Shown here piece after piece: positions 1 through 64,000 of a DNA stretch of 64,000 bases. The position numbers were made by a program, and so were the translations under genes. The notes beneath the pieces are model-generated. The model did not search any database and had not been told where the DNA came from. It saw nothing but the letters and a program-made list of their open reading frames with translations. Origin of the DNA: a virus. Lineage: Duplodnaviria; Caudoviricetes. The stretch lies in the IMG/VR virus record IMGVR_UViG_3300021431_000087, positions 1-64,000 of that record, one strand, 5' to 3'. Within the stretch, counting starts at the first letter, position 1; every line of letters begins with the position of its first letter.

Positions 1-54
1 CGATCTCAGGTGGTTGAGGATATAATGTTTCTGACTGTTCCTTCTTTCTTTCAT
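1..54 (-). CDS. Hypothetical protein, 5' fragment running off the window edge
   Basis: ATG at 54 after an A-rich leader; open frame MKEKKEQSETLYPQPPEI to the edge. Confidence 0.45.
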   Translation of the reverse strand, partial: MKERRNSQKHYILNHLRS

Positions 55-70
55 AACGTTTATTTTTAAA

Positions 71-98
71 GGTCAGCCCCGCCGAGGCAGAGCCGACC
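71..98 (-). terminator. GC-rich hairpin downstream of the DUF3127 gene
   Basis: Minus strand GGTCGGCTCTGCCTCGGCGGGGCTGACC followed by TTT; the U-tract is short, so read-through is likely. Confidence 0.5.
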
Positions 99-108
99 AT
101 GTTTTACA

Positions 109-663
109 TTAGAATGGAAGATCGTTATTCTGCTGCGGTGCAGGCTGCGGTACAGGTGCTGGTGAAGGAACTGGCTGCGGAGCTGCCACGGGCTGTGGAG
201 CAACCGCTTGCGGTGCCTGCGGTGCAGCACCACCGTCTACTCGCTCAATCCTATAACCTGCCACGTCGTTGATAATCTTTCCGTTCCACTCGCGGCCTCC
301 CACAACGAACGTAACCTCCACGCGCTCACCTACGGCAAAGCCGTCAAGGTCAGCGCAGTGCTTCTGCGAGAAGGTCAGCTGAAAGAAGTTGTCATACTTT
401 TCACCCGTCTGAGGGTCGTAGCGCGAAATGTCAAGGACGAGGTCTCGCTTGAGGAACTCCTTGCCTGCCTGCTTTGACACATTCGTTGTCTGCCCAATGG
501 ATTTGATAAAACCGACCACACTGTTGCCGCCTGCCTTCTGCTTGAGGATATTCAGTGTTGCGGAAAAGAGTCCGTTCAGTGCAGGATTGTTTAATTGGTT
601 CAACATGCTTGCAAGGCCGCTCTCCTTACACGCCTCGCGGAATTTCTGTTCAATATTTGCCAT
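109..663 (-). CDS. DUF3127 family OB-fold single-stranded DNA-binding protein
   Basis: Core 'GKEFLKRDLVLD...FAVGERVEVTFVVGGREWNGK', Pro/Gln/Ala linker and SSB-type acidic tail NDLPF; lies in a recombination operon. Confidence 0.85.
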   Translation of the reverse strand: MANIEQKFREACKESGLASMLNQLNNPALNGLFSATLNILKQKAGGNSVVGFIKSIGQTTNVSKQAGKEFLKRDLVLDISRYDPQTGEKYDNFFQLTFSQKHCADLDGFAVGERVEVTFVVGGREWNGKIINDVAGYRIERVDGGAAPQAPQAVAPQPVAAPQPVPSPAPVPQPAPQQNNDLPF

Positions 664-669
664 AAAACT

Positions 670-1065
670 TTATATTTTTATTTTTATTTCTATTGGACTA
701 TTTTTATATGTAACTTCAGGAAAGAAATGACGTGGAAGAACTGTATTATAACTACAATCATCTACTTTCAATGGTGCAAAAACACCACCGCATCGCAATG
801 GTTTTTCACTATAAAGGTAAAGAACACCATCCTCATCCCTTGCAAGCCAGTAACTTTTGTTTATTGCAGCATCCAGTCGTCTTGCATCTTCAGTCAGATA
901 GTATGTACTTGTTCCACATCGTTCACCTTTTATAGACAACCCTGCTGCATATCTTCGAAGGGTAGGAGGAAAACACTTGCATAAATCACAAACTTTCCCG
1001 AATGTGACATAATTGTGGTTGTTTTTATATGGATTATTTTCTACTTTCATCTTTTTGACCTCCAA
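670..1065 (-). CDS. Hypothetical phage protein
   Basis: 131-aa ORF tightly packed in the operon; 'WLARDEDGVLYLYSEKP' motif common in phage proteins; start may be slightly downstream. Confidence 0.65.
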   Translation of the reverse strand: MEVKKMKVENNPYKNNHNYVTFGKVCDLCKCFPPTLRRYAAGLSIKGERCGTSTYYLTEDARRLDAAINKSYWLARDEDGVLYLYSEKPLRCGGVFAPLKVDDCSYNTVLPRHFFPEVTYKNSPIEIKIKI

Positions 1066-1918
1066 AAATCTTCTTGTCCGATATAAGTTCTTTATTATTC
1101 AGAAGGAACTGCGCGAACTGCCCACAGATGCCGCATAACGCCTCCGTGCTGCGCTTGTGGTCATACACGTACACCTCGGGGTACATATCACCACAAAGCA
1201 AGGGGGAACGTTTCGTGCCGCCCTTCATCGCAAAGGCGGTGAACTCAAACGCCTGTACCTCAGTCATCTTTCCGCTCTCTATGAGAGTGTAAGGATAGAG
1301 GTGCTGCTGCCAATACTTTGAGTATTTTCCAAACTCATACTTGCTCGTAGTCTTGAGGTCGTACACCATATTACCCCGCACATAGTCTGGATAGCCGTAG
1401 AGCAGAACCTTTCCATATTTTGTGTCAATGGGTGCCTCGGTGTATATCTGACAGAGGGAGTCTTTGAAATACTCGGCAAGGTTCTTGCAGAATGAGATGT
1501 CGAAATAGAACTCAAAGTCACCATTCTTAGCCCATATACACGGCTGCTTGATGGTCTCAAACCACCGCTCATAAGCAAGTGGCTTGTTCTCCACCATATC
1601 CCAAGCACCGTCCTCGCAGAGCTTCTCGAAGGAAGAGAGCGTCTTCACCGTGATATCGTCACGGGTGGACTTCGTCTTCATCACGATGCAGTCCACAATC
1701 TCGTTCAGACAAGACCCACGGCTTGCAGCCTCACTCTCAAATGGAACGCGATTAATCTTATCAATAAGCTCCTTGAACTTCTGCTCCTCATACTCGGCAT
1801 AGGTCAACGATGGTTCTTCGGAATGCCCGAAGAACTTCTCGTAGTTGGCTTCGCAGTCGAGGTACGACTGAAAGGAATCGAGCAGGCTCGGTGAGAACTT
1901 GAAACTGTACTCACTCAT
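1034..1918 (-). CDS. PD-(D/E)XK (Cas4/RecB-like) exonuclease
   Basis: FSPS N-terminal motif, 'YGYPDY...VYDLKTT' and 'QQHLY'; coupled to the Sak4-like gene. Confidence 0.8.
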   Translation of the reverse strand: MSEYSFKFSPSLLDSFQSYLDCEANYEKFFGHSEEPSLTYAEYEEQKFKELIDKINRVPFESEAASRGSCLNEIVDCIVMKTKSTRDDITVKTLSSFEKLCEDGAWDMVENKPLAYERWFETIKQPCIWAKNGDFEFYFDISFCKNLAEYFKDSLCQIYTEAPIDTKYGKVLLYGYPDYVRGNMVYDLKTTSKYEFGKYSKYWQQHLYPYTLIESGKMTEVQAFEFTAFAMKGGTKRSPLLCGDMYPEVYVYDHKRSTEALCGICGQFAQFLLNNKELISDKKIFGGQKDESRK

Positions 1919-2865
1919 GCCGACTCGTATTTATTATTGATAGCGTCGAACTTCAACTTTAATTCCGCAGCCTTGGCGGCAAGAAGCTTCTCCGTGCGCA
2001 CCTTTGAGTCCCACACGTGATTGGTATATGCCTCAATTTTTCCGAACACCTCGTTGGCGGTGTCGGCATCCTTCACGGCAGCGATACCCTTGCCGAAGGA
2101 ATCAATCAGCTTATCGTACTTCTGACGGATGCTTGCAGTGTTCTGAAGGTCACGCTCATACTGTGCGAAGACAAGGGAAAGGAAGTTATTCTCACCTGTC
2201 ACCATACCATTCTCATCTATAATGGTCAGAACCTTGTGCGCTGGAGGAAGGTTGCAGGTGTTCTTGGCATAGAAACGCTCGTCTCCGCTCCAATACACCA
2301 CCCTATCCTTGCCAATTTTACTCATGTAACCAACAAGGTCTAACTCCTTGATAAGATCACCTGCGGAAGAACCTCCAATTTCCGGACGGATAAGACGGGT
2401 GTCACCATCCTTCTCCTCCTTCATGTGGGCGACGAAGACGACATGCTTGCCCATAAGGCTCACCCGCTTGAGAAAATTGATGAACATAGACTTGCGGACT
2501 CCATAGCCCTGCAACGTAAGAGACCCGTCAGCCTTGCCATATCGGGAGTTTTCCTTGATGATAGCTGCACCCATGTAGTCGAGCATCTTGCCCGCCGTGT
2601 CAATTACGATGGTCTTGCAGGGAACAGAGCCGCTTTCAATCTCCTTGAGGGCTTCGTTCACCTGTTCCCAATTCTCCACCTGCAATGTGGGGCACTGGAA
2701 AGCTCCGTTGACTCGCTGAACTCCACCATCGAAATCAAGGAGCAACGGTGTGGGGGCAGAAAGGGCAAGCGTGCTCTTTCCCGTTCCGGGGTCTCCGTAG
2801 ATAAGAGCCTTAATAGTGTGGCTCACTTGCAACTCACTCGGGTTGCGGAATAATGATTTACTCAT
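1915..2865 (-). CDS. Sak4-like AAA ATPase (AAA_24), single-strand annealing recombinase
   Basis: Walker A GDPGTGKS, 'LLLDFDGG', Walker B 'TIVIDT', 'VVFVAH'; next to exonuclease and SSB. Confidence 0.88.
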   Translation of the reverse strand: MSKSLFRNPSELQVSHTIKALIYGDPGTGKSTLALSAPTPLLLDFDGGVQRVNGAFQCPTLQVENWEQVNEALKEIESGSVPCKTIVIDTAGKMLDYMGAAIIKENSRYGKADGSLTLQGYGVRKSMFINFLKRVSLMGKHVVFVAHMKEEKDGDTRLIRPEIGGSSAGDLIKELDLVGYMSKIGKDRVVYWSGDERFYAKNTCNLPPAHKVLTIIDENGMVTGENNFLSLVFAQYERDLQNTASIRQKYDKLIDSFGKGIAAVKDADTANEVFGKIEAYTNHVWDSKVRTEKLLAAKAAELKLKFDAINNKYESA

Positions 2866-2909
2866 AAAACTTTACTTTTAAAGGATAAAACTAATAGTTA
2901 TTGTCGATA

Positions 2910-2943
2910 CAAAGATACGAATATTCTATTTATTTACCAAATA
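2910..2943 (-). promoter_or_regulatory. Bacteroidetes sigma-A promoter of the recombination operon, overlapped by a 17-bp palindromic box
   Basis: Minus strand TTTG(2941-2938)-N20-TATCTTTG(2917-2910); box TATTTATTTACCAAATA at 2927-2943. Confidence 0.75.
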
Positions 2944-2955
2944 TATTTGCATAGT

Positions 2956-3498
2956 TTAGCAGAAAAGATTATGGTCTTTCGCATACTTGACGAAATCCGC
3001 CCTGTTCCGTGAGTTCGTCTTTATATATGCAGATGATATGTGTCTCTTGACCGTATTCGGGGAAAGGTAGAGTGCCTCCGCTATCTCCGTATTGCTCCTT
3101 CCGTCACAGACGAGTTTCATCACCCTCTTCTCCGCATCGCTAAGGCGTGAGTCCATCTTCGGCATACATATAATTCCCTCATAGGCGCACTCCCCTTGCA
3201 GGGGACATGAGACACGCTCTATGTTGAAGACCCCGCTCGTCACGTCCCGTTTTGTATGGTCAAGGTTGCCGAAGTTGCACTTGCAGAACCTCCGTACGAT
3301 GAGGAACTGAAAATAAGGTCTGTTAGCCTTCGATTTCTCGTAGCACTGGCACAGCGCCCTATAAGCCTGCGGATACAGTTCCCTTATCCGCTCTATCATC
3401 AACGGCACGACGGGTGAGCCTTCCACAAGAGACTGAAGACCATTCTCCGACTGATAAAATACCTCGTCACCGCTTATGAAAAACTCCATCACTTCCAT
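2956..3498 (-). CDS. LuxR C-terminal HTH regulator with Cys-rich N-terminal domain
   Basis: 'LSDAEKRVMKLVCDGRSNTEIAEALYLSPNTVKRHISSAYIK' LuxR HTH; Cys cluster CKC...CPLQGECAYEGIIC. Confidence 0.85.
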   Translation of the reverse strand: MEVMEFFISGDEVFYQSENGLQSLVEGSPVVPLMIERIRELYPQAYRALCQCYEKSKANRPYFQFLIVRRFCKCNFGNLDHTKRDVTSGVFNIERVSCPLQGECAYEGIICMPKMDSRLSDAEKRVMKLVCDGRSNTEIAEALYLSPNTVKRHISSAYIKTNSRNRADFVKYAKDHNLFC

Positions 3499-3716
3499 AA
3501 ATCCTCAATCTTTATGCCAGTCAACTCGGATAGTGCCTTCACATGCATAAAATTCTGCGGACGCATTCCATATATGCACCAGTTACGGGCAGTCTGCTCA
3601 GATACGGAACACCTCTCGGAGATACGTTTTAAGAACTCTTTTCTCGGAGCAGTCCTCAAAGGGAGGCTCTCATAATAACCCTTTAGGGTCAATTTCTCAT
3701 TTTTTTTTGCTTCCAT
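3489..3716 (-). CDS. Cro-like small HTH protein
   Basis: 75 aa, HTH 'ISERCSVSEQTARNW', divergent from the XRE repressor. Confidence 0.7.
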   Translation of the reverse strand: MEAKKNEKLTLKGYYESLPLRTAPRKEFLKRISERCSVSEQTARNWCIYGMRPQNFMHVKALSELTGIKIEDLWK

Positions 3717-3718
3717 GT

Positions 3719-3804
3719 TTTGTTATTATTACTTTTTTATTATCTTTGTATTAAAGAATAAATACTTTTATGCAAAGATATGAAGAATATGCAAAATACG
3801 CAAA
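3719..3804. promoter_or_regulatory. Lysis/lysogeny switch: two face-to-face promoters
   Basis: Plus strand TTTG 3719-3722 and TATCTTTG 3741-3748; minus strand TTTG 3804-3801, N20, TATCTTTG 3780-3773. Confidence 0.7.
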
Positions 3805-3825
3805 TTTGACATCATATTTTAAATA

Positions 3826-3842
3826 TATTTAGTAAACAAATA
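3826..3842. promoter_or_regulatory. 17-bp palindromic box (operator candidate)
   Basis: TATTTAGTAAACAAATA, 4 nt upstream of the repressor ATG; matches boxes at 2927, 31797, 43298 and 47135. Confidence 0.65.
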
Positions 3843-3846
3843 CTTT

Positions 3847-4242
3847 ATGAAGTTCAAACTGAAGGATTTTAGACAGGCACACGGGTTGTTCCAATCGGAC
3901 ATGGCAGAGTTGCTCGGCCTGACACAGTCAACCGTATCGCGGGCAGAGCTGAAGGAAGGTGGAATCGAGCTCACCTATCCACAGCGCATGACTCTTTTTG
4001 AGAAATACGGGGAAGAGGATGTGTCTTCCTTCTTTATAGAGGAAGATAAGGAAATCAACATCATTAACAATGGGAACGTTAATGATGACGGATTTCAGAA
4101 CAACGGCGTCATAAAGAATGACAAGCTGATACTTAAGATTGTGAACGAGCAGTCAGGCACGATTGCGAGTCTTACTAAGAAACTTACGGAACAGACAGAC
4201 AGGATGCTTGCCATCCTTGAAAAGCTAACAGACAAACTATGA
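3847..4242 (+). CDS. XRE-family HTH repressor (CI-like)
   Basis: 'LKDFRQAHGLFQSDMAELLGLTQSTVSRAE' HTH_3 plus C-terminal coiled coil; no S24 peptidase domain visible. Confidence 0.8.
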   Translation: MKFKLKDFRQAHGLFQSDMAELLGLTQSTVSRAELKEGGIELTYPQRMTLFEKYGEEDVSSFFIEEDKEINIINNGNVNDDGFQNNGVIKNDKLILKIVNEQSGTIASLTKKLTEQTDRMLAILEKLTDKL

Positions 4243-4520
4243 GCAGGACAATCGGAGACGTGGAACTGGCAATAGCGGACAGGTTCTTCTATGCGCTGGA
4301 AATCCTAAAAGAAAGGAACGTGATAAGAGGGTTGCAGACGTTTACGAAAAGGCACGGGATAAACTACGGCAACATGAACACGACGAAGAACAACCGTGAC
4401 AGATGTTCCATAAGGACGGAACACCTCGCCTTCTTGGCGCAGGACTATGGAGTTTCGTGCGAATGGCTGCTGCTCGGGAACGGGGAGATGTTCGTCAAAG
4501 GCTCACCCGCGCTTTACTGA
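4239..4520 (+). CDS. Second XRE-like HTH protein
   Basis: ATGA-coupled to the repressor; C-terminal 'YGVSCEWLLLGNGEMF' typical of phage CI-type HTH domains. Confidence 0.7.
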   Translation: MSRTIGDVELAIADRFFYALEILKERNVIRGLQTFTKRHGINYGNMNTTKNNRDRCSIRTEHLAFLAQDYGVSCEWLLLGNGEMFVKGSPALY

Positions 4521-4772
4521 CATCAGCTCCTCTTCGCTGAAGAATACCCTACCCCCTATGTGGCGAGGATGGAGGATGCCGCATCGTCCATAGGCATCAA
4601 GCGTAGGCAGGGATATGCCAAGGAAGGCGGCGGCATCCTTCCTTTTTATGAGCACAGGCTCTTTCTTCTGCAATGAAGAATAAAAATCTGCAAGACGGCT
4701 CTCGACCGCCTTGTTAATCATACGCTCTATGTCTGAAAGCGTAGCCCCTTGTATAAGAACAGCATTATCCAT
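4503..4772 (-). CDS. Excisionase-like HTH_17 (MerR-type) protein
   Basis: 'KRKDAAAFLGISLPTLDAYGRCGILHPRHIGGRVFFSEEEL'; downstream of int; likely start ATG 4772 just after TACCTTTG (4786-4779). Confidence 0.8.
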   Translation of the reverse strand: MDNAVLIQGATLSDIERMINKAVESRLADFYSSLQKKEPVLIKRKDAAAFLGISLPTLDAYGRCGILHPRHIGGRVFFSEEELMSVKRG

Positions 4773-4864
4773 CCGATACAAAGGTACAAATAATATTGAA
4801 TATATGAAATAACAAGACGGATATTTTGCATATTTTAATGAAATATATCTTGACACTAAATACC

Positions 4865-6112
4865 TTATTCTTTCTTTTTTGCTTTCCAGTGTTCCGCAAG
4901 CATCCTTGCGTGTTCATCCCTGCCCACCTTAATATATTTAAGGAAGGCAGACTCCGTCCTATGCCCCGTGATGCTCATGATACTTATGGAGGGGAAACCG
5001 GACTTGTAAAGGTTTGTCGCGAATGACCGCCTGCCCGTGTGAGATGAGACAAGCATCCACTTGCGGTATCTCGCCGTTTCCCTTTTCCCGCCTCTGGTGA
5101 CGGATATAATGACTCTTGCATTTATACGCGCCGCCTTGCAGACCTCCTTTATGCGCCTGTTGAACTTCTGGTTGCTTATACGGATGGGAACGCCGCCGTA
5201 CCTCTCCCATATCTCCATGAAAACGGGATGGATGGGAACGGTGACGTAATTGTTAGTCTTCTGCTGGCGGATGACGATGACGTCCTCCTTTATATTCTCC
5301 TCACAAAGACTCATGATATCGGAAAAGCGCAGTCCTGTCCAGCACTCCATAAGGAAGAGGTCTCTTATCCTCGCAAGCCGCGGGTGCCTCGAGAGGTTAC
5401 ACCTGCGTATCCGCTCGAGCTCCACTTCGTCGAGTGCCACGGCATCGGTCTGCTCCGTCGCCTTCTTGTATGTCTTCCACCTTGCATTGGTAGTGAGCCC
5501 CCTCTCAAATGCAGCACCCATGACGGCCTTGACATCGGATACCTTGTTGGCAATGGTGTTCGTGGCGAGACGCTTGGATTGCAGGAACGATACAAAAGAG
5601 TCAAAAAAGGTTGTGTCAATATCCTCGAAATTGAGAATCCTCTTGTCCTTGTCCTCGTACTCCTTTATATATTCCAACGTGCAAATATATCTCCTTTTCG
5701 TCCTATACGTTATTGTCTGCCCGCCCCGCCGACTGTTGATGCGTGACTCGTTAGCCTCGATAAATTCCTGGAAAAAGTCATGGAACGTCCCGGCCTTTGG
5801 CCTCGCCTTTCCGAAATGGATATCGAGCACCTCCCTCATGCTCTCCTTGGTGACCAATCCCCCCGAATGTGCCGTCTCAACGATATACCCATTAAGCACC
5901 TCGGCTATTCCATCAAGGGCATAGTTGACGCTGTCCCTATAAGGACAGTACATACTTTGTTTTACTCTCTGTTTCTCGGAATCCCAAAAGAAACGCTCCA
6001 CCTTCAAAGGGGTTGCATACATAAGTTTCTCGTTCCTTCCGAAACGCGCCGTGACATAGACGGCCTGTGGCTCATCTATATTCCGTCGTATGACATATTT
6101 GAATACAGGCAT
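4865..6112 (-). CDS. int: Tyrosine recombinase/integrase (Bacteroides type: arm-binding, SAM-like and catalytic domains)
   Basis: Catalytic R (TGLRFSD), K (QQKT), HxxR (SHTGRRS), H (ITGH), Y (KYIK). Confidence 0.95.
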   Translation of the reverse strand: MPVFKYVIRRNIDEPQAVYVTARFGRNEKLMYATPLKVERFFWDSEKQRVKQSMYCPYRDSVNYALDGIAEVLNGYIVETAHSGGLVTKESMREVLDIHFGKARPKAGTFHDFFQEFIEANESRINSRRGGQTITYRTKRRYICTLEYIKEYEDKDKRILNFEDIDTTFFDSFVSFLQSKRLATNTIANKVSDVKAVMGAAFERGLTTNARWKTYKKATEQTDAVALDEVELERIRRCNLSRHPRLARIRDLFLMECWTGLRFSDIMSLCEENIKEDVIVIRQQKTNNYVTVPIHPVFMEIWERYGGVPIRISNQKFNRRIKEVCKAARINARVIISVTRGGKRETARYRKWMLVSSHTGRRSFATNLYKSGFPSISIMSITGHRTESAFLKYIKVGRDEHARMLAEHWKAKKKE

Positions 6113-6156
6113 GGATGAAAATATTAAAAACGGGGCAAATATATAAAAAAAATCAG

Positions 6157-6420
6157 TGTTCCGTTTTTGTTCCGCTAAAATTTGGTTTTTCTTCTTTTTT
6201 TTTACTTTTTATTATTACTTTTGCAAGGTAGCGAAATGCGTAAATAACTGAGAAACAAATATGATAGGAAAATCGCTAAAATTGCGAAAAAGTGGGGTCG
6301 AGTTCCAACGGAATCACAACCCTTCGCAGGCAAACAATGCTGTAACAAACAGATGTTCAGTTATTTATAAGAAAAAAAAAACAGACCTCGTTTTGTCGTT
6401 TTGTTCCGTTATTGTTCCGT
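6157..6420. other. Putative attP: tRNA 3'-end-like core flanked by arm-type repeats
   Basis: TGTTCCG direct repeats at 6157, 6168, 6402 and 6413 (two pairs, 11-bp period) flank GGGGTCGAGTTCCAACGGAATCAC (6294-6317), which resembles a T-arm plus acceptor strand. Confidence 0.7.
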
Positions 6421-6878
6421 CTCAATGTTAAGGTTATATAAAATTATGCTTTTCTGTCATATCTTTTTATTATGGCAAATAGATGTTAAGATATTTCATA
6501 TTTCGCATATTATGCATACAGAATATATTTGTTAGGGTATCGCCAAAGGGAACAGCATCTTTGCTGTTCTTTTTTTTGAACAGGCAAGGAATCATTGACG
6601 AGTAATTGATGAGTTCTTTATATTTTCGTTGGAGGTAGCCCAGGACACAATATCCACTTGCCATAACCCAGATTTGATAGGTAACCTCTTGATGTCGTAC
6701 CTTGACCTTGTATTTTGTTTTGATTTTCCATGATTTATCTATAATGAACGTTCTTAGAATGCTTATCCGCTTGTGCAACGATGGAACAGAAGAGCTTATT
6801 CATTTCGTAAGAATCATAAACTCGTCTGTCTCCCCTTACCAATCTTATGCCATTGATATTTACCTCCATAATCTATCT

Positions 6879-7217
6879 TCAATTTTCAATGATCGGTTTA
6901 TAATACCCTCCTTCCCTTGCAAGTTTCTTCAAGTCTTCTAAAGCCTCATTAGGTGTGTCTCCAACACCATAAATACGCTGTGGAAGGGATGGGGATTCCT
7001 TGTCTATCAGGATAGAGCCATCTTCTTCAAAATTGTCTGTTACAAGTTTAGAGTAGCTATCCAATGGGAAGGCGAGATACTTTCCTCCGGTATATGCACC
7101 GCCGAACCTGTCAGTAACGATGGTCAATGGGTATATGGTGCCATCATCACAAATGGTTAGCTCCACGGGACATACATCTCCGGGATATACCTCTACGTCA
7201 ATGTAATATTTTTCCAT
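6879..7217 (-). CDS. Hypothetical protein (moron next to attP)
   Basis: 112-aa acidic ORF; C-terminal 'GVGDTPNEALEDL' resembles a HicB-like fold motif. Confidence 0.65.
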   Translation of the reverse strand: MEKYYIDVEVYPGDVCPVELTICDDGTIYPLTIVTDRFGGAYTGGKYLAFPLDSYSKLVTDNFEEDGSILIDKESPSLPQRIYGVGDTPNEALEDLKKLAREGGYYKPIIEN

Positions 7218-7221
7218 GATT

Positions 7222-7650
7222 TTACTTTTTTCCGAATATCATTTTTGAGAAAGAGATACAATACGGCCACAATGCCTTTTCCTTTGTCGTTGCCTTATAG
7301 CACCAACTTTTTACTTTTATATGCTTTGAGGTGTCATATATATCGTTTATGAACGAGAAATCCACATAGCCCTCATTGTCCACCTCTATTTTATCCGGGA
7401 TTTCTATAAAGCCTTCTATGTGTTCTTTCGTTCCATCGTTTTTGAGGATGGCACTGGTTGCACTTACGAACACGGCATTTTTATGTTCACCAGTTTCTTC
7501 ACATACCACATCGAGGATGTGGGAAAAATAGATATCCCACCATCCCATTTCATCGTAGGTATATGGGAAGTATGGTTTCTTGTCAGGCAAGCTATACCAT
7601 GTGTTTGAAGAACGCCCAAATCCACGCCAAATAAAATCGTCTTCTTCCAT
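7222..7650 (-). CDS. Hypothetical protein (moron next to attP)
   Basis: 142-aa ORF with its own TATCTTTG promoter at about 7666-7673, downstream of the tail-operon terminator. Confidence 0.65.
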   Translation of the reverse strand: MEEDDFIWRGFGRSSNTWYSLPDKKPYFPYTYDEMGWWDIYFSHILDVVCEETGEHKNAVFVSATSAILKNDGTKEHIEGFIEIPDKIEVDNEGYVDFSFINDIYDTSKHIKVKSWCYKATTKEKALWPYCISFSKMIFGKK

Positions 7651-7700
7651 AAGCTATTATTTTTGCAAAGATAACTAAATAATCACAATGTTCCAAATAA

Positions 7701-7731
7701 ACCCCGCCCTATCTTCACAGACAAGGCGGGA
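7701..7731 (-). terminator. Intrinsic terminator of the tail operon
   Basis: Minus strand CCCGCCTTGTC-TGTGAA-GATAGGGCGGG followed by GTTTATTT. Confidence 0.7.
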
Positions 7732-7761
7732 TAGATAAAAGAAAACTATTTATGGAACTCA

Positions 7762-10700
7762 CTATTCTGCATAGTTGTCTTGATACTCTTCTTCGGTAAG
7801 ATTGGCATACTCATTGGTACTTCCAAAATCTGCCACCCATTCCTCGCCACCTATAGCAAAGATTTTCGATGCAGCATTAACCCACGTCGTAGCCGTTCGA
7901 TAATTTCCAAGGTTTGCCGATGGAACGTATATCTTCGCCGGCCATGTGGGTGTTCCTTGCACTGTTGCAGGGGCTCCTCGCATTATCAGCACTCCTGTGG
8001 AGGTGTTGATTCTGGGTAAGTTTATGTTCACGCAATTTGGACCAATGTCATACATGGTGAGCGAAAGTGCTGGTGTAGAACCATCGGCTAAAACTCTTGC
8101 ATTTGTCACACTTGGCAATATCAATCTCTTTAAAGACCAGCATTTATAGAACATTGAACGGTTGGCGTTGATAGATGATGTGGTGCCGACAAACGCCATA
8201 GAGCGAAGGTTGACTTTGTGTAGGTTTCCACAATCACGGAAAGGGTGGAAACCCTCTGAGTTTGCTGTTTTTAGCGCATAACCCATATAACACTCCTTTA
8301 GGTTAGAACAGTATTGGAACTCGTTGGCATTTAATGTTGTGCATTTCGTAAAATACTTTCCTTCATTAAAATACTCAATCAGAGCATTAGATGCGAACTT
8401 ATTCGAGAGCGAAGTAACCGCGGCACATTGCGCCAAGGTGATACCGCTTGGAAGTTTCGTAACGCCCACTGAAACGATCTTAAACTTAACGGTAACACCG
8501 GCAACAGCACGCATGAATACTCTCAGATACTGACAGGCATTTGTACATGTCACGTATGTGTGGAACTTTCCGTCACCATCGCTGATGATTGACTCCTGAC
8601 TTGCCCAGAACTCGGCGCTTTCCCAATTCTCAGCAGTAATGGTCATAAGAGCCGTAGCTGCCATTGCAGACGTGTACTGACCAACCCAAAGACAGTTGTT
8701 TGTCGTTGCGCTCTGAGCAGGTATCTCCCACGGTGCACCTTCAAGTGTCGGGGTGGCACCTGTAACTTCCCATTCTATTCTGTATTTGACAGTCCTTGCT
8801 GCCGTTGCAGGTATTCCTGCATGAGCACCGATAGCCGTTGAACAGGCAAAGAAGTAGTCGGAATACATATATCCTTCCTCTTGACCACCTTCGAGCGTAC
8901 CTGTTCCTACTACACCGCCATGACCGCCAACGGTCTTGTCATTCGTTCCCTGACCTGTCAATACGGCGCTGTTTACGTCAGCATTATAGCCAGACAGACG
9001 GATATACTGCGCTCCTTCGGGGATAGCGAGATAGCTTGTCGTGATATTGGCGGCAGACAGGTATGTCTGCGTGTTGTCGTAGAAGGCGCTGTTTGAAAGG
9101 GCCACGCTTGCCTTGACGTTCTGATAGTCGCTGATATCGATGAAGTCAGTAGCTGTTCTACCCGTCTGCGCATCTGTCTCACCGTTGGCGTTGTTAATGA
9201 TTGTGTTAGCGGACAGCGTACCCATGTCAAGCACCTCCTCGTATGTTCCGACCATAGGTCTGTTCTTATCGTCGAGCTCTTGGAGGTCGTATGTCTCACC
9301 CCAGTTGTACGAACATATCTCCCATACTCGGTCGTCTTCGAAACCGAGGTATTTTTTATCGTAGAGGATGGTAAGGTTAGGGAAGGCAGCTACAAGGGCA
9401 TCATAGTCTTGCTCCGTAATACCATTGATATGCACCGTTCCCCTTACTATAGCCGATGTATTTCCGTCGTTGGCAATAACACCGTTTACATATGTCACAC
9501 TACCGAAGTCCATTTCCGACAGCTTGATAAGAGCCTTCACATCTGCCGTAGTAATCTCCATCGTATCATCCCACATCATCGTAACATATCCGAGTGAGTT
9601 GTTAGTCGTATCGACGATGCTCTGTAAGATAGACACGGGATTTAGCAATGGACATCGGTTGAAGTAGTAGCCTACTATCGTAGCACGTGCGGCAGGTGAA
9701 AGTGTCATATTTGCGTCAGTGAGACTACCGATGGAGTGCAGGAACAGCGTAGGCACGGAGTTGGGGAACGATACCTCATTGACTCGTGATCCTTCGGGCA
9801 GCAGTAAGCCCGTTGCCGTCGAGCCTCCGAACAAGGCTTTTCTTAACCGGGGGCAAGTCGTAAGATTGATGGCACTTGTCAGCGTAGTAACGTTCCGTGC
9901 GTCAATAACCTCAAAACACTCACCACTAACGGTTAACGTCGTAGCATTGAACTTCACCTTAGAGGAGTCAGCGTCACCGACTTTCAGCGTTTGCATACGC
10001 TTGCTTACTACTGAGAAGTTGATTTCCGATGAGCCACCACGAGAGGTCAGTACCAATCCGCTAAGGTCGCCCAACGATTGTAACCAGTCCACGCCCTTGA
10101 TGTAGTTGGTCGTTGCACCACTTGATTGTAAGGTTATCTGAGTTGTTTCGCCCGCCACGGTTCTTGCACCCTGAACGTCACCTTGCTCGCTACCTCCTGC
10201 GTTAGCAACAGGATAGAGGTCGATGGCAGGTGTGACATTGAAGGTAAACGGCATGTTTGCGGCAAGAGTAAAAGACATCTCTCCCCATCCTGCGTTTTGC
10301 CCCGTGAAAGCTCCGATACGGTACTTGGAGAACACATAGACGATGCGTCTCTCAATCCATAGGCGTTCCTCCTGGTAGCGGTCTCCCAAGGCTTGCGTAA
10401 GTGGATATACACCGTTATAGGCTTGTGTCGGGTCAATAAGCCACGGCTCAATATAGCCATATTTTCTGTCCTCCTGATAGGCTGTAATCGGGAAATACTT
10501 AGCCGAATTGGTAAAGAAATAGTACGCCATGAGGTTATACACACTCTCATGGAGGTACTGCCCTGCGATACCCTTGGAACGTGCTATTGTCTCCATAGCC
10601 GAACACATGGCAACCATATTGTTGCGAAGCTCCGTCTGGAACTCCACCCATATCAGATTCCACAGCGAGGAGTCGCAGCCCTGGAATATCTGTACTCCGT

Positions 10701-13700
10701 TATTGAGGTCTCCCGGCTCTACACTGTACTTCACTGTTCCCTGACCGTTGTTATCAGTCTTAAGGATGGAGTCGAGGTCATCCTGCTTCCACATCCAACG
10801 GCCTCCTTGTGCCAAAGAGAGGTGTTTGAAGGGGTACGAGTTCTTGGCATCGTTGTCCTTAGCGCCCGTCAGAAGCGTGTAGTTGCGGTGTGCGAGTGTA
10901 GAATCGACATCAAAGAAGTTACTCCACTCGGCACGGAATTTCGCCCTACGTGCGGCCTTGATCTGCGCTGTGGTTGGTGTCGAGGTGGTGAGGTAGGTGC
11001 TGAGATACGTCCTAATGTTCCATAGCCCATCCTGTGCGTCATTATCCTCACGTATAAGGGTGTCGAACAGCCCTGTGGAAGTGCGGTAATAGACGATATT
11101 GTAATTGCTGTCATAGAATGAGAGCAGCATATTGCTTACGCCATTTGTCGACTGACGTAGGAAGTTGTCAATATCAGCGTTGATGGCCGCTACCGACGCA
11201 TAGCCAGTATCGGCAAGGCTCTCAATCCACTGTGAGCAATGGTACACAAGGTCGTAGGCTGGTCGCCACTCAGTCTCATATAGAGCGAGGATATTCGCCT
11301 TATTCTGTGCGTTCCATTCCGCAGACTCTTCCTTCACATACTTGGTCTCATATTGGCAGAAGTCACAGTCCCATGCCTCTTGACCGCCAATCGTCAGCGT
11401 TTCCTCGTTGTTGTAGTCATAGTCAACATCTACCCACGGATGCAGGAAACGTGTTCCTCTCGGATCATGGTTCGGGCCCTCGATACACATACAGGCAGGA
11501 TAGGTTTCTCCGTCATACCCGAAGGAACTCTTACAGCCCTTGTCTGGTCCGGCCGTATAGAGTCCGATGAACTCATACGTACCATTGGAATACTTGCGGA
11601 ATCCGAGGAACGGGTACTGCCAAACGGCGATGCGCCAGTTGGCGTTCGGCATGTGGGCTTTCAGCCCCATCTGGGCAAACACCTCGTCATACATGGCACA
11701 CGCACCCATCTTGTGGCCCTGCGGGGAAGATGCGATATTCTTCTTGGCTGTGAAGCGGTCAATCTTCAAGTGCGCCTGTCCATTCTCGCCGCCGTCCATG
11801 TAGCCTTTCTTTCCCGTGAACTTAGCCACGGTCTGATAGTCACCGTTGCCGTCGGAGTAGTACCACTCACAAGTCTTGGCAAACTTTCCACGTAGATTCC
11901 AACGGTAGTATTTCTTTGAGGTCGTTCCCTGCCCATCGAGAGGTACGTGTTTTATAAGCACGTTCCACAGAGGGTTGACGCCCCAATATTCAAAACGCAC
12001 CGAGCATTGTATGGTGGTCTGATTGACGAATGATGGAATATTATCCCCGTCATTATCCGGCTCAATGACCATACAGTTATATCCGAGAGCCTTTACAAGG
12101 TCGTAGGCGACAGTAGCACCATCGAGGATGTTGTCTTTTTGGCGGACGAGCTCTCGGTCGAACTCCACGCCGTCGATGATGGCATTTAAGAAGTTCGCCT
12201 TGACCATCTGTCCTTCGAGTGGGAAGTCGTAGGCACGGAGCATATAAAGATAAGAGTCCGTCTTATCCTGCCCGAATATCATGCCCCCTGTTCCGAAAGT
12301 AGAGGTAGAGCCGAACGAGAATGATACGTTGGCTATACCATTTATATAAAGTGATGCGAGGTTGCGACCTGCCACACCAGCGTAGTTCTTTTGCAAAACA
12401 AGGCAGATGTGAGTTATTGAATCCTCGCAAAGTCCACATGACTGTAACACCTCCGAACGTTCCTGTGTTCCAAGAACCTCTACCTGTGTGGGATATACAC
12501 GGATACCCTCTACATTGCTGGAAGCGTTTGCAGTTACGAAAGAGAGAATCGGAGTATCATAATCTGCGATATTACGTGAACGCACCATAAACTCCAGTGT
12601 CATTCCCTGCTCTCCCATCAGTGTCATGGGCGAGAGTGTAGGCACTTGCACGGAGCATCCTGCGGCAGCGACAAAAGCCTTATGTCCTTCCGGGTCGGTG
12701 GCGTGGCCGTCACTTGACCACGTGAAACCTGTCGCTATCATTGGATAGTCTGTCTCCACGGCATTCTGCGCAGTATTGCGGAAGCTCTCACGGTCGCTCT
12801 CTGTGTTTGCACGTAATGCCTCGTTGATATATATCTTCGCACCAGATGTGGCGAGGAAGGCCAGTGAGTTATCGAGAGGCATCGTCACACTGTACGGCTC
12901 ACCCACGACATCACCACTCTTGGCAGTAGCGGTAGCAGTGAGCGTTCCATCCTCTGCTTGGGTGTCGACCTCGAGAGCCGTTGAATAGGTATATACCTGT
13001 CCTTCATCCACGGCAAGGGTCTGCGACGGCAGGACGTATGTTCCATCGGCAGATATGGTGGAGGCAATCTCCACGCTCGTAGCATTGACGACGGCGAATT
13101 GGAAGAGTGTTGCCTGTGTGAAGTTCACAGCAGACGCAGCCACGCTGTTGATAGTGACAAGCGGTGTGTCATCCATTACGCACATGATGTTGAATGAGAT
13201 ATGTTCCGTGGAAACTCCCTCGCCTGTCATCCACAACTCCACGGTATATACTCCAGATTCGCTCGATGCAGGGAACGCAGAGGCGGGGATGGTGTAGTTC
13301 GTGGCAATGGTGGCGTAGTTCTCGTTGGCACGATACGTTTTCGTCCACTCCGTATCACCCAACTTGACGTGCAGGGTCTTCTGGATAGAGCCACTGAAAT
13401 AGATATTGTTGATAACGTAGTCCTCTCCGACATTCCACGGAGTGTACCAACTGTGTGTACAGTTGAGCGACAGGCTTGTGAGCGTAGCCGTAAGGATAGA
13501 TGTCTTGGTCTGATTGGACTCCGTACCCGTGACGGAGACACGCACCTTGTTCGTTCCCACGGCAAGGAACGCCCTGATGTCAAAGGTAGCCGAGCCTCCC
13601 GACTGGATGTTTCCGTTGAAGCGGTTGACGTAGCCGCTGCCCGTGTCGATAGCAACTATATAGGTGTAGTTCTCTGCAAAATCCACACCTTCCTCGCCGA

Positions 13701-14112
13701 GTGCGCCAGCCTTGGTGGTCGGCGAAATGGTTATATATTTGTTCTCGTCACCCGTAAGCACGGAGAATACAGGCTCTACGTTCATCGCCACGTTGATAGA
13801 GTAGATTGTTCCGCTCAACGTTAAAGTATTGATGACCGTACCGCCTTCCTCGTCATAAAAGTAGATAGTGCCTTGCCTATAAGTGGCTGCTCCGAATTTC
13901 TCTGAAACAATAGAGCCGAGAAGAGAACGTAACTGGGCAAGTTGATCTTTGACGAAACGCTCCACCTCCCCTCGGTTCATACCCCATTCGGCACCCGCAG
14001 GAACAGTCGTGCCATGAATGTTCTGTGCAGAACTTGTGTTGTTCTTTCCTCCCCAGTCGTCGGAGAGGTTTCCAAGGAGATTACTACCTTCTATAACAAT
14101 CTTTTTTGCCAT
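7762..14112 (-). CDS. Very large tail-associated/adhesin protein: Ig-like, LamG-like, CotH-kinase-like and C-terminal BspA-type LRR regions
   Basis: 2116 aa; LamG-like 'TLEFMVR...LYING...LRAYD'; CotH-like 'GQGTTSKKY', 'DNDAKNSY', 'DDLDSILKTDNNG'; LRR_5-like 'EFQYCSNLKE', 'FRDCGNLHKVNL', 'FYKCWSLKRLILPSVT', 'KIYVP'. Confidence 0.75.
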   Translation of the reverse strand: MAKKIVIEGSNLLGNLSDDWGGKNNTSSAQNIHGTTVPAGAEWGMNRGEVERFVKDQLAQLRSLLGSIVSEKFGAATYRQGTIYFYDEEGGTVINTLTLSGTIYSINVAMNVEPVFSVLTGDENKYITISPTTKAGALGEEGVDFAENYTYIVAIDTGSGYVNRFNGNIQSGGSATFDIRAFLAVGTNKVRVSVTGTESNQTKTSILTATLTSLSLNCTHSWYTPWNVGEDYVINNIYFSGSIQKTLHVKLGDTEWTKTYRANENYATIATNYTIPASAFPASSESGVYTVELWMTGEGVSTEHISFNIMCVMDDTPLVTINSVAASAVNFTQATLFQFAVVNATSVEIASTISADGTYVLPSQTLAVDEGQVYTYSTALEVDTQAEDGTLTATATAKSGDVVGEPYSVTMPLDNSLAFLATSGAKIYINEALRANTESDRESFRNTAQNAVETDYPMIATGFTWSSDGHATDPEGHKAFVAAAGCSVQVPTLSPMTLMGEQGMTLEFMVRSRNIADYDTPILSFVTANASSNVEGIRVYPTQVEVLGTQERSEVLQSCGLCEDSITHICLVLQKNYAGVAGRNLASLYINGIANVSFSFGSTSTFGTGGMIFGQDKTDSYLYMLRAYDFPLEGQMVKANFLNAIIDGVEFDRELVRQKDNILDGATVAYDLVKALGYNCMVIEPDNDGDNIPSFVNQTTIQCSVRFEYWGVNPLWNVLIKHVPLDGQGTTSKKYYRWNLRGKFAKTCEWYYSDGNGDYQTVAKFTGKKGYMDGGENGQAHLKIDRFTAKKNIASSPQGHKMGACAMYDEVFAQMGLKAHMPNANWRIAVWQYPFLGFRKYSNGTYEFIGLYTAGPDKGCKSSFGYDGETYPACMCIEGPNHDPRGTRFLHPWVDVDYDYNNEETLTIGGQEAWDCDFCQYETKYVKEESAEWNAQNKANILALYETEWRPAYDLVYHCSQWIESLADTGYASVAAINADIDNFLRQSTNGVSNMLLSFYDSNYNIVYYRTSTGLFDTLIREDNDAQDGLWNIRTYLSTYLTTSTPTTAQIKAARRAKFRAEWSNFFDVDSTLAHRNYTLLTGAKDNDAKNSYPFKHLSLAQGGRWMWKQDDLDSILKTDNNGQGTVKYSVEPGDLNNGVQIFQGCDSSLWNLIWVEFQTELRNNMVAMCSAMETIARSKGIAGQYLHESVYNLMAYYFFTNSAKYFPITAYQEDRKYGYIEPWLIDPTQAYNGVYPLTQALGDRYQEERLWIERRIVYVFSKYRIGAFTGQNAGWGEMSFTLAANMPFTFNVTPAIDLYPVANAGGSEQGDVQGARTVAGETTQITLQSSGATTNYIKGVDWLQSLGDLSGLVLTSRGGSSEINFSVVSKRMQTLKVGDADSSKVKFNATTLTVSGECFEVIDARNVTTLTSAINLTTCPRLRKALFGGSTATGLLLPEGSRVNEVSFPNSVPTLFLHSIGSLTDANMTLSPAARATIVGYYFNRCPLLNPVSILQSIVDTTNNSLGYVTMMWDDTMEITTADVKALIKLSEMDFGSVTYVNGVIANDGNTSAIVRGTVHINGITEQDYDALVAAFPNLTILYDKKYLGFEDDRVWEICSYNWGETYDLQELDDKNRPMVGTYEEVLDMGTLSANTIINNANGETDAQTGRTATDFIDISDYQNVKASVALSNSAFYDNTQTYLSAANITTSYLAIPEGAQYIRLSGYNADVNSAVLTGQGTNDKTVGGHGGVVGTGTLEGGQEEGYMYSDYFFACSTAIGAHAGIPATAARTVKYRIEWEVTGATPTLEGAPWEIPAQSATTNNCLWVGQYTSAMAATALMTITAENWESAEFWASQESIISDGDGKFHTYVTCTNACQYLRVFMRAVAGVTVKFKIVSVGVTKLPSGITLAQCAAVTSLSNKFASNALIEYFNEGKYFTKCTTLNANEFQYCSNLKECYMGYALKTANSEGFHPFRDCGNLHKVNLRSMAFVGTTSSINANRSMFYKCWSLKRLILPSVTNARVLADGSTPALSLTMYDIGPNCVNINLPRINTSTGVLIMRGAPATVQGTPTWPAKIYVPSANLGNYRTATTWVNAASKIFAIGGEEWVADFGSTNEYANLTEEEYQDNYAE

Positions 14113-14136
14113 ATCTTGTTTCTGTTTGTTTATTGT

Positions 14137-14292
14137 TTACCACGGTTCCGACTGGAAGTATCCCTCCGACCTGAACCATGCGCTGTCATAGGTCAGCTTA
14201 CCCCATATAAGATGCCCGTTATACCACATCATTGACACGTACCTGCCGCCAATGAGCATTGACGATACCTTCTTCCCGTTAACCCAAATCAT
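14137..14292 (-). CDS. Small hypothetical tail-associated protein (51 aa, below ORF-track cutoff)
   Basis: MIWVNGKKVSSMLIGGRYVSMMWYNGHLIWGKLTYDSAWFRSEGYFQSEPW; ATGA-coupled to the upstream gene and fills the gap. Confidence 0.7.
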   Translation of the reverse strand: MIWVNGKKVSSMLIGGRYVSMMWYNGHLIWGKLTYDSAWFRSEGYFQSEPW

Positions 14293-14516
14293 TCATCCTC
14301 TACGCTATAATATGTCACACCTGCCTCCCATGTGCGGTTGGCTATCATCTGTTCCATCTGTTCCTCGGTGACGAGCACTTTATTCTGTGTGTTGATGAGT
14401 GTCGAGAGGGAGTTGCCATAGTCGTCCTTCACGGCATTGATATGTGTACGAGGAAAGATATTATTCCCATTGTCGTCCTTGATCCACTTGACTGGTATCG
14501 TTACTGTGTCTGCCAT
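14289..14516 (-). CDS. Small tail-fibre-associated protein
   Basis: 75 aa, 'IFPRTHINAV' motif typical of phage fibre segments; operon packing. Confidence 0.7.
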   Translation of the reverse strand: MADTVTIPVKWIKDDNGNNIFPRTHINAVKDDYGNSLSTLINTQNKVLVTEEQMEQMIANRTWEAGVTYYSVEDE

Positions 14517-14521
14517 ATCTT

Positions 14522-15907
14522 TTATCCTTTCATTAGGTTACTATTCTGTTGGAACATATCGCTGATGTCAGAGGACTGCACCCACGATCCGTTCGTTTTC
14601 TTCATTACTTTCGTCACCTGCTGCCATGTGCCGTTAACCTTGACGAACACCTTCTGCGCTTTTTTCCACTTACCGCCCGACTTAATCATTATCGTGTTGC
14701 CCGTGGCCACGGCACTGACGAGTATCGTATGGTCTGCCTGTACATTGGTAAGGGTGTACATGAATCCGTTTATCTCGTAGGTTACCTCCCATGAGATACC
14801 CGATATTCCACCGCCATAGTAGGCGACGGTAAACCGCACCTTCGCACTGTGCAGTTCATCAGCCGTCCATGTGCCAATATCATCCAGCGTCATCACGTAG
14901 TTGGAGGTAGAGGTAAACTCCTGCGCCGTTCCTTTCTGTGTGGAGCCGCTGTAAATGGACACCTCCGCTTTGTGGGTGGAGTCCGTAGAAGAGTTCTCTC
15001 TTTTTCCGTACAGCCTTACCTCCACGTCATTAATGACGGCACCGCTGGGAATGGCACTGAAATCGAAACTGTAATCCACATATCCCGTAGAACCGCTCGC
15101 TGCATACATATTACCCGTCGAGCTGTTCGGTTCTTCCGCACTATATCCCACGGCATAGGCTGAGTAGGACTCTCCGCCGTCAAGGCCGTTGTGCGTCTGC
15201 GACTGAGGAACGGCAGTAAGTGTGTCACTTGCACTGACGAAACTGGAAGTTACATCGTTCCCGTTATCCGTGATGACCACATCCGTCTTGCTGCTCACCG
15301 TCACGCTGCCGCTTCCGCCCTGTATCACCTCCTGCGAGGCAGGGGATATAGTAACGCCGCTCACGTCGCTCCTTGCCGTTATCTCATAGGCCGTACCGTT
15401 CAGCGAGTAGGTAATGCTGATGTCCGCACCGTAGAAATAGATGTAATAGTTGCTCGTCGTGCGGCTCGTTCCTCTCGTGCCGTGCGTCATTAGCCTTACA
15501 CCTGCGTTCACCTCGGCGGCAGTCCATGTACCAGGGGAACTTATGTCAGCGACACTCGTGCTCGTCGTCCTTATGCTCTCGCTGCTACCCTTTGCCGTCG
15601 TTCCCGAATACAACTGTATGGTGGCGGCGCTGATATAGCTTGTCGAGGAATTGCTGACGCGTGCCTTGTAGTTACAGGTGATGCTTTCTATAGTCGCACC
15701 TGCTGGCACTTCGGGAAGCGTAAACTCCCAGTACACATAACTCTCAGCACGGCTGCCACGTGTCAGGTTGATGCTCGCATAGTCGGTGCTGCTCGACCCG
15801 TCATAGCCGTTTGCCGCACTGCTGATGGCATAATAAGAGTGGTCGCTCTCATCATACCCCGTGATGTCACTTGTAATGGTCTCGTTTACGTTTATCGTCC
15901 TGCTCAT
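14522..15907 (-). CDS. Putative receptor-binding protein with two tandem beta-sandwich (DNRLRE/CBM96-like) domains
   Basis: Internal duplication 'EFTLPEVPAGATIESI...GTWTAAEV' / 'FDFSAIPSGAVINDVEVRLY...GTWTADEL'; Ser/Thr-rich; C-terminal KxxGxW repeats. Confidence 0.65.
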   Translation of the reverse strand: MSRTINVNETITSDITGYDESDHSYYAISSAANGYDGSSSTDYASINLTRGSRAESYVYWEFTLPEVPAGATIESITCNYKARVSNSSTSYISAATIQLYSGTTAKGSSESIRTTSTSVADISSPGTWTAAEVNAGVRLMTHGTRGTSRTTSNYYIYFYGADISITYSLNGTAYEITARSDVSGVTISPASQEVIQGGSGSVTVSSKTDVVITDNGNDVTSSFVSASDTLTAVPQSQTHNGLDGGESYSAYAVGYSAEEPNSSTGNMYAASGSTGYVDYSFDFSAIPSGAVINDVEVRLYGKRENSSTDSTHKAEVSIYSGSTQKGTAQEFTSTSNYVMTLDDIGTWTADELHSAKVRFTVAYYGGGISGISWEVTYEINGFMYTLTNVQADHTILVSAVATGNTIMIKSGGKWKKAQKVFVKVNGTWQQVTKVMKKTNGSWVQSSDISDMFQQNSNLMKG

Positions 15908-17847
15908 GATGTCTGTATGTATATATCTCCGTTACTGCCGAGGGAACTGCTTGGTGCTGATGAGCCCGAGTAGACCGTCACCATGGATGATGATGTCACG
16001 AAACCCGAATCATTGGTAAGGTGGCTTGTGGCCGTCGGAACGTTGAAGGACACTGCCCCCGATGATACGTTCACGGCGGTATGTGCCCCTGCCGTTGTTG
16101 TCACCTTCGTTATCGTTCCCGTGTTGCTCGTCTTGGCGTTCCATTCGGTCTTTTCCGCATCGGTCACCAGTCTGTGCGTAGAGTCTGCCGTAAGGTCACT
16201 GAGTGCCGATGGAATTGTGGTGCTTGCGGGCAATGCTCCAACCTCGCTTGCCGTATAGGTAGGCTTTGTCGCTTGTTTTGCCCATGAGGGAACAGTAGGA
16301 TCTGTCTCGGTCGTGAGATAAGTATTGCTATCCACAGAGCCATCGGCCTTTAAGAATTGAGAACTTGTTCCGCCAACAACTGATATATATCCAGTGACGA
16401 TAGAGTTTGGTCCGATGTCCGTTCCTCCATAGCTGTAAGTTATATGGCCGTCATCATTATTATCTATGTACATTTCCTCATGTACTGGGTCTTCTGAGTC
16501 TACATAGAACCCCAAAGTGATAGCATCGAACTGGACTCGCTTGCCGTAGCTCGCCGCTGTTAAATATTCGTTAGAATCAACGGAACCGTCAGCCTTTAAG
16601 AACTGTGCAGAAGTTCCTCCACTCTTAATGAATGATGCCGCTGAAATGGATGAGAAACATGTCATGGAAGACGTAGCTATTATATCATCAACAAACCTTA
16701 TTCCGCCATCACCTGCAAGTTCAAGTTCCTCGCTATTGTTCTGCCTTATCCATGAGTTTGAACTGACAAACTTCACCATTCCCGTCACCGTTCCTCCTGT
16801 CAGCGGTAGGTAACTGCCTAAATCGGATGCGTTAGCCTTGCCGTTCCAAGTTGACTTCTCCGTATCACTCACCATCCTGTGCGTCGTATCCTGTGTGACG
16901 ATACCTGCGGGTACTGCCGTTATATCAACGGCTTTGTTCGTTACGGAAAGTGGCGTTCCGTTGACCTTTACAGACTCGATGACGTTAGCCTCGCCGCCAG
17001 AAGCTCCCGAGACAGATATGTTTCCGCTGCCGAGAATAGACTCTCCGTTAATTGTCTTAATGTTCGTGCCACTCTCCAATGCCGCCTGTTTTGAGTTCCA
17101 AGTGTTTTTTTCCGTGTCTGTTACCACACGGTGTGAAGCATCGGCAGTAAGGTCGGAGAGTGCAGAAGGAATAGATACCGTTATCGCAGCGTTCTTGTTT
17201 GTAACGGGTACAGAATTGCCATTGAACGTGATAGACTCTATGACATTTGCATCTCCACCCGTTCCACCGCTGACCGATATATTCCCAGAGCCTAAGATAC
17301 TCTCGCCATTGACAGTTTTTATGTTTGAACCCGACACGAGAGCTGCCTGCTTGCCATTCCACGCACTCTTTTCCGTGTCCGTGACCGTCCTGTGGGTAGT
17401 ATCTTCGGTGAGGTCGGAGAGGTCTGTAGGCACTGAAATATCGACATTCTTGTTGGTCACCGCCTGTGCCGTGCCATTGACGGAGATACTCTCGATAACG
17501 TTCACGTCACCGCCACCACCGCTTCCTCCGCTAACGGATATGTTTCCAGAACCGAGGATGGTTTCCCCATTGATGGTCTTAATGTTCACACCGCTCTGCA
17601 ACGTGTCCTGCTTGGCAGCAAGGTCTGTTTTCTTCGCATAGTCGGAAAGGTCGACGGGCTGTCCATCCTCGTCTATATATCCACCGCTGCCATCATCCGC
17701 ACCGAGATAGGCGGCTATCTTTGTTTTCTCGATAACGGTTATTTCTTCCTCAACGAGCAGGTTGAACTCTTCGGCAGAGAGCTTTCCCTGTGCCGTTAAG
17801 CCACCATTCTGTATCTTGTTTTTTAGACGGTCTATGTTCGTTGCCAT
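15904..17847 (-). CDS. Tail fibre protein with tandem repeats
   Basis: Three ~87-aa repeats, 'YLPLTGGT', two 'GGTSxQFLKADGSVDSN', 'SHLTNDSGF', C-terminal 'GSNGDIYIQT'. Confidence 0.8.
   Translation of the reverse strand: MATNIDRLKNKIQNGGLTAQGKLSAEEFNLLVEEEITVIEKTKIAAYLGADDGSGGYIDEDGQPVDLSDYAKKTDLAAKQDTLQSGVNIKTINGETILGSGNISVSGGSGGGGDVNVIESISVNGTAQAVTNKNVDISVPTDLSDLTEDTTHRTVTDTEKSAWNGKQAALVSGSNIKTVNGESILGSGNISVSGGTGGDANVIESITFNGNSVPVTNKNAAITVSIPSALSDLTADASHRVVTDTEKNTWNSKQAALESGTNIKTINGESILGSGNISVSGASGGEANVIESVKVNGTPLSVTNKAVDITAVPAGIVTQDTTHRMVSDTEKSTWNGKANASDLGSYLPLTGGTVTGMVKFVSSNSWIRQNNSEELELAGDGGIRFVDDIIATSSMTCFSSISAASFIKSGGTSAQFLKADGSVDSNEYLTAASYGKRVQFDAITLGFYVDSEDPVHEEMYIDNNDDGHITYSYGGTDIGPNSIVTGYISVVGGTSSQFLKADGSVDSNTYLTTETDPTVPSWAKQATKPTYTASEVGALPASTTIPSALSDLTADSTHRLVTDAEKTEWNAKTSNTGTITKVTTTAGAHTAVNVSSGAVSFNVPTATSHLTNDSGFVTSSSMVTVYSGSSAPSSSLGSNGDIYIQTS
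16838..17613 (-). repeat. Three coding tandem repeats (~260 bp) in the tail fibre gene
   Basis: Unit KQxxLxSGxNIKTxNGExILGSGNISVSG...NVIESxxxNG...VTNK...HRxVxDTEKxxWN, three copies. Confidence 0.85.
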
Positions 17848-17848
17848 A

Positions 17849-18433
17849 TCATTGCTTACGTTTTATGTAAGTGTTATATTTGATTGCCGAATGAGGATTG
17901 AAGTTCACGGCTTTCACCTCGTAGCCCTTCGTTCCCCACTTCCACCAGAGGAATCTATGCTTAAACTCTTGCTTTACTGCAATAGCCAAACTGTCTCGCA
18001 CTGAGTATCTTAGTTTCCTGTTATTGTATTCAAACTCTGCCCACGCATCCTTGTAGTAGAGAGGCGCATCTTCTGTGGAGTCCTTCTTCTCGAGGGTTAC
18101 GGAATCCTTCGTTTCCGTTCCCATTTTTTGCAAGCTCAGCAGTTCCTTTGCCGCTATGCCTGCATCCTTCAGCAATACCCTGTCCTCATCAGTAAGTACC
18201 TCCTTGATACGTTCCACCTCGATGATTTTCTGAGTTACCACCTCAACAGAATCATGGATTGTGTCTTTTTTCAGCGGAACGTACTGCTGCTGACGGGCAA
18301 GTTCCTCACGCAGCATTTCTATTTCCTTTTTCAACTCACGGTTGCAGGAGGAGAAGCCAAAAGCCACGAACAGGAACAATAACCAAAATATGACCGTAGC
18401 TATGTACGGCCAAATAGCTTTGAATTGTTTCAT
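17849..18433 (-). CDS. Putative lipoprotein in lysis cassette (DUF6549-like, spanin candidate)
   Basis: Hydrophobic N-terminus ending FSSC (lipobox-like), coiled coil, follows the endolysin. Confidence 0.6.
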   Translation of the reverse strand: MKQFKAIWPYIATVIFWLLFLFVAFGFSSCNRELKKEIEMLREELARQQQYVPLKKDTIHDSVEVVTQKIIEVERIKEVLTDEDRVLLKDAGIAAKELLSLQKMGTETKDSVTLEKKDSTEDAPLYYKDAWAEFEYNNRKLRYSVRDSLAIAVKQEFKHRFLWWKWGTKGYEVKAVNFNPHSAIKYNTYIKRKQ

Positions 18434-19053
18434 TCTAAAAAAATCCTTTTTGCCTTGCGCCAGTAGTACATCCTGTTGGCAAGACCATTTGTTCCACCGT
18501 TAATCTTCTTAGTAATGCCCTTCACGTCGTCGTTGTCAGCGAGTTTGTTACAGCCTCGTGAGTACCAAAACCACATGGCTGATTTCAAACGACCGGGGGC
18601 TTTCGTCAAGAGGTCAGGGTAATTGAGGATATTACCAGTACAATAACCGCTATTCTGGTACAGCTTATAATTGCTTTTTCCCGTTAACTGGATATACCCC
18701 CTGCCCCTATAAACATAGCCCTCTTTCGTATCCTCTGAGCCGTTGCCCATGCGGTTGCCATAGATACGACTCGCGATCATTACAGGCTTGTTGGCATAGG
18801 CTTTAGCCTGCTCCTTTGTGAAATGCTTCGGGAATGTCCTCAACAGCGCGTCAGCCGAGTAGTTAAGGTTTTCCTCCACACGGGTAAACCCCACACTCTC
18901 ATGCGCCAGCTGCGCCCAAAAATTGGCTATCCTCAAAGGGGTGTTGATACCGAACCTGTCTGCCCACTCGTTGAAGAAGCGGACATCATCGTCTACCCGT
19001 TCCTTTGGGTAGGTAAAGCATAATTGCAACAGTTGTGACTTACTTATTCTCAT
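18430..19053 (-). CDS. Endolysin, glycoside hydrolase family 19
   Basis: 'AQLAHES', 'EENLNYSA', 'YRGRGYIQLTGKSNY', 'ITKKINGGTNGL'. Confidence 0.92.
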   Translation of the reverse strand: MRISKSQLLQLCFTYPKERVDDDVRFFNEWADRFGINTPLRIANFWAQLAHESVGFTRVEENLNYSADALLRTFPKHFTKEQAKAYANKPVMIASRIYGNRMGNGSEDTKEGYVYRGRGYIQLTGKSNYKLYQNSGYCTGNILNYPDLLTKAPGRLKSAMWFWYSRGCNKLADNDDVKGITKKINGGTNGLANRMYYWRKAKRIFLE

Positions 19054-19603
19054 CTTTCTTCTCTTCGTTTAAGGTTTGCGTAATAGTCTCTTCGAGGGCG
19101 TTTCCTAAATCCTCATCCTTCGTCTTGGCGAAGCCGGCTAAGAACCTGCCGAAAAAGACGAATGCTGACTTCCAAGAAATATCGGGCTTGCGTACGTCCT
19201 TTAGGTAGAGGAAGTGACCGGCTATGCTACACAACTCACAGACAAATGCTATAAGCATGGCTATTCCTGCCGTAACGATGTGGTCGCACCAACCGTAAGG
19301 CTCCGTCACTGCATAGCCGAGAATGCAAAATACCAGCAGCAGTGTCATGTAGTCGATGAACTTGTTGCACGTACGGCGGATGGCACGGCTCAGATGGAAC
19401 TCTGTCATCTTAGCTAAGGTGGCGTTGCCCGCTGCCACTGCCTCTTTGTGGCGTTTCTTGCTCTCTGCCCTGCCGAAGCGGAAGTCGGCAATGATAAGGA
19501 CAATACAGAAGGCTATCATCCATCTAAGGTCTTGGATGGCCTGTATTGCCTCGCCACCCATCACTCCCCATGTGAATGCCTGCCCGACGTTTCTTGTAGT
19601 CAT
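19040..19603 (-). CDS. Holin
   Basis: About three TM segments, 'SRAIRRTCNKFIDY', charged C-terminal tail, overlaps the endolysin start. Confidence 0.8.
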   Translation of the reverse strand: MTTRNVGQAFTWGVMGGEAIQAIQDLRWMIAFCIVLIIADFRFGRAESKKRHKEAVAAGNATLAKMTEFHLSRAIRRTCNKFIDYMTLLLVFCILGYAVTEPYGWCDHIVTAGIAMLIAFVCELCSIAGHFLYLKDVRKPDISWKSAFVFFGRFLAGFAKTKDEDLGNALEETITQTLNEEKKDENK

Positions 19604-19628
19604 TGTTCAGTTCCTTTCTCTTTAAAGA

Positions 19629-19916
19629 TTAAACAACATGGATGACAAAGAACAACAACAGTCCTATGCCGTCCGCAACAAGGTCTTTCTTCTCGACCAC
19701 GCCCGTAGTCTTCTTGTCGTAGACCTCCTTGCCTATGGCGACCGCAGCACCTGCCAAAACACCGAAGATGCTTCTCACAACTCTACTGAATCCGAAGGGC
19801 AGGAACAGCACCGATGCCACCCACGCAATAACCATGAGCAACACGATGTGCATCCACTTGTCCACGCCGAAGGCAACAAGCCTTTCCACGAGTTTATCCC
19901 ATTTTTCTCTGTTCAT
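19629..19916 (-). CDS. Small membrane protein
   Basis: 'DKWMH...GKEVYD...DLVADGIG' pattern with hydrophobic segments. Confidence 0.7.
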   Translation of the reverse strand: MNREKWDKLVERLVAFGVDKWMHIVLLMVIAWVASVLFLPFGFSRVVRSIFGVLAGAAVAIGKEVYDKKTTGVVEKKDLVADGIGLLLFFVIHVV

Positions 19917-19928
19917 GGTGCGCCAAGA

Positions 19929-20252
19929 TTAAAGGATTAAACCTGCTATGACAAGAGCTGCCAAGACACAACCGACAATAGCCCTCAACAGTTCCACACC
20001 GACACTTGTGCCTGTATAACCCGTCTCACCCTCATTCTCTGCCTCTTTCGTTAGACGGTATGAGTAGTACATCTCCAGGAATGCGCTAAGCATAAAACCG
20101 ATGCACGGTGAGAGGATGATGAGTTTCTCGTTATCTACACCCTCGTCAAACTGTGAGAATAGGACTGACACAAGGATTGACAGAAAGAAAGCAATCCACA
20201 CGAATAGCGTACTTGACGCTAACTTTTCCTTTAGTTCTTTGTAATTCTTCAT
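19929..20252 (-). CDS. Small membrane protein (3 TM)
   Basis: 107 aa with three hydrophobic stretches, upstream of the holin. Confidence 0.7.
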   Translation of the reverse strand: MKNYKELKEKLASSTLFVWIAFFLSILVSVLFSQFDEGVDNEKLIILSPCIGFMLSAFLEMYYSYRLTKEAENEGETGYTGTSVGVELLRAIVGCVLAALVIAGLIL

Positions 20253-20282
20253 AATTTTTTTTGTTTTAAAGTTAATATTCTG

Positions 20283-20507
20283 TTATTCTCCAAATACTAT
20301 CGGGAAGGTGTAGGTGAAACCGTAGGTCTTGTCGGTACTCTTTGCGTACTCCGAGCGTGACAGCGTATGGAGTATCGTCAGCAGTTCCGCATTATCCATC
20401 ATCGGCAGGGATGAAAGGATTCCTCCGTTCACCGTCAGCCTCACAAGCCCTCCCGTCAGTTGCTTGGAGCGTATTCCGATTTGTATGTCACCTGTATTAT
20501 CACTCAT
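20283..20507 (-). CDS. Hypothetical protein
   Basis: 74 aa, C-terminal 'GFTYTFPIVF' motif seen in phage structural genes. Confidence 0.6.
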   Translation of the reverse strand: MSDNTGDIQIGIRSKQLTGGLVRLTVNGGILSSLPMMDNAELLTILHTLSRSEYAKSTDKTYGFTYTFPIVFGE

Positions 20508-20510
20508 AAC

Positions 20511-23500
20511 TTACGGGTTTTCTATAACCTCTCCTCCACCTGTGTCAGGACGTACCAGTCCATTATCATCAAAATCATGTTCTTCGCCTTCATTGGACCT
20601 TGAACGTCCTGTCGGGCTTTCCTTCGTTCTTGTGGCTACCTTGGTCATCTTTCCATTTGTAACCTGATACACATCACGTGAGGTTACACGGTACTCGACA
20701 AGAAGGTCTTGGGCCACGTCTTCCCTTTCATAGGTATACGATATTGCCACTCCTGTATAATAGCCGTTTGCCATATATGAGGAAGTAGGTACGCCAGTTG
20801 CGTTCATTTCAGTCGTCGTAAACCAACTCTGATTATAGGATGATGCTGTTGAAGTTCCGCTAATGTTGTACGTTATCGTATCGTCACTCATCTGTACATA
20901 TCCTTCCGAGAATTTATAATACTCGGTGTAAGCAGAAAGCGACCAGTCACTCATATCTAACGTAGAGGTATAATTGGTTATCTTATAGAAGCTGCCAGAC
21001 TCCCATGAGTTTCCTACGTTCTTCACAACATATGTACCACCGCCAGAGTCTACAATTATCGTATTGTCTCCTGTTACGGCATTCTGTACGTTCCCGTTGT
21101 CATCGAGATATTCTATGACGGGTTTCCCCTCTACAATGCCTGTTCTGTACTTCGGTGTATCGGTGTATACTCCAGTTGAAGAGTTCTGTGCGTATGTACC
21201 CATCTCAAGTTTTCCTGCGAGGATTTTCGTGTACACCCCATTAGCTCTCGAAACTACACCCTCGGAGAACAGAGACGGGATAACGGCATTGTTGAGAATG
21301 GATAGCGATGTGGCTTGTATCGCACCTGTGACGACGGCACTTTTCATCGTGGCATTATTCATCGTTACGTTACCTTCATCATCAACGGAGAACTTTACAA
21401 CCTTACTGCTACCTGTTCCGTTTGTTATAATCTCCCTTGGAGCGATGTTTGTTCCTTTCCAGTTGACGTTTTCGGCATCGATATTCAAGTCACCCGCATT
21501 TATCTCTACCGTAGAGCCTGTAAAACTTATAGTTCCTCCCTCGAATGATAGCTTTTTATTCGCAGAAAGTGAGATAGTCTTTCCTTCGGCGTTTATTCTA
21601 TCCGCATCGAGCTTTATAACACCAGTCGGTGCTCCGTTCTCGTAAACGATAATCGTTTTCAGTGCGGCAAGTGCCGACGTACCTGTTGCATTGTTGATGG
21701 CGGAAGCGAACATCGCCGCGTAGTTATTCTGGGTTGTAATACCGCTTGCGTAGTCAATATTTGGGTCAACGGAACTTGCTCCAAAAACGGACATGATAAT
21801 TGCATCACCGTAGTTCTGTATGACACCCGTCGAATCATCAAGAATCTTCACCCATCCTTGCTCGCTATACACCCAAACACCAAGACTTCCCTCAATTGTT
21901 CTCTTTGTAAAGTTGTCCGTGAACGTACTCCTACGCATATACAGGTCGAACTTATGCAAACTTTTGGTCGGCATTGTAGCTGACTTGTATATCCTAAACG
22001 AGCCATCTCCGAGAACACCGTAAGCCTCCATAAACAGACTAACGATATGGCTGTCGGAAATAGTGATTCCACCTACCGTTAGGCTAACAGGGTTTGAGGA
22101 GGTATTGAATATTATATCGTTTGTTGAAGGCTGCGTTCCCATATAGGCCGTGGCATAGGTCTTACTGCCCGTGATGATGTCGTTAAGGTTATCTTCCAAA
22201 GCCACAACAATCTCCGCTAACACATTCGTTATCGACACACCTATCTGTGAGGTGACGGGAGTCCAGTCGGACATGGTTCCAGTAATTTGCTGAACATCAG
22301 CGGTACACATATACAATGTGTCACCTTGCAACCACAGGTCGCCTGTGCTATAAGGCAGACTCGGCACGGTGGGGCTGATGAAATAGGAAATCTTCGAGGC
22401 GATAACGTTCATCTGCTCACCGTTCAATTCCGCCAAAGCTGTATAGAAGGCATCCCACCTCGCCCTATATTGAGCAGCTGTCCAGTTATCATCGGAAAGA
22501 ACGGTGTCTGTTGACAAGTCGGTCAGCCATTCTGGAGTTGTATTATAGGCATATCCGCTCGGTGTTCCTGTGTGGGCTGGATCGTAGGCATCGAGCATCT
22601 TCCACAGGTTGATATAGGCGGTGTCTAAAGCACTTGTGCTCATACCAGCCTCCGTAGCGCTGAGTTTCGTCTGGTGATACATCTCTGCCGCATTCTTCCA
22701 CTCTATGTAGATACGGGACTTCTCGCTGCCCGCAGAGAGTATTCCGTCATCTGCCACGTCACGAATCTTCTCCAAAGAGGCACGTGTGTCAAGGTCGAGT
22801 ATTTCTTCCCATTCGTAAGTGTCCGATGAAAATGTCCTTGTCGTAGGCTGGCCGTTGACGTAAACGGTCATCGTTGAACCTGCCTCGAAGAACATCCATC
22901 GCCATCCACGACCGCCCGAGGAAGCGGCTGCACGGTTGATATCGTAGTATATATCCTGTACGTGCTCTGCTTCCGTTCCCTCGGCTATCCATGTGCGTGC
23001 GGGCTCGTTTGACAAGGTGGGCGTTCCAATGCCGTAGATGATGTCAAACTTTGCGTCATTCTGCGCCTTGATAGCCTCCACGTCGGTCTGTAGGGTGTTG
23101 ATAGCCTCCTGATTGCCGACACCTTTCTTCGTTGTCTTCCACAAGGCATCAAACTGTGTCTTTGAGATGCCCGCCTCGGTATTGTTCGTCGTGGTGTCAC
23201 CATCAGTCTTGTTGATGGAAATAGAGTCAATCTTATCACGCATACCACCCGTGAGGGTCTTTCTGCGCCACGATCCGACAGTTACCTCTGCCACAAGCGT
23301 ATCAAGATCGGCATTGATATTGGTAACTACTCCTGTATGATTTGTTCCCGTTATCTCATTGGCAAAGGTATATGTCTGTCCCAACATCGGGAAATCGGCT
23401 ATGCTATTCGCTATGACCGTTCCACTATAGTCAGGTTTATCGTTTACCATCATGGCAATCACCTCTTGTGCAGTGGCCTCCAACTCCCTCTGTGCTATCG

Positions 23501-24839
23501 AATAATAGGTATTGTCGTTCGGGTCTGTGGCAGTTGCCACGGCTACATTGACAAGTGTTACCTTATTTCCAATCTTTGGTATAACACCTGTACCATTCCC
23601 GAGTTCATTACCGGGCAGAATTGTGTCACCCTCCGATGTGAAGATGATGCGGAACCATCCTGCGTCCACGCCAAAAGGATTAGTCGATGGGCGTATCGTT
23701 GTAGCGTCAATGGCATCGTCCTCTTCCCACTCACTTGTATAGCTGTCGAAGTAGACAACCTCAAACTGACGGCCTGCCAACGGACAAGTGTCCTCCGTGT
23801 TAGTGTAGTCTGGTTGGAACAACAGGCCAAGCGGTTTGTCGTCTATCTGTATGCCAACATCGTGAGTATAGGGTGTTTTATCCTTGTATTCCAACTTTAC
23901 ATACCATTTTGTGTACACCTTATAAGTCGCTACTACCTGTTGTCCGTCAACAGTTGTATAGGTATCTGGTATGCGCTCGCCATTCTCATCCGTTAAGAAA
24001 CAGAGACGTTGCCTTACGTTGCTGATATACAATTCCAATTTCGGGTATATATCATCGAAGATAAGGTCTGTTGTGAGCCTTATAGATGGTGTTCCGTGCA
24101 CTATTACAGAACCAGGATATTGAGCCTCATTAAGCATCAGTCGTTGTATGACAGGGGCATAAGAACCTGACAAACTCTTTTTCGCCATGTTCGTTGTACC
24201 TCCGAGAACACGGAAACAGTTGTAGTATTCACCGCTGATGGTTGATCCTGCGATAAAGCGGATGACGTGAGCGTTCCAATCGAAGAACACGTTGCAACCG
24301 ATGGCATCAGCAATCCTCGAGGCAGCCGCCTTTATGGAGCAGCCGTCAAAATCCACCGTTATCGCACTATTGGCGTTGGTTATAGAGAGTTGGTAAGTCC
24401 ACGTCTTTGGTGTCTCACCTTCCATGAGGAATGTCTGCTTGAACTCGCTGTCTATCTCACCATATTCCGTCATGAAGTCGCATAACTTCTGCGCTATAGT
24501 CCTCGGCAGTCCTGTGAAAGATGAGGTGTACAAGTCCACCGTACTGCCGCTCACCTCCCTTGACGTTATGTAGAACGGTACTCTTGTCAAACGAGCCAAC
24601 GGGTGCAGGAAAGTAGGCTCATACCTCACGTGTACCTTTGATGCGTCGCTCGGTGCATAAGGCTCTAACAAGGAATACTTCACGCCCTTGAAGTGTACGG
24701 ATGCTCCTACGGGCAGAACCTCGTAGGTGTCGGCGTTCCATGATATGGTGATACCTCCCGTCCCATCTACATTGTCGTTAAGGCGGGCTGACTCGTACAC
24801 CGAGGGAAGCGTGAACAGTTCTTCTTGGAAATCTATCAT
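20511..24839 (-). CDS. Tail tip / baseplate hub (Tal-like) protein with fibre extension
   Basis: 1442 aa, follows Dit; 'FRVLGGTTNM', 'LIFDDIYPKL', coiled coil and beta-rich C-terminus. Confidence 0.75.
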   Translation of the reverse strand: MIDFQEELFTLPSVYESARLNDNVDGTGGITISWNADTYEVLPVGASVHFKGVKYSLLEPYAPSDASKVHVRYEPTFLHPLARLTRVPFYITSREVSGSTVDLYTSSFTGLPRTIAQKLCDFMTEYGEIDSEFKQTFLMEGETPKTWTYQLSITNANSAITVDFDGCSIKAAASRIADAIGCNVFFDWNAHVIRFIAGSTISGEYYNCFRVLGGTTNMAKKSLSGSYAPVIQRLMLNEAQYPGSVIVHGTPSIRLTTDLIFDDIYPKLELYISNVRQRLCFLTDENGERIPDTYTTVDGQQVVATYKVYTKWYVKLEYKDKTPYTHDVGIQIDDKPLGLLFQPDYTNTEDTCPLAGRQFEVVYFDSYTSEWEEDDAIDATTIRPSTNPFGVDAGWFRIIFTSEGDTILPGNELGNGTGVIPKIGNKVTLVNVAVATATDPNDNTYYSIAQRELEATAQEVIAMMVNDKPDYSGTVIANSIADFPMLGQTYTFANEITGTNHTGVVTNINADLDTLVAEVTVGSWRRKTLTGGMRDKIDSISINKTDGDTTTNNTEAGISKTQFDALWKTTKKGVGNQEAINTLQTDVEAIKAQNDAKFDIIYGIGTPTLSNEPARTWIAEGTEAEHVQDIYYDINRAAASSGGRGWRWMFFEAGSTMTVYVNGQPTTRTFSSDTYEWEEILDLDTRASLEKIRDVADDGILSAGSEKSRIYIEWKNAAEMYHQTKLSATEAGMSTSALDTAYINLWKMLDAYDPAHTGTPSGYAYNTTPEWLTDLSTDTVLSDDNWTAAQYRARWDAFYTALAELNGEQMNVIASKISYFISPTVPSLPYSTGDLWLQGDTLYMCTADVQQITGTMSDWTPVTSQIGVSITNVLAEIVVALEDNLNDIITGSKTYATAYMGTQPSTNDIIFNTSSNPVSLTVGGITISDSHIVSLFMEAYGVLGDGSFRIYKSATMPTKSLHKFDLYMRRSTFTDNFTKRTIEGSLGVWVYSEQGWVKILDDSTGVIQNYGDAIIMSVFGASSVDPNIDYASGITTQNNYAAMFASAINNATGTSALAALKTIIVYENGAPTGVIKLDADRINAEGKTISLSANKKLSFEGGTISFTGSTVEINAGDLNIDAENVNWKGTNIAPREIITNGTGSSKVVKFSVDDEGNVTMNNATMKSAVVTGAIQATSLSILNNAVIPSLFSEGVVSRANGVYTKILAGKLEMGTYAQNSSTGVYTDTPKYRTGIVEGKPVIEYLDDNGNVQNAVTGDNTIIVDSGGGTYVVKNVGNSWESGSFYKITNYTSTLDMSDWSLSAYTEYYKFSEGYVQMSDDTITYNISGTSTASSYNQSWFTTTEMNATGVPTSSYMANGYYTGVAISYTYEREDVAQDLLVEYRVTSRDVYQVTNGKMTKVATRTKESPTGRSRSNEGEEHDFDDNGLVRPDTGGGEVIENP

Positions 24840-24841
24840 AA

Positions 24842-25255
24842 CTAACTATTTGCTTCGTAAAACACTACATCGAACTTGGCAAGTTCCTGCATGAACTCGG
24901 TGAAGTTCTGTACATCTTGGTAGTAGAGATGGAATGTCTCATCCTTATATACCGAGCGAAGACTTATCGGCTGCGTGCCGTTGAGCACGCTCTGGCAGAA
25001 AGCATCGTATCTTGCCCAGAACGTTGCCTTGTCGGGCGCCGTGATGTGCATCGGCAGGGATATCGTCCTTTCATCCACATATCCCGTTCCGACCACCACT
25101 GCGGCACCGTTGGCCGTAACGTTCTTGTTCGTCACAGGCTGTTTGTGGGAACGAGGTGTCATCAAGCGTGACAGCCCCTCATCCTCCAATGATAGCCCCC
25201 ATGTGTTATAGGCATCCTGCCCGTTGATAAATAATTCTCCTGCTGGCATAATCAA
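24842..25255 (-). CDS. Distal tail protein (Dit-like)
   Basis: 'LFINGQDAYNTWGL...DERTISLPMHI'; located after the tape measure gene. Confidence 0.75.
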   Translation of the reverse strand: MIMPAGELFINGQDAYNTWGLSLEDEGLSRLMTPRSHKQPVTNKNVTANGAAVVVGTGYVDERTISLPMHITAPDKATFWARYDAFCQSVLNGTQPISLRSVYKDETFHLYYQDVQNFTEFMQELAKFDVVFYEANS

Positions 25256-25450
25256 TTATTGTTTGTAAAGACAGACATAAACCAGCCGACCTGCACACTC
25301 CGAGAAAAGAATGGTCAGTATGGTATGTTGCTCGCAGAAGTTGCTGAGAATGACGTTTCCCTGCCTCTCCATATCCTCGGGACGAAAGACGAACGTATGC
25401 TGCTTCACGCCCACTTTATTCTCAAATTGCGGTCTGTTTGTACTTTCCAT
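25256..25450 (-). CDS. Hypothetical protein
   Basis: 64-aa ORF exactly filling the TMP-Dit gap. Confidence 0.55.
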   Translation of the reverse strand: MESTNRPQFENKVGVKQHTFVFRPEDMERQGNVILSNFCEQHTILTILFSECAGRLVYVCLYKQ

Positions 25451-25454
25451 ATCA

Positions 25455-28400
25455 TTATAGTTTAGAGAGTTTGTTATCTATTGATTGCAATCTCGGCAAG
25501 AACTCCGCACGAATTCCCTCGGTGGCTATCTTGACGGCATAGAGGTGTTCGTTGGTCGTGCGGAGCATGGAGCGTATCTCCATTACGGTATTTCCGTTAG
25601 GCGATGCTATACCACCCATCATCTGCAAAGTGGAGAGTATCTGTTTCCTTACGTCATTACCCTGCTCCAAGGCTATCTGCTGTGCCGTGGCTATCCCTAA
25701 GTACAGTTCAAACTGGTCATAGGTGGCCTTGTCAGCCATGTTGACGTGCGCCTCCTGATCTGCAAGTGCGGAGGTGTCGGTAATGCCCATCAGCTCCTGT
25801 ATGGCTCTGGCCTGCTCGGTGTAGTTGTCCCTTGCGTCACCGATGACACGTTTCAAGTCCAACAACTGTGCAGCACGGTCACTCTCCGATATGTCGCTAT
25901 CCATGATCTGACGGTAGCGTTCCTGCCACTCATTGAGCATTTTGTCGAAGCCCTCGCCAAGCACGAACTTATCCACAAATGCCTCGGTGAGTATCTTATT
26001 GATGTTGTCGGCGAAGTCCTCGGTGGAACTCTCCATATCCATGAGGTCGGAGAGGAAAGAGGAACGCAGACCGCTCAGCGGTGTGTCCTCGGCAACATAC
26101 TCCAGTTCCTTTAGGTCGTCTAAGAGAGGCTGTACGGCTCTCGCTGCGTCCTCCCTCATTTGCACCATCTGCTGACGGATATTCTCTATGGCTGCGCTGT
26201 CACCGTTCTGCAGTGCTTTCGCCCACTCGTTGTTCAGTTCGTCGAGTTTATTCTGGAACTGGTTCTTTAGCTGGGTGTCAATCATCTGCTCGATGAGCGT
26301 CCTGCCTATCTCCTTGCCGAATGTCTCGGCATCAGCTTCCATATCCATGAGGGTGTTGACGAACGTACTGCGCAGGTCTGAGAATGGCAGTTCCTGTTTC
26401 TCCGTGATACCCAGTTGAGCGAGTATGTCGTGCACCACAGGCTGTGCTTGTTCAAAGGCTTGCTTGGCGGCTTCTATCTGCGGCGTGAGGGCTGTGAGTA
26501 CACTGCTCACGGTAGCACCCTCCACGCTCATTGCTGCGTTGAAGGCTTTCTGTAACTCATCGAGGAACGGCTGTATCATCGTAGAAGAAACCATCTCATC
26601 GACAATCTTCTCTGCCATCTTGCGTCCTACCGACTCTGCCCAATCCTCTGCCGTGGCATCGAGGTTCATCAGCTGACTGCGGAAGTCACCGCCCATATCC
26701 TTGAAGGTAGTGTCGTTGACAACATCCTGAACATAGCCCAGAGCGTTCATGTATTCCTGTGCCTGTTTAGCCAAAGAGCCACGCAAGTCCTCCAACTCTT
26801 TTCTTAGGGCTATCAGTCCCTCGGTGTCGTTAGCCTCCAGTGCGCTCTCAAAGCTCTCACGCCATGCGTCCATCTGCTGATCGAAGGCATCATTGAGGAT
26901 ATTCCTCTCCACAAGCTGCTCCACCATCGTCTTGGTGATATTCTTCGACCATGCCTCTACGTCACCGTTGATGTCTGTGAGTGTAGAGAGGAACGAACTG
27001 TGCAAGTCCTCGAAGGCCGACTTCGTTTCATCCTTTGCTTCCTCGGCATCAATACCGAATGCCTCCCACATCTGCTTGGATTTCTCGCTGATCTCGCCCG
27101 TGGTCTTGTCGAACTCGGCATTAAGCTCTGCCAACTGACGATCATAGTCGGTCTGTGAGATTACCCCGTCTGTGAGGTCGCTCATCAGCTTAGAGTAACG
27201 CTCTGCCCATCCGTTGGACCACTTATCAAACTCCTCGTCAAGCAGCTTGCTCTGTATGAGGTTCTGTAGGATGGAATTACGCAGGTTGTTGCCCCACGCC
27301 TCCATGTCTGTCTCACTGTCCGAAACAAGCTGCTCGAATGCACTTCGAATGGTATCGAGGTATTCCAGTGTATCTTCCGTTGTCTTGTCGGCCGCATCAT
27401 CGATGGTCTTGATAATACCCATCTCCTGAAAATTCTTCATTTGACCTTGGGCACCAGTGACAAGATTCTCGTACTGCGTTCTTAGTTCTTCAAGTTTCCT
27501 TTGATATTCCTCATCGGTAGTGATAATACCCGTATTCCTTTCTTCCTGAACTTTTGCAAGATCATCGTACCATTTCTTAATGTCTCCCTGGAAATCCTTT
27601 AGGATAAGGTTGTTGATAACCATGCGGTTTATCATCTGCTGCCAATTGGTAGCGATATTATCCATCACTTCCTCGGAGCCGTCTGCAAGGTCATATAGAG
27701 AGTTTTTGAAATTCTCCAAGACATTGTCCTTCGTAGTGAGAGTCAGCTTCTCCGATAGGTTATTAGCTATTTCCTCAAAGGCTGTCCCGAACTCATCAAC
27801 ATACTCATTAAGCATGTTGGCAAGTTGGTCAGAACGACCACCGGAACCACCCTCCACACGATACTCTCTAAGGATTTTAGCCCACAGTTCACCATTGTTT
27901 AACTCAATAATCTTCTGCATCTGCTCGGCAGTAAGACTAAGGAAATCCTTAGAAGACTTCACGGTAACCCCAAGCAATTGACTCACCTGCCTCATAGCCT
28001 CTTTCCAACCACTGTTATCTTCTACTGAGGAATGTAGGCTGCTTCTCCAAGTCCCATGCTTATTACCTTCTGCTATCATAGCATTCTGATAATCCCTCAT
28101 CCGCTGCTCCTGCAGCTTCTGAATGTCCTCGGCCTTATTCATGGCATCTATACCATAGGAATTGTTGAAAGCCTTCTCCAAAGAACTCATCGCCTTTGCA
28201 AGCGCATCGCTATGAGCATTGAGGTCGTCAATCTTCTTTTGCATCTTAGCAGTATTGTCTGCGCCTATGCCAATAACATTAGAAAGGTCTTTCATCGTGT
28301 TGATAGCCTTTGATGCAGCACCGATATAATTCCCGGATGCGAAATCCGACATGGCACCCATCGCGTTGCTGGCAGCAGAGGCGACCTGTCCCACTTTCTG

Positions 28401-31400
28401 TCCGGCCTTAGTGTCACCAAGCCCTAAAGAGTCCATAAGGTCAGGCAGTGCTTGTATATTAGCGTTTATCGTCTGTAAGCTGTTGGCGAACTCACCTACA
28501 CGCTGTCTTACGTTAGACAATGCCTCTCCCAGCTTTATACTTCGGCTTTCAACGTTCTTATCTGCCTCGCCTTTGTTCTCCGTAGCATTCTTCGCATCAC
28601 GCTCTGCTCCTGCAAGTTCAAAGAGTCCCTTTTCTACCTCCTTATATAATGGACTACCTTTTCCCCATGCCTTTTCTGCCGCAGAAAGGATAGCATTGGC
28701 TTTTGAAGTGTTGACATCACCGCCATAAACACCATTACCTCTCAAGATTGCCTTTAGGTTGGCTGTCTTAGTAGCCACCGTTGCTTGCGCTTCCGCAACC
28801 GCTTTAGCAGCATCCTCCTGCTGACGCAGGGCTTCCGCTTGCTCCCGTCTAAGCCTGGCCACCGTCGTTTCGTCAGGTATAAGAGCCCCCAACAGGCCTT
28901 TCTCCTGTTTGCGCTTCTCAACAATGGCATCATTGATCTTATCTATTCTCTCAGCTACAGTCTTGTATTCGTCAATGCCTAACTCTTTCGTGTCAAACAT
29001 TCCACGTAACAGTTCCTTCGCCTCATTAAGTTTCTCCAGACTAAGATTCTCCAGATCGTTGAAGATATCTTCGAGGTTCATTGCCCTTTCAGCCTGCTGT
29101 TTGTCATGCTGAGAGAGGACCTGATTCTTCTGACCGGCGAGTGCAAGACGTTCTCCCGCAGTCTGTGCCTTAGCTATCTTTTCGTCATACTCATGAGCAA
29201 TAGCCAGTCGCTGTTCTTCTGCCGTTCCGAACTCTTTAAGGTAGTTCGTCATAGCCTCACGCTCTGCTGCGTTGCGATCGTTTAAAATCTTCTGATAGTC
29301 TTGATTGTACTGCTGTTCTATCTGTTTTCTTTGTGTTCCGAACAACTCGAGTCCTTTTGCAACTTCTGGGTCAGCGAGGTCTTTGCCAGCCTTCGCTACA
29401 TTATCTTTGTACTCACTAATCCTATCTTCAAGCTCCGTTATCGACTTGTCGTAATTACGTTTCAGTTCTGCCACAGACTTGTCAAAGCCATCCTCCATTA
29501 GCGAAATCGTCATATCCGCAATAGACTCGGCATTCTCCTCCTCCATCTTACGCAGTGTCTCTAAAGCCCTCTTTTGTTCTTCAAGGGTCTTGTCTACTGC
29601 CGTACCACCTCTGGAACCTCCTCCTCCTTTTGGTCCTAATACTGGGTGGTTTTCCGTATTGTTCTTTAATCGGTCTTGTGCACCGATTGTCTCATTTATC
29701 TTTTGAGTGTATTTGTCAATCTGAGCGTTATTCGCTTCTATCGCCTTTGTGTTATTTTTTATGCCCTCTGTCGCCTCATTCCATTTCCCTATTAGATCTC
29801 TATTAACGCCTGGAGTCTTTAACGAAGGATAAGATGTCCCCGTTGTGTTGAAAGAAAAGGCTTGTGTCTGGTTTTGTATAACAGAGTTTCTAACAGATTT
29901 GTTGTACTCTCTTCTGTTCTCTTTCTGGAATTGTTTGTTCTTGTCTATAGAATCCTGTAAGTCGATATTCTGAGAGGTAAGCTCTTCTATCTTCTTCTGA
30001 TATGCTCTCGCCTGTGCTGCAGCCAATATGTCATTTGTTAGCTGATTGTACTTATCGGATGCCTGACCAACAAGTATAGCTTCATCTGTCAACTCACTGA
30101 AATATCCAGGATATGCCGAACGGATGGCATTAACAGCCTTCAGACGCTCTTCTTTCGACTTTGTTTCATCTGTAGCACGATCATAGAGTAATTTTAAGTT
30201 TACTCTTTCTGCGACAGAGTCTTTCTCGCCCTGAACAGCAGCGTCATGTAATTCCTTCTCTCTTTCGATACGTTCCTGCTCTGCCTTTGACAGCTCCTTC
30301 GTACGTGTCGTGTACAATGTAATAGCACCAATGGCTATTCCCAGTAAAGAGGCTATCCTGACATACGGATTCATGTTGGCTACCTTGTTAAACAAAGTCT
30401 GTGCTATCGTTGAAGCCTTAATAGCGAATGAATAACTTTCTTGCAAGCCAACCGTCACAGCCAATAAAGACTGTATTTTTGTCTGTATGGCAGCCATCGC
30501 CTCAGTGTCTCTATTAAATAAGCCTATGACACCTGTTGCCAAGCTGCCGACTCCCGCAATTCCCTGCAGCCCATCTTTCAAAGCCTTCAAAGAACCTCCC
30601 CGGGAGTTATAATCCATAAGAAGGTTAATCTTAGCCATATTCTCCTTTAGTTCGCTGGCTTTATTTACTGCCTCTGTAAACTCCGGAGTCCCCTCTTTCC
30701 CTGCGTCTATTAAACTATCAATTTCTTCTCTTGTCTTGCGTATCTGTACACGTATGCTCTCATGAGCTTCTGCTACCTTGTTTGCAGTTTGCTCCGCTTC
30801 TTGATGGCCATCCCTTATCCTTATTAGGGCTTCCTCTATATCGGCAAGATCCTTGATACTCCTTTCATAATTTGCATCAATCATGCCAGACCAAGGCTGA
30901 ACGAGATCGGCTGTTGATTCTACGCCTTTTAGACGCTCCATGATAATGTCTACACGCGCGAGGAGTTTATCAACAACAGGATCAGCAGACGACACACCAT
31001 CTATTACACTGCCAATATTTTCCCGCAATGACGTCAATTCCTCCATAAGAGACCTGGCATGCTTGACACCATCTTCCAAATCCTCCTGAGAAACTTTGCC
31101 GAATAAAGAGAAGCTTTTTCCTAACTCATCAACTGCGGTTATCTTAAGCCCTTGTTCTAAAGACCTACCCATTTCTTGATAAGCCTGACTTTGCCCTTTT
31201 GCTAAGGTTATATTCTCTCTAATGGCATTGCCTATCTCTTTAAATAGGTTTAAGGCATTCTCTCTCTGCGTCTGGTCTAACCCTTCTGTATTGACCTTTG
31301 AGAACTCTGACTCTGCTTCTTTTATTATTTTTTCAAGGCCCTCCAGCTCAGTAGCAAACCCATCGTAATATTCTTGAAGGTTTCGGCCTAACTTTCCTGC

Positions 31401-31760
31401 TCCCGAATCTATTTGTTTCTCACTTGATGCGATTTGCGAAAGCGCCGTTATTATTTTAGATATTTTCAAGGCTGCATCATCTCCTGTGCTTGCAATAGTC
31501 TGTATAGCCTCCGTTGCCCTTTGCCTAAAACTCTCTGCAGCACGTTCCGACAAACCGAATTTTTCTATTACAACATCAAAGAAACTCTGCATTCCTTTGC
31601 CAAGGTTCTTTCCGTCAAAGATACCATCCATCACGTTCTGCATATCACCACCCATTTTCTCCACCTGAGCAGCCATATTCCTGACACTATTAAGTATCGC
31701 ATTCGCAGACCTAATGAACGGGTCGTTCTCTAAAGATAATACAAACTCTATCCCTGGCAT
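25455..31760 (-). CDS. Tail tape measure protein
   Basis: 2101 aa, almost all helical/coiled coil, central hydrophobic segments, upstream of Dit/Tal. Confidence 0.9.
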   Translation of the reverse strand: MPGIEFVLSLENDPFIRSANAILNSVRNMAAQVEKMGGDMQNVMDGIFDGKNLGKGMQSFFDVVIEKFGLSERAAESFRQRATEAIQTIASTGDDAALKISKIITALSQIASSEKQIDSGAGKLGRNLQEYYDGFATELEGLEKIIKEAESEFSKVNTEGLDQTQRENALNLFKEIGNAIRENITLAKGQSQAYQEMGRSLEQGLKITAVDELGKSFSLFGKVSQEDLEDGVKHARSLMEELTSLRENIGSVIDGVSSADPVVDKLLARVDIIMERLKGVESTADLVQPWSGMIDANYERSIKDLADIEEALIRIRDGHQEAEQTANKVAEAHESIRVQIRKTREEIDSLIDAGKEGTPEFTEAVNKASELKENMAKINLLMDYNSRGGSLKALKDGLQGIAGVGSLATGVIGLFNRDTEAMAAIQTKIQSLLAVTVGLQESYSFAIKASTIAQTLFNKVANMNPYVRIASLLGIAIGAITLYTTRTKELSKAEQERIEREKELHDAAVQGEKDSVAERVNLKLLYDRATDETKSKEERLKAVNAIRSAYPGYFSELTDEAILVGQASDKYNQLTNDILAAAQARAYQKKIEELTSQNIDLQDSIDKNKQFQKENRREYNKSVRNSVIQNQTQAFSFNTTGTSYPSLKTPGVNRDLIGKWNEATEGIKNNTKAIEANNAQIDKYTQKINETIGAQDRLKNNTENHPVLGPKGGGGSRGGTAVDKTLEEQKRALETLRKMEEENAESIADMTISLMEDGFDKSVAELKRNYDKSITELEDRISEYKDNVAKAGKDLADPEVAKGLELFGTQRKQIEQQYNQDYQKILNDRNAAEREAMTNYLKEFGTAEEQRLAIAHEYDEKIAKAQTAGERLALAGQKNQVLSQHDKQQAERAMNLEDIFNDLENLSLEKLNEAKELLRGMFDTKELGIDEYKTVAERIDKINDAIVEKRKQEKGLLGALIPDETTVARLRREQAEALRQQEDAAKAVAEAQATVATKTANLKAILRGNGVYGGDVNTSKANAILSAAEKAWGKGSPLYKEVEKGLFELAGAERDAKNATENKGEADKNVESRSIKLGEALSNVRQRVGEFANSLQTINANIQALPDLMDSLGLGDTKAGQKVGQVASAASNAMGAMSDFASGNYIGAASKAINTMKDLSNVIGIGADNTAKMQKKIDDLNAHSDALAKAMSSLEKAFNNSYGIDAMNKAEDIQKLQEQRMRDYQNAMIAEGNKHGTWRSSLHSSVEDNSGWKEAMRQVSQLLGVTVKSSKDFLSLTAEQMQKIIELNNGELWAKILREYRVEGGSGGRSDQLANMLNEYVDEFGTAFEEIANNLSEKLTLTTKDNVLENFKNSLYDLADGSEEVMDNIATNWQQMINRMVINNLILKDFQGDIKKWYDDLAKVQEERNTGIITTDEEYQRKLEELRTQYENLVTGAQGQMKNFQEMGIIKTIDDAADKTTEDTLEYLDTIRSAFEQLVSDSETDMEAWGNNLRNSILQNLIQSKLLDEEFDKWSNGWAERYSKLMSDLTDGVISQTDYDRQLAELNAEFDKTTGEISEKSKQMWEAFGIDAEEAKDETKSAFEDLHSSFLSTLTDINGDVEAWSKNITKTMVEQLVERNILNDAFDQQMDAWRESFESALEANDTEGLIALRKELEDLRGSLAKQAQEYMNALGYVQDVVNDTTFKDMGGDFRSQLMNLDATAEDWAESVGRKMAEKIVDEMVSSTMIQPFLDELQKAFNAAMSVEGATVSSVLTALTPQIEAAKQAFEQAQPVVHDILAQLGITEKQELPFSDLRSTFVNTLMDMEADAETFGKEIGRTLIEQMIDTQLKNQFQNKLDELNNEWAKALQNGDSAAIENIRQQMVQMREDAARAVQPLLDDLKELEYVAEDTPLSGLRSSFLSDLMDMESSTEDFADNINKILTEAFVDKFVLGEGFDKMLNEWQERYRQIMDSDISESDRAAQLLDLKRVIGDARDNYTEQARAIQELMGITDTSALADQEAHVNMADKATYDQFELYLGIATAQQIALEQGNDVRKQILSTLQMMGGIASPNGNTVMEIRSMLRTTNEHLYAVKIATEGIRAEFLPRLQSIDNKLSKL

Positions 31761-31779
31761 AATGTTATCCTATTTTGTG

Positions 31780-31813
31780 CAAAATTATTAAAAAAGTATT
31801 TGGTTACCAAATA
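31780..31813 (-). promoter_or_regulatory. Promoter of the TMP operon with perfect 17-bp palindrome
   Basis: TATTTGGT-T-ACCAAATA at 31797-31813; minus strand TTTG-N20-TAATTTTG. Confidence 0.75.
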
Positions 31814-31908
31814 TTTTAATAAATTGTTTACACAAAAAATAATAATCACGGAAGAGATATGAAAAATTATTCTTATTTTTGTAAGGCAAACAAAAGAAAA
31901 GTAAAGAT

Positions 31909-32556
31909 ATGAGTGATGAAATCGGGTACGTCTATGTACTAAAGAACGAATGTATGCCGGGATTGATAAAGATAGGAATCACCGACAACATACAGGAGCG
32001 CATGAGGGTATTGAACAACACAAGCGTTCCCGTGCAGTTTGAGTCCGTCTATACATGTGTGGTCAAGAAAGCGGACATGAGAAAGATTGAGTCCGCACTC
32101 CACAAGGCATTTGCCCCAGACAGGGTGAACCCCAAAAGGGAGTTCTTCCGCATGGATGCGGACAGGGTGATACCGATACTCTCCATGTTCCAGTTGGAGA
32201 ACATCACGGATGAAATAAATATGGAACTCAACAAAGACCTTGACCCGCAGGAGCGTGTCGCCCTTGAGAAAGAAAAGGCAGAGTCACCAAAGAGAAGAGA
32301 GCCGTTCAACTTTCTCGCTTTGGGAATAAAGGAAGGCGAGCATCTTTATTGGAGGGACGACCCCCATATCTTCGCCACTGTCGCGACGGAAAAGAAGGTG
32401 GCGTACAATGGCGAACTGATGTCCCTTACTGCCGCCACAAGCAAAATAAAGGGGCTTTCCTACGGCGTTCAGCCCACTCCCTACTGGCTCTACAACGGTC
32501 GACCGCTGATAGACATCTATATGGAGCGCTACTCGCCCATCGACTGTGAATCGTAA
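31909..32556 (+). CDS. GIY-YIG (T5orf172/MUG113-type) nuclease fused to a RAMA-like C-terminal domain
   Basis: 'GYVYVL...IKIGIT...IQERM', 'ESALH', 'REFF'; C-terminal 'VAYNGELMSLTAAT...YWLYNG'; opposite strand, own TATTTTTG promoter. Confidence 0.75.
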   Translation: MSDEIGYVYVLKNECMPGLIKIGITDNIQERMRVLNNTSVPVQFESVYTCVVKKADMRKIESALHKAFAPDRVNPKREFFRMDADRVIPILSMFQLENITDEINMELNKDLDPQERVALEKEKAESPKRREPFNFLALGIKEGEHLYWRDDPHIFATVATEKKVAYNGELMSLTAATSKIKGLSYGVQPTPYWLYNGRPLIDIYMERYSPIDCES

Positions 32557-32578
32557 AAAGGATGGGGAAAGAGAGTCG

Positions 32579-32797
32579 CTATGCCCTTACCATGCAGTGT
32601 ATCGTTAAGTGATGCTTTAAGTTGCTGAAAAGCAACTCACCGTCCTCAAACAGCATAGTGCATTTACTTTTTCTTTCCGTATCGTTCAACCCCAAGGCAA
32701 AGAGCCATGCATTAAGATAGCGGATGTCGTAGCGTGTCATGTCATACAGGCATAGTATGTTGACACCGTCTTTCCCCATTTCAAGCATCGTACTCAT
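32579..32797 (-). CDS. Hypothetical protein
   Basis: Start ATG 32797 (MSTMLEMGKDG) is ATGA-coupled to the upstream gene. Confidence 0.6.
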   Translation of the reverse strand: MSTMLEMGKDGVNILCLYDMTRYDIRYLNAWLFALGLNDTERKSKCTMLFEDGELLFSNLKHHLTIHCMVRA

Positions 32798-33183
32798 AGG
32801 CATGGCTCTCCTAACAGTTGCACAGCTTTTCTCATAAGGTAGCCCGTAAGCCATGCCCCGTCCTCACTGCCGTATGGAACGTCATAATAGTCACATATGG
32901 CAATCATGGCATGATAGAGTACCTCGTGCGCCGTCGTATCCCACCACTGGTCGCCACCCGTAGCATTCCCTACGAACACAAGACTCATGCAGATGTCATC
33001 ACGGCTTACGCACATGCCACTATTCTTCTGGAAAAGCAGAACATCTATCGCCTCGTCAATCTTATCCCCTCGCATTCCGAAAGCTATCATAGCCTGACGC
33101 ATCTCATACTCGTCAAGCCTCCGTAGGTCGTGGCAGAGGATTATTCCCCAATAACCTTTTATGTCTATATAATCCGTCTTCAT
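32794..33183 (-). CDS. Hypothetical protein with HE-xxx-H motif (zincin-like?)
   Basis: 'TAHEVLYHA' followed by 'SEDGAWLTGYL'. Confidence 0.65.
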   Translation of the reverse strand: MKTDYIDIKGYWGIILCHDLRRLDEYEMRQAMIAFGMRGDKIDEAIDVLLFQKNSGMCVSRDDICMSLVFVGNATGGDQWWDTTAHEVLYHAMIAICDYYDVPYGSEDGAWLTGYLMRKAVQLLGEPCL

Positions 33184-33188
33184 AGGCT

Positions 33189-33584
33189 TTAGCAGAATCT
33201 TTCCCAGTGTAAGGCAACGCCTGCGTTCCTCATCTTCGCCACGAAACAGTCAAGCACGTTCTCCTTGCATCCGTCGGGGTCGAGAAGGGTCTCTTCCACG
33301 AAGATGGCTCGCTGCTCATCGGTCTCACACGTCTTAGGATAGTCGGCTTTCGCCATGTTGAACAAATACCAGGCTGTGTAGATATGCTCTTCGGGAATGG
33401 ATACCTTATACTCCTTCAAGGTATCAAGCGTATCTTCAAGCGGTACGGAAAGAAGTTTCTTCTTCTCACCATTCTCGTCCTTTACCATCATATGCCTTAT
33501 TGCAAAATCTGCAAGCCTCTTGGAAAAAGCGCCTTGGTAAAGGTCTTCATATATTGCCCTGTCCTCTGATATATATTGTTTCAT
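33189..33584 (-). CDS. Hypothetical protein of the CCC cassette
   Basis: 131 aa, 'FSKRLADFAI', 'YLFNMAKADY', 'DPDG'. Confidence 0.75.
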   Translation of the reverse strand: MKQYISEDRAIYEDLYQGAFSKRLADFAIRHMMVKDENGEKKKLLSVPLEDTLDTLKEYKVSIPEEHIYTAWYLFNMAKADYPKTCETDEQRAIFVEETLLDPDGCKENVLDCFVAKMRNAGVALHWERFC

Positions 33585-33653
33585 TTTCTTTTTTCTTTTT
33601 TGATATTCTATTTTAGGGGGTCGGAATATTCCACTACCCCGACCCCTTCATTA

Positions 33654-33869
33654 TTAGTAGCTGCGACGGCGGTAGTCCTCGGACTCCATTTCCTCCTCAC
33701 AGTCTTTCCAACCCTTCTCGTAGCCTTCCTTCCAGCTCTCCTCATCCTTGTAAGACGTGGTGCTTGTGCGGTAGCCGCCACGATAACGTCCGCTGTTTCG
33801 CATACGTGAGCGCATATATGAACGCATCTCACTCTTGCTGTCCTCGTTACTTTCCTTAATAATCAGCAT
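33654..33869 (-). CDS. Small highly charged Arg/Glu/Tyr/Gly-rich protein
   Basis: 71 aa low-complexity 'MRSYMRSRMRNSGRYRGGYR...YRRRSY'. Confidence 0.7.
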   Translation of the reverse strand: MLIIKESNEDSKSEMRSYMRSRMRNSGRYRGGYRTSTTSYKDEESWKEGYEKGWKDCEEEMESEDYRRRSY

Positions 33870-33893
33870 AGTCTTTGATGTTTTTTGTGGTTT

Positions 33894-34421
33894 CTATTTC
33901 TTGGATGGGGTAAAAAGCTCATTCAGCTTGCTAATGATGGTATCGAGCTTGCTGTCCGTAGCCGCCTGACGTTCCTCGAGGGACTTTATAGTCCTATCAC
34001 GCTGTTTCTCCTCGGCATAGCGGGGGTTCAGCGTTTCCATGAACCTCTCTCCCTCGGCGAGAACCATCTTGTTATAACTATCCCTTTCAAGCTCTGCCTT
34101 TGATGTCTGCATCATGGCATCCACCGCCTGCATCATTGCCTGCGGACTTCCTGAATAGGTGACATCACCTCGCGCGGCTATCTCCACGTTACATGGGATA
34201 TCGGGAATGACACGGTCATTGCCTCCCACGGTGGCAACGATCCTTACCAACTGTGGCTGCGCCCCCATGCCGTTCAGTGCTGTCGGAACTGCCTGAAACT
34301 GATACTGCGGCTGCTGGAGAATCTTCTCCTTGACCGTTCCTACCTCGAGAGTAGGTTTCTGACCCTCTCGCTTAGTGAGTATATAGAATGGGCTACCCTG
34401 CCCAAGACTGTTGAAATCCAT
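33894..34421 (-). CDS. Hypothetical coiled-coil protein of the CCC cassette
   Basis: Likely start ATG 34421 (MDFNSLGQGSPFY); C-terminal 'LNPRYAEEKQRDRTIKSLE' coiled coil. Confidence 0.75.
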   Translation of the reverse strand: MDFNSLGQGSPFYILTKREGQKPTLEVGTVKEKILQQPQYQFQAVPTALNGMGAQPQLVRIVATVGGNDRVIPDIPCNVEIAARGDVTYSGSPQAMMQAVDAMMQTSKAELERDSYNKMVLAEGERFMETLNPRYAEEKQRDRTIKSLEERQAATDSKLDTIISKLNELFTPSKK

Positions 34422-34453
34422 AGTTAAATACTTGTTTTTTAAATATTTTTTTG

Positions 34454-34560
34454 TAACTTTGCATCGGGAATAGTTCAGTTTGGCCACTGAATGACAAGAG
34501 GTAAGTCAACGCCTCTTTCCCGTTTTTCAATCGTTGACATTATTAAACATAAAGTTGACA
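34454..34560 (+). promoter_or_regulatory. HNH gene promoter and structured leader
   Basis: TAACTTTG 34454-34461; nested stems closed by CGGGAA/TTCCCG followed by T5; loop GTCAAC complementary to GTTGAC at 34533 and 34554. Confidence 0.6.
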
Positions 34561-35220
34561 ATGAAAAAAGAGGAATTTATCGAGTCTATAAGGCTCGAAG
34601 GAGAAGAGTGGAGAGATGTAGTTGGTTACGAAGATGACTACATGGTGTCGAATCTCGGTAGAATTGCAATGGTTAGAACCTTTTACGTCTATTCAAGGAA
34701 TGGTAGGAGCTTTACAAAACGATGTGTACCTCACATCTGTAGTACATCCATAGCACCAAGCACACCATATCGAAGAATGACGTTTGTAAAAAACGGGGAA
34801 AAGGAAACACAACTATTACATAGAATAATTGCGATGGCCTTCCTTCCTAATCCAGACGGTTTGCCATGTGTCGACCATATAGATGATAATCCTTCAAATT
34901 CAATAGCCTCGAATTTACAATGGTGTACATATAAAACCAACAATTCCAAAGAGCATCATCGCACAGCTACATCAGAATCAAAAAAGGGTGTTCCAGCTTA
35001 CAATAGAACTGCTATAGTCAAACTCTCTAAAGACATGGATTTAGTTAAAATCTATTCTTCGATGACACAAGCAGAACTTGAAGGCTTTTCTCATTCCGCT
35101 ATCCATAGAGTTGCTCATAACAAGCTAAAAACGCATGGCGGATTCAAATGGATGTATCTTTCCGATTACGAAAAACTCTTGTCAAATCAGTTGTCAAAGA
35201 ACGCTTCACCTAATGATTAG
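34561..35220 (+). CDS. NUMOD4-HNH-NUMOD1 homing endonuclease
   Basis: NUMOD4 'EEWRDVVGYEDDYMVSNLGRI', HNH 'HRIIAMAFLPNP...VDHIDDNPSNSIASNLQW', C-terminal 'IYSSMTQA...THGGFKW'; free-standing, antisense to the cassette. Confidence 0.9.
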   Translation: MKKEEFIESIRLEGEEWRDVVGYEDDYMVSNLGRIAMVRTFYVYSRNGRSFTKRCVPHICSTSIAPSTPYRRMTFVKNGEKETQLLHRIIAMAFLPNPDGLPCVDHIDDNPSNSIASNLQWCTYKTNNSKEHHRTATSESKKGVPAYNRTAIVKLSKDMDLVKIYSSMTQAELEGFSHSAIHRVAHNKLKTHGGFKWMYLSDYEKLLSNQLSKNASPND

Positions 35221-35295
35221 GTTCTGTAGTAAGGTCTTAAAGTTTTTTACCACCTTTTTGACCCATCTACTTTTGAGGTTATTACTTGCTTTTTC

Positions 35296-35634
35296 TCATA
35301 CCGTCGTACGTGACATTAGTTGAAGTATGCCATCGAAACGATTGTTGAAAACAAGGAATACTCCTGTTCCACCAGTCAAATCTGCAACCGTTGCTGGTGT
35401 TCCGTTAAACAGGGTCAGAGCCCTTGTCGTACCATTCAAGGTAAGAGTTATGGGCAGTGTACCCGTTGTTCCTGTAGGTATTGCGTCCGACAAACGGACG
35501 GTGAAATAGCCTACAGGCTGTATGCGACGAAACCCTAAAGCAATGTCAACAGAATCGGTCCCGACCGTAACATTTGTTGACGGTAAATAGGCAATTCCTC
35601 CTGCATTTGTAGTTATGTTGTTAAAACATGCCAT
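35296..35634 (-). CDS. Beta-rich hypothetical protein of the CCC cassette
   Basis: 112 aa, Thr/Gly/Val-rich, directly follows the CCC gene. Confidence 0.75.
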   Translation of the reverse strand: MACFNNITTNAGGIAYLPSTNVTVGTDSVDIALGFRRIQPVGYFTVRLSDAIPTGTTGTLPITLTLNGTTRALTLFNGTPATVADLTGGTGVFLVFNNRFDGILQLMSRTTV

Positions 35635-35655
35635 ACATTACCTCCTTTTGCCTAT

Positions 35656-36648
35656 TTAGAAAACAATGTTATTACCACCAAAGCCGTTCCAATTGCCATA
35701 GAAGCCTCCCACAAACGGAGTGGTGTTGACCACCGAAACCTGCGGGTACTCTACGTTAATGGTATTAGGAAGTTTGCACTTGATGTCATCCACTTCCTTT
35801 GCAAGACCTGCGAGCTGTGCGTTCAGTGGAGCGACAGCCTGCTGAACGACACCAGCGGTGAAGTTCTGCGATTTCAGTTGGGCGTTTTCTGCCGTGAGGG
35901 CGGTGATTTCCCTATCCTTACGGTTCGATTCAAGAGCGTCTATCTTGTTGTCGAGGGCGAGGAAGTTCCGGTTCATAGTATCGGTAAGTCCGTATGTTTG
36001 CTGACACATAGCCAACTGGTCGGAAGCCGCCTTTGATGCGATGGACTGCTGTACGCCTGCGAAGCCCTGCTGTGCTGCGACAGCGTTTGCGTTCAAGCCC
36101 TGCTGAAGCGCATTAGTCTGTTGGCACATAGCCAACTGATTCTGGCAGCAGCACTGCTGGAACTGAGCGCCAAGGCTTGCGTTTCCATTCTGGATGGCGT
36201 TAATGACCTGCAGGGCATTCATACCCTGATTTGCACTGATGGTATTCAAAGCATTCTGAATACCCTGAATCGAGGCGTTTACTAAATTGAAATCCTGCCC
36301 GAGCATGGTACTCAGCGTCTGTGTTGCCGTGCGGGAAGCCTCGCCTTGGTTGGTGATAGCCTGCATGATAAGTTCTCTACCCGTGTCATTGCTGATTTGA
36401 TTGGAGAGGAAACCTGCAGCACCGTTAACGCCACCATTACCGCCAAATCCGAACCCTCCGCCGTTGTTCCATCCGAAGATAGAAGCCACGATGGCGAGCG
36501 TGATAAGGCCTCCGATGTCATTGCCGAAACCATTACCTCCGAAGATGCCTCCGCCACCGAAGCCACCCACGGGGATAGAGAACGGAATGTTTCCGAATCC
36601 TGCATTTCCAGAATTGCTTTCCGGAATTTGATAAATTTCTGAAGCCAT
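35656..36648 (-). CDS. Gly/Asn/Gln-rich 'CCC' coiled-coil protein of unknown function
   Basis: 330 aa; GGF/GGNG-rich N-terminus with hydrophobic 'LITLAIVASIFGW', Q/N/A heptads, 'QQCCCQNQ', coiled coil, aromatic/Gly C-terminus. Confidence 0.8.
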   Translation of the reverse strand: MASEIYQIPESNSGNAGFGNIPFSIPVGGFGGGGIFGGNGFGNDIGGLITLAIVASIFGWNNGGGFGFGGNGGVNGAAGFLSNQISNDTGRELIMQAITNQGEASRTATQTLSTMLGQDFNLVNASIQGIQNALNTISANQGMNALQVINAIQNGNASLGAQFQQCCCQNQLAMCQQTNALQQGLNANAVAAQQGFAGVQQSIASKAASDQLAMCQQTYGLTDTMNRNFLALDNKIDALESNRKDREITALTAENAQLKSQNFTAGVVQQAVAPLNAQLAGLAKEVDDIKCKLPNTINVEYPQVSVVNTTPFVGGFYGNWNGFGGNNIVF

Positions 36649-36681
36649 AGTTTAGTTTTTGTGATGTTAATACATTAGTTC

Positions 36682-36774
36682 CTTGTCTTTGCGCATCGAC
36701 AAGGACAAAGATAGGCAGGAAATATATCAAAAAAAAGGATTTTCTTGTTTTCAGACTGCACAGACATTGCAGTC
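36682..36774 (-). promoter_or_regulatory. CCC-cassette promoter, leader hairpin and upstream palindrome
   Basis: Minus strand TATCTTTG (36713-36706), CCTTGTC/GACAAGG hairpin, GACTGCA-N7-TGCAGTC at 36754-36774. Confidence 0.6.
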
Positions 36775-36993
36775 CTTAGAGAACTTTTTTAGAAGGTAAT
36801 AGACCTTCCGCTCGCTTATTCCGTACTTCTCCGACAAGACAGATACGGCATAGGTTATCTTTCCGCCGTGACCTATGATGCCCATAAAATCATCATAGAG
36901 ACAGATATACCTCACATCACCCACACTGATGCAATTTTCATGCAGTATGTTTAACACTAACTGGTCAATTTTTAACAATTCTATAACTTTCAT
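36751..36993 (-). CDS. Small HTH protein (Mor-like C-terminus), candidate cassette regulator
   Basis: 'LSEKYGISERKVYYLLKKF' HTH. Confidence 0.7.
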   Translation of the reverse strand: MKVIELLKIDQLVLNILHENCISVGDVRYICLYDDFMGIIGHGGKITYAVSVLSEKYGISERKVYYLLKKFSKDCNVCAV

Positions 36994-37029
36994 AAGACGT
37001 GTTTTAAGGTTTTATTTAACTTTGCATTG

Positions 37030-37130
37030 ACCTCAAAACAACTATGAAAGAGAGGTGTGAACCCCGTCATTGCAGCCTTGCGCTCTAATAAATCGGTGGT
37101 GCCTTTTATTAAAGACGGGGTTCCCTTTTA
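37030..37130 (+). ncRNA. Candidate structured antisense small RNA
   Basis: Plus-strand TAACTTTG at 37017-37024; 10-bp stem GAACCCCGTC/GACGGGGTTC enclosing inner hairpins, then CCTTTTATT. Confidence 0.45.
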
Positions 37131-37838
37131 TTCCCAATCATGAGACCTTATCGCCTCCATTATCGCCTGTCTGTTATCACCGTCCACCTTCTTCCTGTCC
37201 CTTGATATGTGAATCTTCTTCCTCTCCTCATCCGTCACATACAAGGAGTTGACACGGTCTGCGAGAAGAAGCCTTAGCGATGTGTAGTCTATTTCCCATA
37301 CGACCTGTCTCTTCGTCATCTTGTACCGTTCCATAGCAACGTCAAGCAGCGAACCGAAGACAGAGACTCCGCCGAAGGTGTAGCTGTTCTTGTCCGAGGC
37401 GGATTTCACCTTAGCCACCTTCTGCATATCTTTCTGCTCGATGTCAATACCGAGGTGAGTGATAAAGCGTTCCGTCCTGTCCGATGACAACGCCTTCATG
37501 ACGAGCATCGCTATCTCACTGTCTTCCTGTTCCATGAACACTGTTTTTCTCCTGTCAAAAGCGTCATAGTCGAAGACGGAGTAATAGTCGTTCCTTGCCG
37601 TAAGGTAGGCGAGAAGGTCGCAGCAGGCAGGCTTGTTCTTCTCCACGACACGCAGCATTTCAAGCATGGCGTTCTTCTCGAGGTTCTTCTTTTCCAATCC
37701 CAACGACTCGGATATCCTCTGCATGAGATGAATCTTTCCGAGTGTCAAGGGATAGAGGTAGAACGTCTCGCCATCGATTCTGAACACATGGGGACGTTCA
37801 AGAATGGCATCCTGTATTTCGTAGTCCAACTCTTCCAT
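37128..37838 (-). CDS. Tail assembly chaperone
   Basis: 'FYLYPLTLGK', 'TFGGVSVFGSLLD...WEIDYTSLRLLLAD'; downstream of the tail tube gene. Confidence 0.7.
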   Translation of the reverse strand: MEELDYEIQDAILERPHVFRIDGETFYLYPLTLGKIHLMQRISESLGLEKKNLEKNAMLEMLRVVEKNKPACCDLLAYLTARNDYYSVFDYDAFDRRKTVFMEQEDSEIAMLVMKALSSDRTERFITHLGIDIEQKDMQKVAKVKSASDKNSYTFGGVSVFGSLLDVAMERYKMTKRQVVWEIDYTSLRLLLADRVNSLYVTDEERKKIHISRDRKKVDGDNRQAIMEAIRSHDWE

Positions 37839-37842
37839 GCCT

Positions 37843-38529
37843 TCATTTCCACAATTCCTTGTGCTCCATTATCCAGTCGAAAAGGTCTATGTTGAGGAAC
37901 TCATGGCTGCCATGGCTGAAATGCTCAATGTATTCATCCACCTTGAACTCCTTATAAGGAAGTCCTTTGTCGAGTGTGTCTCTCATAAACCACGCCCCCG
38001 TGTCATAAAGGTTGTTGGGTTTCTTCGTCGAGAGATTCCACATCCATTCACCGTTAAAGTAACGTACTCCGTGCCTTTTGCACATTGGCACGTTGATATA
38101 GCAGAGGAACGGCAGGAGGCGAGTGACGTAAGCACCTTTCGGGCCGTCATCCTTCATCTCTCCGGACCACACGCAACTCTCGTCCCATATCCACGTGAAA
38201 TCCTTCTTTATCAAGATGTCGGAATCCATAAGGATAAAGCCGTCAGTCAGTATGTCGAAACAGGCATCGACGCTTTTTGTGTGCATGGCGCTCCCAAAGG
38301 AGGAAAAAAGACCTGCCTTACGTTCGGGGTACTGTCTCAGCAGAGCATCGAAATCAAACACCTGCCCCCTTGTATTGTCTATTACCTCCACACCTTCAAT
38401 TTTTTTTGTAAACGGCTCCTCATCGGAATTGTCAAAGACATAAAAGGGACAGTCCGTATATTTCCTCACGCTGCGGACAAGTACATCGACAAGAATAGGG
38501 GTGTTGTAATGGACGGTTAGTATATTCAT
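37843..38529 (-). CDS. GT-A fold (family 2-like) glycosyltransferase
   Basis: 'ILTVHYNT', 'YVFDNSD', DxD motif 'ILMDSDI', 'YDTGA', C-terminal 'EHFSHGS'. Confidence 0.75.
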   Translation of the reverse strand: MNILTVHYNTPILVDVLVRSVRKYTDCPFYVFDNSDEEPFTKKIEGVEVIDNTRGQVFDFDALLRQYPERKAGLFSSFGSAMHTKSVDACFDILTDGFILMDSDILIKKDFTWIWDESCVWSGEMKDDGPKGAYVTRLLPFLCYINVPMCKRHGVRYFNGEWMWNLSTKKPNNLYDTGAWFMRDTLDKGLPYKEFKVDEYIEHFSHGSHEFLNIDLFDWIMEHKELWK

Positions 38530-38568
38530 ATAATTAATTTTCTAAGATTATTATTCTTACTTCAAAGG

Positions 38569-38599
38569 AAAGAGCCCCCTTCTGTCGGAGAGGGCTCTT
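38569..38599 (-). terminator. Intrinsic terminator after the tail tube gene
   Basis: AAGAGCCC...GGGCTCTT stem followed by TCCTTT on the minus strand. Confidence 0.65.
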
Positions 38600-38617
38600 G
38601 TAGGATATGGCGTTGCT

Positions 38618-39079
38618 TTAAACGCTTGCATTGACAGATGCGGAACCAGTCCACAGTATCTGCTTTCCTGTCTCTGGTTTCAGCGACTCGAACTGATAGG
38701 TACGGATGATACCATTGTCGGAAGAGTAGCTGTCCTCATAGGAACACACAGACTTTGGAATCTTGAAACCAGGTGCCCCTGAAGAGAAATCCTCTGGCTC
38801 GAGCTCCACCTCCCATTCGCCAGAGACGACACCGTCTACTCCGTCAATCTCCCATTTGTTATGGCTGTCACCCAAACGGACTTGGAACTCTAATGTATAC
38901 TTGCCGCGCTTGTACTTCACGGCCTCTGCCTCGCCACCCTCGATGGTAGCCTCCATCTTCTCGCCCTTTTCCGTGGAGAGCTGCGTTGAGTCCTCTACGG
39001 GAGTATGGAAAGTGATGACTTGGCTTCCTGTAGCAAGATTCTTCACTTTAATGGTTGGAATACCCCAAGATATAATCAT
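38618..39079 (-). CDS. Major tail tube protein
   Basis: 'ISWGIPTI', 'TPVEDSTQLSTEKGEKMEATIEGGE'; position after the neck genes. Confidence 0.8.
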   Translation of the reverse strand: MIISWGIPTIKVKNLATGSQVITFHTPVEDSTQLSTEKGEKMEATIEGGEAEAVKYKRGKYTLEFQVRLGDSHNKWEIDGVDGVVSGEWEVELEPEDFSSGAPGFKIPKSVCSYEDSYSSDNGIIRTYQFESLKPETGKQILWTGSASVNASV

Positions 39080-39092
39080 AGTCGTTTTTTCT

Positions 39093-39506
39093 TTAATAGT
39101 TGTTTTCTATAACTTTAAATTTCATCTTCAATGATACGAAGTGTTCATGAGTACTCTCCTCCCTTAACGTAACTGGCAATCCTTCACGCTGAAAGTAGAC
39201 GTATCCGTCCCTCAAATACTGCGGTAAGTCTTTCAGCCACGCCTCGAGCTCGTCCGTGCGGCGTTTGTTCCGCAGATAGAGCCCGCTTGCGGTCAGAGTG
39301 TCAGGGACGTAGATGTTAACCACACACGTTCCCTTGACATGTTCATTCCCAGCGCCCGTCAGAACCATTACCTCGCAATCCTCGAGGAAAGCGTCGTTGT
39401 CGTTCTGCCGCGGACGCATATCCTTAAAGTACACGCCGCCAGATATCGGAGGCTGAGCCTCCATGACACGTGTCCTCATAAGGACTTCCAACTCTCCGTT
39501 CGTCAT
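39093..39506 (-). CDS. Tail terminator/completion protein
   Basis: 'ISGGVY...RP', 'VNIYVPD', 'HFVSLK'; synteny. Confidence 0.7.
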   Translation of the reverse strand: MTNGELEVLMRTRVMEAQPPISGGVYFKDMRPRQNDNDAFLEDCEVMVLTGAGNEHVKGTCVVNIYVPDTLTASGLYLRNKRRTDELEAWLKDLPQYLRDGYVYFQREGLPVTLREESTHEHFVSLKMKFKVIENNY

Positions 39507-39919
39507 TGAATCTTCTGCTTTTCAAGATAATCTTTGATATCCTTTCCTATATCAAGCGTCCCACCGTCAAGAACGACATACCCCTTACGTTCGACATAGA
39601 GCGCATATTCCATGCCTGCCACTATAATCAGTCCGTACGGTACTCCGCTGACGAGCGAGTGCAGATACGTTCTGCCTTTCTCTCCGCCTTCCCCGTTTCC
39701 GAAGCCTCCCTCTTCAATCAACTGACCATTCCATACTACTCCATACCCGATGGATGATGTCAGCTTAAACGTCACGTCCTTGTATGTCTTGGTCTGTTTG
39801 ATTTTTTCTACGGCAAGTGCCCCCGCCCTCTTGAATGCGGATATCATTAACTTCTCCGCCTCCATTTTCACGTTGGCTACAACCTTGTCGATGTCTGTCA
39901 AGCACCTTATCATACCCAC
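39503..39919 (-). CDS. HK97 gp10-like neck protein
   Basis: 'YKDVTFKLTSSIGY', 'VAGMEYALYVE'. Confidence 0.75.
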   Translation of the reverse strand: MGMIRCLTDIDKVVANVKMEAEKLMISAFKRAGALAVEKIKQTKTYKDVTFKLTSSIGYGVVWNGQLIEEGGFGNGEGGEKGRTYLHSLVSGVPYGLIIVAGMEYALYVERKGYVVLDGGTLDIGKDIKDYLEKQKIQ

Positions 39920-40242
39920 AGCTCAATGGTCTGAGTTATCGTGTAGTATTCAATTCGTTGCACTTGAAACATTCCAAGGTCACCCTTTATATCATGCACA
40001 AGATGAACCGTGTGCGGGCTGAAACCCTCCCCTGCGTCCTCCATATTACATGTCACGGTATAGGTTGCCAGCTTTACTGCCCCTCCGTCATAGGTGGCGT
40101 TCCTTTTCTCCGATGCCGTCGTTATGGTGCATCGGCACTCCATGGAACTGCTTGTGTCTGCGGCTACTGGCATTCCGTACTCGTCAAGGTCTGCCGTAAC
40201 ACTGCCGAACCACCTAAGTATGCCGTTGGGGAATATCTGCAT
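39910..40242 (-). CDS. Head closure protein
   Basis: 110-aa beta-rich ORF between connector and neck genes. Confidence 0.65.
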   Translation of the reverse strand: MQIFPNGILRWFGSVTADLDEYGMPVAADTSSSMECRCTITTASEKRNATYDGGAVKLATYTVTCNMEDAGEGFSPHTVHLVHDIKGDLGMFQVQRIEYYTITQTIELWV

Positions 40243-40245
40243 GGC

Positions 40246-40560
40246 TTAACTCATTATATACACCGTCGGATTTGCCGTATCTCCGATGAGCGTCTCACCA
40301 TACTTCTTGTAGATAGCGTTAGCCGTCTCACGTATCCCAGCCATGTTCTGTGCCGTTATCGAGCCACCTTGCGAGAGGTTGACCATGGTGATAACGAATC
40401 GCAGCGTATCGGCATAGGCAAGCTGAAACGCCTGCTCCGATGCAACGGATGCGTCAAAAGCGTCGGCGGGGTTTAACCCCCTACCGACAATCTTTTCCAT
40501 TGCTTGTACGTCTGTCATGGGGTAGTTGACGCGAGCCTTTATTGCTTCAAGTATAGTCAT
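40246..40560 (-). CDS. Head-tail connector (DUF6706-like)
   Basis: 'MTILEAIKA..NYP', 'ANAIYKKYGE'; follows the capsid gene. Confidence 0.7.
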   Translation of the reverse strand: MTILEAIKARVNYPMTDVQAMEKIVGRGLNPADAFDASVASEQAFQLAYADTLRFVITMVNLSQGGSITAQNMAGIRETANAIYKKYGETLIGDTANPTVYIMS

Positions 40561-40626
40561 TTAGCTCCTTTATTTATTCGTGGTTAGGAATCGCTTCATG
40601 TCGTCCTTGATGATGTCTCGCTTGAA

Positions 40627-41937
40627 TTAACCGTTAGTCACGGGTGTCAAGGCAGCCTGCAGCTTCTCTACCTGCTCAACGCTGAGCTTGTTCACGGCCT
40701 TAATGATGTTGACGTCGGTAGTACCTTCCTTCAAGGTTCTCGGAGTCTTCTCACCTTCGAGTGCGTTGTAGGCGGTAATGAAAGCAGCCTTGTTGTACTT
40801 GTTTCCCCAGACGGTTACGAAGGTATCATTGGTGTCTGCTGCCTCCGCAGTTTGGTCAACCTCCTGCCCCTGACTGATGTCAAGCACGTAAATCTGGTCG
40901 ATATTCTCGATGATAGGAGCAACAATGGCCTGACCCGTGGTTGTCTCACGCAGAGGATTGGTTTCACGGAAGCGTGCAATAAGCTTGTAGTTGTCAACAA
41001 GCTGATAAAGCACGTTCTCAACGGGATTTGTGGTCTCTGCAAGACGACCGTAGACAAGCGTGCCAACAATATCGTCCTCTACGAAGATAATACGGTTGTC
41101 GTTCCAAGGCTTCACGTTCTTGCGAATGCCATTCTCCTCGATGATGACAGAACGGTTAACCTTAACGAAGCTTACACCATTTGTCTCGTCGGAGAACGCT
41201 TCATCAAACAGCGTAGGAGTCGGAACAGGCAATGTGATACCATTGCCGACAATACGACGCTCGTAATTTGCGGCCAACTCTCGAGCAGCTTCGGAATGAC
41301 GCAACTCATCGTACGTTTGCTTAGAAATCCAAATGTAACGGATGGTTGTACCATTTTCCTCTGCTTTCTCGATTACGTTCAAGATATCCTCAAGTTCGGG
41401 AGATCCTGGATTCGAAGATGAGAATGTATTCTTGTCGAGGTAGTTAAAGTTGATACGCATGAGCGCGTTGGGATTGTCATCATCCTTAATGGCTACGTAA
41501 CCGTTTGAGAATCCAGACAGGAAGTTGTACTCATTACGCTCGTCGAGACCCTGTGCGCATGCCACGGGGTCATTGGCAAGCTTACGGGAGATGAGCTGCG
41601 CATTGCCGCCCTGTGCCTCCATTGTGTTCAGAGTATTGATGTCAGACTCGCGAAGAACGCGGCTGATACCAATCTTCGGAAGCTTGCCGTTGGCGGTCTG
41701 GATAGTGTCGCGCTGCTTGATAGGAAGTGCGCTGTCCATTGAAACAAAGTCAGCAGCCACGTAGGTGGTGTCACTGATTGTGCTTTCCCACTTGTTGTCG
41801 GGGCTGTACTCTTCATTCAAATGCTGCTTGTGCAGATATGTAAGAGAGTTTCCACGCTTTTTGTTTACCGTCTCAATGAGACGCTGGAGTCTCGGAAAGA
41901 AACGCTCCAAATACTTATAAAAAAGTGACTGTAACAT
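40627..41937 (-). CDS. Major capsid protein
   Basis: 436 aa; 'VAADFVSMDSALPIKQRD...GKLPKIG', 'PWNDNRIIF', 'TNPLRETTTGQA..PII'; follows scaffold and decoration genes. Confidence 0.85.
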   Translation of the reverse strand: MLQSLFYKYLERFFPRLQRLIETVNKKRGNSLTYLHKQHLNEEYSPDNKWESTISDTTYVAADFVSMDSALPIKQRDTIQTANGKLPKIGISRVLRESDINTLNTMEAQGGNAQLISRKLANDPVACAQGLDERNEYNFLSGFSNGYVAIKDDDNPNALMRINFNYLDKNTFSSSNPGSPELEDILNVIEKAEENGTTIRYIWISKQTYDELRHSEAARELAANYERRIVGNGITLPVPTPTLFDEAFSDETNGVSFVKVNRSVIIEENGIRKNVKPWNDNRIIFVEDDIVGTLVYGRLAETTNPVENVLYQLVDNYKLIARFRETNPLRETTTGQAIVAPIIENIDQIYVLDISQGQEVDQTAEAADTNDTFVTVWGNKYNKAAFITAYNALEGEKTPRTLKEGTTDVNIIKAVNKLSVEQVEKLQAALTPVTNG

Positions 41938-41988
41938 TTTCTATTTTTCTTGTTATCCGTTAAACAATCTTTTTACCTTTTTTCGGGC

Positions 41989-42375
41989 TTATACGTCATG
42001 CTCCCAGCGAATAGTCGGGACAGCGGCCTTGAAAGCGGTCTTGATAGCCGCTGTGAGAGGGAATTTGAGTGCCTTTTCGTTCACCTCACCGATGGTCAGA
42101 ACTGATACGAACGGCTCTGCGGTCGGTTTGGTACGAATAACGACACCACAATACTCATAGCCTTCCGGCAGTGTGCCAAGAGCACCATTTGCCACGGGGA
42201 ACGGCTTAAAAGTCAGACCTGTTGCCACGTCACGGATAACAGGATGACCTGCATAGACGAACTCTTCGGTGTAACCAGTGACATCGAGAACGACTCCACC
42301 TTTGATGTCGTCAAGTTCCTTACGGATGACGATAGGGTCATTTCCGAAGGTAAACTCTGTGTTTGTGTTTGCCAT
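41989..42375 (-). CDS. Head decoration protein
   Basis: 128 aa between scaffold and capsid; 'IKGGVVLDVTG', 'GEVNEKAL'. Confidence 0.7.
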   Translation of the reverse strand: MANTNTEFTFGNDPIVIRKELDDIKGGVVLDVTGYTEEFVYAGHPVIRDVATGLTFKPFPVANGALGTLPEGYEYCGVVIRTKPTAEPFVSVLTIGEVNEKALKFPLTAAIKTAFKAAVPTIRWEHDV

Positions 42376-42392
42376 TTTCTTTTGTTTTAGTT

Positions 42393-43244
42393 TTACATAA
42401 TTGCTGCAAGAGCCTCTATCTCTGCATCTGACATCGGCTCTTTCTTGGTTTCTTGATTAGCTCCGCCAGTTCCTGGCACGCTAAACGTATCAAGTCCCTT
42501 GTCGGCACGCTCTTGATTGAACGCCTTTATATCCTCCTGGATGCCACCGAGAAACTCCTCAAAGTCCTCGTCGGAATCAAACGACATTCTGGCATAGTTC
42601 TTCTTTATGCGCTCTCCATACACACCTGCATCCTTTAAGAGTTCCTCGAGACGGTTCTCTCTGGTCGCCTTCAGACGGTCTGCCTTCATGGTATTGAACT
42701 CATTACGGAAAGCATTAAACTCTTCAAGCTGTTTCTTGAACTCCTCCTGCTGTTTCTTGTAAGCATTTGTCTGTTCCTTCAGCTGCTTGGCGAGGTTCTC
42801 GTTTTCCGCTTTCAAGCCCTTTGCCCAATCGGAATCAAGGAGTCTTTGGAATCCAGCCTCTTCTGCCGCCTTACGTGCTGCCTCCTCGGCTTTCTTGGCT
42901 GCTGCCTCCTCTTCGGCTTTACGCTTTGCCTCTGCTTCCTCGGCGGCTTTCTTCGCTGCCTCTTCTTCAGCCTTGCGTTTTGCCTCGGCCTCGGCCTTTT
43001 CACGCTCCTCCTTGTTCTTGGTGATGATACGGTTAGCATTCTTCTGACTCAGCTCAAGTATCGGCATATAGACCGCCACCGCCTTTTCTGCGGCTGCGTT
43101 CATCACCTCATCCGTCGCATCGTCATCTACTCCAAGGTTGTCTGCAATCGTCTTTGCAGCACCCTCCAATTCCTCTCTGTTGAAACCCAGGGACGAAGCC
43201 TTGGTCTTCAACAGTTCCAGTACCAACTTGGTTTTCTTGTTCAT
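42393..43244 (-). CDS. Capsid scaffolding protein
   Basis: Likely start ATG 43244; 'LGFNREELEG', A/E/K repeats (EAEAKRKAEEEAA x2), 'FDSDEDFEEF'. Confidence 0.8.
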   Translation of the reverse strand: MNKKTKLVLELLKTKASSLGFNREELEGAAKTIADNLGVDDDATDEVMNAAAEKAVAVYMPILELSQKNANRIITKNKEEREKAEAEAKRKAEEEAAKKAAEEAEAKRKAEEEAAAKKAEEAARKAAEEAGFQRLLDSDWAKGLKAENENLAKQLKEQTNAYKKQQEEFKKQLEEFNAFRNEFNTMKADRLKATRENRLEELLKDAGVYGERIKKNYARMSFDSDEDFEEFLGGIQEDIKAFNQERADKGLDTFSVPGTGGANQETKKEPMSDAEIEALAAIM

Positions 43245-43280
43245 AATTCTTATATTTGTTAAATTTTTGATAACTCGATG

Positions 43281-43314
43281 CAAATGTATCAAAAAAGTAT
43301 TTTGTTAACAAATA
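43281..43314 (-). promoter_or_regulatory. Head-operon promoter with 17-bp box
   Basis: TATTTTGTTAACAAATA at 43298-43314; minus strand TTTG-N20-TACATTTG; a second TACCTTTG element at about 43332-43339. Confidence 0.7.
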
Positions 43315-43343
43315 CATTAAAAAAAATGGTGCAAAGGTACGAA

Positions 43344-43375
43344 TAAAAAAAAAGGAGAGTCGTGAAACTCTCCTT
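43344..43375 (-). terminator. Intrinsic terminator
   Basis: AAGGAGAGT/ACTCTCCTT stem with a long T run on the minus strand. Confidence 0.7.
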
Positions 43376-43474
43376 AGAAACCCTTAGTTTTGCCGTTTGT
43401 TTCGGCTGTGTCGCCCTTATATACATCGGGCGGTATAGTTGAACGCCGTGCCCATGTTACGCGAACACGGCGGC

Positions 43475-43696
43475 TTATTTAATTTCTTCTATCAAATCAA
43501 AATGCGTAAAACCTTCTTGCGCTGTGCCGTCCTCGTTGTATGGCCACATTATGGCGTCTGCCATATTAGGATTAAGACTTTTACCCACCATACACTCATA
43601 GACGCTTCTTCTTGCAAAATCACGTCTTTTTACCAATATGGCAATACTGCCGTCACGGGTTTTGAACATATCCCCGAATTTCGCCGTTTTCAACAT
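43475..43696 (-). CDS. Hypothetical protein
   Basis: 73 aa; 'KTRDG' ... 'DLIEE' pattern. Confidence 0.65.
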   Translation of the reverse strand: MLKTAKFGDMFKTRDGSIAILVKRRDFARRSVYECMVGKSLNPNMADAIMWPYNEDGTAQEGFTHFDLIEEIK

Positions 43697-43702
43697 AACT
43701 TT

Positions 43703-43930
43703 TTATTCGATATAGATACTTTCTGCAATCACCTCTTGCCATCCATGCCACTCAAGACCTTCTATCGGCTCTGAGTATTTTTCATCAAAATCAAACTCTC
43801 CGTTATAAAACATTTCTCCGTATGAGCCGTTTGAAATGTACTCACTCTTAGCGTAGGCAAAGGTGGATGCTGCCACCAATGCCATGCCGTGATTATACTT
43901 GCCTTTCGGCTTTAACACATATACGTTCAT
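43703..43930 (-). CDS. Hypothetical protein
   Basis: 75 aa, operon packing. Confidence 0.6.
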   Translation of the reverse strand: MNVYVLKPKGKYNHGMALVAASTFAYAKSEYISNGSYGEMFYNGEFDFDEKYSEPIEGLEWHGWQEVIAESIYIE

Positions 43931-43942
43931 ATTGACATTATT

Positions 43943-44329
43943 TTACCCCATGTCTGTTTTTACCAACACAGTGCCTTTCACAAAACTTATAGAAAAGCGC
44001 ATAAGTTCGACACCATTGCTGCCACAATTAAAAGCGTGGTCATAATACACGTGCACCAAAAAAGAACAAGTGTCGCTTTGCTCATCATACCAGCAGCGAA
44101 TGCAAAGTCCTGCCTTTTTAAACATCTGCCGAAGTAAAGGCGTAGCAGTAAGCTGTCGTGTGGTGTCCTCATCCTCCTCTATACACACATACACTTCACC
44201 ATTTCTCCTTTCGCTTGTCGTAATAAAGGGCTTACCGTCAATACCAAGGTTCTCGCGCAGTATATTGGATATAGTGCCCATGTTGACGTTAAGTTTCTCT
44301 ATAAGATTGTTCGCTGTTTCTTTATTCAT
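43943..44329 (-). CDS. Hypothetical protein
   Basis: 128 aa, first gene after the promoter at about 44403. Confidence 0.65.
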   Translation of the reverse strand: MNKETANNLIEKLNVNMGTISNILRENLGIDGKPFITTSERRNGEVYVCIEEDEDTTRQLTATPLLRQMFKKAGLCIRCWYDEQSDTCSFLVHVYYDHAFNCGSNGVELMRFSISFVKGTVLVKTDMG

Positions 44330-44364
44330 ACTTTATTTACCTGTTTATATCCCGTCGGCTGCGG

Positions 44365-44454
44365 TTCTAAGGGTTGCCCTTTTGTAAGGGTAGTGCGAAG
44401 ATAAGCGCTTAACCAGAAACGTGCAAGTTATTTATCTTAGTTTAGCTGAAAATA
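44365..44454 (-). promoter_or_regulatory. Promoter plus conserved leader (copy 1)
   Basis: TATCTTCG -7 variant, hairpin TACCCTT/AAGGGCA, then ACCCTTAGAA; paralogous to 51071-51162. Confidence 0.55.
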
Positions 44455-44523
44455 GGCGACTTTAGCATATCCATGCCATCGCCGCCTAACATCAAGATAT
44501 ATTTAGTATGACAAAAGATTTCC

Positions 44524-45180
44524 TTAATCCATGTCTACAAAACTGCGCATCAGCTGGCCAAGCCTCTCGTCCTTCCTTTTCCAAAAAGCATCATACGTCC
44601 TCTCTCCAAGCAAGGGATTGTCCGATATTACCCTCACGGAGGTAAAGCCTACGCCCCTCTCCTCACAGACCTGCGCTATGGCTGCGCTTTCCATATCCAA
44701 GGCTATGGGGTAATGCTCGGGATACAGCGTCTGCATGATGGTAGATGCCATCAGCTCCGACTCCACGAAGGTATCGCCCGTCGCTATCAGCCCATGCCTC
44801 ATTCCATCCAAGAATCTCCATTCAGCATAGCATGACGGATATGTCTCTGGATGCCCCTGCACCTGCCCCACTGCATTAGGACTTCCGCAGTTTACATCAT
44901 AGTACATATACTCATCGCCAACGATGACTTCCCCGATATGAACGTCATGGCTCACACCTCCTGCGCAGCCGAAAGAAATGATGCGGTTGCAGTCGTATTC
45001 CTTCCACAGCCTGTATGCCGTCACGGCAGCATTCACCTTACCGATGCCGCTTATCATCGCCACATAGGGTATGTTCCGCCTCGTCCGCCCATTGGCGAAA
45101 GCCATGCCTACTTTCTCCGTTCCTACAAAGAGGGCATCCCACTCCTTCTGCATGGCAACAATTATCCCTACCTTCTTCAT
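44524..45180 (-). CDS. mtnN: 5'-methylthioadenosine/S-adenosylhomocysteine nucleosidase
   Basis: 'GIIVAMQKE', 'SGIGKVNAA', 'GLIATGDTF', 'DMESAAIAQVC', 'VRVISD'. Confidence 0.9.
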   Translation of the reverse strand: MKKVGIIVAMQKEWDALFVGTEKVGMAFANGRTRRNIPYVAMISGIGKVNAAVTAYRLWKEYDCNRIISFGCAGGVSHDVHIGEVIVGDEYMYYDVNCGSPNAVGQVQGHPETYPSCYAEWRFLDGMRHGLIATGDTFVESELMASTIMQTLYPEHYPIALDMESAAIAQVCEERGVGFTSVRVISDNPLLGERTYDAFWKRKDERLGQLMRSFVDMD

Positions 45181-45488
45181 TCCTTCTTCTTGACGATACG
45201 TTTCTTTTTCAGTTTCAGCCGTCTCACCCTGTTGTAGACACAGTTCTCATCCACCCCGAGACGGCGGCAGATATAGCCTGCAGGATATTGTTCCCAAAGC
45301 TCCCTCAAAAGCTCGTCCTCCTGCTTCGTCCACTTGTGGAATCCCGTCTTCAGCCCGAGAATACTCATATACCTCTGAATGGTATAGTAGCTCCTCCCGA
45401 GGGATGTGGCTATTTCCGAGATGGACATAGACTCCGCATTCTTCTTTATAAATCTTTCCTCTTCGTTTGTTATCGGTTTACTGAACAT
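45177..45488 (-). CDS. Tandem Myb/SANT-like HTH repeat protein
   Basis: Two repeats 'ITNEEERFIKKN...EIATSLGRS' / 'WTKQEDELLREL...ICRRLGV'. Confidence 0.7.
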   Translation of the reverse strand: MFSKPITNEEERFIKKNAESMSISEIATSLGRSYYTIQRYMSILGLKTGFHKWTKQEDELLRELWEQYPAGYICRRLGVDENCVYNRVRRLKLKKKRIVKKKE

Positions 45489-45756
45489 ATTTTTTTACTT
45501 TTAATTTCCGTGGCAATTTATGCCAATGAGTTACAACGCAGGTTTCATTAAGATATTCTTCCGGGCTTTCATTGTTCTCAATCCATAATTTCCTTGTGGC
45601 AGAATACTCCGCTACGGTCGGAATATAATAATAAGACAATCCCTTTTCATGGTATCCTATAAGTACCCAATCCCAATACTTCCGTGGCGGCATGTACTTG
45701 TTACACGGAATCCAAAAACCAAGCCTTGCGGCAATTTCCCAAAACAGGTTCTTCAT
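45478..45756 (-). CDS. DUF551-like phage protein
   Basis: 'WIPCNKYMP...VLI...VTHWHKLP'. Confidence 0.7.
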   Translation of the reverse strand: MKNLFWEIAARLGFWIPCNKYMPPRKYWDWVLIGYHEKGLSYYYIPTVAEYSATRKLWIENNESPEEYLNETCVVTHWHKLPRKLKVKKYVQ

Positions 45757-45770
45757 TATTCAAAAATAAA

Positions 45771-45838
45771 GAGGATGACAAGAGTTGCACTTGCGTCTTA
45801 CGGATTGTACCGTTAGCGGACTGCCACGCACCATCCTC
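45771..45838 (-). ncRNA. tRNA-like cloverleaf (non-canonical)
   Basis: GAGGATG/CATCCTC 7-bp acceptor, GCG/CGC D-like arm, ACGG-TACAAT-CCGT arm (6-nt loop), GCAAG-TGCAACT-CTTGT T-like arm; no CCA. Confidence 0.55.
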
Positions 45839-45845
45839 GTGTAGG

Positions 45846-47066
45846 TTAATATTTCTTTCTTTCAAAAAGTTCTTCCTTCGTCATCACCTTTTCCCAAGGG
45901 AAGAAAGTCAGTCCGTCCTTCTCGTATGGATTGCGTCCGAAATGCCCGTAGGAAGCGGTCGGCAGATAGATGGGCTTTCTCAATCCTCCGAGCATCTTGT
46001 CTATTCCGTATGGTGAAAGGTCAAAGTGCTCCTTCACGAAATCACCGAGAACTCCTACGCCACCGTTATATGTACCGAAGTCTTCCACATAAACGCTAAC
46101 TGGCTCGGCTACACCTATGGCATAGCCAATCTGAACCTCGCAATTTGAACAGATTCCGTTTGCCACAAGGTTCTTTGCAACATAGCGAGCTGCATAGGCT
46201 GCGCTGCGGTCTACCTTGGACGGGTCTTTCCCCGAGAATGCGCCGCCGCCATGACGAGCCATGCCGCCATAGGTGTCGACAATAATCTTTCTTCCCGTCA
46301 AGCCCGTATCACCTGCTGGGCCGCCCAAGACGAACTTTCCCGTCGGATTGACATGGTATCTTATGTCTTCATTAAACAATCTCAATATACGCTCATCCTT
46401 TATCTTCGTCTTAACATACGGAATAAGTGTTTTTATTACGTCATAGCGAATCTGCTCCTGCATAGCCTTTTCCGAGGCGAACTCATCATGCTGTGTGCTA
46501 ACCACGATAGTATCAATACGTAAAGGATCGTCAAACTCGGAATACTCCACGGTCACCTGTGATTTAGCATCCGGGCGTAAGTATGGCATAAGATTGCCTT
46601 CCTTACGGATTTCAGCCAAACTCTTAACTATAAGCGTAGCTATATAGTGGGCAACTGGCATATAAGTTTCTGTCTCATCCGATGCATAGCCAAAAACGAT
46701 ACCCTGATCGCCCGCACCCTGCATCTTCTCTTCCTCACGGATGACACCCTGATTGATGTCGGGTGACTGCTCATGTATTGCCGTAAGTATTCCGCAGGAG
46801 TTGGCATCGAAGCCGTAGAGAGGATTCGTATATCCTATCGATGCGATTGTCTCCCGTACAACGCTCGGAATATCCACGTACCCCTTGCTGCGCACCTCAC
46901 CTGCTACCACGACCTGCCCTGTCGTCACAAGGGTCTCCACTGCCACATGAGACCGTTCATCCTCCTTGAGGAACGCATCAAGCACCGCATCCGATATCTG
47001 GTCAGCCACCTTGTCTGGATGCCCCTCGGAGACGCTCTCACTCGTAAAATAATATCTCTTTCTCAT
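45846..47066 (-). CDS. metK: S-adenosylmethionine synthetase
   Basis: '[13 protein letters not shown]', 'GAGDQG', 'RPDAKSQVT', '[11 protein letters not shown]', 'GGGAFSGKD', 'YGHFGR'; likely start ATG 47066. Confidence 0.97.
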
Positions 47067-47089
47067 CTGAAAATTTTTTGTTAATGATA

Positions 47090-47168
47090 CAAAGGTACGA
47101 ATAAAAAAAATATTATGCAAATAAATGAATAAAATATTTGGTTAATAAACACTTTTTTAATACTTTTG
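47090..47168. promoter_or_regulatory. Divergent promoters of metK (minus) and portal (plus) with 17-bp box
   Basis: Minus strand TACCTTTG 47097-47090; plus strand TATTTGGTTAATAAACA 47135-47151 and TACTTTTG 47161-47168. Confidence 0.7.
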
Positions 47169-47196
47169 CGCAAAAGTTGCGCAATTCTAAGGAATC

Positions 47197-48636
47197 ATGA
47201 TAGATATAAAAGAAATCCTCAGCGGTGATAATATAACGGACATTATTGCCTCTCTCAAGGAAAGGACGACACCTCCGCATTTTTGGGCGAAGCTGCGTCA
47301 GGACTATGAGCCGTCCGAGCATAAGATTGTCCACGACATGCAGGGACGGAAGGACAAGATTCACTCCGACGGCACGAAGGATAAGGCGGCAAGGCTTGCC
47401 ATCGGGCTTGAAAGGCTTCTTACGAAACGTATGAACGAGTTCACTTTCGCCATTCCCGTAAAGAGGAACTACGTGGGTGACGACACGGACGAGAAAAAGA
47501 ATATAGTAAAGGCCATCGAGCGCATATACCAGGTGGCGCACATCGACTCGGAGAACAAAAAGCGTGGGCTTGCCTATTACGCAAGCTGCGAGGCGCTTAC
47601 GATATGGTACACGAAGAAGGAAAGACACCACCTCTACGGTTTCCCGTGCAACTACAAGCTTAAGTGCAAGACCTTCTCCCCGATGACAGGCGTGCAGCTT
47701 TGGCCGCTCATTGACGAAAAAGGCGAGATGTACGCCATGTCCTTCGAATACACGAGGAAGGTGAAGGACTCCATAACGACCTTCTTCGAGACCTTCACAG
47801 CCGACAAACATTACATCTGGAAGAAAAGCGAGAGCACGGAGTGGGAGGCGGTCACGGAAGGCGAGGAGATAAGCATAGGCAAAATCCCAGGCATCTACAT
47901 CTACCGCTACAGTCCCGTATGGGAAGGACTGACGGACATTCGTGAGGAGATAGAGTACGCCCTTTCACGCCATTCCGACATCCTCGCCTACAACAGCGCC
48001 CCGATACTCAAAGTGGCGGGCACCATCGTCGGCGAAGAGGCGAAGGGAGAAACAAGACGTATCTACCGTGTCACGGAAGGAGGCGACGTCTCCTACGTTT
48101 CATGGGCGCAGAGCAACCAAGCACTCGAATACTACATCAGCACCCTCCTTAACATGTTCTTCATGCAGGCACAGATGCCCGACATATCCTTCTCCACGAT
48201 GTCGCGCCTCGGCAACATAGGGTACGATGCGAGGAAGACGCTCCTTACGGACGCTCACCTCAAAATTGGCGACGAAAGTGGTGCTTGGATCGAATTCCTC
48301 GAGAGGGAGAACAGCATTATCAAGGCTTTCTTGAAGAAGCTCAACGTCGGTTTTAAGGAAGAAGACATCGAATCCATCCTTATCGAGAATATCATCACAC
48401 CATTCATACAGGAAGACGAGATGCAGAATATCCAGAAATGGAGACTCGCAGGAGGGGACACTCCGCTCGTATCACCTCTCGAGGCCATCGAGAACGCAGG
48501 GCTCTCGGAAGACCCGCAGGCTACATTCGCACAGATTATGGCCATGCAGGCGGCGCAGCAGGCAATGAGCGAACCGGCCGCTGCAACGGAGATCGCACCG
48601 AAAACGGAAACAACAAACAATCAAGAAAATATATGA
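47197..48636 (+). CDS. Portal protein (SPP1 gp6-like)
   Basis: 479 aa; 'RMNEFTFAIPVKR', 'GKIPGIY', 'SDILAYNSAPIL', 'YVSWAQ', 'QMPDISF'. Confidence 0.88.
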   Translation: MIDIKEILSGDNITDIIASLKERTTPPHFWAKLRQDYEPSEHKIVHDMQGRKDKIHSDGTKDKAARLAIGLERLLTKRMNEFTFAIPVKRNYVGDDTDEKKNIVKAIERIYQVAHIDSENKKRGLAYYASCEALTIWYTKKERHHLYGFPCNYKLKCKTFSPMTGVQLWPLIDEKGEMYAMSFEYTRKVKDSITTFFETFTADKHYIWKKSESTEWEAVTEGEEISIGKIPGIYIYRYSPVWEGLTDIREEIEYALSRHSDILAYNSAPILKVAGTIVGEEAKGETRRIYRVTEGGDVSYVSWAQSNQALEYYISTLLNMFFMQAQMPDISFSTMSRLGNIGYDARKTLLTDAHLKIGDESGAWIEFLERENSIIKAFLKKLNVGFKEEDIESILIENIITPFIQEDEMQNIQKWRLAGGDTPLVSPLEAIENAGLSEDPQATFAQIMAMQAAQQAMSEPAAATEIAPKTETTNNQENI

Positions 48637-48977
48637 AAAAGAAAATCTCACGATTCCTCCTAAAACTTGCAAGACGCATAGACCGTTCCGTTGTCTTTGA
48701 GGACATTCCTACCGCAAGAGAACTTGGCCTTTGCATACACATCGCCAAGAATGACGTGCGCAGTTTCAGGAAGGAACACCCCGAAGTCAAATCACACAGG
48801 GAGGGGCTGCGGCTGCTTGTCGAGGAAGCGAAATGGCAGGTCGCAGGTGCTATCGGACGTGCCTTCGTCAAGAAAGGCATTATTGATTATGACGTAAAGA
48901 AGACTAACTTTGTCGCAGACGTGACGGGAACAGTTTTTATCTATGGCGGCGAAGAAAAGGAAAGCGCAGGTAACTGA
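48633..48977 (+). CDS. Hypothetical protein
   Basis: Start ATG 48633 (MKKKISRFLL) is ATGA-coupled to the portal stop. Confidence 0.65.
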   Translation: MKKKISRFLLKLARRIDRSVVFEDIPTARELGLCIHIAKNDVRSFRKEHPEVKSHREGLRLLVEEAKWQVAGAIGRAFVKKGIIDYDVKKTNFVADVTGTVFIYGGEEKESAGN

Positions 48978-49149
48978 GGAATCTCACACATGCCGAGAAT
49001 GTGCCTATTGCACGGAGGTAACCTTGTTTCACACACTTAGCGTCAAGGGTATGCCGACCATGGGGACATGCCCATACTGGAAACAATCAAAATGCGTCCT
49101 TCTTAGCCAGAAGAGCTGCCAACACTTCAAAGGAAAGGTCATCACATAA
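48943..49149 (+). CDS. Small Cys-rich (zinc-binding) protein
   Basis: CRECAYC...CPY...CQHF. Confidence 0.65.
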   Translation: MAAKKRKAQVTEESHTCRECAYCTEVTLFHTLSVKGMPTMGTCPYWKQSKCVLLSQKSCQHFKGKVIT

Positions 49150-49166
49150 ATGATGGCCTCTTTTTT

Positions 49167-49376
49167 TTATATCCTCATTTTCTTTAGCGTCTCATACTCT
49201 TTTCGGTCATCTATGCGCCAAAGGAAATTATCCCCATCTTCCGCATATCCCGCATCCTCATCCCACGACATGACGTCTTGGCAGCGCGACAGACACTCCT
49301 GCAACATATCCCATTCTCCCTGCGTCAGTCCTATAATTGTAACCGTTCCGTTCTTGTTGAACTTTGTCCTTGCCAT
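49167..49376 (-). CDS. Hypothetical protein
   Basis: 69 aa, operon packing. Confidence 0.55.
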   Translation of the reverse strand: MARTKFNKNGTVTIIGLTQGEWDMLQECLSRCQDVMSWDEDAGYAEDGDNFLWRIDDRKEYETLKKMRI

Positions 49377-49382
49377 GGCATG

Positions 49383-49640
49383 TCATTTTATTTCATTTGA
49401 TTTGCAAACCAACACATCACCTACAATGGTGTCACGCATGATAAGCATCGATGCCGTCATGTTGATAGGAAGACCGTATACCTTACCCTCCTCGTTGACC
49501 ACCATAAAATGCTCATCATCCATGCGAACTATCTCTATGTACCCTCCGACAAAGCCTTGCAGCTCCTCCAGGGAAAAGTCCGTGCCGTTCTTCGGCTGAA
49601 CTTCTATTCTTTCACCGTTAGTTTTTATCCAGTCTGCCAT
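49383..49640 (-). CDS. DUF3846 domain protein
   Basis: 'LEELQGFVGGYIE...VNEEGK..LPIN..AS...IVGDVLV'. Confidence 0.8.
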   Translation of the reverse strand: MADWIKTNGERIEVQPKNGTDFSLEELQGFVGGYIEIVRMDDEHFMVVNEEGKVYGLPINMTASMLIMRDTIVGDVLVCKSNEIK

Positions 49641-49645
49641 ATATT

Positions 49646-50056
49646 TTAAAAATCTTCAAAACTCATAGAATAAACTTTATAAGGTTTCTCCAGTTCAGAA
49701 TTAAGTTTTTCAATTAATTCATTTACATCCGTTTCTGGTTTTACTTTCAGTTCAACGCTTAGACGTATCTTTTCATATTCACGACTTACTTTACCCGATA
49801 TCTCGTCCCAAATAAGGTGTTCTTTCTTAAGAACGTCAAAGAACTGCTTCTTTTCCTCTTCGGAAGCAATTGTTATATGTTCGTTGAAAGAAAACTTGTG
49901 AGGACGGATTTGTGGATTGTCATAATCAGAGTTATATATAAAATATTCACCAACTATGTAGTAGTAATCTTTTTCCTTGCCAGTTAGGCTATCGTACCAT
50001 GTTTCTTTAAGAACGGTGCCTACTTCTAAAGGCTTCTCTAAATATTCATTCTTCAT
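49646..50056 (-). CDS. Hypothetical protein
   Basis: 136 aa; 'ASEEEKKQFFDVLKKEHLIWD'. Confidence 0.65.
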   Translation of the reverse strand: MKNEYLEKPLEVGTVLKETWYDSLTGKEKDYYYIVGEYFIYNSDYDNPQIRPHKFSFNEHITIASEEEKKQFFDVLKKEHLIWDEISGKVSREYEKIRLSVELKVKPETDVNELIEKLNSELEKPYKVYSMSFEDF

Positions 50057-50074
50057 AAATTTAACACTTTATAG

Positions 50075-50392
50075 TTAATCGGTTGGAGGAAATACCCAAT
50101 CCTTAAATCTTACCACAACCCCAGGGTGCTCTTCAAAATCCTCGTTCGGTTCAAACTGAAGGAAATCGCCATACAAGACGGCCTCGCGTATCTTGTCCTC
50201 GTTGCAACCACTCTTTATGAACACTTCCCTATCCCAATACAAGCAGTAATGAGGATATCCAGAACGGCTGTTGCACATATCTGCAATCAGCGCATTCAGC
50301 TTATCCCTATCCTCTTCGTTCTTTATGGGAATAAGTGAATTTAACTGCTCACACAAAGCGTTCATGCTACTTAGATAAGCTTGTTCTTTCAT
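50075..50392 (-). CDS. Hypothetical protein
   Basis: 105 aa, operon packing. Confidence 0.6.
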   Translation of the reverse strand: MKEQAYLSSMNALCEQLNSLIPIKNEEDRDKLNALIADMCNSRSGYPHYCLYWDREVFIKSGCNEDKIREAVLYGDFLQFEPNEDFEEHPGVVVRFKDWVFPPTD

Positions 50393-50394
50393 AA

Positions 50395-50535
50395 CTACAC
50401 ACTTTCAAAGTCTTCTTTACATGCCATTTGGTAAGGTTCTACGAAACCGTTGCCACAACCGCAAATCCAGTCGTCACCATCCTTTGATAGGTAAATACAC
50501 TGGCTACAAAGACGTATTTTCTTTTTCTTTGCCAT
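50395..50535 (-). CDS. Small Cys-rich protein (46 aa, below ORF-track cutoff)
   Basis: MAKKKKIRLCSQCIYLSKDGDDWICGCGNGFVEPYQMACKEDFESV. Confidence 0.55.
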   Translation of the reverse strand: MAKKKKIRLCSQCIYLSKDGDDWICGCGNGFVEPYQMACKEDFESV

Positions 50536-50629
50536 ATTCTTTCGATTTTAGCCCCTCTGTCGGCTTTTCACCTCGAAGGTGGTATAGTTGCCCGCCTGCG
50601 AGGTAAAAAGCCGTTAGAAGCGGCGATAT

Positions 50630-51037
50630 TTAATTGTAAAGCCCCATCTTCTTGAACTTTTTGTGGACAGCTTGAGCGATTTCGTTCAGCTCAAAAGCCC
50701 TTGATGCATCCTCGCCCGTAGCCCTTGCGTACACATATGGTGCGCTTGAACTGTAGTTCGGATCGTAGAGATTCTCTATGTAGATTTCGGCATAATCCTT
50801 GCCGCAGTGCTCTACGGCATACTTGTTAGCCTCGTAGAGGGACTTTGCCTCCGCATAGGTCAGTCCTTTGCCAAGGCATGTTTCATTCGGTGTAACACCT
50901 CTGCGAACGTCGCGTTCGTTGAAGGTATCGGCATACACGAACCAACCACGATTGTAGGTCTTGCTGTTGAATACCTTGTGGCAGAAAGCGTCCCAATCTT
51001 GCCATGAATTAATGCTGTTTACGATGTTCTGTACCAT
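50630..51037 (-). CDS. Hypothetical protein
   Basis: 135 aa with its own promoter and leader. Confidence 0.65.
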   Translation of the reverse strand: MVQNIVNSINSWQDWDAFCHKVFNSKTYNRGWFVYADTFNERDVRRGVTPNETCLGKGLTYAEAKSLYEANKYAVEHCGKDYAEIYIENLYDPNYSSSAPYVYARATGEDASRAFELNEIAQAVHKKFKKMGLYN

Positions 51038-51070
51038 ACTCTCTTACGCTTTATCCGTGTCGCGCCCAAC

Positions 51071-51162
51071 TTCTAAGGATTGCCTTCATTATTGAAGGTA
51101 CCGCAAAGGTAAACTATCCTTATCAAAAATGCAACTCTTTTATCTTTACATAGCAAAAGATA
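51071..51162 (-). promoter_or_regulatory. Promoter plus conserved leader (copy 2)
   Basis: TACCTTTG, hairpin TACCTTCA/TGAAGGCA, then ATCCTTAGAA. Confidence 0.55.
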
Positions 51163-51177
51163 GCTTTGTTTATCATG

Positions 51178-51516
51178 TCACCATGACGACACCCCATACT
51201 TCTCCGCAAGCACCTCACCAAGCTTCCCGACAAGACCACCCCCGACGAGCCTCAAAGCTCGAAAGCCGTTGCTTCCGATACGCACCAACTGCCCGACGGT
51301 GTGAATATCGTTCTCCATGCAGCGGTTGCGGAAACGAACGGCAGACATCCCGAGATACTGCTCAATCTCTCCTACCTTGATACTATCAAGGTCTATCTCT
51401 TCTTTTGTATCCTTCACACCACACACCCAAGAGTACATCATCTTTACAGTCTCAATGGAAGAGCCGCTCATAATAGCAGCCTTCGCAAGTTCCACTCTTA
51501 TTTCCTTGTCTGTCAT
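51178..51516 (-). CDS. RNA polymerase alpha-CTD-like domain protein
   Basis: 'SAVRFRNRCMENDIHTVGQLVRIG...LRLVGGGLVGKLGEVL' follows the alpha-CTD pattern. Confidence 0.65.
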   Translation of the reverse strand: MTDKEIRVELAKAAIMSGSSIETVKMMYSWVCGVKDTKEEIDLDSIKVGEIEQYLGMSAVRFRNRCMENDIHTVGQLVRIGSNGFRALRLVGGGLVGKLGEVLAEKYGVSSW

Positions 51517-51520
51517 TTTG

Positions 51521-51649
51521 TTACAAATTTAATACATATATAAACAATTTCATTCCACCGACCGTTACAATAAGCGTCAGCCAAAATAACACAACGACGA
51601 ACAGACATCCGCAGCAGCCTGTCTCGTCTTTGATTCGTATTTTATCCAT
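51521..51649 (-). CDS. Small membrane peptide (42 aa)
   Basis: MDKIRIKDETGCCGCLFVVVLFWLTLIVTVGGMKLFIYVLNL. Confidence 0.5.
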   Translation of the reverse strand: MDKIRIKDETGCCGCLFVVVLFWLTLIVTVGGMKLFIYVLNL

Positions 51650-51818
51650 TCATTTCCTCCTTTATTGTTTTAAGTCCTTTTGCAAACTTTTTTTATTTTC
51701 AGCTTTAGCTCTTGAAATTCCATTTCATAGGCTCTTTCAAAAGCCTCACAAAATTCATCAGCAGCCTTCATACCCTCATTCAGAGCATCGCACATTTCTT
51801 CCACTAATTGGTCTTCGT

Positions 51819-52589
51819 TCATTTTACTATTGCGTCTACTTGTTTCTTTACTTTTTTCACGTACCCCTTCGTCATTTCTATGAAATGTATATGTTCCATC
51901 TTCGATAGCGCATAAATGAGCAGTGGGTTATGCACCACGGCAATCATCTGCGTATGCGGTTTGTGGAACGAAAGGATTCCATTTATCTGCTCGATATTGT
52001 CAAGCGAGAGATTCCTGTCTGGCTCGTCCATCATGATAGTCCACTCGTCTGCGCATTCCACCCGATGTCTCTCCACGTAGTCCACATACAGCGGATAGAC
52101 ATCCTTGAACTGATTATAGTCAAAGGCCAACTTTGCTTTCTTTCCGAAGATGTAGCCGAACAGATAGTTGATGGCTACAAGGACACCCTCGCCCGTTGAA
52201 GACTGCTTTTGGTCGAAGAAAGAGCCGAACTCCTCAAAGGTCTTCAACGCCTCGTTCTGTGCTTTCTCGCCTGCATGAGAGAGACGGAACGTATTCTTGG
52301 TGTAGTCGGCATACACATCCACACCGTCAAGTATAGCATCATTGTTAAATGTCTTGAAGAGGGCATTGATGTTGCAATTGTATTCGCCACGGAAGCACTC
52401 TGTATAGTCCACGATAAGATATTTTTTGATTAGCTCCATCAGCGTTGTCTTACCGCTTCCATTCTCGCCAACGATAATATTTACTCCAGGCGTGAAATCA
52501 TACTCCTTCCCGTTCTTGAAAGCCTTCAAGTCCGCAATATAGCGGATGGGGCTTTTAGTGTTGTCACGGATAACTACTTTTGTTACCAT
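51819..52589 (-). CDS. Stand-alone ABC-type ATPase
   Basis: Walker A GENGSGKTT, signature-like SSTGEG, Walker B 'MMDEPD', H-loop 'VVHNP'. Confidence 0.8.
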   Translation of the reverse strand: MVTKVVIRDNTKSPIRYIADLKAFKNGKEYDFTPGVNIIVGENGSGKTTLMELIKKYLIVDYTECFRGEYNCNINALFKTFNNDAILDGVDVYADYTKNTFRLSHAGEKAQNEALKTFEEFGSFFDQKQSSTGEGVLVAINYLFGYIFGKKAKLAFDYNQFKDVYPLYVDYVERHRVECADEWTIMMDEPDRNLSLDNIEQINGILSFHKPHTQMIAVVHNPLLIYALSKMEHIHFIEMTKGYVKKVKKQVDAIVK

Positions 52590-52590
52590 C

Positions 52591-52905
52591 TTAATCTTTT
52601 GTTAGTTTCAACATCACCGATGCGAGTGCCTGAACAGCATGGTCGTTATACCATTTGCGAGCTTTCATTTGGCACTCTTCCTTGCTGTCCCCACTTAAAT
52701 AATCGCTTTCAATAATGGTTACAGAGTCATGTGGCTCATACAATTCATGTTCCTTTTCTAAGTACACACCGCTGCAAAGACGAATATGACACTTACACGT
52801 ATTATCCGGCCAATATCTTGTATCGCAACTGACAAACGGGAAGTCCAAGTCCATCTTTCCGCTACAATCCTCGGTCCATACTGCATTTCTTGTTATGTCT
52901 ATCAT
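52591..52905 (-). CDS. Hypothetical protein
   Basis: Likely start 52905 (MIDITRNAVW), ATGA-coupled. Confidence 0.6.
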   Translation of the reverse strand: MIDITRNAVWTEDCSGKMDLDFPFVSCDTRYWPDNTCKCHIRLCSGVYLEKEHELYEPHDSVTIIESDYLSGDSKEECQMKARKWYNDHAVQALASVMLKLTKD

Positions 52906-53111
52906 TTTACTTTTTCCTTCTTTGAATTGCATGAACAACTCTCGGCATGGACTATTCCGCATTTGTAAGACCCGTCAAAGATTACATAGTCATGACCTTT
53001 CACGTTAACAATAAAGACCTCTGAAGCACCGTATCTTACCTCAGGTTTCTTGTATTTGTATTCGCAACCAGTCACAAAAAAAACCAATGTTATTAATAAA
53101 AGTTTTTTCAT
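52902..53111 (-). CDS. Small putative lipoprotein
   Basis: MKKLLLITLVFFVTGC lipobox; 'GHDYVIF...IVHAESCSC'. Confidence 0.65.
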   Translation of the reverse strand: MKKLLLITLVFFVTGCEYKYKKPEVRYGASEVFIVNVKGHDYVIFDGSYKCGIVHAESCSCNSKKEKVK

Positions 53112-53362
53112 AACGTTTCTATTTCATTTAACAGGTTGCTGATTTCTTCTTCTATCTCTGCACGAATCATGGTGTCGTGCTTGTCGAGCAGCTCGCTGAT
53201 GTAGCGCATGACCCACTCTGTAGTCAGTCGCCAGTCGCTGTTGCCATTTTCGGCATACCATAGACGGTGATCTCTGGTGCCTTCGATTTCCTTCTTTACC
53301 TTTTCGAGTTCATTCAGGCGCTCATGTATCTGAACGGCTCTTTTGTATTGTTCGTCTGTCAT
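53108..53362 (-). CDS. Hypothetical coiled-coil protein
   Basis: 84 aa, coupled to neighbours. Confidence 0.6.
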   Translation of the reverse strand: MTDEQYKRAVQIHERLNELEKVKKEIEGTRDHRLWYAENGNSDWRLTTEWVMRYISELLDKHDTMIRAEIEEEISNLLNEIETL

Positions 53363-53390
53363 AATTTATTCCTTTTTTTGCTTTTTCATA

Positions 53391-54110
53391 TTATAAATAC
53401 CTTTCAGTCTGATAACCTCTCACGCAGACGGAGTTATCGCGCTTGTTGATATAGATGCCCGTCTTCCACGGGGTAATGCTACCGATTCGGTCATGTGGCA
53501 CACCTGCCTGCTCCAGCAAACTGCCTAATGCATCGTTGGGACCATAGTCGCTGTAGGGCTCTATTTTCATCTTTCCATACTTTTCATCCTCATAGATACA
53601 CCCACCAAGGTAGTATTCCTTGCAGAGCTTGCGGAACTTCTCTACGGTATCATCACCGATGCCGCTGCTTGCCTTATCCTTGACAAGCGTTCCAAGCATC
53701 ATTGCTATACAGCCGTTCTCAGAACGGTCACCGTTATTCTGAATATGGTTACCAAAAATCATCCTCGTCCACTCGTCGGCAGCCATCTGGCAGGATTCCT
53801 CGAAGGTGTGTACATATCCGTGCTGGGCGATGAACTCCGTCTCGAAGGTTATCAGCCACTCCTTGAAAGGTGATACCACGCCTTTCAGAATGTCGCCCCA
53901 GAAATACGCTCCGTAGGCCACGCGCTCGGGGTCGTCGTCCTTCAGTCCGCGCTGATACGGCCACAGTTCGTGCGCCTTGTGGTAAACCTTGTCGCTGGCT
54001 TCGGCATAGAACCGTTCCTCCGTCATGGCCTTGGTGATACACTCCGCGATGTCCTCGCGCTTAATTTTCTCACATTCGGGAAATGTCTGAATCAATTCTT
54101 CTATTGTCAT
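53391..54110 (-). CDS. Hypothetical protein
   Basis: 239-aa ORF with normal composition. Confidence 0.7.
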   Translation of the reverse strand: MTIEELIQTFPECEKIKREDIAECITKAMTEERFYAEASDKVYHKAHELWPYQRGLKDDDPERVAYGAYFWGDILKGVVSPFKEWLITFETEFIAQHGYVHTFEESCQMAADEWTRMIFGNHIQNNGDRSENGCIAMMLGTLVKDKASSGIGDDTVEKFRKLCKEYYLGGCIYEDEKYGKMKIEPYSDYGPNDALGSLLEQAGVPHDRIGSITPWKTGIYINKRDNSVCVRGYQTERYL

Positions 54111-54130
54111 AGTTCCTTCCGTTATTTTTC

Positions 54131-54637
54131 TTACTTAAACATAACCACACCAAACATCAGCACGGCAAGCAGCCATCCTGTGACTGTCCATACGAGGAAC
54201 CTTTTCCATTCACGTTCTGTCTTTTCCTCCAGTCTCTTAATGTCATTCAGCTTGTACAGGTGCTCACCGAAATGCTCTATGAATACCTCTTCCACATAGC
54301 GCTTTACTTTCGTGGCAATTCGCTGACGCATTTTCTCTGGGATAGAGAACAGTGTCTTCTCAAACTCACCAGTTGGTGTGACATAATACTCATTCAATAA
54401 CACATCAAACTTGTAGTGTTCCTTGTTTTTCTCTCCGTAACGGTTTGAAACGAACCGCCCGTCAAATTCAATCTTCACGACACCTTCTTTGTCGTATATC
54501 TCCCTGGCCTTTTCCTCAATCTTCTTGGCTTTCATCGTTGCCATCTGGACAAGGCGATTGTAATCATTCTGCGTCAGTTCCACTTTGGGATTGACGTAGG
54601 TTTCTTTTAAGATTTTTTCCACCATAGATTTTATCAT
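54131..54637 (-). CDS. Hypothetical protein with C-terminal TM anchor
   Basis: 'FLVWTVTGWLLAVLMFGVVMF'. Confidence 0.7.
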   Translation of the reverse strand: MIKSMVEKILKETYVNPKVELTQNDYNRLVQMATMKAKKIEEKAREIYDKEGVVKIEFDGRFVSNRYGEKNKEHYKFDVLLNEYYVTPTGEFEKTLFSIPEKMRQRIATKVKRYVEEVFIEHFGEHLYKLNDIKRLEEKTEREWKRFLVWTVTGWLLAVLMFGVVMFK

Positions 54638-54657
54638 TTATTGGGATTAATATATTG

Positions 54658-55083
54658 TCATTTATCTTTTAGCTTATAGCCGAACTGCTTAACATATTTT
54701 CTTAGGACATTAAGACTACCCATTCCAAAGCCTCTTCTGCTAAGATAGAACTTCTCACTTATCTGTAAAATATCCCCCAAAGTCTCGCAGTTGAGTTCAT
54801 TTAAAGTTCGCCACACTTTCGTATTGAAATCCGCCTTATTCAATCTCCGTTTGAGAATTGCATCAGGCTTCAGCCTTTCAAGCGGTCTTTCCTTACGCAC
54901 AGCACCACCTTCTAACGCCTCTGCCTCCTCTGTCAAACGCCGCAACTCTACATCCTTGTCTTCCGCACATTCAAGACCTCTCAGAAATCCTTTCATGTAC
55001 AACTCTACAAGAACATGCTTGAAGACACGTTCCACCTCCGTCTCAGCATCCGTACGTACCTTGGATATTATTCCTTCTATCAT
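54658..55083 (-). CDS. RNA polymerase alpha-CTD-like domain protein
   Basis: 'DFNTKVWRTLNELNCETLGDILQISEKFYLSRRGFGMGSLNVLRKYVKQFGYKL'. Confidence 0.7.
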   Translation of the reverse strand: MIEGIISKVRTDAETEVERVFKHVLVELYMKGFLRGLECAEDKDVELRRLTEEAEALEGGAVRKERPLERLKPDAILKRRLNKADFNTKVWRTLNELNCETLGDILQISEKFYLSRRGFGMGSLNVLRKYVKQFGYKLKDK

Positions 55084-55721
55084 AAGTTCTCGTATAACAG
55101 TGTCAAATGATTCTTCTTCACATCTGGAACTTCCATTTCTTTGAATTTACTCTTAAATCCGATATTGAACTGCTGCAGATTGAATGGGTTGCAAATAATA
55201 TGAATTCCGTTCCTTGTACACATTACAAATTCTACATTTCTTTCATGTCCTGATTCCATCGAATTTATATATTCCAATAATTGAGACAGATATGTTTCTG
55301 ACACATCACCGTCAACGTCAACCACCCATAATGAATCACCTCTTTTCACATACTTTCCAGAGCATGATTCAAAGATGTTGTAGAATTTTTTATAGTCATG
55401 TGCTGCAATCCTCCGTGCTGATTCCGCTTGCGTATCAAGAGCAACCTGTGACATCAGTTTGTAGTTCACGGAACAATAAGCACGCATCTTAAGCAGCGTA
55501 CAAACATCTTTTATTTCTTTTTCATATTTGTCAAGGTCACGCAATGAGTAGATATAGTAATTCCGGAAATGATAGTTTGCTGCTGCCATATCTGGATTAT
55601 CCTTTCCTCGGCGTATCAGTTCGATTACGTAATACTTGTCAAGATTACCTTTCTCGTTTGTCTCAGGAAGTCCGCCTCGCAATTTAATGAACTCCCTATA
55701 CATTTTAAAATTATCTGTCAT
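55080..55721 (-). CDS. Hypothetical protein, possible AEP (primase-polymerase) fold
   Basis: 'WVVDVD' (DxD) and 'TRNGIHII' (T/SxxGxH) motifs. Confidence 0.5.
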   Translation of the reverse strand: MTDNFKMYREFIKLRGGLPETNEKGNLDKYYVIELIRRGKDNPDMAAANYHFRNYYIYSLRDLDKYEKEIKDVCTLLKMRAYCSVNYKLMSQVALDTQAESARRIAAHDYKKFYNIFESCSGKYVKRGDSLWVVDVDGDVSETYLSQLLEYINSMESGHERNVEFVMCTRNGIHIICNPFNLQQFNIGFKSKFKEMEVPDVKKNHLTLLYENL

Positions 55722-55736
55722 AAATACTCCTCCTTT

Positions 55737-56273
55737 TTACCTGCTCTTCTTTGGCTTTAAATGCGTAGCTTGCACGTATAATGACGGATGTTCATGGATA
55801 TAGTCCATAACTCGTTTTGTCATATTTTTCTTAAATCCATTGCAAGCTGTCTCGTTTTCTTCAACTTGCAATAACTGTTCGTCTTCATCGTTGAAAGGAT
55901 TAATGCCATCGTAGCACTCTTTGTTCATTTGGATATTGGCACAATCGCCTACATGATCGGGCTGTCCTTTATAGTTGATGTAGCGCATAAAATAGCCACA
56001 TTTTCCACACTTCTTAGCCCTTGCCTTATCCCTCCGTTCATTATCTAACCTACAAAATTCTTGGCAGTATTCCTCCCATATTTCTTGTATGGCAAGAGTT
56101 GTCACCCCATACCACCAACGTCGTCTGTGCTTTCCGTACCAGCGATATACAATCAACTTATTATTGTTGCTTTCCGGATGAGGGAGGATGTGCAGCACAT
56201 GAGCCTTACATACGCTATCCGTCGCCCTGTCATCGTAAAAGTAGTATGCCTTCCCTTCTTGAATTGTTTCCAT
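55737..56273 (-). CDS. Hypothetical protein with Cys-rich C-terminal half
   Basis: CGKCGYF...C...C...C. Confidence 0.65.
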   Translation of the reverse strand: METIQEGKAYYFYDDRATDSVCKAHVLHILPHPESNNNKLIVYRWYGKHRRRWWYGVTTLAIQEIWEEYCQEFCRLDNERRDKARAKKCGKCGYFMRYINYKGQPDHVGDCANIQMNKECYDGINPFNDEDEQLLQVEENETACNGFKKNMTKRVMDYIHEHPSLYVQATHLKPKKSR

Positions 56274-56276
56274 AAA

Positions 56277-56501
56277 TCATTTTAATTCGTTTATTTTTTC
56301 TTCTATATTTTTTTTCAACGCATCAAGACACCCAAGTAATTCAGAAACCGCTCCGTCTTTGTCTTTATATGGATCAGTCTCGTAATACATCTCACCTATA
56401 GAAATAGAGCCTAACCACCTGCCACTTTGTTCGTTTCTCGCTACGGTAATAGTTACACAAGGAGAACAATATATACCTGTCTTTTTTGCTATTTTGTTCA
56501 T
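56277..56501 (-). CDS. Hypothetical protein
   Basis: 74 aa, coupled. Confidence 0.55.
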   Translation of the reverse strand: MNKIAKKTGIYCSPCVTITVARNEQSGRWLGSISIGEMYYETDPYKDKDGAVSELLGCLDALKKNIEEKINELK

Positions 56502-56812
56502 ATCATTATGGTCTTTGTTCGTTTATACTGATTCCTTAGTTCCGACGTGCTGTAGCCAAATGCTCCAAGCGAGTCTATGTATGCGATAGCTTCTTCCTCC
56601 GTCATATGGGAGAGGTCTTTGACTTGTATTCTCGAAACACCTGAAACTTTTATAAAATTTTTCGAAGTCCGCAGATACTCAACGACCTCTTCCATCAAGC
56701 TAAATGGAAGAAAACCTTCGACATAAATACCGTCCTCCTCACTACGCATTATCTTTACCTTTTTGCGCAGCATCCTTGTTACGCATTCACGTGTTTCCTC
56801 TGTGCTTGCCAT
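56498..56812 (-). CDS. Hypothetical protein
   Basis: Likely start 56812 (TAATG overlap). Confidence 0.6.
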   Translation of the reverse strand: MASTEETRECVTRMLRKKVKIMRSEEDGIYVEGFLPFSLMEEVVEYLRTSKNFIKVSGVSRIQVKDLSHMTEEEAIAYIDSLGAFGYSTSELRNQYKRTKTIMI

Positions 56813-57321
56813 TAACACTTTTCTTTCCATAACTTGTCCTCATTCTTTAGTTGGTTGACGAAGCTCTCCAACATGGTCTGATAAACGTCCCTGTCTTTTA
56901 GGAACATGAGGTAGTCGAAGCGCAGACGATAGACAGTACTGATATAATAACACTTCTCATAGCCAAACAGTTTGTCCTGTAGGTTCAGCAGCGTCTTGAT
57001 ATACTCATCGCCACTATAGAACATGTTGACAAGCCGAACAATCTCATCAACGCAGTTTACGTACCCGCCGGTTTCCGTATCTTTGTCCCATTTCCACCAT
57101 TTTACGTTTTTTTTCTTATGCCCGTGCATCAATTCTGTCAGCCCGAGCAGATAGTTTGCCTGATCGTGCTTGATGAGATATTTGCCGAGCCGAAACCACG
57201 ATGTGAGATTCTTGCAGGCATACACATGCTCTCCGTTGATAGTACTTTCAGACTTCATTGACTGCTCTCTGCGGCCAGCGTAGTCCTGTATCTTCCATTC
57301 GGTTATAAAAATCTCTGCCAT
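56812..57321 (-). CDS. Hypothetical protein
   Basis: 169 aa, operon packing. Confidence 0.65.
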   Translation of the reverse strand: MAEIFITEWKIQDYAGRREQSMKSESTINGEHVYACKNLTSWFRLGKYLIKHDQANYLLGLTELMHGHKKKNVKWWKWDKDTETGGYVNCVDEIVRLVNMFYSGDEYIKTLLNLQDKLFGYEKCYYISTVYRLRFDYLMFLKDRDVYQTMLESFVNQLKNEDKLWKEKC

Positions 57322-57324
57322 CGC

Positions 57325-57777
57325 TCAGTCCTCCTTACTAATGATTTCCCTTACATCTTCCTGATCAAATCGGAAGTCCATGCAATAGCGCTGCAGACAG
57401 CAGCAGACCACCTCCTCTCCAACAGCCTTATAATATTCTGCAACGTGATAGAGGTTGGGAATGGTGTTAGGGTCGAACTCTTCCTTGTGTGCCTTGATGC
57501 GGTGTATCGCATTGTATCGGTACAATCCAATCTCGCTCATCATCAAACCGTAGTCAAGCCAACCTTTTCTCTTGGTTTCCTCTTCAATGCCTGGCGGTGT
57601 CGGTTCTTCCTGCTTCATCTCGTCAATGATGGACTTTACCGACCCCAGTGCCTCAAGCTCGGCAGCGACCATACACTCCTCTGTCGTGCCAAGCGGGTCT
57701 GGGTTGCAACTTCTTTTCAGCGTTTCAATGATTCCATCTATCTTTGCTGTTATTTTCTCTGAATCAATATACTTCAT
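57325..57777 (-). CDS. Hypothetical protein
   Basis: 150 aa, 'MKYID' N-terminus common in Bacteroidales phages. Confidence 0.65.
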   Translation of the reverse strand: MKYIDSEKITAKIDGIIETLKRSCNPDPLGTTEECMVAAELEALGSVKSIIDEMKQEEPTPPGIEEETKRKGWLDYGLMMSEIGLYRYNAIHRIKAHKEEFDPNTIPNLYHVAEYYKAVGEEVVCCCLQRYCMDFRFDQEDVREIISKED

Positions 57778-57790
57778 AGTTCCTATTATT

Positions 57791-58855
57791 TTAAATTAAC
57801 GGACTGTCGTAAGTATTTACTTTAGCAAATTCTTTTTTTAATTCTTTAACCCTATCCATTTCATCGCAATGCGTCACATCAAGGACATAGTTAACACCCT
57901 TTGCATCGTCAGTAATCCTATTGTGAAGTTCTGTTATATCAAGTTCTCCATAGCGGAACATTCCTTGATGCTCATTGTAATGGTTTGTCCTGTCCTCCAA
58001 TATGTCGGAAGAAAGAGCATACCTACTTATCTCATTGCTGATATACCCGTCGCCATGTCTTGTAAGATACGGACGTGTCACATAGTGCGCGGTTATATCC
58101 TCTATTCCCATTTGCCTTGCCATTGAAAGCGCATAGGAAATACCCGTATTGGATGGAGTGGTGTCTTCCGTATCTTTGCCTGTGTCGCAAAGGAGAAGTC
58201 CTTGACCATTCTCGAAAACAATATTGTCGTAGCTATTCATTGTCACAACGTCTGCGGGCTTTGTTAGTGAGTGCATGATCTGACAATCTCGGACGAAATG
58301 TACCTTCAGTATGTCTGAATCCCACGTATCCTTCCATTTTGTCGGTATTTCCATGAAATTCTCGTAGTAAAACTTCACGCTTTCGAGATACTCATATTGT
58401 CTATCTTCATTTTTAACAAAGTCATCAAACAGCATGATAGGCATGCTTCCGTAGCGTTTGATTGTCATCCATATACCCATTCCACATGATGCGTGTCTCC
58501 CTCTTGCTTCTTCGTCTATAAGATTAGCCATAGCGTCATAAGGCGTGCTCCATCTGCATCTTGGGTCGCGGTAGATATGTTTCGGTTTTACTATCAATTC
58601 GCAGTATTCCTTAACGAACTGCATAGGGTTTAGGATATACCATGCTGAATAGTAGTTGTCCGCACCATAACAAGTGCCGCTTCCAAAGTGCTGAAACGTC
58701 ATTGAACCGTCCTTGGTGAGAATGGAGTGCCCACGCTGTGAGCCTCCATTCGTCAAGACATTCAGCACATTTGTGCCAGTTTTTGTAAGGTGGGCGACGA
58801 CCGTACCCTTTCCCTCATCTCCATAATTTGCTCCAATTACTATTCTTGCATTCAT
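57791..58855 (-). CDS. Divergent adenylosuccinate-synthetase (PurA) family ligase
   Basis: 'GANYGDEGKG', 'NGGSQRGH', 'SCGMGI', 'FENGQGLLL', 'TTPSNTG', 'YLTRHGDG', 'FRYGELD', 'VTHCD'; 354 aa. Confidence 0.85.
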   Translation of the reverse strand: MNARIVIGANYGDEGKGTVVAHLTKTGTNVLNVLTNGGSQRGHSILTKDGSMTFQHFGSGTCYGADNYYSAWYILNPMQFVKEYCELIVKPKHIYRDPRCRWSTPYDAMANLIDEEARGRHASCGMGIWMTIKRYGSMPIMLFDDFVKNEDRQYEYLESVKFYYENFMEIPTKWKDTWDSDILKVHFVRDCQIMHSLTKPADVVTMNSYDNIVFENGQGLLLCDTGKDTEDTTPSNTGISYALSMARQMGIEDITAHYVTRPYLTRHGDGYISNEISRYALSSDILEDRTNHYNEHQGMFRYGELDITELHNRITDDAKGVNYVLDVTHCDEMDRVKELKKEFAKVNTYDSPLI

Positions 58856-58861
58856 AGGCCT

Positions 58862-59725
58862 CTACCAACTTATTAAACCACTATTCAGTTTGCTTTCTGG
58901 CTGCTGTTCTACGCCCTCCAAACTTTCGTTGATACACGTTTCTATCACTGCAGCAAGGTTGTTGATTGAAGCTACCTTATAGCGCAGACCAAGAACAGAT
59001 CCAAAGCTGCTGGCTATGTCATTCTGATAAAACTTGTAGCTATCTTGCGGACTATCCACGGCGATGTGGAAGATATCGAACTTTTCAGTTGCCTCCTGAT
59101 AGAGCTGGAGTGTCTCGATGTCGGCCTGTTCCGTACCACCGATAGCTTGGTTCAATTTGTCCACCGGAAGATAGGGATTCAGCGGCTCGTCACCCATAGT
59201 GATGATGATACCTTTCCGATGCTGTTTGTCATAGCAGTCAAGTTTCGTTCGCTTCAATCCCATGTACCAAGCAGCCGTGTAACTCTCGTAGCGATTTCCA
59301 CCGCCACCATGCTCCATATAGACTTTGTCTAACGACTCTACTATGCGGATGTCGCTCTCGAACTGACTCATTTGAATTGGTGCACGGTCGTAAGCCAAAT
59401 CACCTATGCCCATCATACAGAACTCTATGTCCTTAAACTTCTTGTAGAGGTTAAAAATAATGGTGCCCAGAGCTGCCGCAGTCTCGCTACAAGCCTCGCC
59501 CATCGAACCAGTAACGTCAAGACCAAGGATAACAGGAATGGTATTAGGGTGCTCTTCGCTATTGACACATTCCCTTACCTTAAAGTTTCTTGGGTCAAGT
59601 GAAGGGTCTATGTTCCTTGCAATAAACTCCTGTCCTTTAACACGTCCCGTTGAAGAATCATAACTGCGACCAAGACTGGTTGCGTAGGTACGCATTGAAC
59701 TATGTGATACTGTTCCGCTTCCCAT
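58862..59725 (-). CDS. von Willebrand factor A domain protein
   Basis: MIDAS-like 'LGLDVTGSMG', 'GGGGNRYESY', 'ITMGDEP'. Confidence 0.85.
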   Translation of the reverse strand: MGSGTVSHSSMRTYATSLGRSYDSSTGRVKGQEFIARNIDPSLDPRNFKVRECVNSEEHPNTIPVILGLDVTGSMGEACSETAAALGTIIFNLYKKFKDIEFCMMGIGDLAYDRAPIQMSQFESDIRIVESLDKVYMEHGGGGNRYESYTAAWYMGLKRTKLDCYDKQHRKGIIITMGDEPLNPYLPVDKLNQAIGGTEQADIETLQLYQEATEKFDIFHIAVDSPQDSYKFYQNDIASSFGSVLGLRYKVASINNLAAVIETCINESLEGVEQQPESKLNSGLISW

Positions 59726-59829
59726 TACTTCTCCTCCTTTTTGTTTTCATTGTTTGTTACTTTGTTTGTCTGATTCTGAACGTTTTCCTTTGCGTACTCA
59801 GGAAATACGACATTACCTATTGCTCCCAT
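59725..59829 (-). CDS. 34-aa peptide coupled to the vWA gene
   Basis: MGAIGNVVFPEYAKENVQNQTNKVTNNENKKEEK; TAATG overlap with the vWA start, fills the gap. Confidence 0.5.
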   Translation of the reverse strand: MGAIGNVVFPEYAKENVQNQTNKVTNNENKKEEK

Positions 59830-59832
59830 CGT

Positions 59833-60441
59833 TTAATCCTCCTCGCTTGTTCCTGTTTCCTCTTCGTTATCGCTCTCACTGAAGTCAAAGTCAAACATAC
59901 CGTCAAACGGATTTTCCTTGCCGCCCATAAACATCGACATTGCCATCATCTGGCCGAATCCGTTATTGTTCGTGCTATTGTTTCCACCTCCCATCATTTG
60001 AGAGAACATCATCATCTTCATCATATTTCCAAGTCCCCTGCCGCCTTTAAAGGCATTACCAAACATGGAAACGATTTTCCCATAGAAGTATGTACTGCCC
60101 ATGAAAACGTGTCGCTCTGGCACAACCTGTCGAACCTCTGCGTTTTCATAATCTATAACCGTGATAATCTTCTTGTTAGCCTCTGTTACGCACTTTGGCT
60201 TTCCACCTACAAGGATAATGTCGCCAACCTCAACCTTATTTGTTGGAATAACAAAAAACATCTCATCACCTACGTTGAAGCAGAAATTAGTAACATTGGT
60301 TAAAGTCCCTTTCTTTATATTATAGGACTTGTAGCCGTTAGAGCACTTGACAGCGATGCTGCCATTCATAGTAAGACGGCACATGCCTGATGCTATCTTA
60401 CCAAACATACCATTAAAGGAGTTCTGAATGTTTTCAAACAT
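59833..60441 (-). CDS. Hypothetical protein with Met/Gly/Asn-rich C-terminus
   Basis: 'NMMKMMMFSQMMGGGNNSTNNNGFGQMMAMSMFMGG' plus acidic tail. Confidence 0.75.
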   Translation of the reverse strand: MFENIQNSFNGMFGKIASGMCRLTMNGSIAVKCSNGYKSYNIKKGTLTNVTNFCFNVGDEMFFVIPTNKVEVGDIILVGGKPKCVTEANKKIITVIDYENAEVRQVVPERHVFMGSTYFYGKIVSMFGNAFKGGRGLGNMMKMMMFSQMMGGGNNSTNNNGFGQMMAMSMFMGGKENPFDGMFDFDFSESDNEEETGTSEED

Positions 60442-60476
60442 AATTATTTATTTTTTTTGTTTATATTATGCAGGAC

Positions 60477-60881
60477 TCAAACCTGCGTTAGTTTTTCTTT
60501 CCATAGTTTTGTCCCGTCGAGCGTTGTGCGTCTGCCCAATACCTCTACGAGGTATTTCTTTCCTTTCTCCGCGCCCCATTCCTCACGACCCTCGCGGTAC
60601 TCGATGGCTTTCAACTCGAAGGTCATGCGGCGCGATTCATCATCCTTCTTCGGATAACCCAACGAGAACTGGACGTGGGTGTAATCGGTGGGTACGCCTT
60701 TCTTCGTACAGTGGCTTACGGCACAGTAACCTCCCCAGTCACAATCGCCCTTCGAGCGGCAAAGCCGCTTCACCCAATAGAAGACATCCCGATATTCCTC
60801 CGTCTTCTCGCCAGACTCTATCATTCTGTAGTACTTAGCCTTCAGTGGCTGATACAGGATTTTAATTCTTTGCTGTTCCAT
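60477..60881 (-). CDS. ASCH/PUA-like domain protein
   Basis: 'LKAKYYRMIESGEKTEEYR', 'FSLGYP', 'EWGAEKG'; likely start 60881. Confidence 0.8.
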   Translation of the reverse strand: MEQQRIKILYQPLKAKYYRMIESGEKTEEYRDVFYWVKRLCRSKGDCDWGGYCAVSHCTKKGVPTDYTHVQFSLGYPKKDDESRRMTFELKAIEYREGREEWGAEKGKKYLVEVLGRRTTLDGTKLWKEKLTQV

Positions 60882-60883
60882 AG

Positions 60884-61414
60884 TTATTCCTCCGCTCTTG
60901 ATTTTACACATTGACGCACTATCTGCTCGGTGATGATATTGTTATTGGCCGTAGCCATCTGGTCGAGTTTCTCCACGTCAAATTCCTCGGCAGAGAACTT
61001 GAACTGAATCCAATTTGGCTCAAACTCGCGGTAGTCGAGGAACGTCTTCGGTTCGTCTGTTTCGAGAATGTATTTCACCATGCGCAGCAGACGCTCACCT
61101 GCTGGCTTCGACTCCACAAATCCACTGACATCATACTGGCTGGCCCCACGGCTCTTCCAATACTCGCCGCCGCCTTTAGGACGTTTATCCTTCGGGTCGA
61201 AGCGCACAATGTCACTGTCGAAATACTCAATGGCCACCGATACACCTTTATTCCCAAAACCAAGATTGCCGGAAAAAGGACGATATCTGCGGTTATTGTT
61301 CTCGATATAGAAAGGCACATCTTTGGGGTTAACATGGTTTATCCCGCAAGTGTGCATCCAGTCTTGCACCCACTTTATCAGGTCGTGAAGGGTGATTACT
61401 TCTTGTTCGTTCAT
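60884..61414 (-). CDS. Hypothetical protein
   Basis: 176 aa, operon packing. Confidence 0.65.
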   Translation of the reverse strand: MNEQEVITLHDLIKWVQDWMHTCGINHVNPKDVPFYIENNNRRYRPFSGNLGFGNKGVSVAIEYFDSDIVRFDPKDKRPKGGGEYWKSRGASQYDVSGFVESKPAGERLLRMVKYILETDEPKTFLDYREFEPNWIQFKFSAEEFDVEKLDQMATANNNIITEQIVRQCVKSRAEE

Positions 61415-61417
61415 GAT

Positions 61418-61774
61418 TTATTCCTCCTTGTCTTTAAGTGTTTTCTTTAGTTCTGCTATCAATGCATCTGCATACCTGATGGCAAGAATAGCGGATGCTT
61501 TTGGATAACTCATTCCGTTCATCCATTCCTTCTGATCAGCATTCACGGATATTGCTGCATTAGGAAGAAGCTCCTTGGCTATCTCATAGCGTCGCTGTTC
61601 CCAGTCGATAGAATCTTCCGCTTCTTCTATTTCTACGTAGTTGTCATAGAAGCTGACTGGCAGGTTCATCAACTCGCCTTCGCTATTTCGGAACATGGTA
61701 TAGCTGCCGTCAGCACCGTATCGCTCAACATCTACTATTTCTCCTGTTTTCTTGTCTCTTGCCTTCATTGTCAA
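61418..61774 (-). CDS. Hypothetical protein
   Basis: 'IDWEQRRYEIAKE...A..YADALIAEL' motif common in Bacteroidales phages. Confidence 0.7.
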   Translation of the reverse strand: MTMKARDKKTGEIVDVERYGADGSYTMFRNSEGELMNLPVSFYDNYVEIEEAEDSIDWEQRRYEIAKELLPNAAISVNADQKEWMNGMSYPKASAILAIRYADALIAELKKTLKDKEE

Positions 61775-62241
61775 TCCTTCTTAAATAGTTCTTCATCAAA
61801 CGAGTCAAACCTCTCTACCCATTCGTGGGTCTTTAGATTATATCTTCCGATAGTCCAATTTATCACCACAGATGTATTGTTTGGCAGTTCAAAGTACTTC
61901 TCTACGAAAGCCTTCCATTCCTTTTCTGCCTCCTCGCGAGAATTGATATGGCACACATCGTCGTCGTCAACGTTATGTTCACAGTAGAACTGGTCTGTTA
62001 TCTGGTCAGCAATGTCATCGAGCGACGGCGCGAATTGTGTGACGTTCACTTCCTCAATAATACCGACCCATATAACATCAGTATAATCGTCCATATCCTC
62101 ATCCCAATAGTTGCCGTCGGGATGATCGTATGCGTCCTGCGCAAACGCAATAACCTCGTCAATGGAATCGAACATATCAGTGAAACACTCCGTATCACTG
62201 AGGCCAAAGCCGTACTTTACTTTTTTATCTTCCATAATCAT
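61771..62241 (-). CDS. Acidic hypothetical protein
   Basis: 156 aa, very Asp/Glu-rich. Confidence 0.65.
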   Translation of the reverse strand: MIMEDKKVKYGFGLSDTECFTDMFDSIDEVIAFAQDAYDHPDGNYWDEDMDDYTDVIWVGIIEEVNVTQFAPSLDDIADQITDQFYCEHNVDDDDVCHINSREEAEKEWKAFVEKYFELPNNTSVVINWTIGRYNLKTHEWVERFDSFDEELFKKD

Positions 62242-62816
62242 TACTTTTTACTTCTTGCAAATCTAAAATCTCTACACGCATCCGCTAATTCGTTCCCATG
62301 AGGGCAGAACCTCCGAAGCATTGACATCGTAAGATTTGCGGACATTCCACTGTGCCCTTCCGACATGAACACGTCGTAAGCCTTCTCCAGACGTGCTGCC
62401 AAAACAAGCGACTCATCACGCATTATCTTACAGCAGTCAAGCACTTGCTCCAGCTCCATTCCATGATAGAGGTCGCCGAGACGAATAGGAACAATCTCAT
62501 CCCAATACTCCAACTCGCTATCCAATACAAGACCACGCGCTTCGTTTCGGTAATGCTCGGTCAGTTGCGGTATTCTTGCCCGATGCTCGCGCTCAGCACG
62601 TTCATACTCTTCTCTCCACTTTCGTTGCCCTTCTTCAAATTCAGCCTTTGTCTTACCAAGAACTTTCATATAGGCTTCATCAACGCTGTCTGTGGAATAA
62701 ATTTCCTTTCCATTGAACTTGCCAAAGCACGGTTCGCCTGCGTTCTCGGATTCTTTCTTCAGCCACTCAATGGCTTCATCAAGATTTGTACCTCCAGGTA
62801 TTCTTATCTCTTTCAT
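62241..62816 (-). CDS. Hypothetical protein
   Basis: 'FNGKEIYS', 'RLGDLYHGMEL', 'GHSGMS'. Confidence 0.7.
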   Translation of the reverse strand: MKEIRIPGGTNLDEAIEWLKKESENAGEPCFGKFNGKEIYSTDSVDEAYMKVLGKTKAEFEEGQRKWREEYERAEREHRARIPQLTEHYRNEARGLVLDSELEYWDEIVPIRLGDLYHGMELEQVLDCCKIMRDESLVLAARLEKAYDVFMSEGHSGMSANLTMSMLRRFCPHGNELADACRDFRFARSKK

Positions 62817-62839
62817 CTTTTTTAATACATTCTAAAATA

Positions 62840-63166
62840 TTACTCCCTATAATCATCATAAATCTCCACCTCCCAAAGACCTTCTTTGTTAGACGGCTTA
62901 AATAAGATAATTTTTCCGTACTTCTCGACGAACTTATGCAAGTCGGGAATATCGCACATCCAGGCCTTCGTCGGTTTCTTATAATAACCGCATAATCCTT
63001 TTTCATCTTCCCTTTCTACGTCAAGTAAATAACGAAACCTCTCTTTTACGCTTTCTGATGCACTTGCAGCTATAATTTCATATTTATGGATTTCGCATGG
63101 AACAGCCTCTTCTATAGGTTGTTCGTAATCCCATGTACTTGATCTTGTTACAATATACTTTGTCAT
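62840..63166 (-). CDS. Hypothetical protein
   Basis: C-terminal 'EIYDDYRE' motif. Confidence 0.65.
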   Translation of the reverse strand: MTKYIVTRSSTWDYEQPIEEAVPCEIHKYEIIAASASESVKERFRYLLDVEREDEKGLCGYYKKPTKAWMCDIPDLHKFVEKYGKIILFKPSNKEGLWEVEIYDDYRE

Positions 63167-63172
63167 ACTTTT

Positions 63173-63730
63173 TTAGTTATCAAAAGCAAACACCACACGA
63201 CACTCATATTCTCCTGTCGATTCAATGCCCTCACAAAGGGAGACAAGACCAAGCCACTCCACATAGTCAGCATAAGGCTTCATCGTTTCGTCCTCCTGTT
63301 TGAAGCAATCATCAAAACACTGCCTTAACTCCTGTGTGGTAAGCCATGAATGAGAATGAAGGTCTGGGTCTGTTATCGTAAGGTGGTTTTCATCCACCCA
63401 TTTTGAGCAACCTAATTCTACCCATTTTTCAGCCATTTCCTTTAAGCAGTAACGCTCTCCCCAGTCTGCTGCCGCTTTATCGTCTGTTACGTACAAATAG
63501 AAACTGTTACGAGTAGCCCAATCTATTATGTCATTTGGAAGCCCACGTGGTTCAAACTGAACTTTATAATAATCACCATATGCTCTCACATTTGCCATTC
63601 GTGCAAACATTCCGTATATACGGCAACGAAACTCACCCAAGAAACCGACATTGTACCATTCGTTTCTTTCATTAGGATAAGATTTTTTCCTCCTTCTCCG
63701 TTCTACTCTTAAATGTATATCACAACCCAT
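63173..63730 (-). CDS. Conserved phage protein (MGCDIH family)
   Basis: 'MGCDIH', 'PRGLP', 'HSHSWLT..EL', 'RVVFAFDN'. Confidence 0.75.
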   Translation of the reverse strand: MGCDIHLRVERRRRKKSYPNERNEWYNVGFLGEFRCRIYGMFARMANVRAYGDYYKVQFEPRGLPNDIIDWATRNSFYLYVTDDKAAADWGERYCLKEMAEKWVELGCSKWVDENHLTITDPDLHSHSWLTTQELRQCFDDCFKQEDETMKPYADYVEWLGLVSLCEGIESTGEYECRVVFAFDN

Positions 63731-63734
63731 AGCT

Positions 63735-64000
63735 CTATATGTTTATTATTTTTCCGTACTTTTTCAATTCTTCAACCATCCATCCGTAACCGCAAAAACC
63801 TTTTGATTGTTTTTCGGCTTTCTTGGCTTCGGATGGAGTGACAAACTTTACTTCAACACAAGCCGACCACCCGTCATCCCAATGGTAATAAAAGCGACCC
63901 TCTTTGAGATTGGGATAAATAGGTTTACCTCTCATGGTAGCCGTGCAAGTCATCGCATAAAAACGACCTTCACCACTCCATTTCCCGTTCCAACTACCCA
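63735..64000 (-). CDS. Hypothetical protein, 5'-truncated by the window edge
   Basis: Frame open to the edge (...GSWNGKWSGEGRFYAMT...WDDGWSA...SKGFCGYGWMV). Confidence 0.65.
   Translation of the reverse strand, partial: GSWNGKWSGEGRFYAMTCTATMRGKPIYPNLKEGRFYYHWDDGWSACVEVKFVTPSEAKKAEKQSKGFCGYGWMVEELKKYGKIINI

Follow-up and report, generated by a model that had tools for sequence, protein, structure and literature searches.

The window, a 64,000-nucleotide stretch of a Caudoviricetes virus (IMG/VR record IMGVR_UViG_3300021431_000087, positions 1 to 64,000), carries eight co-directional genes on its minus strand, from 36993 to 32579, between the gene for a 236-aa tail protein and that for a 2101-aa tape-measure-like protein (Table 1). 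All of the open reading frames (ORFs) listed in an earlier sequence-only reading of this DNA were found on this strand. Its count of seven genes was slightly low, as the eight ORFs are joined by an HNH gene within the block and a T5orf172 gene at its edge. In the related phage MT835773, just 39 nt lie between the tape measure gene and the homologue of the 236-aa gene, with no cassette between them. Because the same two tail genes are so close in a relative, the block has been inserted between tail genes that normally adjoin, as had been suggested. The tail-chaperone label given to the 236-aa protein agrees with its homologue adjoining the tape measure gene, but this is an argument from position only.

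The stem-loop 3' of the 236-aa gene is possibly an insulator or terminator and has no match to any Rfam family; a further plus-strand TAACTTTG box lies at 37017. On the other side of the block, a TAATTTTG box (31787-31780) is found shortly 5' of the tape-measure-like gene, and the T5orf172/MUG113 gene is shared with the relative L005. No holin or endolysin gene was found near the cassette within the window.

Table 1. Features of the cassette and its flanks (window coordinates)
Feature	Position	Strand	Basis and remarks
236-aa tail-operon protein, putative tail chaperone	37128..37838	-	Upstream flank, outside cassette; PHROG 11996, E 5e-37, without assigned function
Stem-loop 3' of 236-aa gene, GAACCCCGTC/GACGGGGTTC	37040..37127	-	RNA fold -28.3 kcal/mol, z -2.9
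80-aa small DNA-binding-like protein, optional cassette gene	36751..36993	-	PHROG 17790, E 1e-23
Bacteroidota-type -7 promoter box TATCTTTG	36706..36713	-	Sequence match to box
Palindrome TCCTTGTCGATGCGCAAAGACAAGGA, operator-like	36680..36705	-	Directly 3' of -7 box, at expected transcription start
Lead protein, 330 aa	35656..36648	-	PHROG 16490, E 3e-25
Gene 2, 112-aa all-beta protein	35296..35634	-	AlphaFold2 model, pLDDT 85
HNH homing endonuclease gene	34534..35220	+	NUMOD4 and HNH_3 above Pfam cut-offs; PHROG 59, E 1e-35
Gene 3, 175-aa protein	33894..34421	-	PHROG 28898; conserved start MDF
71-aa Arg/Gly/Tyr-rich peptide, optional	33654..33869	-	Alignment; MRSxMRxxMR ... GYxxGW
131-aa DUF7841 protein	33189..33584	-	Pfam PF25223, E 4e-9
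129-aa zincin-like protein	32794..33183	-	HEVLYH (HExxxH); alignment of homologues
72-aa terminal ORF, optional	32579..32797	-	ATG overlaps stop codon of zincin-like gene
T5orf172/MUG113 gene, homing-endonuclease-like	31909..32556	+	Pfam PF10544, E 1e-18; tape-measure-proximal edge of insertion
2101-aa tape-measure-like protein	25455..31760	-	Downstream flank, outside cassette; tblastn match to 1775-aa protein of MT835773

A synteny check, which the sequence-only reading had recommended, showed that the genes travel as a unit. The core order (the 330-aa Cys-Cys-Cys [CCC] protein, the 112-aa beta protein, the 175-aa protein, the optional 71-aa peptide, the DUF7841 protein, and an HExxH protein) is kept in the majority of the loci compared, 80 viral and 58 from genomes, or about 140 in phages or prophages, whose flanks are unrelated; crAss-like phages are among the carriers. 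Co-conservation of the cassette genes is far above chance. The carriers are very different gut and rumen Bacteroidales phages, among them virulent-type crassviruses and temperate phages, with 6 to 8 genes per block, and a virus that is assigned to an archaeon, Methanomassiliicoccales, encodes a homologue. The suggestion that CCC proteins recur in gut Bacteroidota phages was borne out, but its extension to Bacillota was not: the only "Bacilli" contigs with the cassette also carry crassvirus ring and cargo genes and are therefore probably mis-binned. The cassette is often located after tail-fibre and DGR genes, and in many loci it lies immediately 3' of holin, DUF5675 endolysin, and DUF6808 genes. 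The crAss-like phage cr116_1 carries it with the endolysin gene on one side and the gp31 homologue on the other; at the equivalent position in crAss001 it is lacking. By these comparisons, the cassette is both dispensable and portable.

The -7 box of the cassette is followed immediately by the palindrome, so that the promoter and palindrome noted from the sequence were both recovered. Of 79 related loci, 70 have the box 56-102 nt 5' of their lead gene, whereas 5% of random 120-nt windows contain one. Other loci carry differing palindromes at the equivalent site, some of which are loop-less (e.g., CGTAACGTTACG and GTTGTACAAC) and therefore cannot be RNA hairpins; these DNA palindromes resemble operators. 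Possession of its own promoter and an operator-like palindrome thus argues that the cassette is controlled separately from the virion operon, a proposal that the recurrence of both elements across loci supports. The 80-aa protein, a candidate regulator of the cassette, has a weak HTH_28 match (E 0.044) and weak small-terminase-like matches, and tblastn found its gene in 22 of the first 84 loci.

The feature previously described as an antisense element proved to be the plus-strand NUMOD4/HNH_3 gene, which sits between gene 2 and gene 3 and has its own TAACTTTG box at 34454. This gene is missing from the 95%-identical relative L005, and antisense HNH genes are found inside the cassette in 7 other loci. 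The insertion in the window copy bears a co-conversion tract. With its NUMOD4 and HNH_3 domains, free-standing arrangement, and variable presence between close relatives, the gene qualifies by sequence as a homing endonuclease gene.

The lead protein consists of a Gly-rich head, a short hydrophobic segment (IGGLITLAIVASIFGW), a conserved helical rod, and a Gly/aromatic tail ending in NNIVF, and it carries QQCCCQNQ with an invariant Cys-Cys-Cys. Alignment of 32 sequences, down to 44% identity, revealed 22 invariant and 36 near-invariant columns, including TMLGQDFN and CCC. The N-terminus (MAEIYQxP...IPFSIP) is common to podovirus-like crassviruses and siphovirus-like phages. In Bacteroidales copies, the hydrophobic segment is 13-16 residues long, has no flanking Lys/Arg, and has a Hessa-scale value of +3 to +6 kcal/mol when 19 residues are counted; therefore, it may not be a true transmembrane helix. 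A membrane-anchor-like segment is clearer in two distant relatives with charged N-terminal domains, vir215 (MLIVLFLILILGF, with two CCC motifs) and T5.077. The latter, from Escherichia phage T5, is a distant, collinear relative of the lead protein (hhalign 97.3%, E 2.7e-11 over 111 columns; 95% over the C-terminal 56 columns), although low-complexity regions may inflate this score.

In a rival model that builds on the sequence-only reading, the cassette would make a self-assembling, low-complexity or amyloid-like structure in the cytoplasm, such as an inclusion, a coat, a condensate, or a scaffold of the intermediate-filament type, with the Cys triplet as a possible cross-link. The Gly/Phe-rich head and tail flanking a coiled-coil rod are indeed much like those of keratin-type filaments. 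An RGG/Tyr-rich peptide in the cassette, the Gln-rich partner T5.078 in T5, partner proteins without signal peptides, and a hydrophobic segment too short for a standard membrane helix are also consistent with such an assembly. However, the amyloid or inclusion reading is unsupported because the conservation of the lead protein is position-specific rather than compositional. Prion-type proteins would conserve composition and not sequence, whereas the lead protein has many invariant and near-invariant positions. In addition, clustered conserved cysteines would be hard to cross-link in a reducing cytoplasm, the distant relatives have genuine membrane-anchor-like segments, and the optional RGG peptide was detected in just 17 of the first 84 loci. 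We consider a cytoplasmic assembly unlikely, and the least likely of the readings compared here.

Gene 2 is one of the best-conserved genes of the cassette (mean column identity, 58%), and its presence and type co-vary with the tail type of the lead protein (Fisher p = 2e-8, uncorrected for relatedness). A w112-type gene 2 accompanies Gly/aromatic tails in 76 of 80 cases, and mixed Gly/aromatic/Cys tails ending in FWG or FFG retain it. Cys-rich tails ending in Cys clusters (GCGC, CC) or LV/VI go with a different, longer gene 2. With Thr/Pro-rich tails, gene 2 is wholly missing, with 19-78 nt left before gene 3 in 8 loci. This co-variation indicates that the lead protein and gene 2 belong together as a matched pair. 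In a crAss-like virus, the gene-2 fold is naturally fused to DUF7841; together, the co-variation and the fusion suggest that the cassette proteins most likely form one assembly.

The gene 2 model resembles the C-terminal domains of many tail fibres (Foldseek on BFVD, E 1e-3 to 1e-6, 10-20% identity), and in the PDB it best matches a Pa193 baseplate/fibre chain (Z 5.7, well above the 2.9 of the next match). By these fold-level matches, the predicted protein is tail-fibre-domain-like. The cassette might accordingly be read as an accessory virion fibre, with the 330-aa protein as its coiled-coil shaft, the 112-aa protein as the distal knob, and the others as fibre chaperones and a maturation protease. 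Such a fibre would decorate capsids or tails and bind something shared by gut and rumen habitats. The frequent position after tail-fibre and DGR genes would suit a fibre, as would the "viral fiber" or "spike" labels given to homologues by depositors and the head-fibre gene (gp29) among the lysis genes of crAss001. However, a profile search of 1.84 billion proteins yielded only small stand-alone relatives and no fibre proteins, so no sequence-level link to fibres was seen, and no relation to crAss001 gp29 was detected. The conservation of gene 2 is unlike that of a receptor-binding tip. The N-terminus of the shaft, its virion-docking end, is conserved across unrelated virion types, whereas a docking domain would be matched to the lineage. 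T5.077 also lies outside the late genes, in what we take to be the early region of the T5 map. The sequence-only reading had set its proposal against ordinary known virion proteins; we looked for a mapping of the cassette genes to such proteins and found none. We consider a virion fibre unlikely.

Among the remaining partners, gene 3 (longest ORF 197 aa, with a GTG start) has a beta-rich N-terminal half, a helical or coiled-coil C-terminal half, and an LNPxYAEEK motif in the alignment; a profile search found no PDB relative. Homologues of the zincin-like protein carry HExxH in 107 of 111 cases and HExxxH in 3, and one has no motif in the aligned fragment. The window copy departs from the canonical HExxH, as HEVLYH has one extra residue, and has a rare form of the zinc motif. 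The invariant Glu107 opens helix 107-124, as expected of a third ligand. The AlphaFold2 model (pLDDT 94) has no Foldseek PDB fold match at E <= 0.001 (best VIA score, Z 4.7), and 2 of 36 family members weakly touch Peptidase_M78 or SprT-like (E about 0.004-0.01). Homologues of the 72-aa ORF (70-71 aa) occur in few loci only. None of the 8 proteins matched a PADLOC model at E <= 0.1, and no function-bearing relatives were found in PADLOC, Pfam, NCBIfam, or PDB; the cassette proteins have no studied relative. Inspection of ORF translations with a hydrophobicity scan revealed no signal peptide with a lipobox Cys in any cassette ORF.

The holin and endolysin genes that adjoin the cassette in many phages would be in keeping with a spanin-like lysis device. 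The lead protein, acting as a single inner-membrane-anchored protein, would reach the outer membrane with its Gly/aromatic, Phe-terminal tail and fuse or disrupt both membranes at lysis. Its architecture is like that of Rz and class I fusion proteins, with a hydrophobic peptide rich in Gly, long helical stretches, and conserved cysteines, and its tail end, read from sequence as G-x-x-hydrophobic-x-Phe, resembles an outer-membrane beta-signal. However, we find a spanin quite unlikely. The cassette is dispensable, no cassette gene encodes a lipoprotein partner, and DUF6808 and lipobox-bearing candidates are already present upstream in many loci. The supposed outer-membrane tail is missing from Thr/Pro-tailed forms, and one homologue belongs to the virus assigned to an archaeon. 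The cassette has its own host-type promoter instead of late co-transcription with lysis genes, and in the window it lies between tail genes, although many relatives have it at a lysis cassette.

The reading that we prefer, with somewhat less than even confidence, is that a mobile accessory operon of Bacteroidales phages specifies a separately regulated, non-virion, envelope-associated rod complex. One copy of this operon was placed within the tail operon, 3' of the 236-aa gene and 5' of the tape measure gene, and was later invaded by the HNH gene; the T5orf172 gene stands at its border. The 330-aa protein would oligomerise into a helical rod, and its short hydrophobic segment, flanked by Gly, would keep it at the cytoplasmic membrane, with the rod and Cys cluster outside the cytoplasm, where the cysteines could cross-link. 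The 112-aa fibre-domain-like protein may cap or handle the Gly/aromatic C-terminal tail; the 175-aa, DUF7841, and zincin-like proteins may be adaptors or assembly/processing factors; and the small HTH protein or another dimeric binder may govern the promoter. The clearer anchors of T5.077 and vir215 support an outside-facing rod, as do the six conserved cysteines, which would better suit an oxidising compartment than the cytoplasm. The unchanged N-terminus across virion types and the separate promoter and terminator of T5.077 support a non-virion role. The portability, own regulation, and matched pair of the cassette also speak for this reading, as do its holin and endolysin neighbours in many loci. 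Against it, the partner proteins have no signal peptide or lipobox, making contact with a periplasmic rod hard to explain, the hydrophobic segment of Bacteroidales copies may not cross the membrane as a helix, and none of the database searches gave a relative that supports any function.

The complex most likely would modify the envelope of the infected or lysogenic cell. Within this whole picture, an entry block against other phages (superinfection exclusion) is a modest possibility; known exclusion proteins are encoded by single small genes, unlike six-gene operons, which counts against it. Tuning or assisting lysis is a slimmer possibility, and the lack of nearby lysis genes counts against it in the window. 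The chance of another envelope role is slight. New here are the promoter box with its palindromes, the tail/gene-2 co-variation, the HNH entry with its co-conversion tract, the rare HExxxH, and the T5.077 relationship.

Several known systems resemble the cassette in part. Superinfection-exclusion proteins (T4 Imm, Sp, P22 SieA, and HK97 gp15) are accessory, often moron-like, membrane-located, and made independently of late genes, but these four are single small proteins, and no homology to the cassette was found. Spanins (lambda Rz/Rz1 and T1 gp11) have an N-terminal hydrophobic segment, a long helical domain, conserved cysteines, and holin/endolysin neighbours; the cassette differs in being dispensable, in its own promoter, in five further conserved partner genes, and in having no lipoprotein partner, and no sequence relation was detected. 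Multi-gene fibre modules that have dedicated assembly factors (T4 gp34-38 with gp57A; lambda stf/tfa) likewise place a small matched partner after a rod-like protein and add coiled-coil helpers, and the gene 2 model has a fold like a tail-fibre domain. In contrast to fibre modules, the N-terminus of the cassette rod does not vary with virion type, and the hydrophobic segment and Cys triplet are not fibre features.

Phage morons and accessory cassettes such as lambda bor and lom are independently transcribed units placed between conserved genes. They share with the cassette an own promoter with a hairpin upstream, dispensability, occurrence in unrelated phages, and insertion between a pair of genes that adjoin in a relative. 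The cassette differs in having 6-8 genes that evidently act together, its own operator, and often its own regulator, and in occurring in virulent-type crassviruses as well as temperate phages. T5.077 resembles the lead protein in its Gly-rich region with a hydrophobic segment, its Gln/Asn/Ala-rich helices, and its ECCCE triplet, and it ends in ...KLP; it differs in its long charged, His-rich N-terminal domain. The T5.077-T5.079 unit has 3 genes versus 6 in the cassette, with a Gln-rich protein and a 64-aa Cys-rich protein as partners and no w112, DUF7841, or zincin homologues. The unit is short and, like the cassette, has a promoter of its own, here with a terminator as well; 223 T5-like records conserve it, and an unrelated Pseudomonas phage carries a copy (KPP23 ORF074-072).

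The virion operon of the window runs on the minus strand from the major capsid gene through genes for a tail-tube-like 153-aa protein, a 228-aa protein, a 236-aa protein, and a tape-measure-like 2101-aa protein to the tail and fibre genes. The 236-aa protein matches PHROG 11996 and is called a tail chaperone from its position only. The ORFs that the sequence-only reading had placed between the 236-aa and tape measure genes were recovered as eight co-directional minus-strand ORFs of 80, 330, 112, 175, 71, 131, 129, and 72 aa. We refer to the 330-aa product, which carries a Cys-Cys-Cys (CCC) triplet, as the lead protein and to the 112-aa and 175-aa genes as gene 2 and gene 3; the 131-aa product is DUF7841, and the 129-aa product is a zincin-like HExxH protein. 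In the related contig MT835773, homologues of the capsid, tube, 236-aa, tape measure, and distal tail genes are collinear with the window, and 39 nt lie between the 236-aa homologue and the tape measure gene. The 5.4-kb cassette block is therefore an insertion in the window. Since MT835773 also lacks the 228-aa gene at the corresponding spot, that gene is a second insertion into the tail operon; it had been labelled a glycosyltransferase from its sequence, and it has no match in Pfam or PHROG. Between the cassette and the 236-aa gene is a stable stem-loop, for which Rfam gave no match, and the promoter-like TAATTTTG box ahead of the tape measure gene may restore expression of that gene downstream of the insertion.

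Locations of the cassette, its surroundings in the window, and related loci
Feature	Location	Strand	Context
Cassette	36993-32579	-	eight ORFs
Integrase gene	4865-6112		window
Three small ORFs	6470-7650	-	between 2116-aa fibre-like gene and integrase gene
Tape-measure-like gene, 2101 aa	31760-25455	-	virion operon
Promoter-like box TAATTTTG	31780-31787	-	just upstream of tape measure start (31760)
T5orf172/MUG113 gene	31909-32556	+	adjoins tape measure gene
NUMOD4/HNH_3 homing endonuclease gene	34534-35220	+	between 112-aa and 175-aa genes
Divergent tract	window 34422-35770 vs L005:8879-9403		lead C-terminus, gene 2, HNH; phages otherwise 95-96% identical
-7 box TATCTTTG	36713-36706	-	window copy
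228-aa gene	37843-38529	-	between tube-like and 236-aa tail genes
Major capsid gene	41937-40627	-	start of virion operon
T5.077-T5.079 three-gene unit	L088:65-1672		phage T5; promoter P12, bidirectional terminator
Lead-protein homologue locus	L087:4878-7479		Caudoviricetes sp. vir215; host given as Methanomassiliicoccales

No DNA similarity to deposited phages was found. When IMG/VR was scanned with the lead protein as the query, 80 loci were found. Across these and four annotated phage loci, tblastn detected gene 2 in 76 loci, gene 3 in 72, DUF7841 in 61, and the HExxH gene in 56, with order and strand constant throughout; optional members are the 80-aa (22 loci), 71-aa (17), and 72-aa (5) genes. 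Scanning prokaryotes at one genome per species yielded 58 further loci with the same gene order, nearly all from Bacteroidales (Prevotellaceae, Muribaculaceae, Paludibacteraceae, Bacteroidaceae, and Rikenellaceae), with isolates of Paraprevotella and Parabacteroides among them. Crass-like phages from two families and Bacteroides phage C3_41T2LP (host, B. uniformis) carry the cassette as well. Many of the commonest human-gut and rumen viruses, crAss-like phages included, carry the operon. Recurrence in Bacillota, mentioned in the sequence-only reading, is not supported: it comes down to two cassette-bearing 'Bacilli' MAG contigs of 66 kb and 92 kb, one with a crassvirus tail-ring gene (L121) and one with a cargo gene (L127). 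These are probably crass-like phage genomes mis-binned to Bacilli, and they were discounted as a sign of Gram-positive hosts.

Flanking genes vary by locus. Upstream, they often encode fibre, DGR reverse transcriptase, holin-like, DUF5675 (an L,D-peptidase-like endolysin), or DUF6808 proteins; on the downstream side there is either a convergent replication block (sliding clamp, DnaA-like HTH) or an integrase gene. In cr116_1, the cassette sits between the endolysin gene and the gene preceding the capsid gene, and in crAss001 nothing lies between the equivalents of these neighbours. The variable flanks and this difference between two phages at the same neighbours indicate that the cassette is dispensable and portable. 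Holin-like and endolysin neighbours would suit a spanin-like lysis device, a reading that we consider decidedly unlikely. Neither a holin nor an endolysin of the window phage was found within the window, which covers the initial 64 kb of one viral contig of 124 kb (record ~77% complete), and the three small ORFs near the integrase gene lack both family matches and evident membrane segments. A search for the DUF5675 endolysin gave no hit in this genome or in the control genomes. Because a spanin-like device overlaps the lysis branch of the model that we favour, the likelihoods attached here to the separate readings are not intended to sum to one.

That the cassette has its own promoter and palindrome was borne out in the window and across the family. 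In 70 of 79 loci, a Bacteroidota -7 box (TAnnTTTG) is found 56-102 nt ahead of the lead gene, whereas random 120-nt windows from the same loci contain one in 5% of cases. In almost every locus, a palindrome comes directly after the box. The palindrome is TGTC-N-GCGC-N-GACA in the window and CGTAACGTTACG, GTTGTACAAC, or GGTTGCAACC in other loci. Several palindromes are loop-less, making an RNA hairpin impossible for these; we read the palindromes as predicted operators for dimeric DNA-binding proteins at the transcription start. The 80-aa protein, which has a weak HTH_28 match, is a candidate binder: the GTAAC/GTTAC palindrome type occurs in 0 of 17 loci with a detected 80-aa gene and in 16 of 63 without, a distribution that fits this role but is not proof of it.

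The lead protein opens with a Gly-rich head and a short hydrophobic segment, continues into a helical region under strong conservation, and closes with a Gly/aromatic tail whose last residue is Phe. A TMLGQDFN motif is among the invariant positions of the helical region, one position of the Cys triplet is invariant and the other two are nearly so, and further cysteines occupy conserved positions. Because conservation is position-specific, the amyloid or prion-like character first proposed is not supported. We regard the cytoplasmic self-assembling, possibly disulfide-linked structure of that proposal as improbable and as the least probable of the readings. Instead, we tentatively favour, at somewhat below an even chance, a rod complex associated with the envelope and separate from the virion, because the N-terminus is conserved across virion types, the promoter is of host type and has a putative operator, and the protein has an anchor-like segment and cysteines. 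Against an envelope rod stand the weakness of the hydrophobic segment, which is below standard membrane-helix length on the Hessa scale and without flanking positive charges, and the partner proteins, which are without export signals.

The tail of the lead protein covaries with gene 2. Among 114 distinct tails, those of the Gly/aromatic type are followed by a gene of the window's 112-aa type (w112) in 76 of 80 cases. In the eight loci with Thr/Pro-rich tails (...ADxIVDRIxxALTPTTT), the second gene is absent and the stop codon lies 19-78 nt upstream of gene 3. Cys-rich tails ending in Cys clusters or LV/VI precede a longer second gene of another kind, and mixed Gly/aromatic/Cys tails ending in FWG or FFG retain the w112-type gene. 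The Fisher p of 2e-8 for this association overstates independence, given that tail and gene 2 are neighbours on the DNA and the loci themselves are related. Nevertheless, the pairing of three tail states with three gene 2 states points to a putative direct partnership of the two proteins.

Compared with L005, a 95%-identical relative of the window phage, identity is kept across the tail genes and most of the lead gene, is lost over the lead-protein C-terminus, gene 2, and the HNH gene (absent in L005), is 85% in gene 3, breaks a second time over DUF7841, and then reaches 96%. In this recombination tract, the lead-protein tail and its partner gene were swapped together, and the tract looks like the pattern expected of homing with co-conversion of flanking DNA. 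An antisense HNH gene lies within the cassette in seven other loci and just downstream of it in five more, so homing endonucleases are a plausible vehicle of allele exchange. The window copy thus shows cassette movement in its insertion into the tail operon, in the homing-endonuclease-type genes that border and interrupt it, and in the recombination tract.

The gene 2 product is modeled as an all-beta domain with a confident fold (pLDDT 85) and is similar to C-terminal domains found in many BFVD tail fibre proteins. Among solved structures, it matches a Pa193 baseplate/fibre chain best, with Z 5.7 over 96 aligned residues against 2.9 for the runner-up. Although these likenesses would suit an accessory virion fibre, we consider that reading unlikely: a profile search of 1.84 billion proteins returned 213 relatives of gene 2, and the best 150 of the 213 comprise only small, free-standing proteins and include no fibre protein. 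Gene 2 showed no relationship to either the head fibre gp29 of crAss001 or the gene 2 of cr116_1. BFVD entry A0A8S5LXP6 (CrAss-like virus sp. ctRQZ5, 294 aa), modeled as a natural fusion of a gene-2-like beta domain and DUF7841, supports a predicted functional link between the two; a search from 316 to 2000 aa found no fused DUF7841 forms of greater length.

The HExxH protein model (pLDDT 94) has no Foldseek match to solved folds at E <= 0.001 and a VIA Z of <= 4.7. His86, Glu87, His91, and Glu107 are invariant. The window zinc motif reads HEVLYH, an extra residue shared by only 3 of 111 other homologues, and the activity of this copy may be altered or lost. The 'PolyVal metallopeptidase' annotated in C3_41T2LP was absent in a Pfam scan of 36 members. 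For all cassette proteins, Pfam, PHROG, NCBIfam, and PADLOC gave only DUF7841, the sole named family, and PHROGs without function; no cassette protein matched a defence model. PDB-sequence profile searches with five families returned only coiled-coil noise (fibrinogen, fusion glycoproteins; E > 0.01), ESM Atlas searches with genes 2 and 3 returned only unnamed viral clusters, and the literature held no papers on DUF7841 or T5.077, a distant lead-protein relative in phage T5. None of the operon proteins has a characterised relative.

Collectively, the data show that the cassette is a portable operon under separate regulation, and its products most likely form a single assembly. It is possible, if doubtful, that the cassette and its T5-like three-gene relative represent a new kind of phage envelope machine. 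Such a machine would comprise a membrane-anchored, disulfide-linked rod, an interchangeable cap protein, and a repressor-operator switch of its own. It would be traded between phages that differ widely in build, with homing endonucleases as an aid, and would control the crossing of the infected cell's envelope, either the entry of rival phages or the timing of exit. If the operon acts at the envelope (in exclusion, lysis control, or surface display), it would bear on phage competition and host range in Bacteroidales communities.

Distant lead-protein homologues occur outside Bacteroidales phages. In vir215, the homologue shows a clear hydrophobic helix, a pair of CCC motifs, and a strong Shine-Dalgarno sequence. 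Downstream of it comes a 396-aa secreted repeat protein whose membrane anchor is C-terminal, and the remainder of the Bacteroidales cassette was not detectable at this locus. T5.077 is conserved in 223 T5-like records, with a second occurrence in Pseudomonas phage KPP23, adjoining the terminase gene. In both T5.077 and the vir215 homologue, charged N-terminal domains precede the hydrophobic segment, which suggests that the N-terminus would lie inside the cell and the Cys-bearing rod outside. Because every T5-like phage carries a distant version, function would be directly testable in E. coli. The product of the third gene in the T5 unit is 64 aa long, contains four Cys-Cys pairs, and terminates in IWF, features reminiscent of the Cys-rich and Phe-terminal tails seen among Bacteroidales lead proteins. 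T5.077 itself matches the lead-protein family (hhalign, 97%) and is collinear with it through a Gly/hydrophobic segment, helices, and an ECCCE motif, ending at KLP, and of its two partners one is Gln-rich and the other Cys-rich.

Follow-up and report, generated by a model that had tools for sequence, protein, structure and literature searches.

Organization of the metK–mtnN locus

The locus lies on a 124-kb IMG/VR virus contig with an integrase and an estimated completeness of ~77%. The contig also encodes a terminase and tail genes, and the phage is a temperate one of Prevotella-like gut or rumen Bacteroidales. Within the 64-kb stretch of this contig that was analysed (the window), portal and major capsid genes flank the locus, which comprises the following features:

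42393–43292: ORF previously labelled scaffold; sole match phrog_5824, of unknown function
44449–44488, minus strand: terminator-like hairpin, UAGGCGGC...GUCGCCUA followed by UUUU, 36 nt past the mtnN stop codon (fold)
44524–45180, minus strand: mtnN/pfs, MTA/SAH nucleosidase, 218 aa (PF01048, TIGR01704, PDB relatives)
45177–45488, minus strand: double-HTH protein, 103 aa (HTH_23, HTH_11; phrog_323, 7e-19)
45478–45756, minus strand: 92-aa ORF of unknown function, DUF551-like by eye (C-terminal THWxKLP), with weak matches to phrog_924 and phrog_60
45757–45845, minus strand: 89-nt spacer with a long imperfect hairpin, then a U-run
45846–47066, minus strand: metK, methionine adenosyltransferase, 406 aa (ATG ORF; TIGR01034 and three Pfam MetK domains)
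47090–47121, minus strand: Bacteroidota-type promoter-like site, TTTG-N20-TACCTTTG, 24 nt upstream of the metK ATG
47113–47811, minus strand: ORF, probably a shadow of the portal gene
47137–47168, plus strand: partner promoter-like site facing the portal gene
47197–48636, plus strand: portal gene, divergent from metK

Together, metK, the DUF551-like ORF, the double-HTH gene and mtnN look like one transcription unit that runs from the promoter-like site to the terminator-like hairpin. The original prediction of a minus-strand metK and mtnN unit with its own promoter therefore stands as regards the unit and the promoter-like site, but two further genes sit between the pair. Its placement between portal and scaffold genes is correct for the adjoining portal gene, but the supposed scaffold ORF matches only a family without assigned function. 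The metK start was set at 47066 because the TTG-extended ORF, reaching 47120, overlaps the promoter-like site and homologues are 406 aa long. The 92-aa ORF, without a Pfam match, is 98% identical in the related record L006 and overlaps the downstream double-HTH gene by 11 nt; the latter overlaps mtnN by 4 nt, with stop and start sharing ATGA.

As a sigma-70 promoter scan is uninformative for a Bacteroidota host, we used the TTTG/TAnnTTTG pattern instead, of which the window has 8 occurrences where 1.45 would be expected. By this consensus alone, the site at 47090–47121 would function as a promoter. The extended motif TTATTCGTAyCTTTG was rejected as a timing marker, since it is found not just before metK but also before the head operon, the luxS operon and probable early operons. 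At the other end, the hairpin at 44449–44488 is identical in sequence in L006 and may act as a terminator; a simple scanner missed it because its loop exceeds the scanner limit. The spacer hairpin after metK (−24.4 kcal/mol, z = −1.1) is not significant, being no better than shuffled sequence, and is a possible partial terminator or processing site. No SAM, SAH or other riboswitch was found in the unit (Rfam, E ≤ 5), the sole match being a chance glutamine-riboswitch match on the opposite strand inside metK.

The same gene order recurs, at 95–99% amino-acid identity, in an independent IMG/VR record (L006/L086), so the locus is not a chimeric assembly, a possibility raised along with the original prediction. 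The metK and mtnN genes are placed between viral hallmark genes and not in a host flank, in an arrangement shared with L006. GC content is the same in the locus as in the rest of the contig and is uninformative either way. Just downstream of mtnN, a slot with near-identical flanks on both sides carries unrelated cargo in L006. An integrase was found in all five relatives checked, the closest of which is classed as a provirus. Megablast gave no match of the locus to GenBank phages, and the 75–80 kb lineage described below also has no named relative there; metagenome and genome scans returned no close phage relative and no prophage copy among the matches listed.

MetK and MtnN are conserved, phage-maintained enzymes

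MetK scores 521.6 bits on TIGR01034 (cut-off 309.4) and matches the N-terminal, central and C-terminal domains (PF00438, PF02772 and PF02773). Its substrate- and metal-binding motifs, including GHPDK and GAGDQG, are readable in the sequence and invariant in the 20 clade members of alignment A2, bearing out the full-length MetK with all signature motifs that had been proposed. The protein falls in its own clade (SH-like support 99), with members at least 66% identical, apart from GTDB Bacteroidota; this clade is presumably phage-borne.

MtnN scores 102 bits on PF01048. On the equivalog models, it narrowly passes TIGR01704 (80.7 bits, cut-off 73.8) and falls below the cut-off of NF004079 (121 bits, cut-off 169). 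The 33 matches listed from the PDB at E ≤ 1e-10 comprise MTA/SAH nucleosidases and related aminodeoxyfutalosine nucleosidases exclusively, the best being 4g41 (6e-20). Residues E13, M163-E164, R183 and D187 are conserved or invariant in alignment A1 (n = 22 sequences), E13 and E164 being invariant and M163 and D187 at least 90% conserved; in the alignment with 4g41, E13, E164 and D187 fall opposite their counterparts. We take the catalytic residues of MTA/SAH nucleosidases to be Glu12, Met173-Glu174 and Asp197 (E. coli numbering). With PF01048, the PDB relatives and the catalytic residues in place, the nucleosidase identity first assigned to the gene is confirmed. In the MtnN tree, apparently phage-borne copies group together on one side of a branch that separates them from cellular Bacteroidales (SH-like support 97) and, judged by this phylogeny, MtnN is an old gene of the phage lineage.

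Near-identity to host copies, which would have spoken against the original prediction, was not observed: among the matches listed, identity to cellular proteins is 63% at most for MetK and ~40% for MtnN. Compared with L006, and on few substitutions, dN/dS is 0.26 for metK and 0.12 for mtnN. Both genes are under purifying selection and have long been kept in the phage lineage. For 14 pairs of MetK and MtnN matches in ENA/Logan contigs of intermediate relatives, linkage is read solely from an equally long longest contig, some of these contigs spanning only 3.8–6 kb.

LuxS and two DNA methyltransferases are encoded on the same contig

A search beyond the window for methyltransferases and radical-SAM enzymes, suggested alongside the original prediction, recovered two N6/N4 DNA methyltransferases and no radical-SAM enzyme. 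The first is a 195-aa N6_N4 enzyme (141 bits); the second is a ParB–methyltransferase fusion that an intein interrupts and that carries DPPY and FAGSGTT motifs. Contig searches returned no C5 methyltransferase or Methyltransf_25 enzyme and no confident Dam, for which one 13.5-bit match fell below the cut-off. Inside the window, no SAM consumer was found among the 28 ORFs scanned against Pfam or in six-frame family searches of the contig, in agreement with the original reading of the 64 kb. Further SAM users may exist, the contig being ~77% complete and the Pfam scan covering ORFs of about 130 aa upward.

The contig also encodes, outside the window and 44 kb from the metK–mtnN locus, a LuxS (PF02664, 153 bits; motifs HSIEH, GPMGC and CGN). 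This LuxS is 77% identical to Prevotella LuxS and 43% identical to mtnN-linked phage LuxS, and was therefore acquired separately, LuxS having joined MtnN twice, independently. In addition, the contig carries a PAPS-reductase-like gene and, near the integrase, a GerE/LuxR-type HTH gene.

Related phages link mtnN to luxS without metK

In 79 IMG/VR loci, some of them in complete 75–80 kb genomes that have terminal repeats, mtnN and luxS are adjacent or overlapping. These relatives carry HTH–mtnN–luxS at the same place, without metK, where the three genes come last in a 10-kb operon made up of small phage ORFs instead of standing apart as a unit. In each of the two phage lineages, the gene for the double-HTH protein immediately precedes mtnN, with ~41% identical copies adjoining mtnN in all 79 loci. 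The representative checked, G001, has a Methyltransf_25 enzyme. Because mtnN–luxS is retained here without metK, SAM supply is not obligatory in the set. The linkage in 79 viral loci, together with the LuxS on our contig, supports SAH as the probable MtnN substrate, feeding LuxS.

Among Bacteroidales genomes picked for a cellular MetK ~58–61% identical to the phage MetK, five of five have LuxS; a B. thetaiotaomicron control does not. We thus rejected the idea that the host lacks the Pfs/LuxS route; since the genomes checked already have LuxS, the phage genes add capacity and not a new route.

A putative methylation-supporting set and its alternatives

We give about an even chance to the reading that the locus, a four-gene accessory unit of a temperate Prevotella-like Bacteroidales phage, is an auxiliary metabolic set sustaining phage DNA methylation. 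The predicted MetK would convert methionine and ATP to SAM; the two phage N6/N4 DNA methyltransferases would use SAM and release SAH, which would inhibit both. The predicted MtnN would then irreversibly convert SAH to adenine and S-ribosylhomocysteine, and the phage LuxS would convert the latter to homocysteine and DPD, the AI-2 precursor. The phage would in this way duplicate steps of the host activated methyl cycle on both sides of methyl transfer, the likely benefit being that methylation of new phage DNA keeps up with replication and packaging. We infer when the unit is expressed, which substrates its enzymes really use and their connection with methylation. As far as sequence goes, the two methyltransferases and LuxS on the contig support the original proposal that the pair fuels modification enzymes encoded outside the window. 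Because DNA methyltransferases are common in phages, however, their presence discriminates weakly.

A unit with its own promoter-like site and terminator-like hairpin in a temperate phage also fits expression in the lysogen. The genes could accordingly be a lysogenic-conversion moron, transcribed from the prophage and raising host methyl-cycle flux and AI-2 output, with effects on host fitness or community signalling rather than on lytic replication. The seemingly autonomous unit between structural genes, the integrase in the phage and in the five relatives checked, the provirus classification of the closest relative and the exchange of unrelated cargo downstream of mtnN, as in moron hot spots, are all consistent with this, as are the two gains of LuxS and the GerE/LuxR-type gene near the integrase. 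However, the same host-type promoter motif stands before the head operon and likely early operons and is silent on timing, and in the 75–80 kb lineage the genes end a long operon of phage ORFs. Moreover, the GerE HTH is a generic domain, an AI-2 receptor was not found, and the five Bacteroidales genomes checked already have LuxS. We regard this explanation as unlikely, though with an appreciable chance.

Distinctly less likely is a role in organosulfur metabolism and methionine degradation, as framed by Kieft et al. (2021), in which methionine would be converted via SAM and SAH to homocysteine, to supply cysteine or sulfide pools or to recover sulfur and adenine for use in phage synthesis. That study lists metK, mtnN and luxS among 11 AMG families inferred to give sulfide by indirect routes, and connects viral copies with Prevotella (bioRxiv 10.1101/2021.01.05.425418). 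The PAPS-reductase-like gene and the release of adenine by MtnN are compatible with such a role, but the ORFs scanned include no enzyme past homocysteine (cystathionine and cysteine steps). A methyl acceptor step would still be required between SAM and SAH, which again points to methyltransferases.

There is a slim chance that Pfs and LuxS are kept by the phage for a signal and not for SAH removal. DPD/AI-2 made by the phage itself would then report or manipulate cell or prophage density, biasing the lysis–lysogeny decision or host behaviour, with the HTH protein beside mtnN or the GerE-type regulator beside the integrase in the circuit. If so, two independent LuxS gains with one MtnN lineage would indicate selection for the DPD-forming step.

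The original prediction had offered, as an alternative, that the pair serves a lysogen attacked by a competitor with a T3-type SAM lyase: SAM would be replenished and MTA removed, so that SAM-dependent restriction or BREX could stay functional. The fit is logical only: the lyase yields MTA, an MtnN substrate, a divergent MetK might escape a SAMase inhibitor, and the phage is temperate. Yet no linked defence system or SAM-lyase signal was found, a literature search on phage SAM synthetase as an anti-defence factor gave nothing relevant among the papers listed, and the enzyme encoded by the conserved mtnN partner, luxS, takes what MtnN makes from SAH, not what it makes from MTA. We found no evidence in favour of this alternative and consider it highly improbable. 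Finally, although the contig is a metagenomic virus record and ~77% complete, a host DNA fragment, chimeric assembly or decaying genes can be dismissed as having a negligible chance, already contradicted by the flanking portal and capsid genes, the same order in an independent record, the distance of MtnN (~40%) and MetK (at most 63%) from cellular copies among the matches listed, the intact motifs and dN/dS below 0.3.

Comparison with known systems

The general phenomenon of viral SAM-cycle genes is already published. Viral metK, mtnN and luxS on gut-sample contigs were described by Kieft et al. (2021), who found functional residues kept, dN/dS < 1, links to Prevotella, and co-occurrence of luxS with mtnN and of metK with a methyltransferase (dcm) on single viral genomes (bioRxiv 10.1101/2021.01.05.425418). 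These sets comprise the same three enzymes as our phage, and because they were already known from Prevotella-linked gut viruses, the earlier assessment of our locus overrated its novelty. Their study catalogues such genes with sulfide production as its theme. What our phage adds is a four-gene unit that has a conserved HTH partner and a constant position between the portal and head genes, N6/N4 methyltransferases encoded in the same genome, and component genes of three distinct evolutionary ages. This apparently piecemeal assembly, from an old mtnN, a metK of intermediate age and a recently gained, host-like luxS, speaks for selection in favour of the complete route.

The predicted chemistry is that of the bacterial activated methyl cycle (E. 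coli MetK, MtnN/Pfs EC 3.2.2.9 and LuxS), with the catalytic residues of all three enzymes conserved in the phage. In contrast to the bacterial cycle, the phage genes are spread over two loci 44 kb apart, and the phage MtnN is only ~40% identical to cellular copies and below one NCBIfam equivalog cut-off. Because no methionine synthase is present, the phage does not close the cycle.

Streptococcus prophages (Javan phages) and Ca. Heliusvirales are temperate or gut phages that likewise pair MetK with DNA methyltransferases; metK occurs in 59% and dcm in 67% of Heliusvirales genomes. Their methyltransferases are of the C5 (dcm) type and no nucleosidase is reported, whereas our phage combines N6/N4 enzymes with predicted SAH removal.

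Phage T3 SAM lyase destroys SAM to disable host restriction. It likewise manipulates the host SAM pool, but in the opposite direction to our phage, which would make SAM and clear SAH; we know of no sequence or fold relation between the lyase and the present enzymes. By pairing SAM supply and SAH clearance with its own DNA methyltransferases, the phage would represent a clean, fully encoded example of the strategy opposite to that of T3. The locus is a testable system for asking if SAH, as an inhibitory product, restrains methylation of the phage genome, if genes of this kind broaden the host range in the face of restriction, and if prophages contribute to AI-2 output in Prevotella-rich gut and rumen communities.

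Sequence and organization of the metK–mtnN unit

The window covers the initial 64 kb of one IMG/VR virus record (124,194 bp, classed as linear, CheckV completeness ~77%). The phage is temperate, as it encodes a tyrosine integrase (window 4865–6112); the capsid is similar to that of Bacteroidota phages, and the host is likely Prevotella-like. Near the integrase, a 180-aa protein (2956–3498, −) combines a C-terminal GerE/LuxR-type HTH with a 115-aa N-terminal part without assignment. A T5orf172/MUG113 gene, GIY-YIG nuclease-related, lies on the opposite strand amid the tail genes (31909–32556, +), and the product of 62241–62816 (−) weakly matches Tad3, a Thoeris inhibitor family, under the cut-off (22 bits vs 27). 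The unit and the portal gene are arranged as follows:

47197–48636 (+), portal, divergent from metK
45846–47066 (−), metK, 406 aa; TIGR01034 521.6 bits (cut-off 309.4), all three Pfam MetK domains
45478–45756 (−), 92-aa ORF; weak PHROG matches only
45177–45488 (−), 103-aa protein with two HTH repeats; phrog_323 at 7e-19, HTH_23 and HTH_11
44524–45180 (−), mtnN, 218 aa; PF01048 102 bits

The original prediction of a full-length MetK and an MTA/SAH nucleosidase (MtnN) was confirmed for both proteins. The MetK signature motifs are readable directly in the translated sequence. On equivalog profiles, MtnN scored 80.7 bits against TIGR01704 (cut-off 73.8) and 121 bits against NF004079 (cut-off 169), and all 33 solved structures among the matches listed (E ≤ 1e-10; best 4g41, 6e-20) are MTA/SAH or related aminodeoxyfutalosine nucleosidases. 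In alignment with these enzymes, the catalytic Glu, Met-Glu and Asp positions are occupied in MtnN by E13, M163–E164 and D187. Across 22 aligned sequences, cellular proteins from Prevotella and Muribaculaceae included, E13 and E164 never vary, and conservation of M163 and D187 is 90% or higher. The C-terminal THWxKLP of the 92-aa ORF looks DUF551-like by eye.

The 92-aa ORF, the HTH gene and mtnN overlap successively by 11 and 4 nt, while an 89-nt spacer, whose hairpin and U-run fold no better than shuffled sequence, separates them from metK. A Bacteroidota-type promoter pattern, TTTG-N20-TACCTTTG, lies 24 nt 5′ of the metK ATG (47090–47121, −), with a mirror copy oriented to the portal gene (47137–47168, +); the window contains eight such patterns versus 1.45 expected. 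Past mtnN, a GC-rich hairpin is followed by UUUU (44449–44488), and the head genes farther on are preceded by another terminator-like hairpin and a promoter pattern of their own. Gene overlaps, promoter pattern and terminator-like hairpins thus support, as sequence patterns, the predicted single unit with its own promoter; no riboswitch was found in the unit. An extended promoter motif, TTATTCGTAyCTTTG, is found in front of metK as well as of the head, luxS and other operons (window 43332–43346 and 47090–47104; genome 71532–71546, 92070–92084 and 109425–109439), and so does not indicate when the unit is expressed.

The proposed location between portal and scaffold genes stood in part: the portal is present, but on the plus strand, whereas the scaffold label of 42393–43292 is unverified, its sole match being phrog_5824, of unknown function. 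Opposite the portal gene, a 232-aa ORF (47113–47811, −) matched no family and is probably a shadow ORF.

LuxS and SAM-consuming enzymes beyond the window

The remainder of the contig encodes LuxS and two SAM consumers, given here in genome coordinates:

91091–91585 (−), luxS; PF02664 153 bits, HSIEH, GPMGC and CGN motifs
97073–99265 (−; L246:13073–15265, a stretch of the same genome), 730-aa ParB_N-N6_N4 methyltransferase; DPPY and FAGSGTT motifs
120270–120857, 195-aa N6_N4 methyltransferase; 141 bits

This survey combined six-frame searches with Pfam scans of ~70 ORFs, nearly all of at least 130 aa, on the ~77% complete contig. As originally noted, no SAM-dependent enzyme was found among the ORFs scanned in the window. 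The six-frame family searches found no radical-SAM, C5 or Methyltransf_25 enzyme on the contig, and the single Dam-family match (13.5 bits, under cut-off) falls within the 195-aa N6_N4 gene. In the ParB_N enzyme, an intein-like insert divides DPPY from FAGSGTT; it opens with Cys after HWKHEP and closes on THN followed by Cys, and its Intein_splicing match is under cut-off (30 bits). The open frame spans 1070 aa in the close relative G005 versus 732 here, suggesting intein size polymorphism.

Also beyond the window, a NUMOD4/HNH homing-endonuclease gene interrupts a cassette of DUF932, Amidoligase_2 and class-II glutamine amidotransferase (84893–88323, +), and there is a PAPS-reductase-like gene (105203–105982, −) of the type called 'cysH' in viral AMG catalogues.

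Relatives and origins of the genes

The closest relative, L006/L086, is an independent 119.6-kb IMG/VR record of provirus class with the same order (portal, metK, ORF, HTH, mtnN, capsid) at 95–100% amino-acid identity, which rules out a chimeric assembly. Between the two, dN/dS values of 0.26 (metK) and 0.12 (mtnN) were obtained from few substitutions. Directly downstream of mtnN, the two phages carry unrelated ORFs of 128 aa (43943–44329, −) and 134 aa (L006:10852–11256) between a leader to the ATG and downstream genes that are near-identical, marking a swappable cargo slot.

An MtnN relative is encoded in 149 IMG/VR viral stretches. Of 80 loci kept, 79 belong to one lineage of 75–80 kb phages (MCP ~49% and portal ~56% identical to ours), and in each of the 79 an HTH-mtnN-luxS set of neighbouring or overlapping genes precedes the capsid gene by ~1.3 kb; in this lineage the set closes a ~10-kb operon of small ORFs divergent from the portal. 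The four records checked whole are all CheckV 100% complete, two with direct terminal repeats, and none has metK. Every relative checked has an integrase, and G001, the representative checked of this lineage, encodes a Methyltransf_25 enzyme.

FastTree trees of top hits for MtnN and MetK, together with pairwise identities for LuxS, place the three genes differently. In the unrooted MtnN tree (best 120 hits), a branch with an SH-like support of 97 separates the close clade (47–95% identity; ~40 ENA and Logan clusters) plus the 75–80 kb lineage from cellular Muribaculaceae and Prevotella proteins (~40% identity). For MetK, a branch (SH-like 99) sets 74 sequences, 73 of them at ≥66% identity, apart from GTDB Bacteroidota proteins at ≤63% identity among the matches listed, the nearest named being from Prevotella and Segatella copri. 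In 14 pairs of MetK and MtnN hits the longest contigs are of equal length, some of only 3.8–6 kb, which suggests that metK–mtnN linkage is conserved among relatives. LuxS shares 77% identity with a protein from a Prevotella MAG but only 43% with the mtnN-linked LuxS of the 75–80 kb lineage; these two comparators are 40% identical to each other. These affinities indicate three separate histories, with LuxS joining MtnN-bearing phages at least twice.

Possible roles of the gene set

It is established that SAH inhibits methyltransferases and that Pfs (MtnN) with LuxS provides the irreversible route for its removal. The best-supported reading, to which we give about an even chance, is an auxiliary metabolic set sustaining the phage DNA methyltransferases: MetK would supply more SAM, while MtnN and LuxS would remove SAH irreversibly, relieving product inhibition of the phage's own enzymes during production of many genome copies. 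This use of the Pfs/LuxS route is our inference. LuxS occurs in all five Bacteroidales genomes checked, so the phage genes duplicate host functions and add no new pathway. Expression in the lysogen as a moron altering host methyl-cycle flux or AI-2 output is an unlikely rival; the organosulfur or methionine catabolism put forward by Kieft et al. appears distinctly improbable. The originally proposed countering of SAM lyases gained no support and we consider it very improbable, and an artefact or host fragment, set against the shared gene order of the independent record, has practically no probability.

Comparison with known systems

The unit is real, and known viral metK, mtnN and luxS sets and MetK-bearing phages place it in an already described type. 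In human-associated viruses these genes rank with the dominant organosulfur AMGs, with conserved residues and dN/dS <1; luxS + mtnN and metK + dcm occur on single viral genomes, and the viruses are linked to Prevotella (Kieft et al, bioRxiv 10.1101/2021.01.05.425418). Of Heliusvirales genomes, 59% carry metK and 67% dcm (De Jonge et al, PMC11283538), and in GenBank MetK is found, for instance, in Streptococcus Javan prophages and Faecalibacterium phage FP_Brigit. New here are the anatomy of the unit, its conserved HTH partner and its constant location flanked by portal and head genes, the methyltransferases in the same genome, and the piecemeal assembly of metK, mtnN and luxS.

Follow-up and report, generated by a model that had tools for sequence, protein, structure and literature searches.

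Enzymes of the adenylosuccinate-synthetase superfamily have so far been divided into two functional types, PurA and PurZ/PurZ0. Phage PurZ enzymes carry Ser at position 13 in 100% of cases (PMC12884076), and the same residue was found in the five PurZ references included in our active-site map. Viral homologs that are not PurZ are regarded as PurA by default, both in PMC12884076 and in a 2025 metaGPA preprint. Sequences of the family analyzed here, called PurAL for PurA-like ligase, serve in PMC12884076 solely as 'other PurA homologs' rooting the tree. In databases the relatives are annotated as 'PurA-like adenylosuccinate synthetase', or wrongly labelled PurZ. No description of a cassette made by a vWA protein and a PurA-like ligase was found in the literature. 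We define here a third, very large clade of the superfamily, which features a fixed, distinct active site and an obligate vWA partner.

One member of the clade resides in a Caudoviricetes phage (IMG/VR record IMGVR_UViG_3300021431_000087). The window, that is the whole stretch of DNA that was analyzed, covers positions 1 to 64,000 of the record and measures 64,000 nucleotides. The locus is made by the following elements:

59833..60441, minus strand, first cassette gene, encoding the 202-aa protein p202 (ORF call)
59725..59829, minus strand, 34-aa ORF, with sequence start MGAIGNVVFPEYAKEN and an acidic tail (ORF call)
58862..59725, minus strand, vWA/MIDAS protein of 287 aa, phrog_2971 (ORF call, phrog_2971 at 4.9e-49)
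57791..58855, minus strand, PurA-like ligase PurAL of 354 aa, PF00709 and phrog_1211 (Pfam 6e-21, PHROG 4e-40)

All four ORFs reported in the preliminary description of the locus are present, all on the minus strand, and the ligase motifs quoted there (GDEGKG, GGSQRGH, THCD and TNHYNEHQGMFR) are correct, each aligning to its PurA counterpart. The stop codon of the 34-aa ORF overlaps the start of the vWA gene as TAATG, and the ORF has its own GGAGG ribosome-binding site. The locus had been viewed as a four-gene module: three of the genes are indeed widely conserved as a cassette, but the 34-aa ORF is confined to the closest subclade. Promoters and terminators scored around the window cassette no better than in shuffled sequences, with a tool which does not include Bacteroidetes-type promoters.

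The 354-aa protein matches PF00709 over profile positions 1–336 of 416, scoring 75.1 bits where the gathering cut-off is 27 (E 6e-21). In PDB searches the best PurA matches reached only 2e-8, and no PurZ match was obtained. The PurAL family includes 1,160 clusters at 50% identity (E<=1e-30), and runs to thousands of sequence clusters in all. In a tree built with PurA and PurZ sequences, the 39 PurA-like rows are split from PurA plus PurZ with an SH-aLRT support of 99.5, and the PurZ sequences (5 rows) group in a branch of their own with 99% support, which stands on the same side as PurA. PurAL is a third clade of the superfamily, beside PurA and PurZ/PurZ0; the earlier view, which set the enzyme apart from both normal PurA and PurZ, is supported by the tree, as by the active-site map described below. 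The architecture is compact; residues corresponding to ~341–410 of E. coli PurA are missing, and a Ser414-like element is retained.

The active site was mapped by aligning 145 PurAL sequences to the PurA motifs, and positions are given in PurA numbering. Residues kept in the family are D13, K16 and T239 (144 sequences each), H41 and Q224 (145 each), and R143 (136); the window ligase itself carries Asp13, Lys16 and His41. With Asp13, Lys16, His41, Gln224, Thr239 and Arg143 all in place, PurAL probably still performs the 6-phosphoryl-purine chemistry. Other positions feature fixed replacements, such as A39R (127/145), V273H (144/145), G298N (137/145) and T301Q (145/145). Two of the replacements, N38Q (144/145) and T129C (126/145), alter contacts to the IMP 5'-phosphate, and K331H (127/145) changes the GTP-specificity motif TKLD, in which position 333 is D in 76 sequences and N in 65. 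The aspartate-binding loop of PurA (Thr300, Thr301, Arg303, Arg305) is replaced in PurAL. In the family, T300 is replaced by an aromatic residue, R303 by S, T, E or K, and R305 by L, F, I or M, and R304 is deleted; H296, Q297, M299 and F300 of the window ligase stand at the positions of Thr300, Thr301, Arg303 and Arg305, respectively. Since the residues binding the aspartate carboxylates are lost, we infer, reasonably on these alignments, that PurAL may ligate an amine other than aspartate.

A PurZ-type enzyme, providing the phage with a modified purine (2-aminoadenine or another N6-substituted base) for its DNA, would be in line with the label of phrog_1211 (2-aminooxy adenylosuccinate synthetase), matched by the ligase at 4e-40, and with the compact architecture which PurAL has in common with PurZ. 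This is highly improbable. Asp13 is kept in 144/145 PurAL sequences, whereas all 147 phage PurZ/PurZ0 have Ser (PMC12884076), PurAL falls outside the PurZ clade, and the PurZ label of phrog_1211 is wrong for PurAL. No DatZ or MazG homolog was found in the 124 kb of this phage (record 77% complete); the PF12917 and PF03819 profiles had no match in the same sequence, in which the PF04447 control was silent too. The same cassette is found in bacterial chromosomes under NrtR control, and a role in virion-DNA modification hence does not fit. PurZ uses aspartate, though it also aligns poorly in the aspartate loop (PMC12884076 and the active-site map); loss of Arg303 and Arg305 alone is no proof of lost aspartate use.

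The vWA linkage noticed at this locus is conserved. In 79/80 viral loci the vWA gene immediately precedes the ligase gene, with the same orientation; this also applies to 73/78 cellular loci, and the remaining five are all at contig edges. Ligase and vWA protein match 219 records each, with identical taxon breakdown, in a collection of 50,697 phage records. Across the 80 viral loci, conservation is limited to three genes, every other gene being found in at most 22. Hosts of the cassette-bearing phages belong to four bacterial phyla, and bacterial chromosomes carry cassettes as well. Carriers include about 200 sequenced mycobacteriophages, Rhizobium and Vibrio phages, many gut and rumen phages, and chromosomes of Lachnospiraceae and other bacteria; the vWA-ligase pair was also seen in Rhizobium, Vibrio and Mycobacterium phages. 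A full-length canonical PurA (E~1e-163) is also encoded by all five cassette-bearing genomes checked (5/5); in cellular carriers, PurAL is an extra paralog, not the purine-pathway copy.

These data bear on whether PurAL is an ordinary auxiliary PurA, which would boost AMP synthesis (IMP + Asp + GTP) in infection, with the vWA neighbour being incidental or a chaperone. The PF00709 match above threshold, the retained catalytic Asp13, His41, Lys16 and Gln224, the annotation of relatives and the default treatment as PurA in the two studies mentioned above are consistent with such a function. We consider it very unlikely, because PurAL retains none of T300, T301, R303, R304 and R305 and has family-fixed residues in their place, it forms a clade separate from PurA, a canonical PurA is present in cellular carriers anyway, the linkage to the vWA gene is near-absolute in both directions, and bacterial copies are associated with an NrtR-type regulator, not with purine control. 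As the ligase lacks the aspartate-binding residues and is constantly paired with the vWA protein, the probable function of the cassette is a so far undescribed modification of a nucleotide or protein, and not ordinary adenine supply.

The 287-aa partner matched no Pfam family, VWA included, at E<=0.1; its sole match is phrog_2971, a PHROG with no function assigned, and a sequence-profile search of the PDB gave nothing meaningful. Its AF2 model has a pLDDT of 87. In VIA fold comparisons, the best matches of the model are integrin beta I domains, with Z 15.4 over residues 58–274 (rmsd 5.0, 207 residues aligned) and Z 15.1 (rmsd 3.0, 192 aligned), and Foldseek retrieved integrin beta I domains at E 1e-7. 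The modelled structure confirms an integrin beta-I-like vWA fold, and the vWA assignment made from the letters is borne out by the fold together with the sequence, in which the MIDAS pattern is complete: D70-V-T72-G-S74 and G178-D179-E180 are invariant, and T150 is conserved in at least 90% of the sequences. An ordered extension of 57 residues precedes the vWA domain, and the C-terminal tail is disordered and ends with a conserved I-x-W. The N-terminus is markedly constrained. All 156 vWA-like proteins start with Met-Gly, and 154 of them fit the pattern MG.[GA].[WFYV] across 107 distinct 12-mers; in the resulting M-G-x-G-x-W motif, Gly4 and Trp6 are nearly invariant, and positions 3 and 5 are free to vary. 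Long forms are rare, 4 among ~7,000 homologs. Two fusion-like forms were discarded as frameshift artefacts, as they come from high-GC contigs with genes split across reading frames; the third long form retains a native MGCGSW start, and the fourth is an odd duplicate.

The conserved start may be a substrate. In a covalent protein purinylation, the alpha-amine of the N-terminal Gly of the vWA protein, exposed by Met removal, would replace aspartate as the nucleophile, and a purine nucleotide would become linked through N6 to the vWA protein, or to the 34-aa peptide in the window subclade, giving a protein-nucleotide conjugate. The invariant Met-Gly, the near-invariant Gly4 and Trp6 flanked by variable positions, and the obligate pairing of the two proteins are in keeping with this possibility, as are the hydrophobic, aromatic or Gln residues found in place of the carboxylate-binding arginines, the flexibility of vWA residues 1–3 in the AF2 model, and the Met-Gly start of the 34-aa peptide. 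Similarly, no genuine fusion masking the vWA N-terminus was found among ~7,000 homologs, which provided no further evidence on the free N-terminus. On the other side, covariation between the vWA N-terminal segment and the ligase, measured as MI with APC in 144 pairs (Neff 86), is not above background (best ranks 125–750 of 68,471); a few columns shaped by phylogeny dominate the signal. The invariant N-terminus would be equally well explained by a docking or plug role, and we know of no precedent for a stoichiometric protein substrate in the adenylosuccinate-synthetase family. Purinylation of the vWA protein is, on balance, unlikely. The 34-aa peptide, suggested earlier as a potential substrate, is ruled out as a general one. 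Homologs are ORFs of 31–33 aa found solely in three loci (L016, L017, L021), and in 98/138 loci the gap between p202 and vWA genes is shorter than 20 nt, leaving no room for such an ORF; the peptide is a feature of a narrow subclade, and no core component of the cassette.

Of the viral loci, 78/80 have a p202 homolog upstream of the vWA gene, as do 56/78 of the cellular ones. The protein belongs to an orphan viral family, for which only unnamed viral clusters were returned by Atlas; no Pfam, PHROG or PADLOC match was obtained, a PDB search with the p202 profile gave nothing meaningful, and a remote homolog was detected in Vibrio phage phiKT1024 (hhalign 94.9%). In the AF2 model (pLDDT 65; 70–91 in the beta domain), the N-terminal domain of p202 is all-beta and contains an SH3/KOW-like barrel (residues ~63–126) and a conserved G-K-P-K hairpin; it is followed by a low-confidence segment rich in Met, Gly and Asn, a conserved F-D-G-M-F-D-F stretch (D184 invariant) and an acidic tail. 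The best fold match of the model is domain I of eIF5A/EF-P (Z 7.6), but the match is to a generic SH3/KOW-like barrel and is too weak for functional assignment. The slot upstream of the vWA gene is occupied either by p202 or by a J-domain/kinase-like protein homologous to Sebata gp260 (hhalign 98.8%), never by both in one locus. Homology between the two was rejected (hhalign probability 0.4%), and they are analogues sharing a slot, not relatives.

In bacterial cassettes the last gene usually encodes an NrtR-type regulator of the Nudix/winged-helix kind, and a conserved palindromic putative operator stands in front. The gene, carrying NUDIX and NrtR_WHD domains and an intact Nudix box, was found in 52/78 cellular loci, in most of which it immediately follows the ligase gene, and in 0/80 viral loci; the window lacks it too. 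The putative operator, T[AT][GA]TCA-N3-TGA[CT][AT]A, gave 44 matches versus 0.7 expected; 30 of these precede the first cassette gene by no more than 250 nt and come from 21 loci, the NrtR-type regulator being present in 19 of them. NrtR-like proteins of this set also match AraR_C. Regulators of the NrtR family can sense ligands other than ADP-ribose, and the AraR branch responds to arabinose. Nicotinamidase-like and Prs-like genes neighbour the cassette in 17/80 and 14/80 viral loci, respectively; the two share the same ~17 loci and may mark a single lineage. An actinobacterial copy is flanked by NrtR, PARG and isochorismatase genes. In the phage under study (124 kb, record 77% complete), no Nudix, isochorismatase/nicotinamidase, NAPRTase, Nampt or Prs gene was detected, and the PF14572, PF04095 and PF00293 profiles had no match; the NAD link is for this reason invisible in the window itself.

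The cassette may alternatively be a defence, exclusion or toxic effector system. The vWA protein and the third partner would sense a signal, and the ligase would deplete IMP/GTP or make a toxic or signalling N6-substituted nucleotide; phage copies would then mediate superinfection exclusion, not counter-defence. The cassette is compact and mobile, is found in variable chromosomal contexts among ordinary genes in Lachnospiraceae isolates, and has a STAND-like NTPase of 1,297 aa as neighbour in one genome; a sensor-like vWA protein associated with a J-domain/kinase-like partner, and the presence of its own putative repressor and operator, point in the same direction. Against this, ligase, vWA protein, p202 and J-domain protein had no match in PADLOC-DB 2.0 (2023 library, E<=0.01), large phages of virulent type (Bixzunavirus, for example) carry the cassette extremely often, and the genes linked to it include no nuclease, pore or other classic effector. 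Such a function is distinctly unlikely.

The reading that we favour, whose chances we regard as evenly balanced, is that of a mobile two-gene core, made by a MIDAS vWA protein and a third-clade ligase, which performs non-aspartate amine ligation with the vWA protein as obligate partner, and has a role linked to NAD/ADP-ribose. As suggested by the conserved residues, the ligase would still bind Mg-NTP and a 6-oxopurine nucleoside phosphate, and move the gamma-phosphate onto O6 by means of the retained Asp13, Lys16, His41, Gln224, Thr239 and Arg143. The O6 phosphate would then be displaced by an amine other than aspartate, because all the side chains holding the aspartate carboxylates are replaced by family-fixed residues. 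The linkage suggests that the vWA protein docks on the ligase as obligate partner, and may either gate it via the MIDAS site and the Gly-x-Gly-x-Trp N-terminus, or insert this N-terminus into the active site. Integrin beta I domains bind short acidic peptide motifs, and the acidic F-D-F tail of p202 is a plausible MIDAS ligand. According to the neighbourhoods, the cassette may respond to, or act on, NAD/ADP-ribose-linked nucleotide stress, and in phages it would be an accessory counter-measure during infection, not a bulk AMP supply; it is from neighbourhood evidence alone that we infer counter-defence. A more specific and rather doubtful version is that the ligase couples C6 of an NTP-activated IMP/6-oxopurine nucleotide to a protein amine, either the N-terminal Gly of the vWA protein or, in three-gene cassettes, the Lys of the p202 hairpin, yielding an N6-linked protein-nucleotide conjugate in an NAD/ADP-ribose-linked phage-host conflict. 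If the substrates were identified, PurAL would turn out to catalyze either a novel amination of nucleotides or a novel modification joining protein and nucleotide, and would probably also emerge as a further participant in the phage-bacterium arms race centred on NAD/ADP-ribose. Experimental testing is straightforward, since culturable carriers exist, such as Bxz1-type phages growing on M. smegmatis and Lachnospiraceae isolates.

Compared to PurA (EC 6.3.4.4; E. coli PDB 1ADE/1CG0 family), PurAL shares the PF00709 fold family and the GDEGKG P-loop with Asp13 and Lys16, and also keeps His41, Gln224, Thr239 and Arg143, the latter contributed by the dimer partner. In contrast to PurA, it has a replaced aspartate loop, fixed N38Q, A39R, T129C, V273H and K331H changes, no counterpart of E. 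coli residues ~341–410, and forms a separate, vWA-paired clade additional to the real PurA. PurZ/PurZ0 enzymes of Z-genome phages (PDB 6FM1, 7ODX, 7VF6) are likewise phage-borne and compact (~350 aa), belong to the same superfamily and share the PHROG label, but feature Ser13, within GS[TE][GA]KG, and NAGH, where PurAL has Asp13 and QRGH. Partner genes of the Z cluster were not detected near PurAL, and the vWA partner is absent from the five PurZ reference loci examined. The partner has the Rossmann-like vWA fold and the D-x-[ST]-x-S...T...D pattern in common with integrin beta I-like and bacterial vWA-MIDAS proteins (BatB, BchD vWA). It differs from these proteins in the 57-residue N-terminal extension with Gly-x-Gly-x-Trp, and in being associated with a PurA-like ligase, not with a MoxR/AAA+ ATPase.

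Bacterial copies share with NrtR regulons the Nudix plus NrtR-winged-helix gene and palindromic putative operators. We know of no NAD pathway which includes a PurA-like ligase or a vWA protein. Some phage copies adjoin nicotinamidase-like and Prs-like genes, and the Rhizobium phage copy is near NARP2-type genes, but the enzymes defining NARP1, NARP2 and NARP3 (Adps/Namat, Nampt/Nmnat, PnuC/NadR) are not part of the cassette, and were not detected in this phage (77% complete). Assignment of the cassette to NARP3, which is composed of PnuC plus NadR (PMC13464706), was rejected, the two being unrelated on comparison. Among amine ligations, the p202 barrel is nearest to domain I of EF-P/eIF5A, and its G-K-P-K hairpin may recall the EpmA-EF-P pair, by analogy only, the match being generic (Z 7.6) and with no sequence relationship. 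EpmA-EF-P, PafA-Pup and MccB-MccA are pairs of an enzyme and its protein substrate in which an amine is ligated after phosphoryl or adenylyl activation. The cassette may be seen as analogous to these systems, as in all a ligase stands beside a small or partner protein which features an invariant terminal or loop residue.

The IMG/VR virus record measures 124 kb, is estimated to be 77% complete, and supplies its first 64 kb to the window, where integrase, major head and portal genes are present. The closest relative of the PurA-like ligase (83% identity) is encoded in a Prevotellaceae MAG. All four ORFs reported in the preliminary description were found on the minus strand at the positions listed here, together with the gene lying directly upstream.

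60477-60911, minus strand: gene for a 144-aa protein of phrog_625 (E 2e-19; unknown function), preceding the cassette directly
59833-60441, minus strand: p202, a Met/Gly/Asn-rich 202-aa protein
59725-59829, minus strand: 34-aa ORF
58862-59725, minus strand: 287-aa vWA protein (phrog_2971)
57791-58855, minus strand: 354-aa PurA-like ligase (phrog_1211)

The cassette is part of a long run of closely spaced co-directional genes, with 35 nt separating it from the upstream gene and 13 nt from the next one. Adjacency of the phrog_625 gene to the cassette is not conserved elsewhere. A promoter and terminator scan around the window cassette gave nothing above the shuffle background.

The vWA gene resides directly upstream of the ligase gene in Rhizobium, Vibrio and Mycobacterium phages, in 79/80 IMG/VR loci, and in 73/78 cellular loci, that is, in every cellular locus for which upstream sequence is available. 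Conservation of the neighbourhood, a check proposed in the preliminary description, is thereby established for the vWA linkage. Among 50,697 phage records, ligase and vWA matches number 219 each, and their taxon counts agree. That the vWA protein is an obligate partner of the ligase is well supported.

Conservation across the viral loci is limited to three genes. The third slot, upstream of the vWA gene, is filled by p202 in 78/80 viral loci and in 56/78 cellular ones, and remote p202 homologs are found in the Vibrio phage and probably also in the Rhizobium phage. Loci devoid of p202 carry in the same slot a J-domain/kinase-like protein, whose homology to Sebata gp260 extends over the whole protein; p202 and this protein never co-occur. 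The 34-aa ORF is conserved solely in the nearest subclade of the window's phage. In Sebata, the J-domain/kinase-like gene has a polynucleotide kinase gene two positions upstream. Eight viral loci (L027, L028, L031, L035, L042, L089, L091, L092) have inserts of ~0.75-1.1 kb between the vWA and ligase genes, which otherwise abut. Inserts hold one to three ORFs, as the 357-aa ORF in L089 and the 254-aa Cys-rich ORF in L042. In Mycobacterium phage Yassified, an annotated HNH endonuclease underlies the vWA match. Both the inserts and the Yassified HNH look like selfish elements entering a conserved target.

The 287-aa vWA protein has no Pfam matches. The vWA domain spans residues 58-274, its predicted fold (pLDDT 87) is nearest to integrin beta I domains (Z 15.4), and the MIDAS pattern is complete by sequence. 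A Met-Gly start is found in 156/156 full-length homologs, and the motif MG.[GA].[WFYV] in 154/156, over 107 distinct 12-mers, with positions 3 and 5 varying freely. In the preliminary description it was suggested that the ligase may join a purine nucleotide to the exposed N-terminal Gly of the vWA protein or of the 34-aa peptide; the invariant vWA N-terminus favours this proposal and no result conflicts with it, but it is rated as rather improbable. More broadly, the gene linkage suggests that the vWA protein may be a switch, an adaptor or an amine donor for the ligase. In two high-GC metagenome contigs (L096 and L097), actinobacterial vWA and ligase genes are broken over two or three frames, and the derived P0393 and P0394 are false "fusion" proteins with Arg-rich out-of-frame stretches. 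The split frames reflect either long-read indel errors or pseudogenes.

Nicotinamidase-like and Prs-like genes neighbour the cassette in ~17 viral loci. An actinobacterial copy is flanked by NrtR, PARG and isochorismatase genes, the Rhizobium phage copy has NARP2-type genes nearby, and the Vibrio phage copy a NADAR gene. No such NAD/ADP-ribose-linked gene was detected in the 124-kb, 77% complete record of the window's phage. These neighbourhoods point to a possible role of the cassette in NAD-linked conflict. In 17/80 viral loci (e.g., L035:1625-2452), an SPFH/Band_7 gene precedes the cassette by a few kb. Just upstream of the cassette in a gut phage (L005:119-4427), a YqeY-like gene is accompanied by genes for an RlaP nucleotidyltransferase and for a CCA-adding enzyme (PolyA_pol + HD), which together suggest a cluster for tRNA repair.

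Isolates of Lachnospiraceae and Eubacterium carry the cassette amid ordinary chromosomal genes, and each of their genomes also encodes a canonical PurA; the ligase is a well-supported extra paralog. A gene combining Nudix and NrtR-winged-helix domains, with an intact Nudix box, was identified in 52/78 cellular and 0/80 viral loci, usually directly downstream of the ligase gene. The palindrome T[AT][GA]TCA-N3-TGA[CT][AT]A occurs 44 times in cellular loci vs 0.7 expected; 30 of the 44 copies, often as tandem pairs, lie no more than 250 nt upstream of the cassette's first gene, and none was found upstream of viral cassettes. In Lachnospiraceae bacterium AC2031 (L175:7298-11191) the NrtR-like gene is replaced, after the ligase, by one encoding a 1,297-aa STAND-like NTPase with weak AAA_16 and NPHP3_N matches.

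The ligase scores above the Pfam PF00709 threshold. Searches of solved structures matched PurA at E 2e-8 or weaker only, and PurZ not at all. Homologs found at E<=1e-3 form 4,839 clusters (50% identity); the stricter cut-off of E<=1e-30 leaves 1,160. In PurA, phosphoryl transfer to O6 of IMP involves Asp13, His41, Lys16 and Gln224, and aspartate is held by Thr300, Thr301, Arg303 and Arg305. The active site was mapped on an alignment of 145 family sequences to E. coli PurA, whose numbering is used, and to five PurZ/PurZ0 references. GDEGKG (Asp13, Glu14, Lys16) is retained in 144/145 sequences, as are His41 (145), Glu221 and Gln224 (145), Thr239 (144), Arg143 (136) and Asn295 (145). At other positions a replacement has become fixed: Gln for Asn38 (144), Arg for Ala39 (127), Cys for Thr129 (126), His for Val273 (144), Asn for Gly298 (137), an aromatic residue for Thr300, Gln for Thr301 (145), His for Lys331 (127), and Asp or Asn at Asp333. 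Arg303 varies, Arg304 has been deleted, and a hydrophobic residue stands in for Arg305. The 5'-phosphate and NTP-base pockets are likewise altered. Since phosphotransfer residues are kept and aspartate binders replaced, the activation chemistry appears to be retained with a different amine; judged from these residues, the ligase would aminate a 6-oxopurine nucleotide with an amine other than aspartate.

Full-text literature searches returned no description of the ligase/vWA cassette. The home of the family, phrog_1211, is labelled "2-aminooxy adenylosuccinate synthetase", a name spread to many RefSeq Bixzunavirus records. The label is a mis-annotation, since members carry Asp13 rather than the Ser13 taken as criterion. 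Ser13 is present in all phage PurZ/PurZ0 sequences, and other viral homologs served solely as tree root (PMC12884076). The family resembles PurZ in also missing E. coli PurA residues ~341-410; a Tyr-x-Ser element, aligned to Ser414, is retained. In a maximum-likelihood tree, all 39 sampled members were set apart from six PurA and five PurZ sequences by one branch (SH-aLRT 99.5). Map and tree bear out the early view that the enzyme is neither a normal PurA nor a PurZ, and its assignment to a distinct clade, as a third kind of PurA-family enzyme, is well supported.
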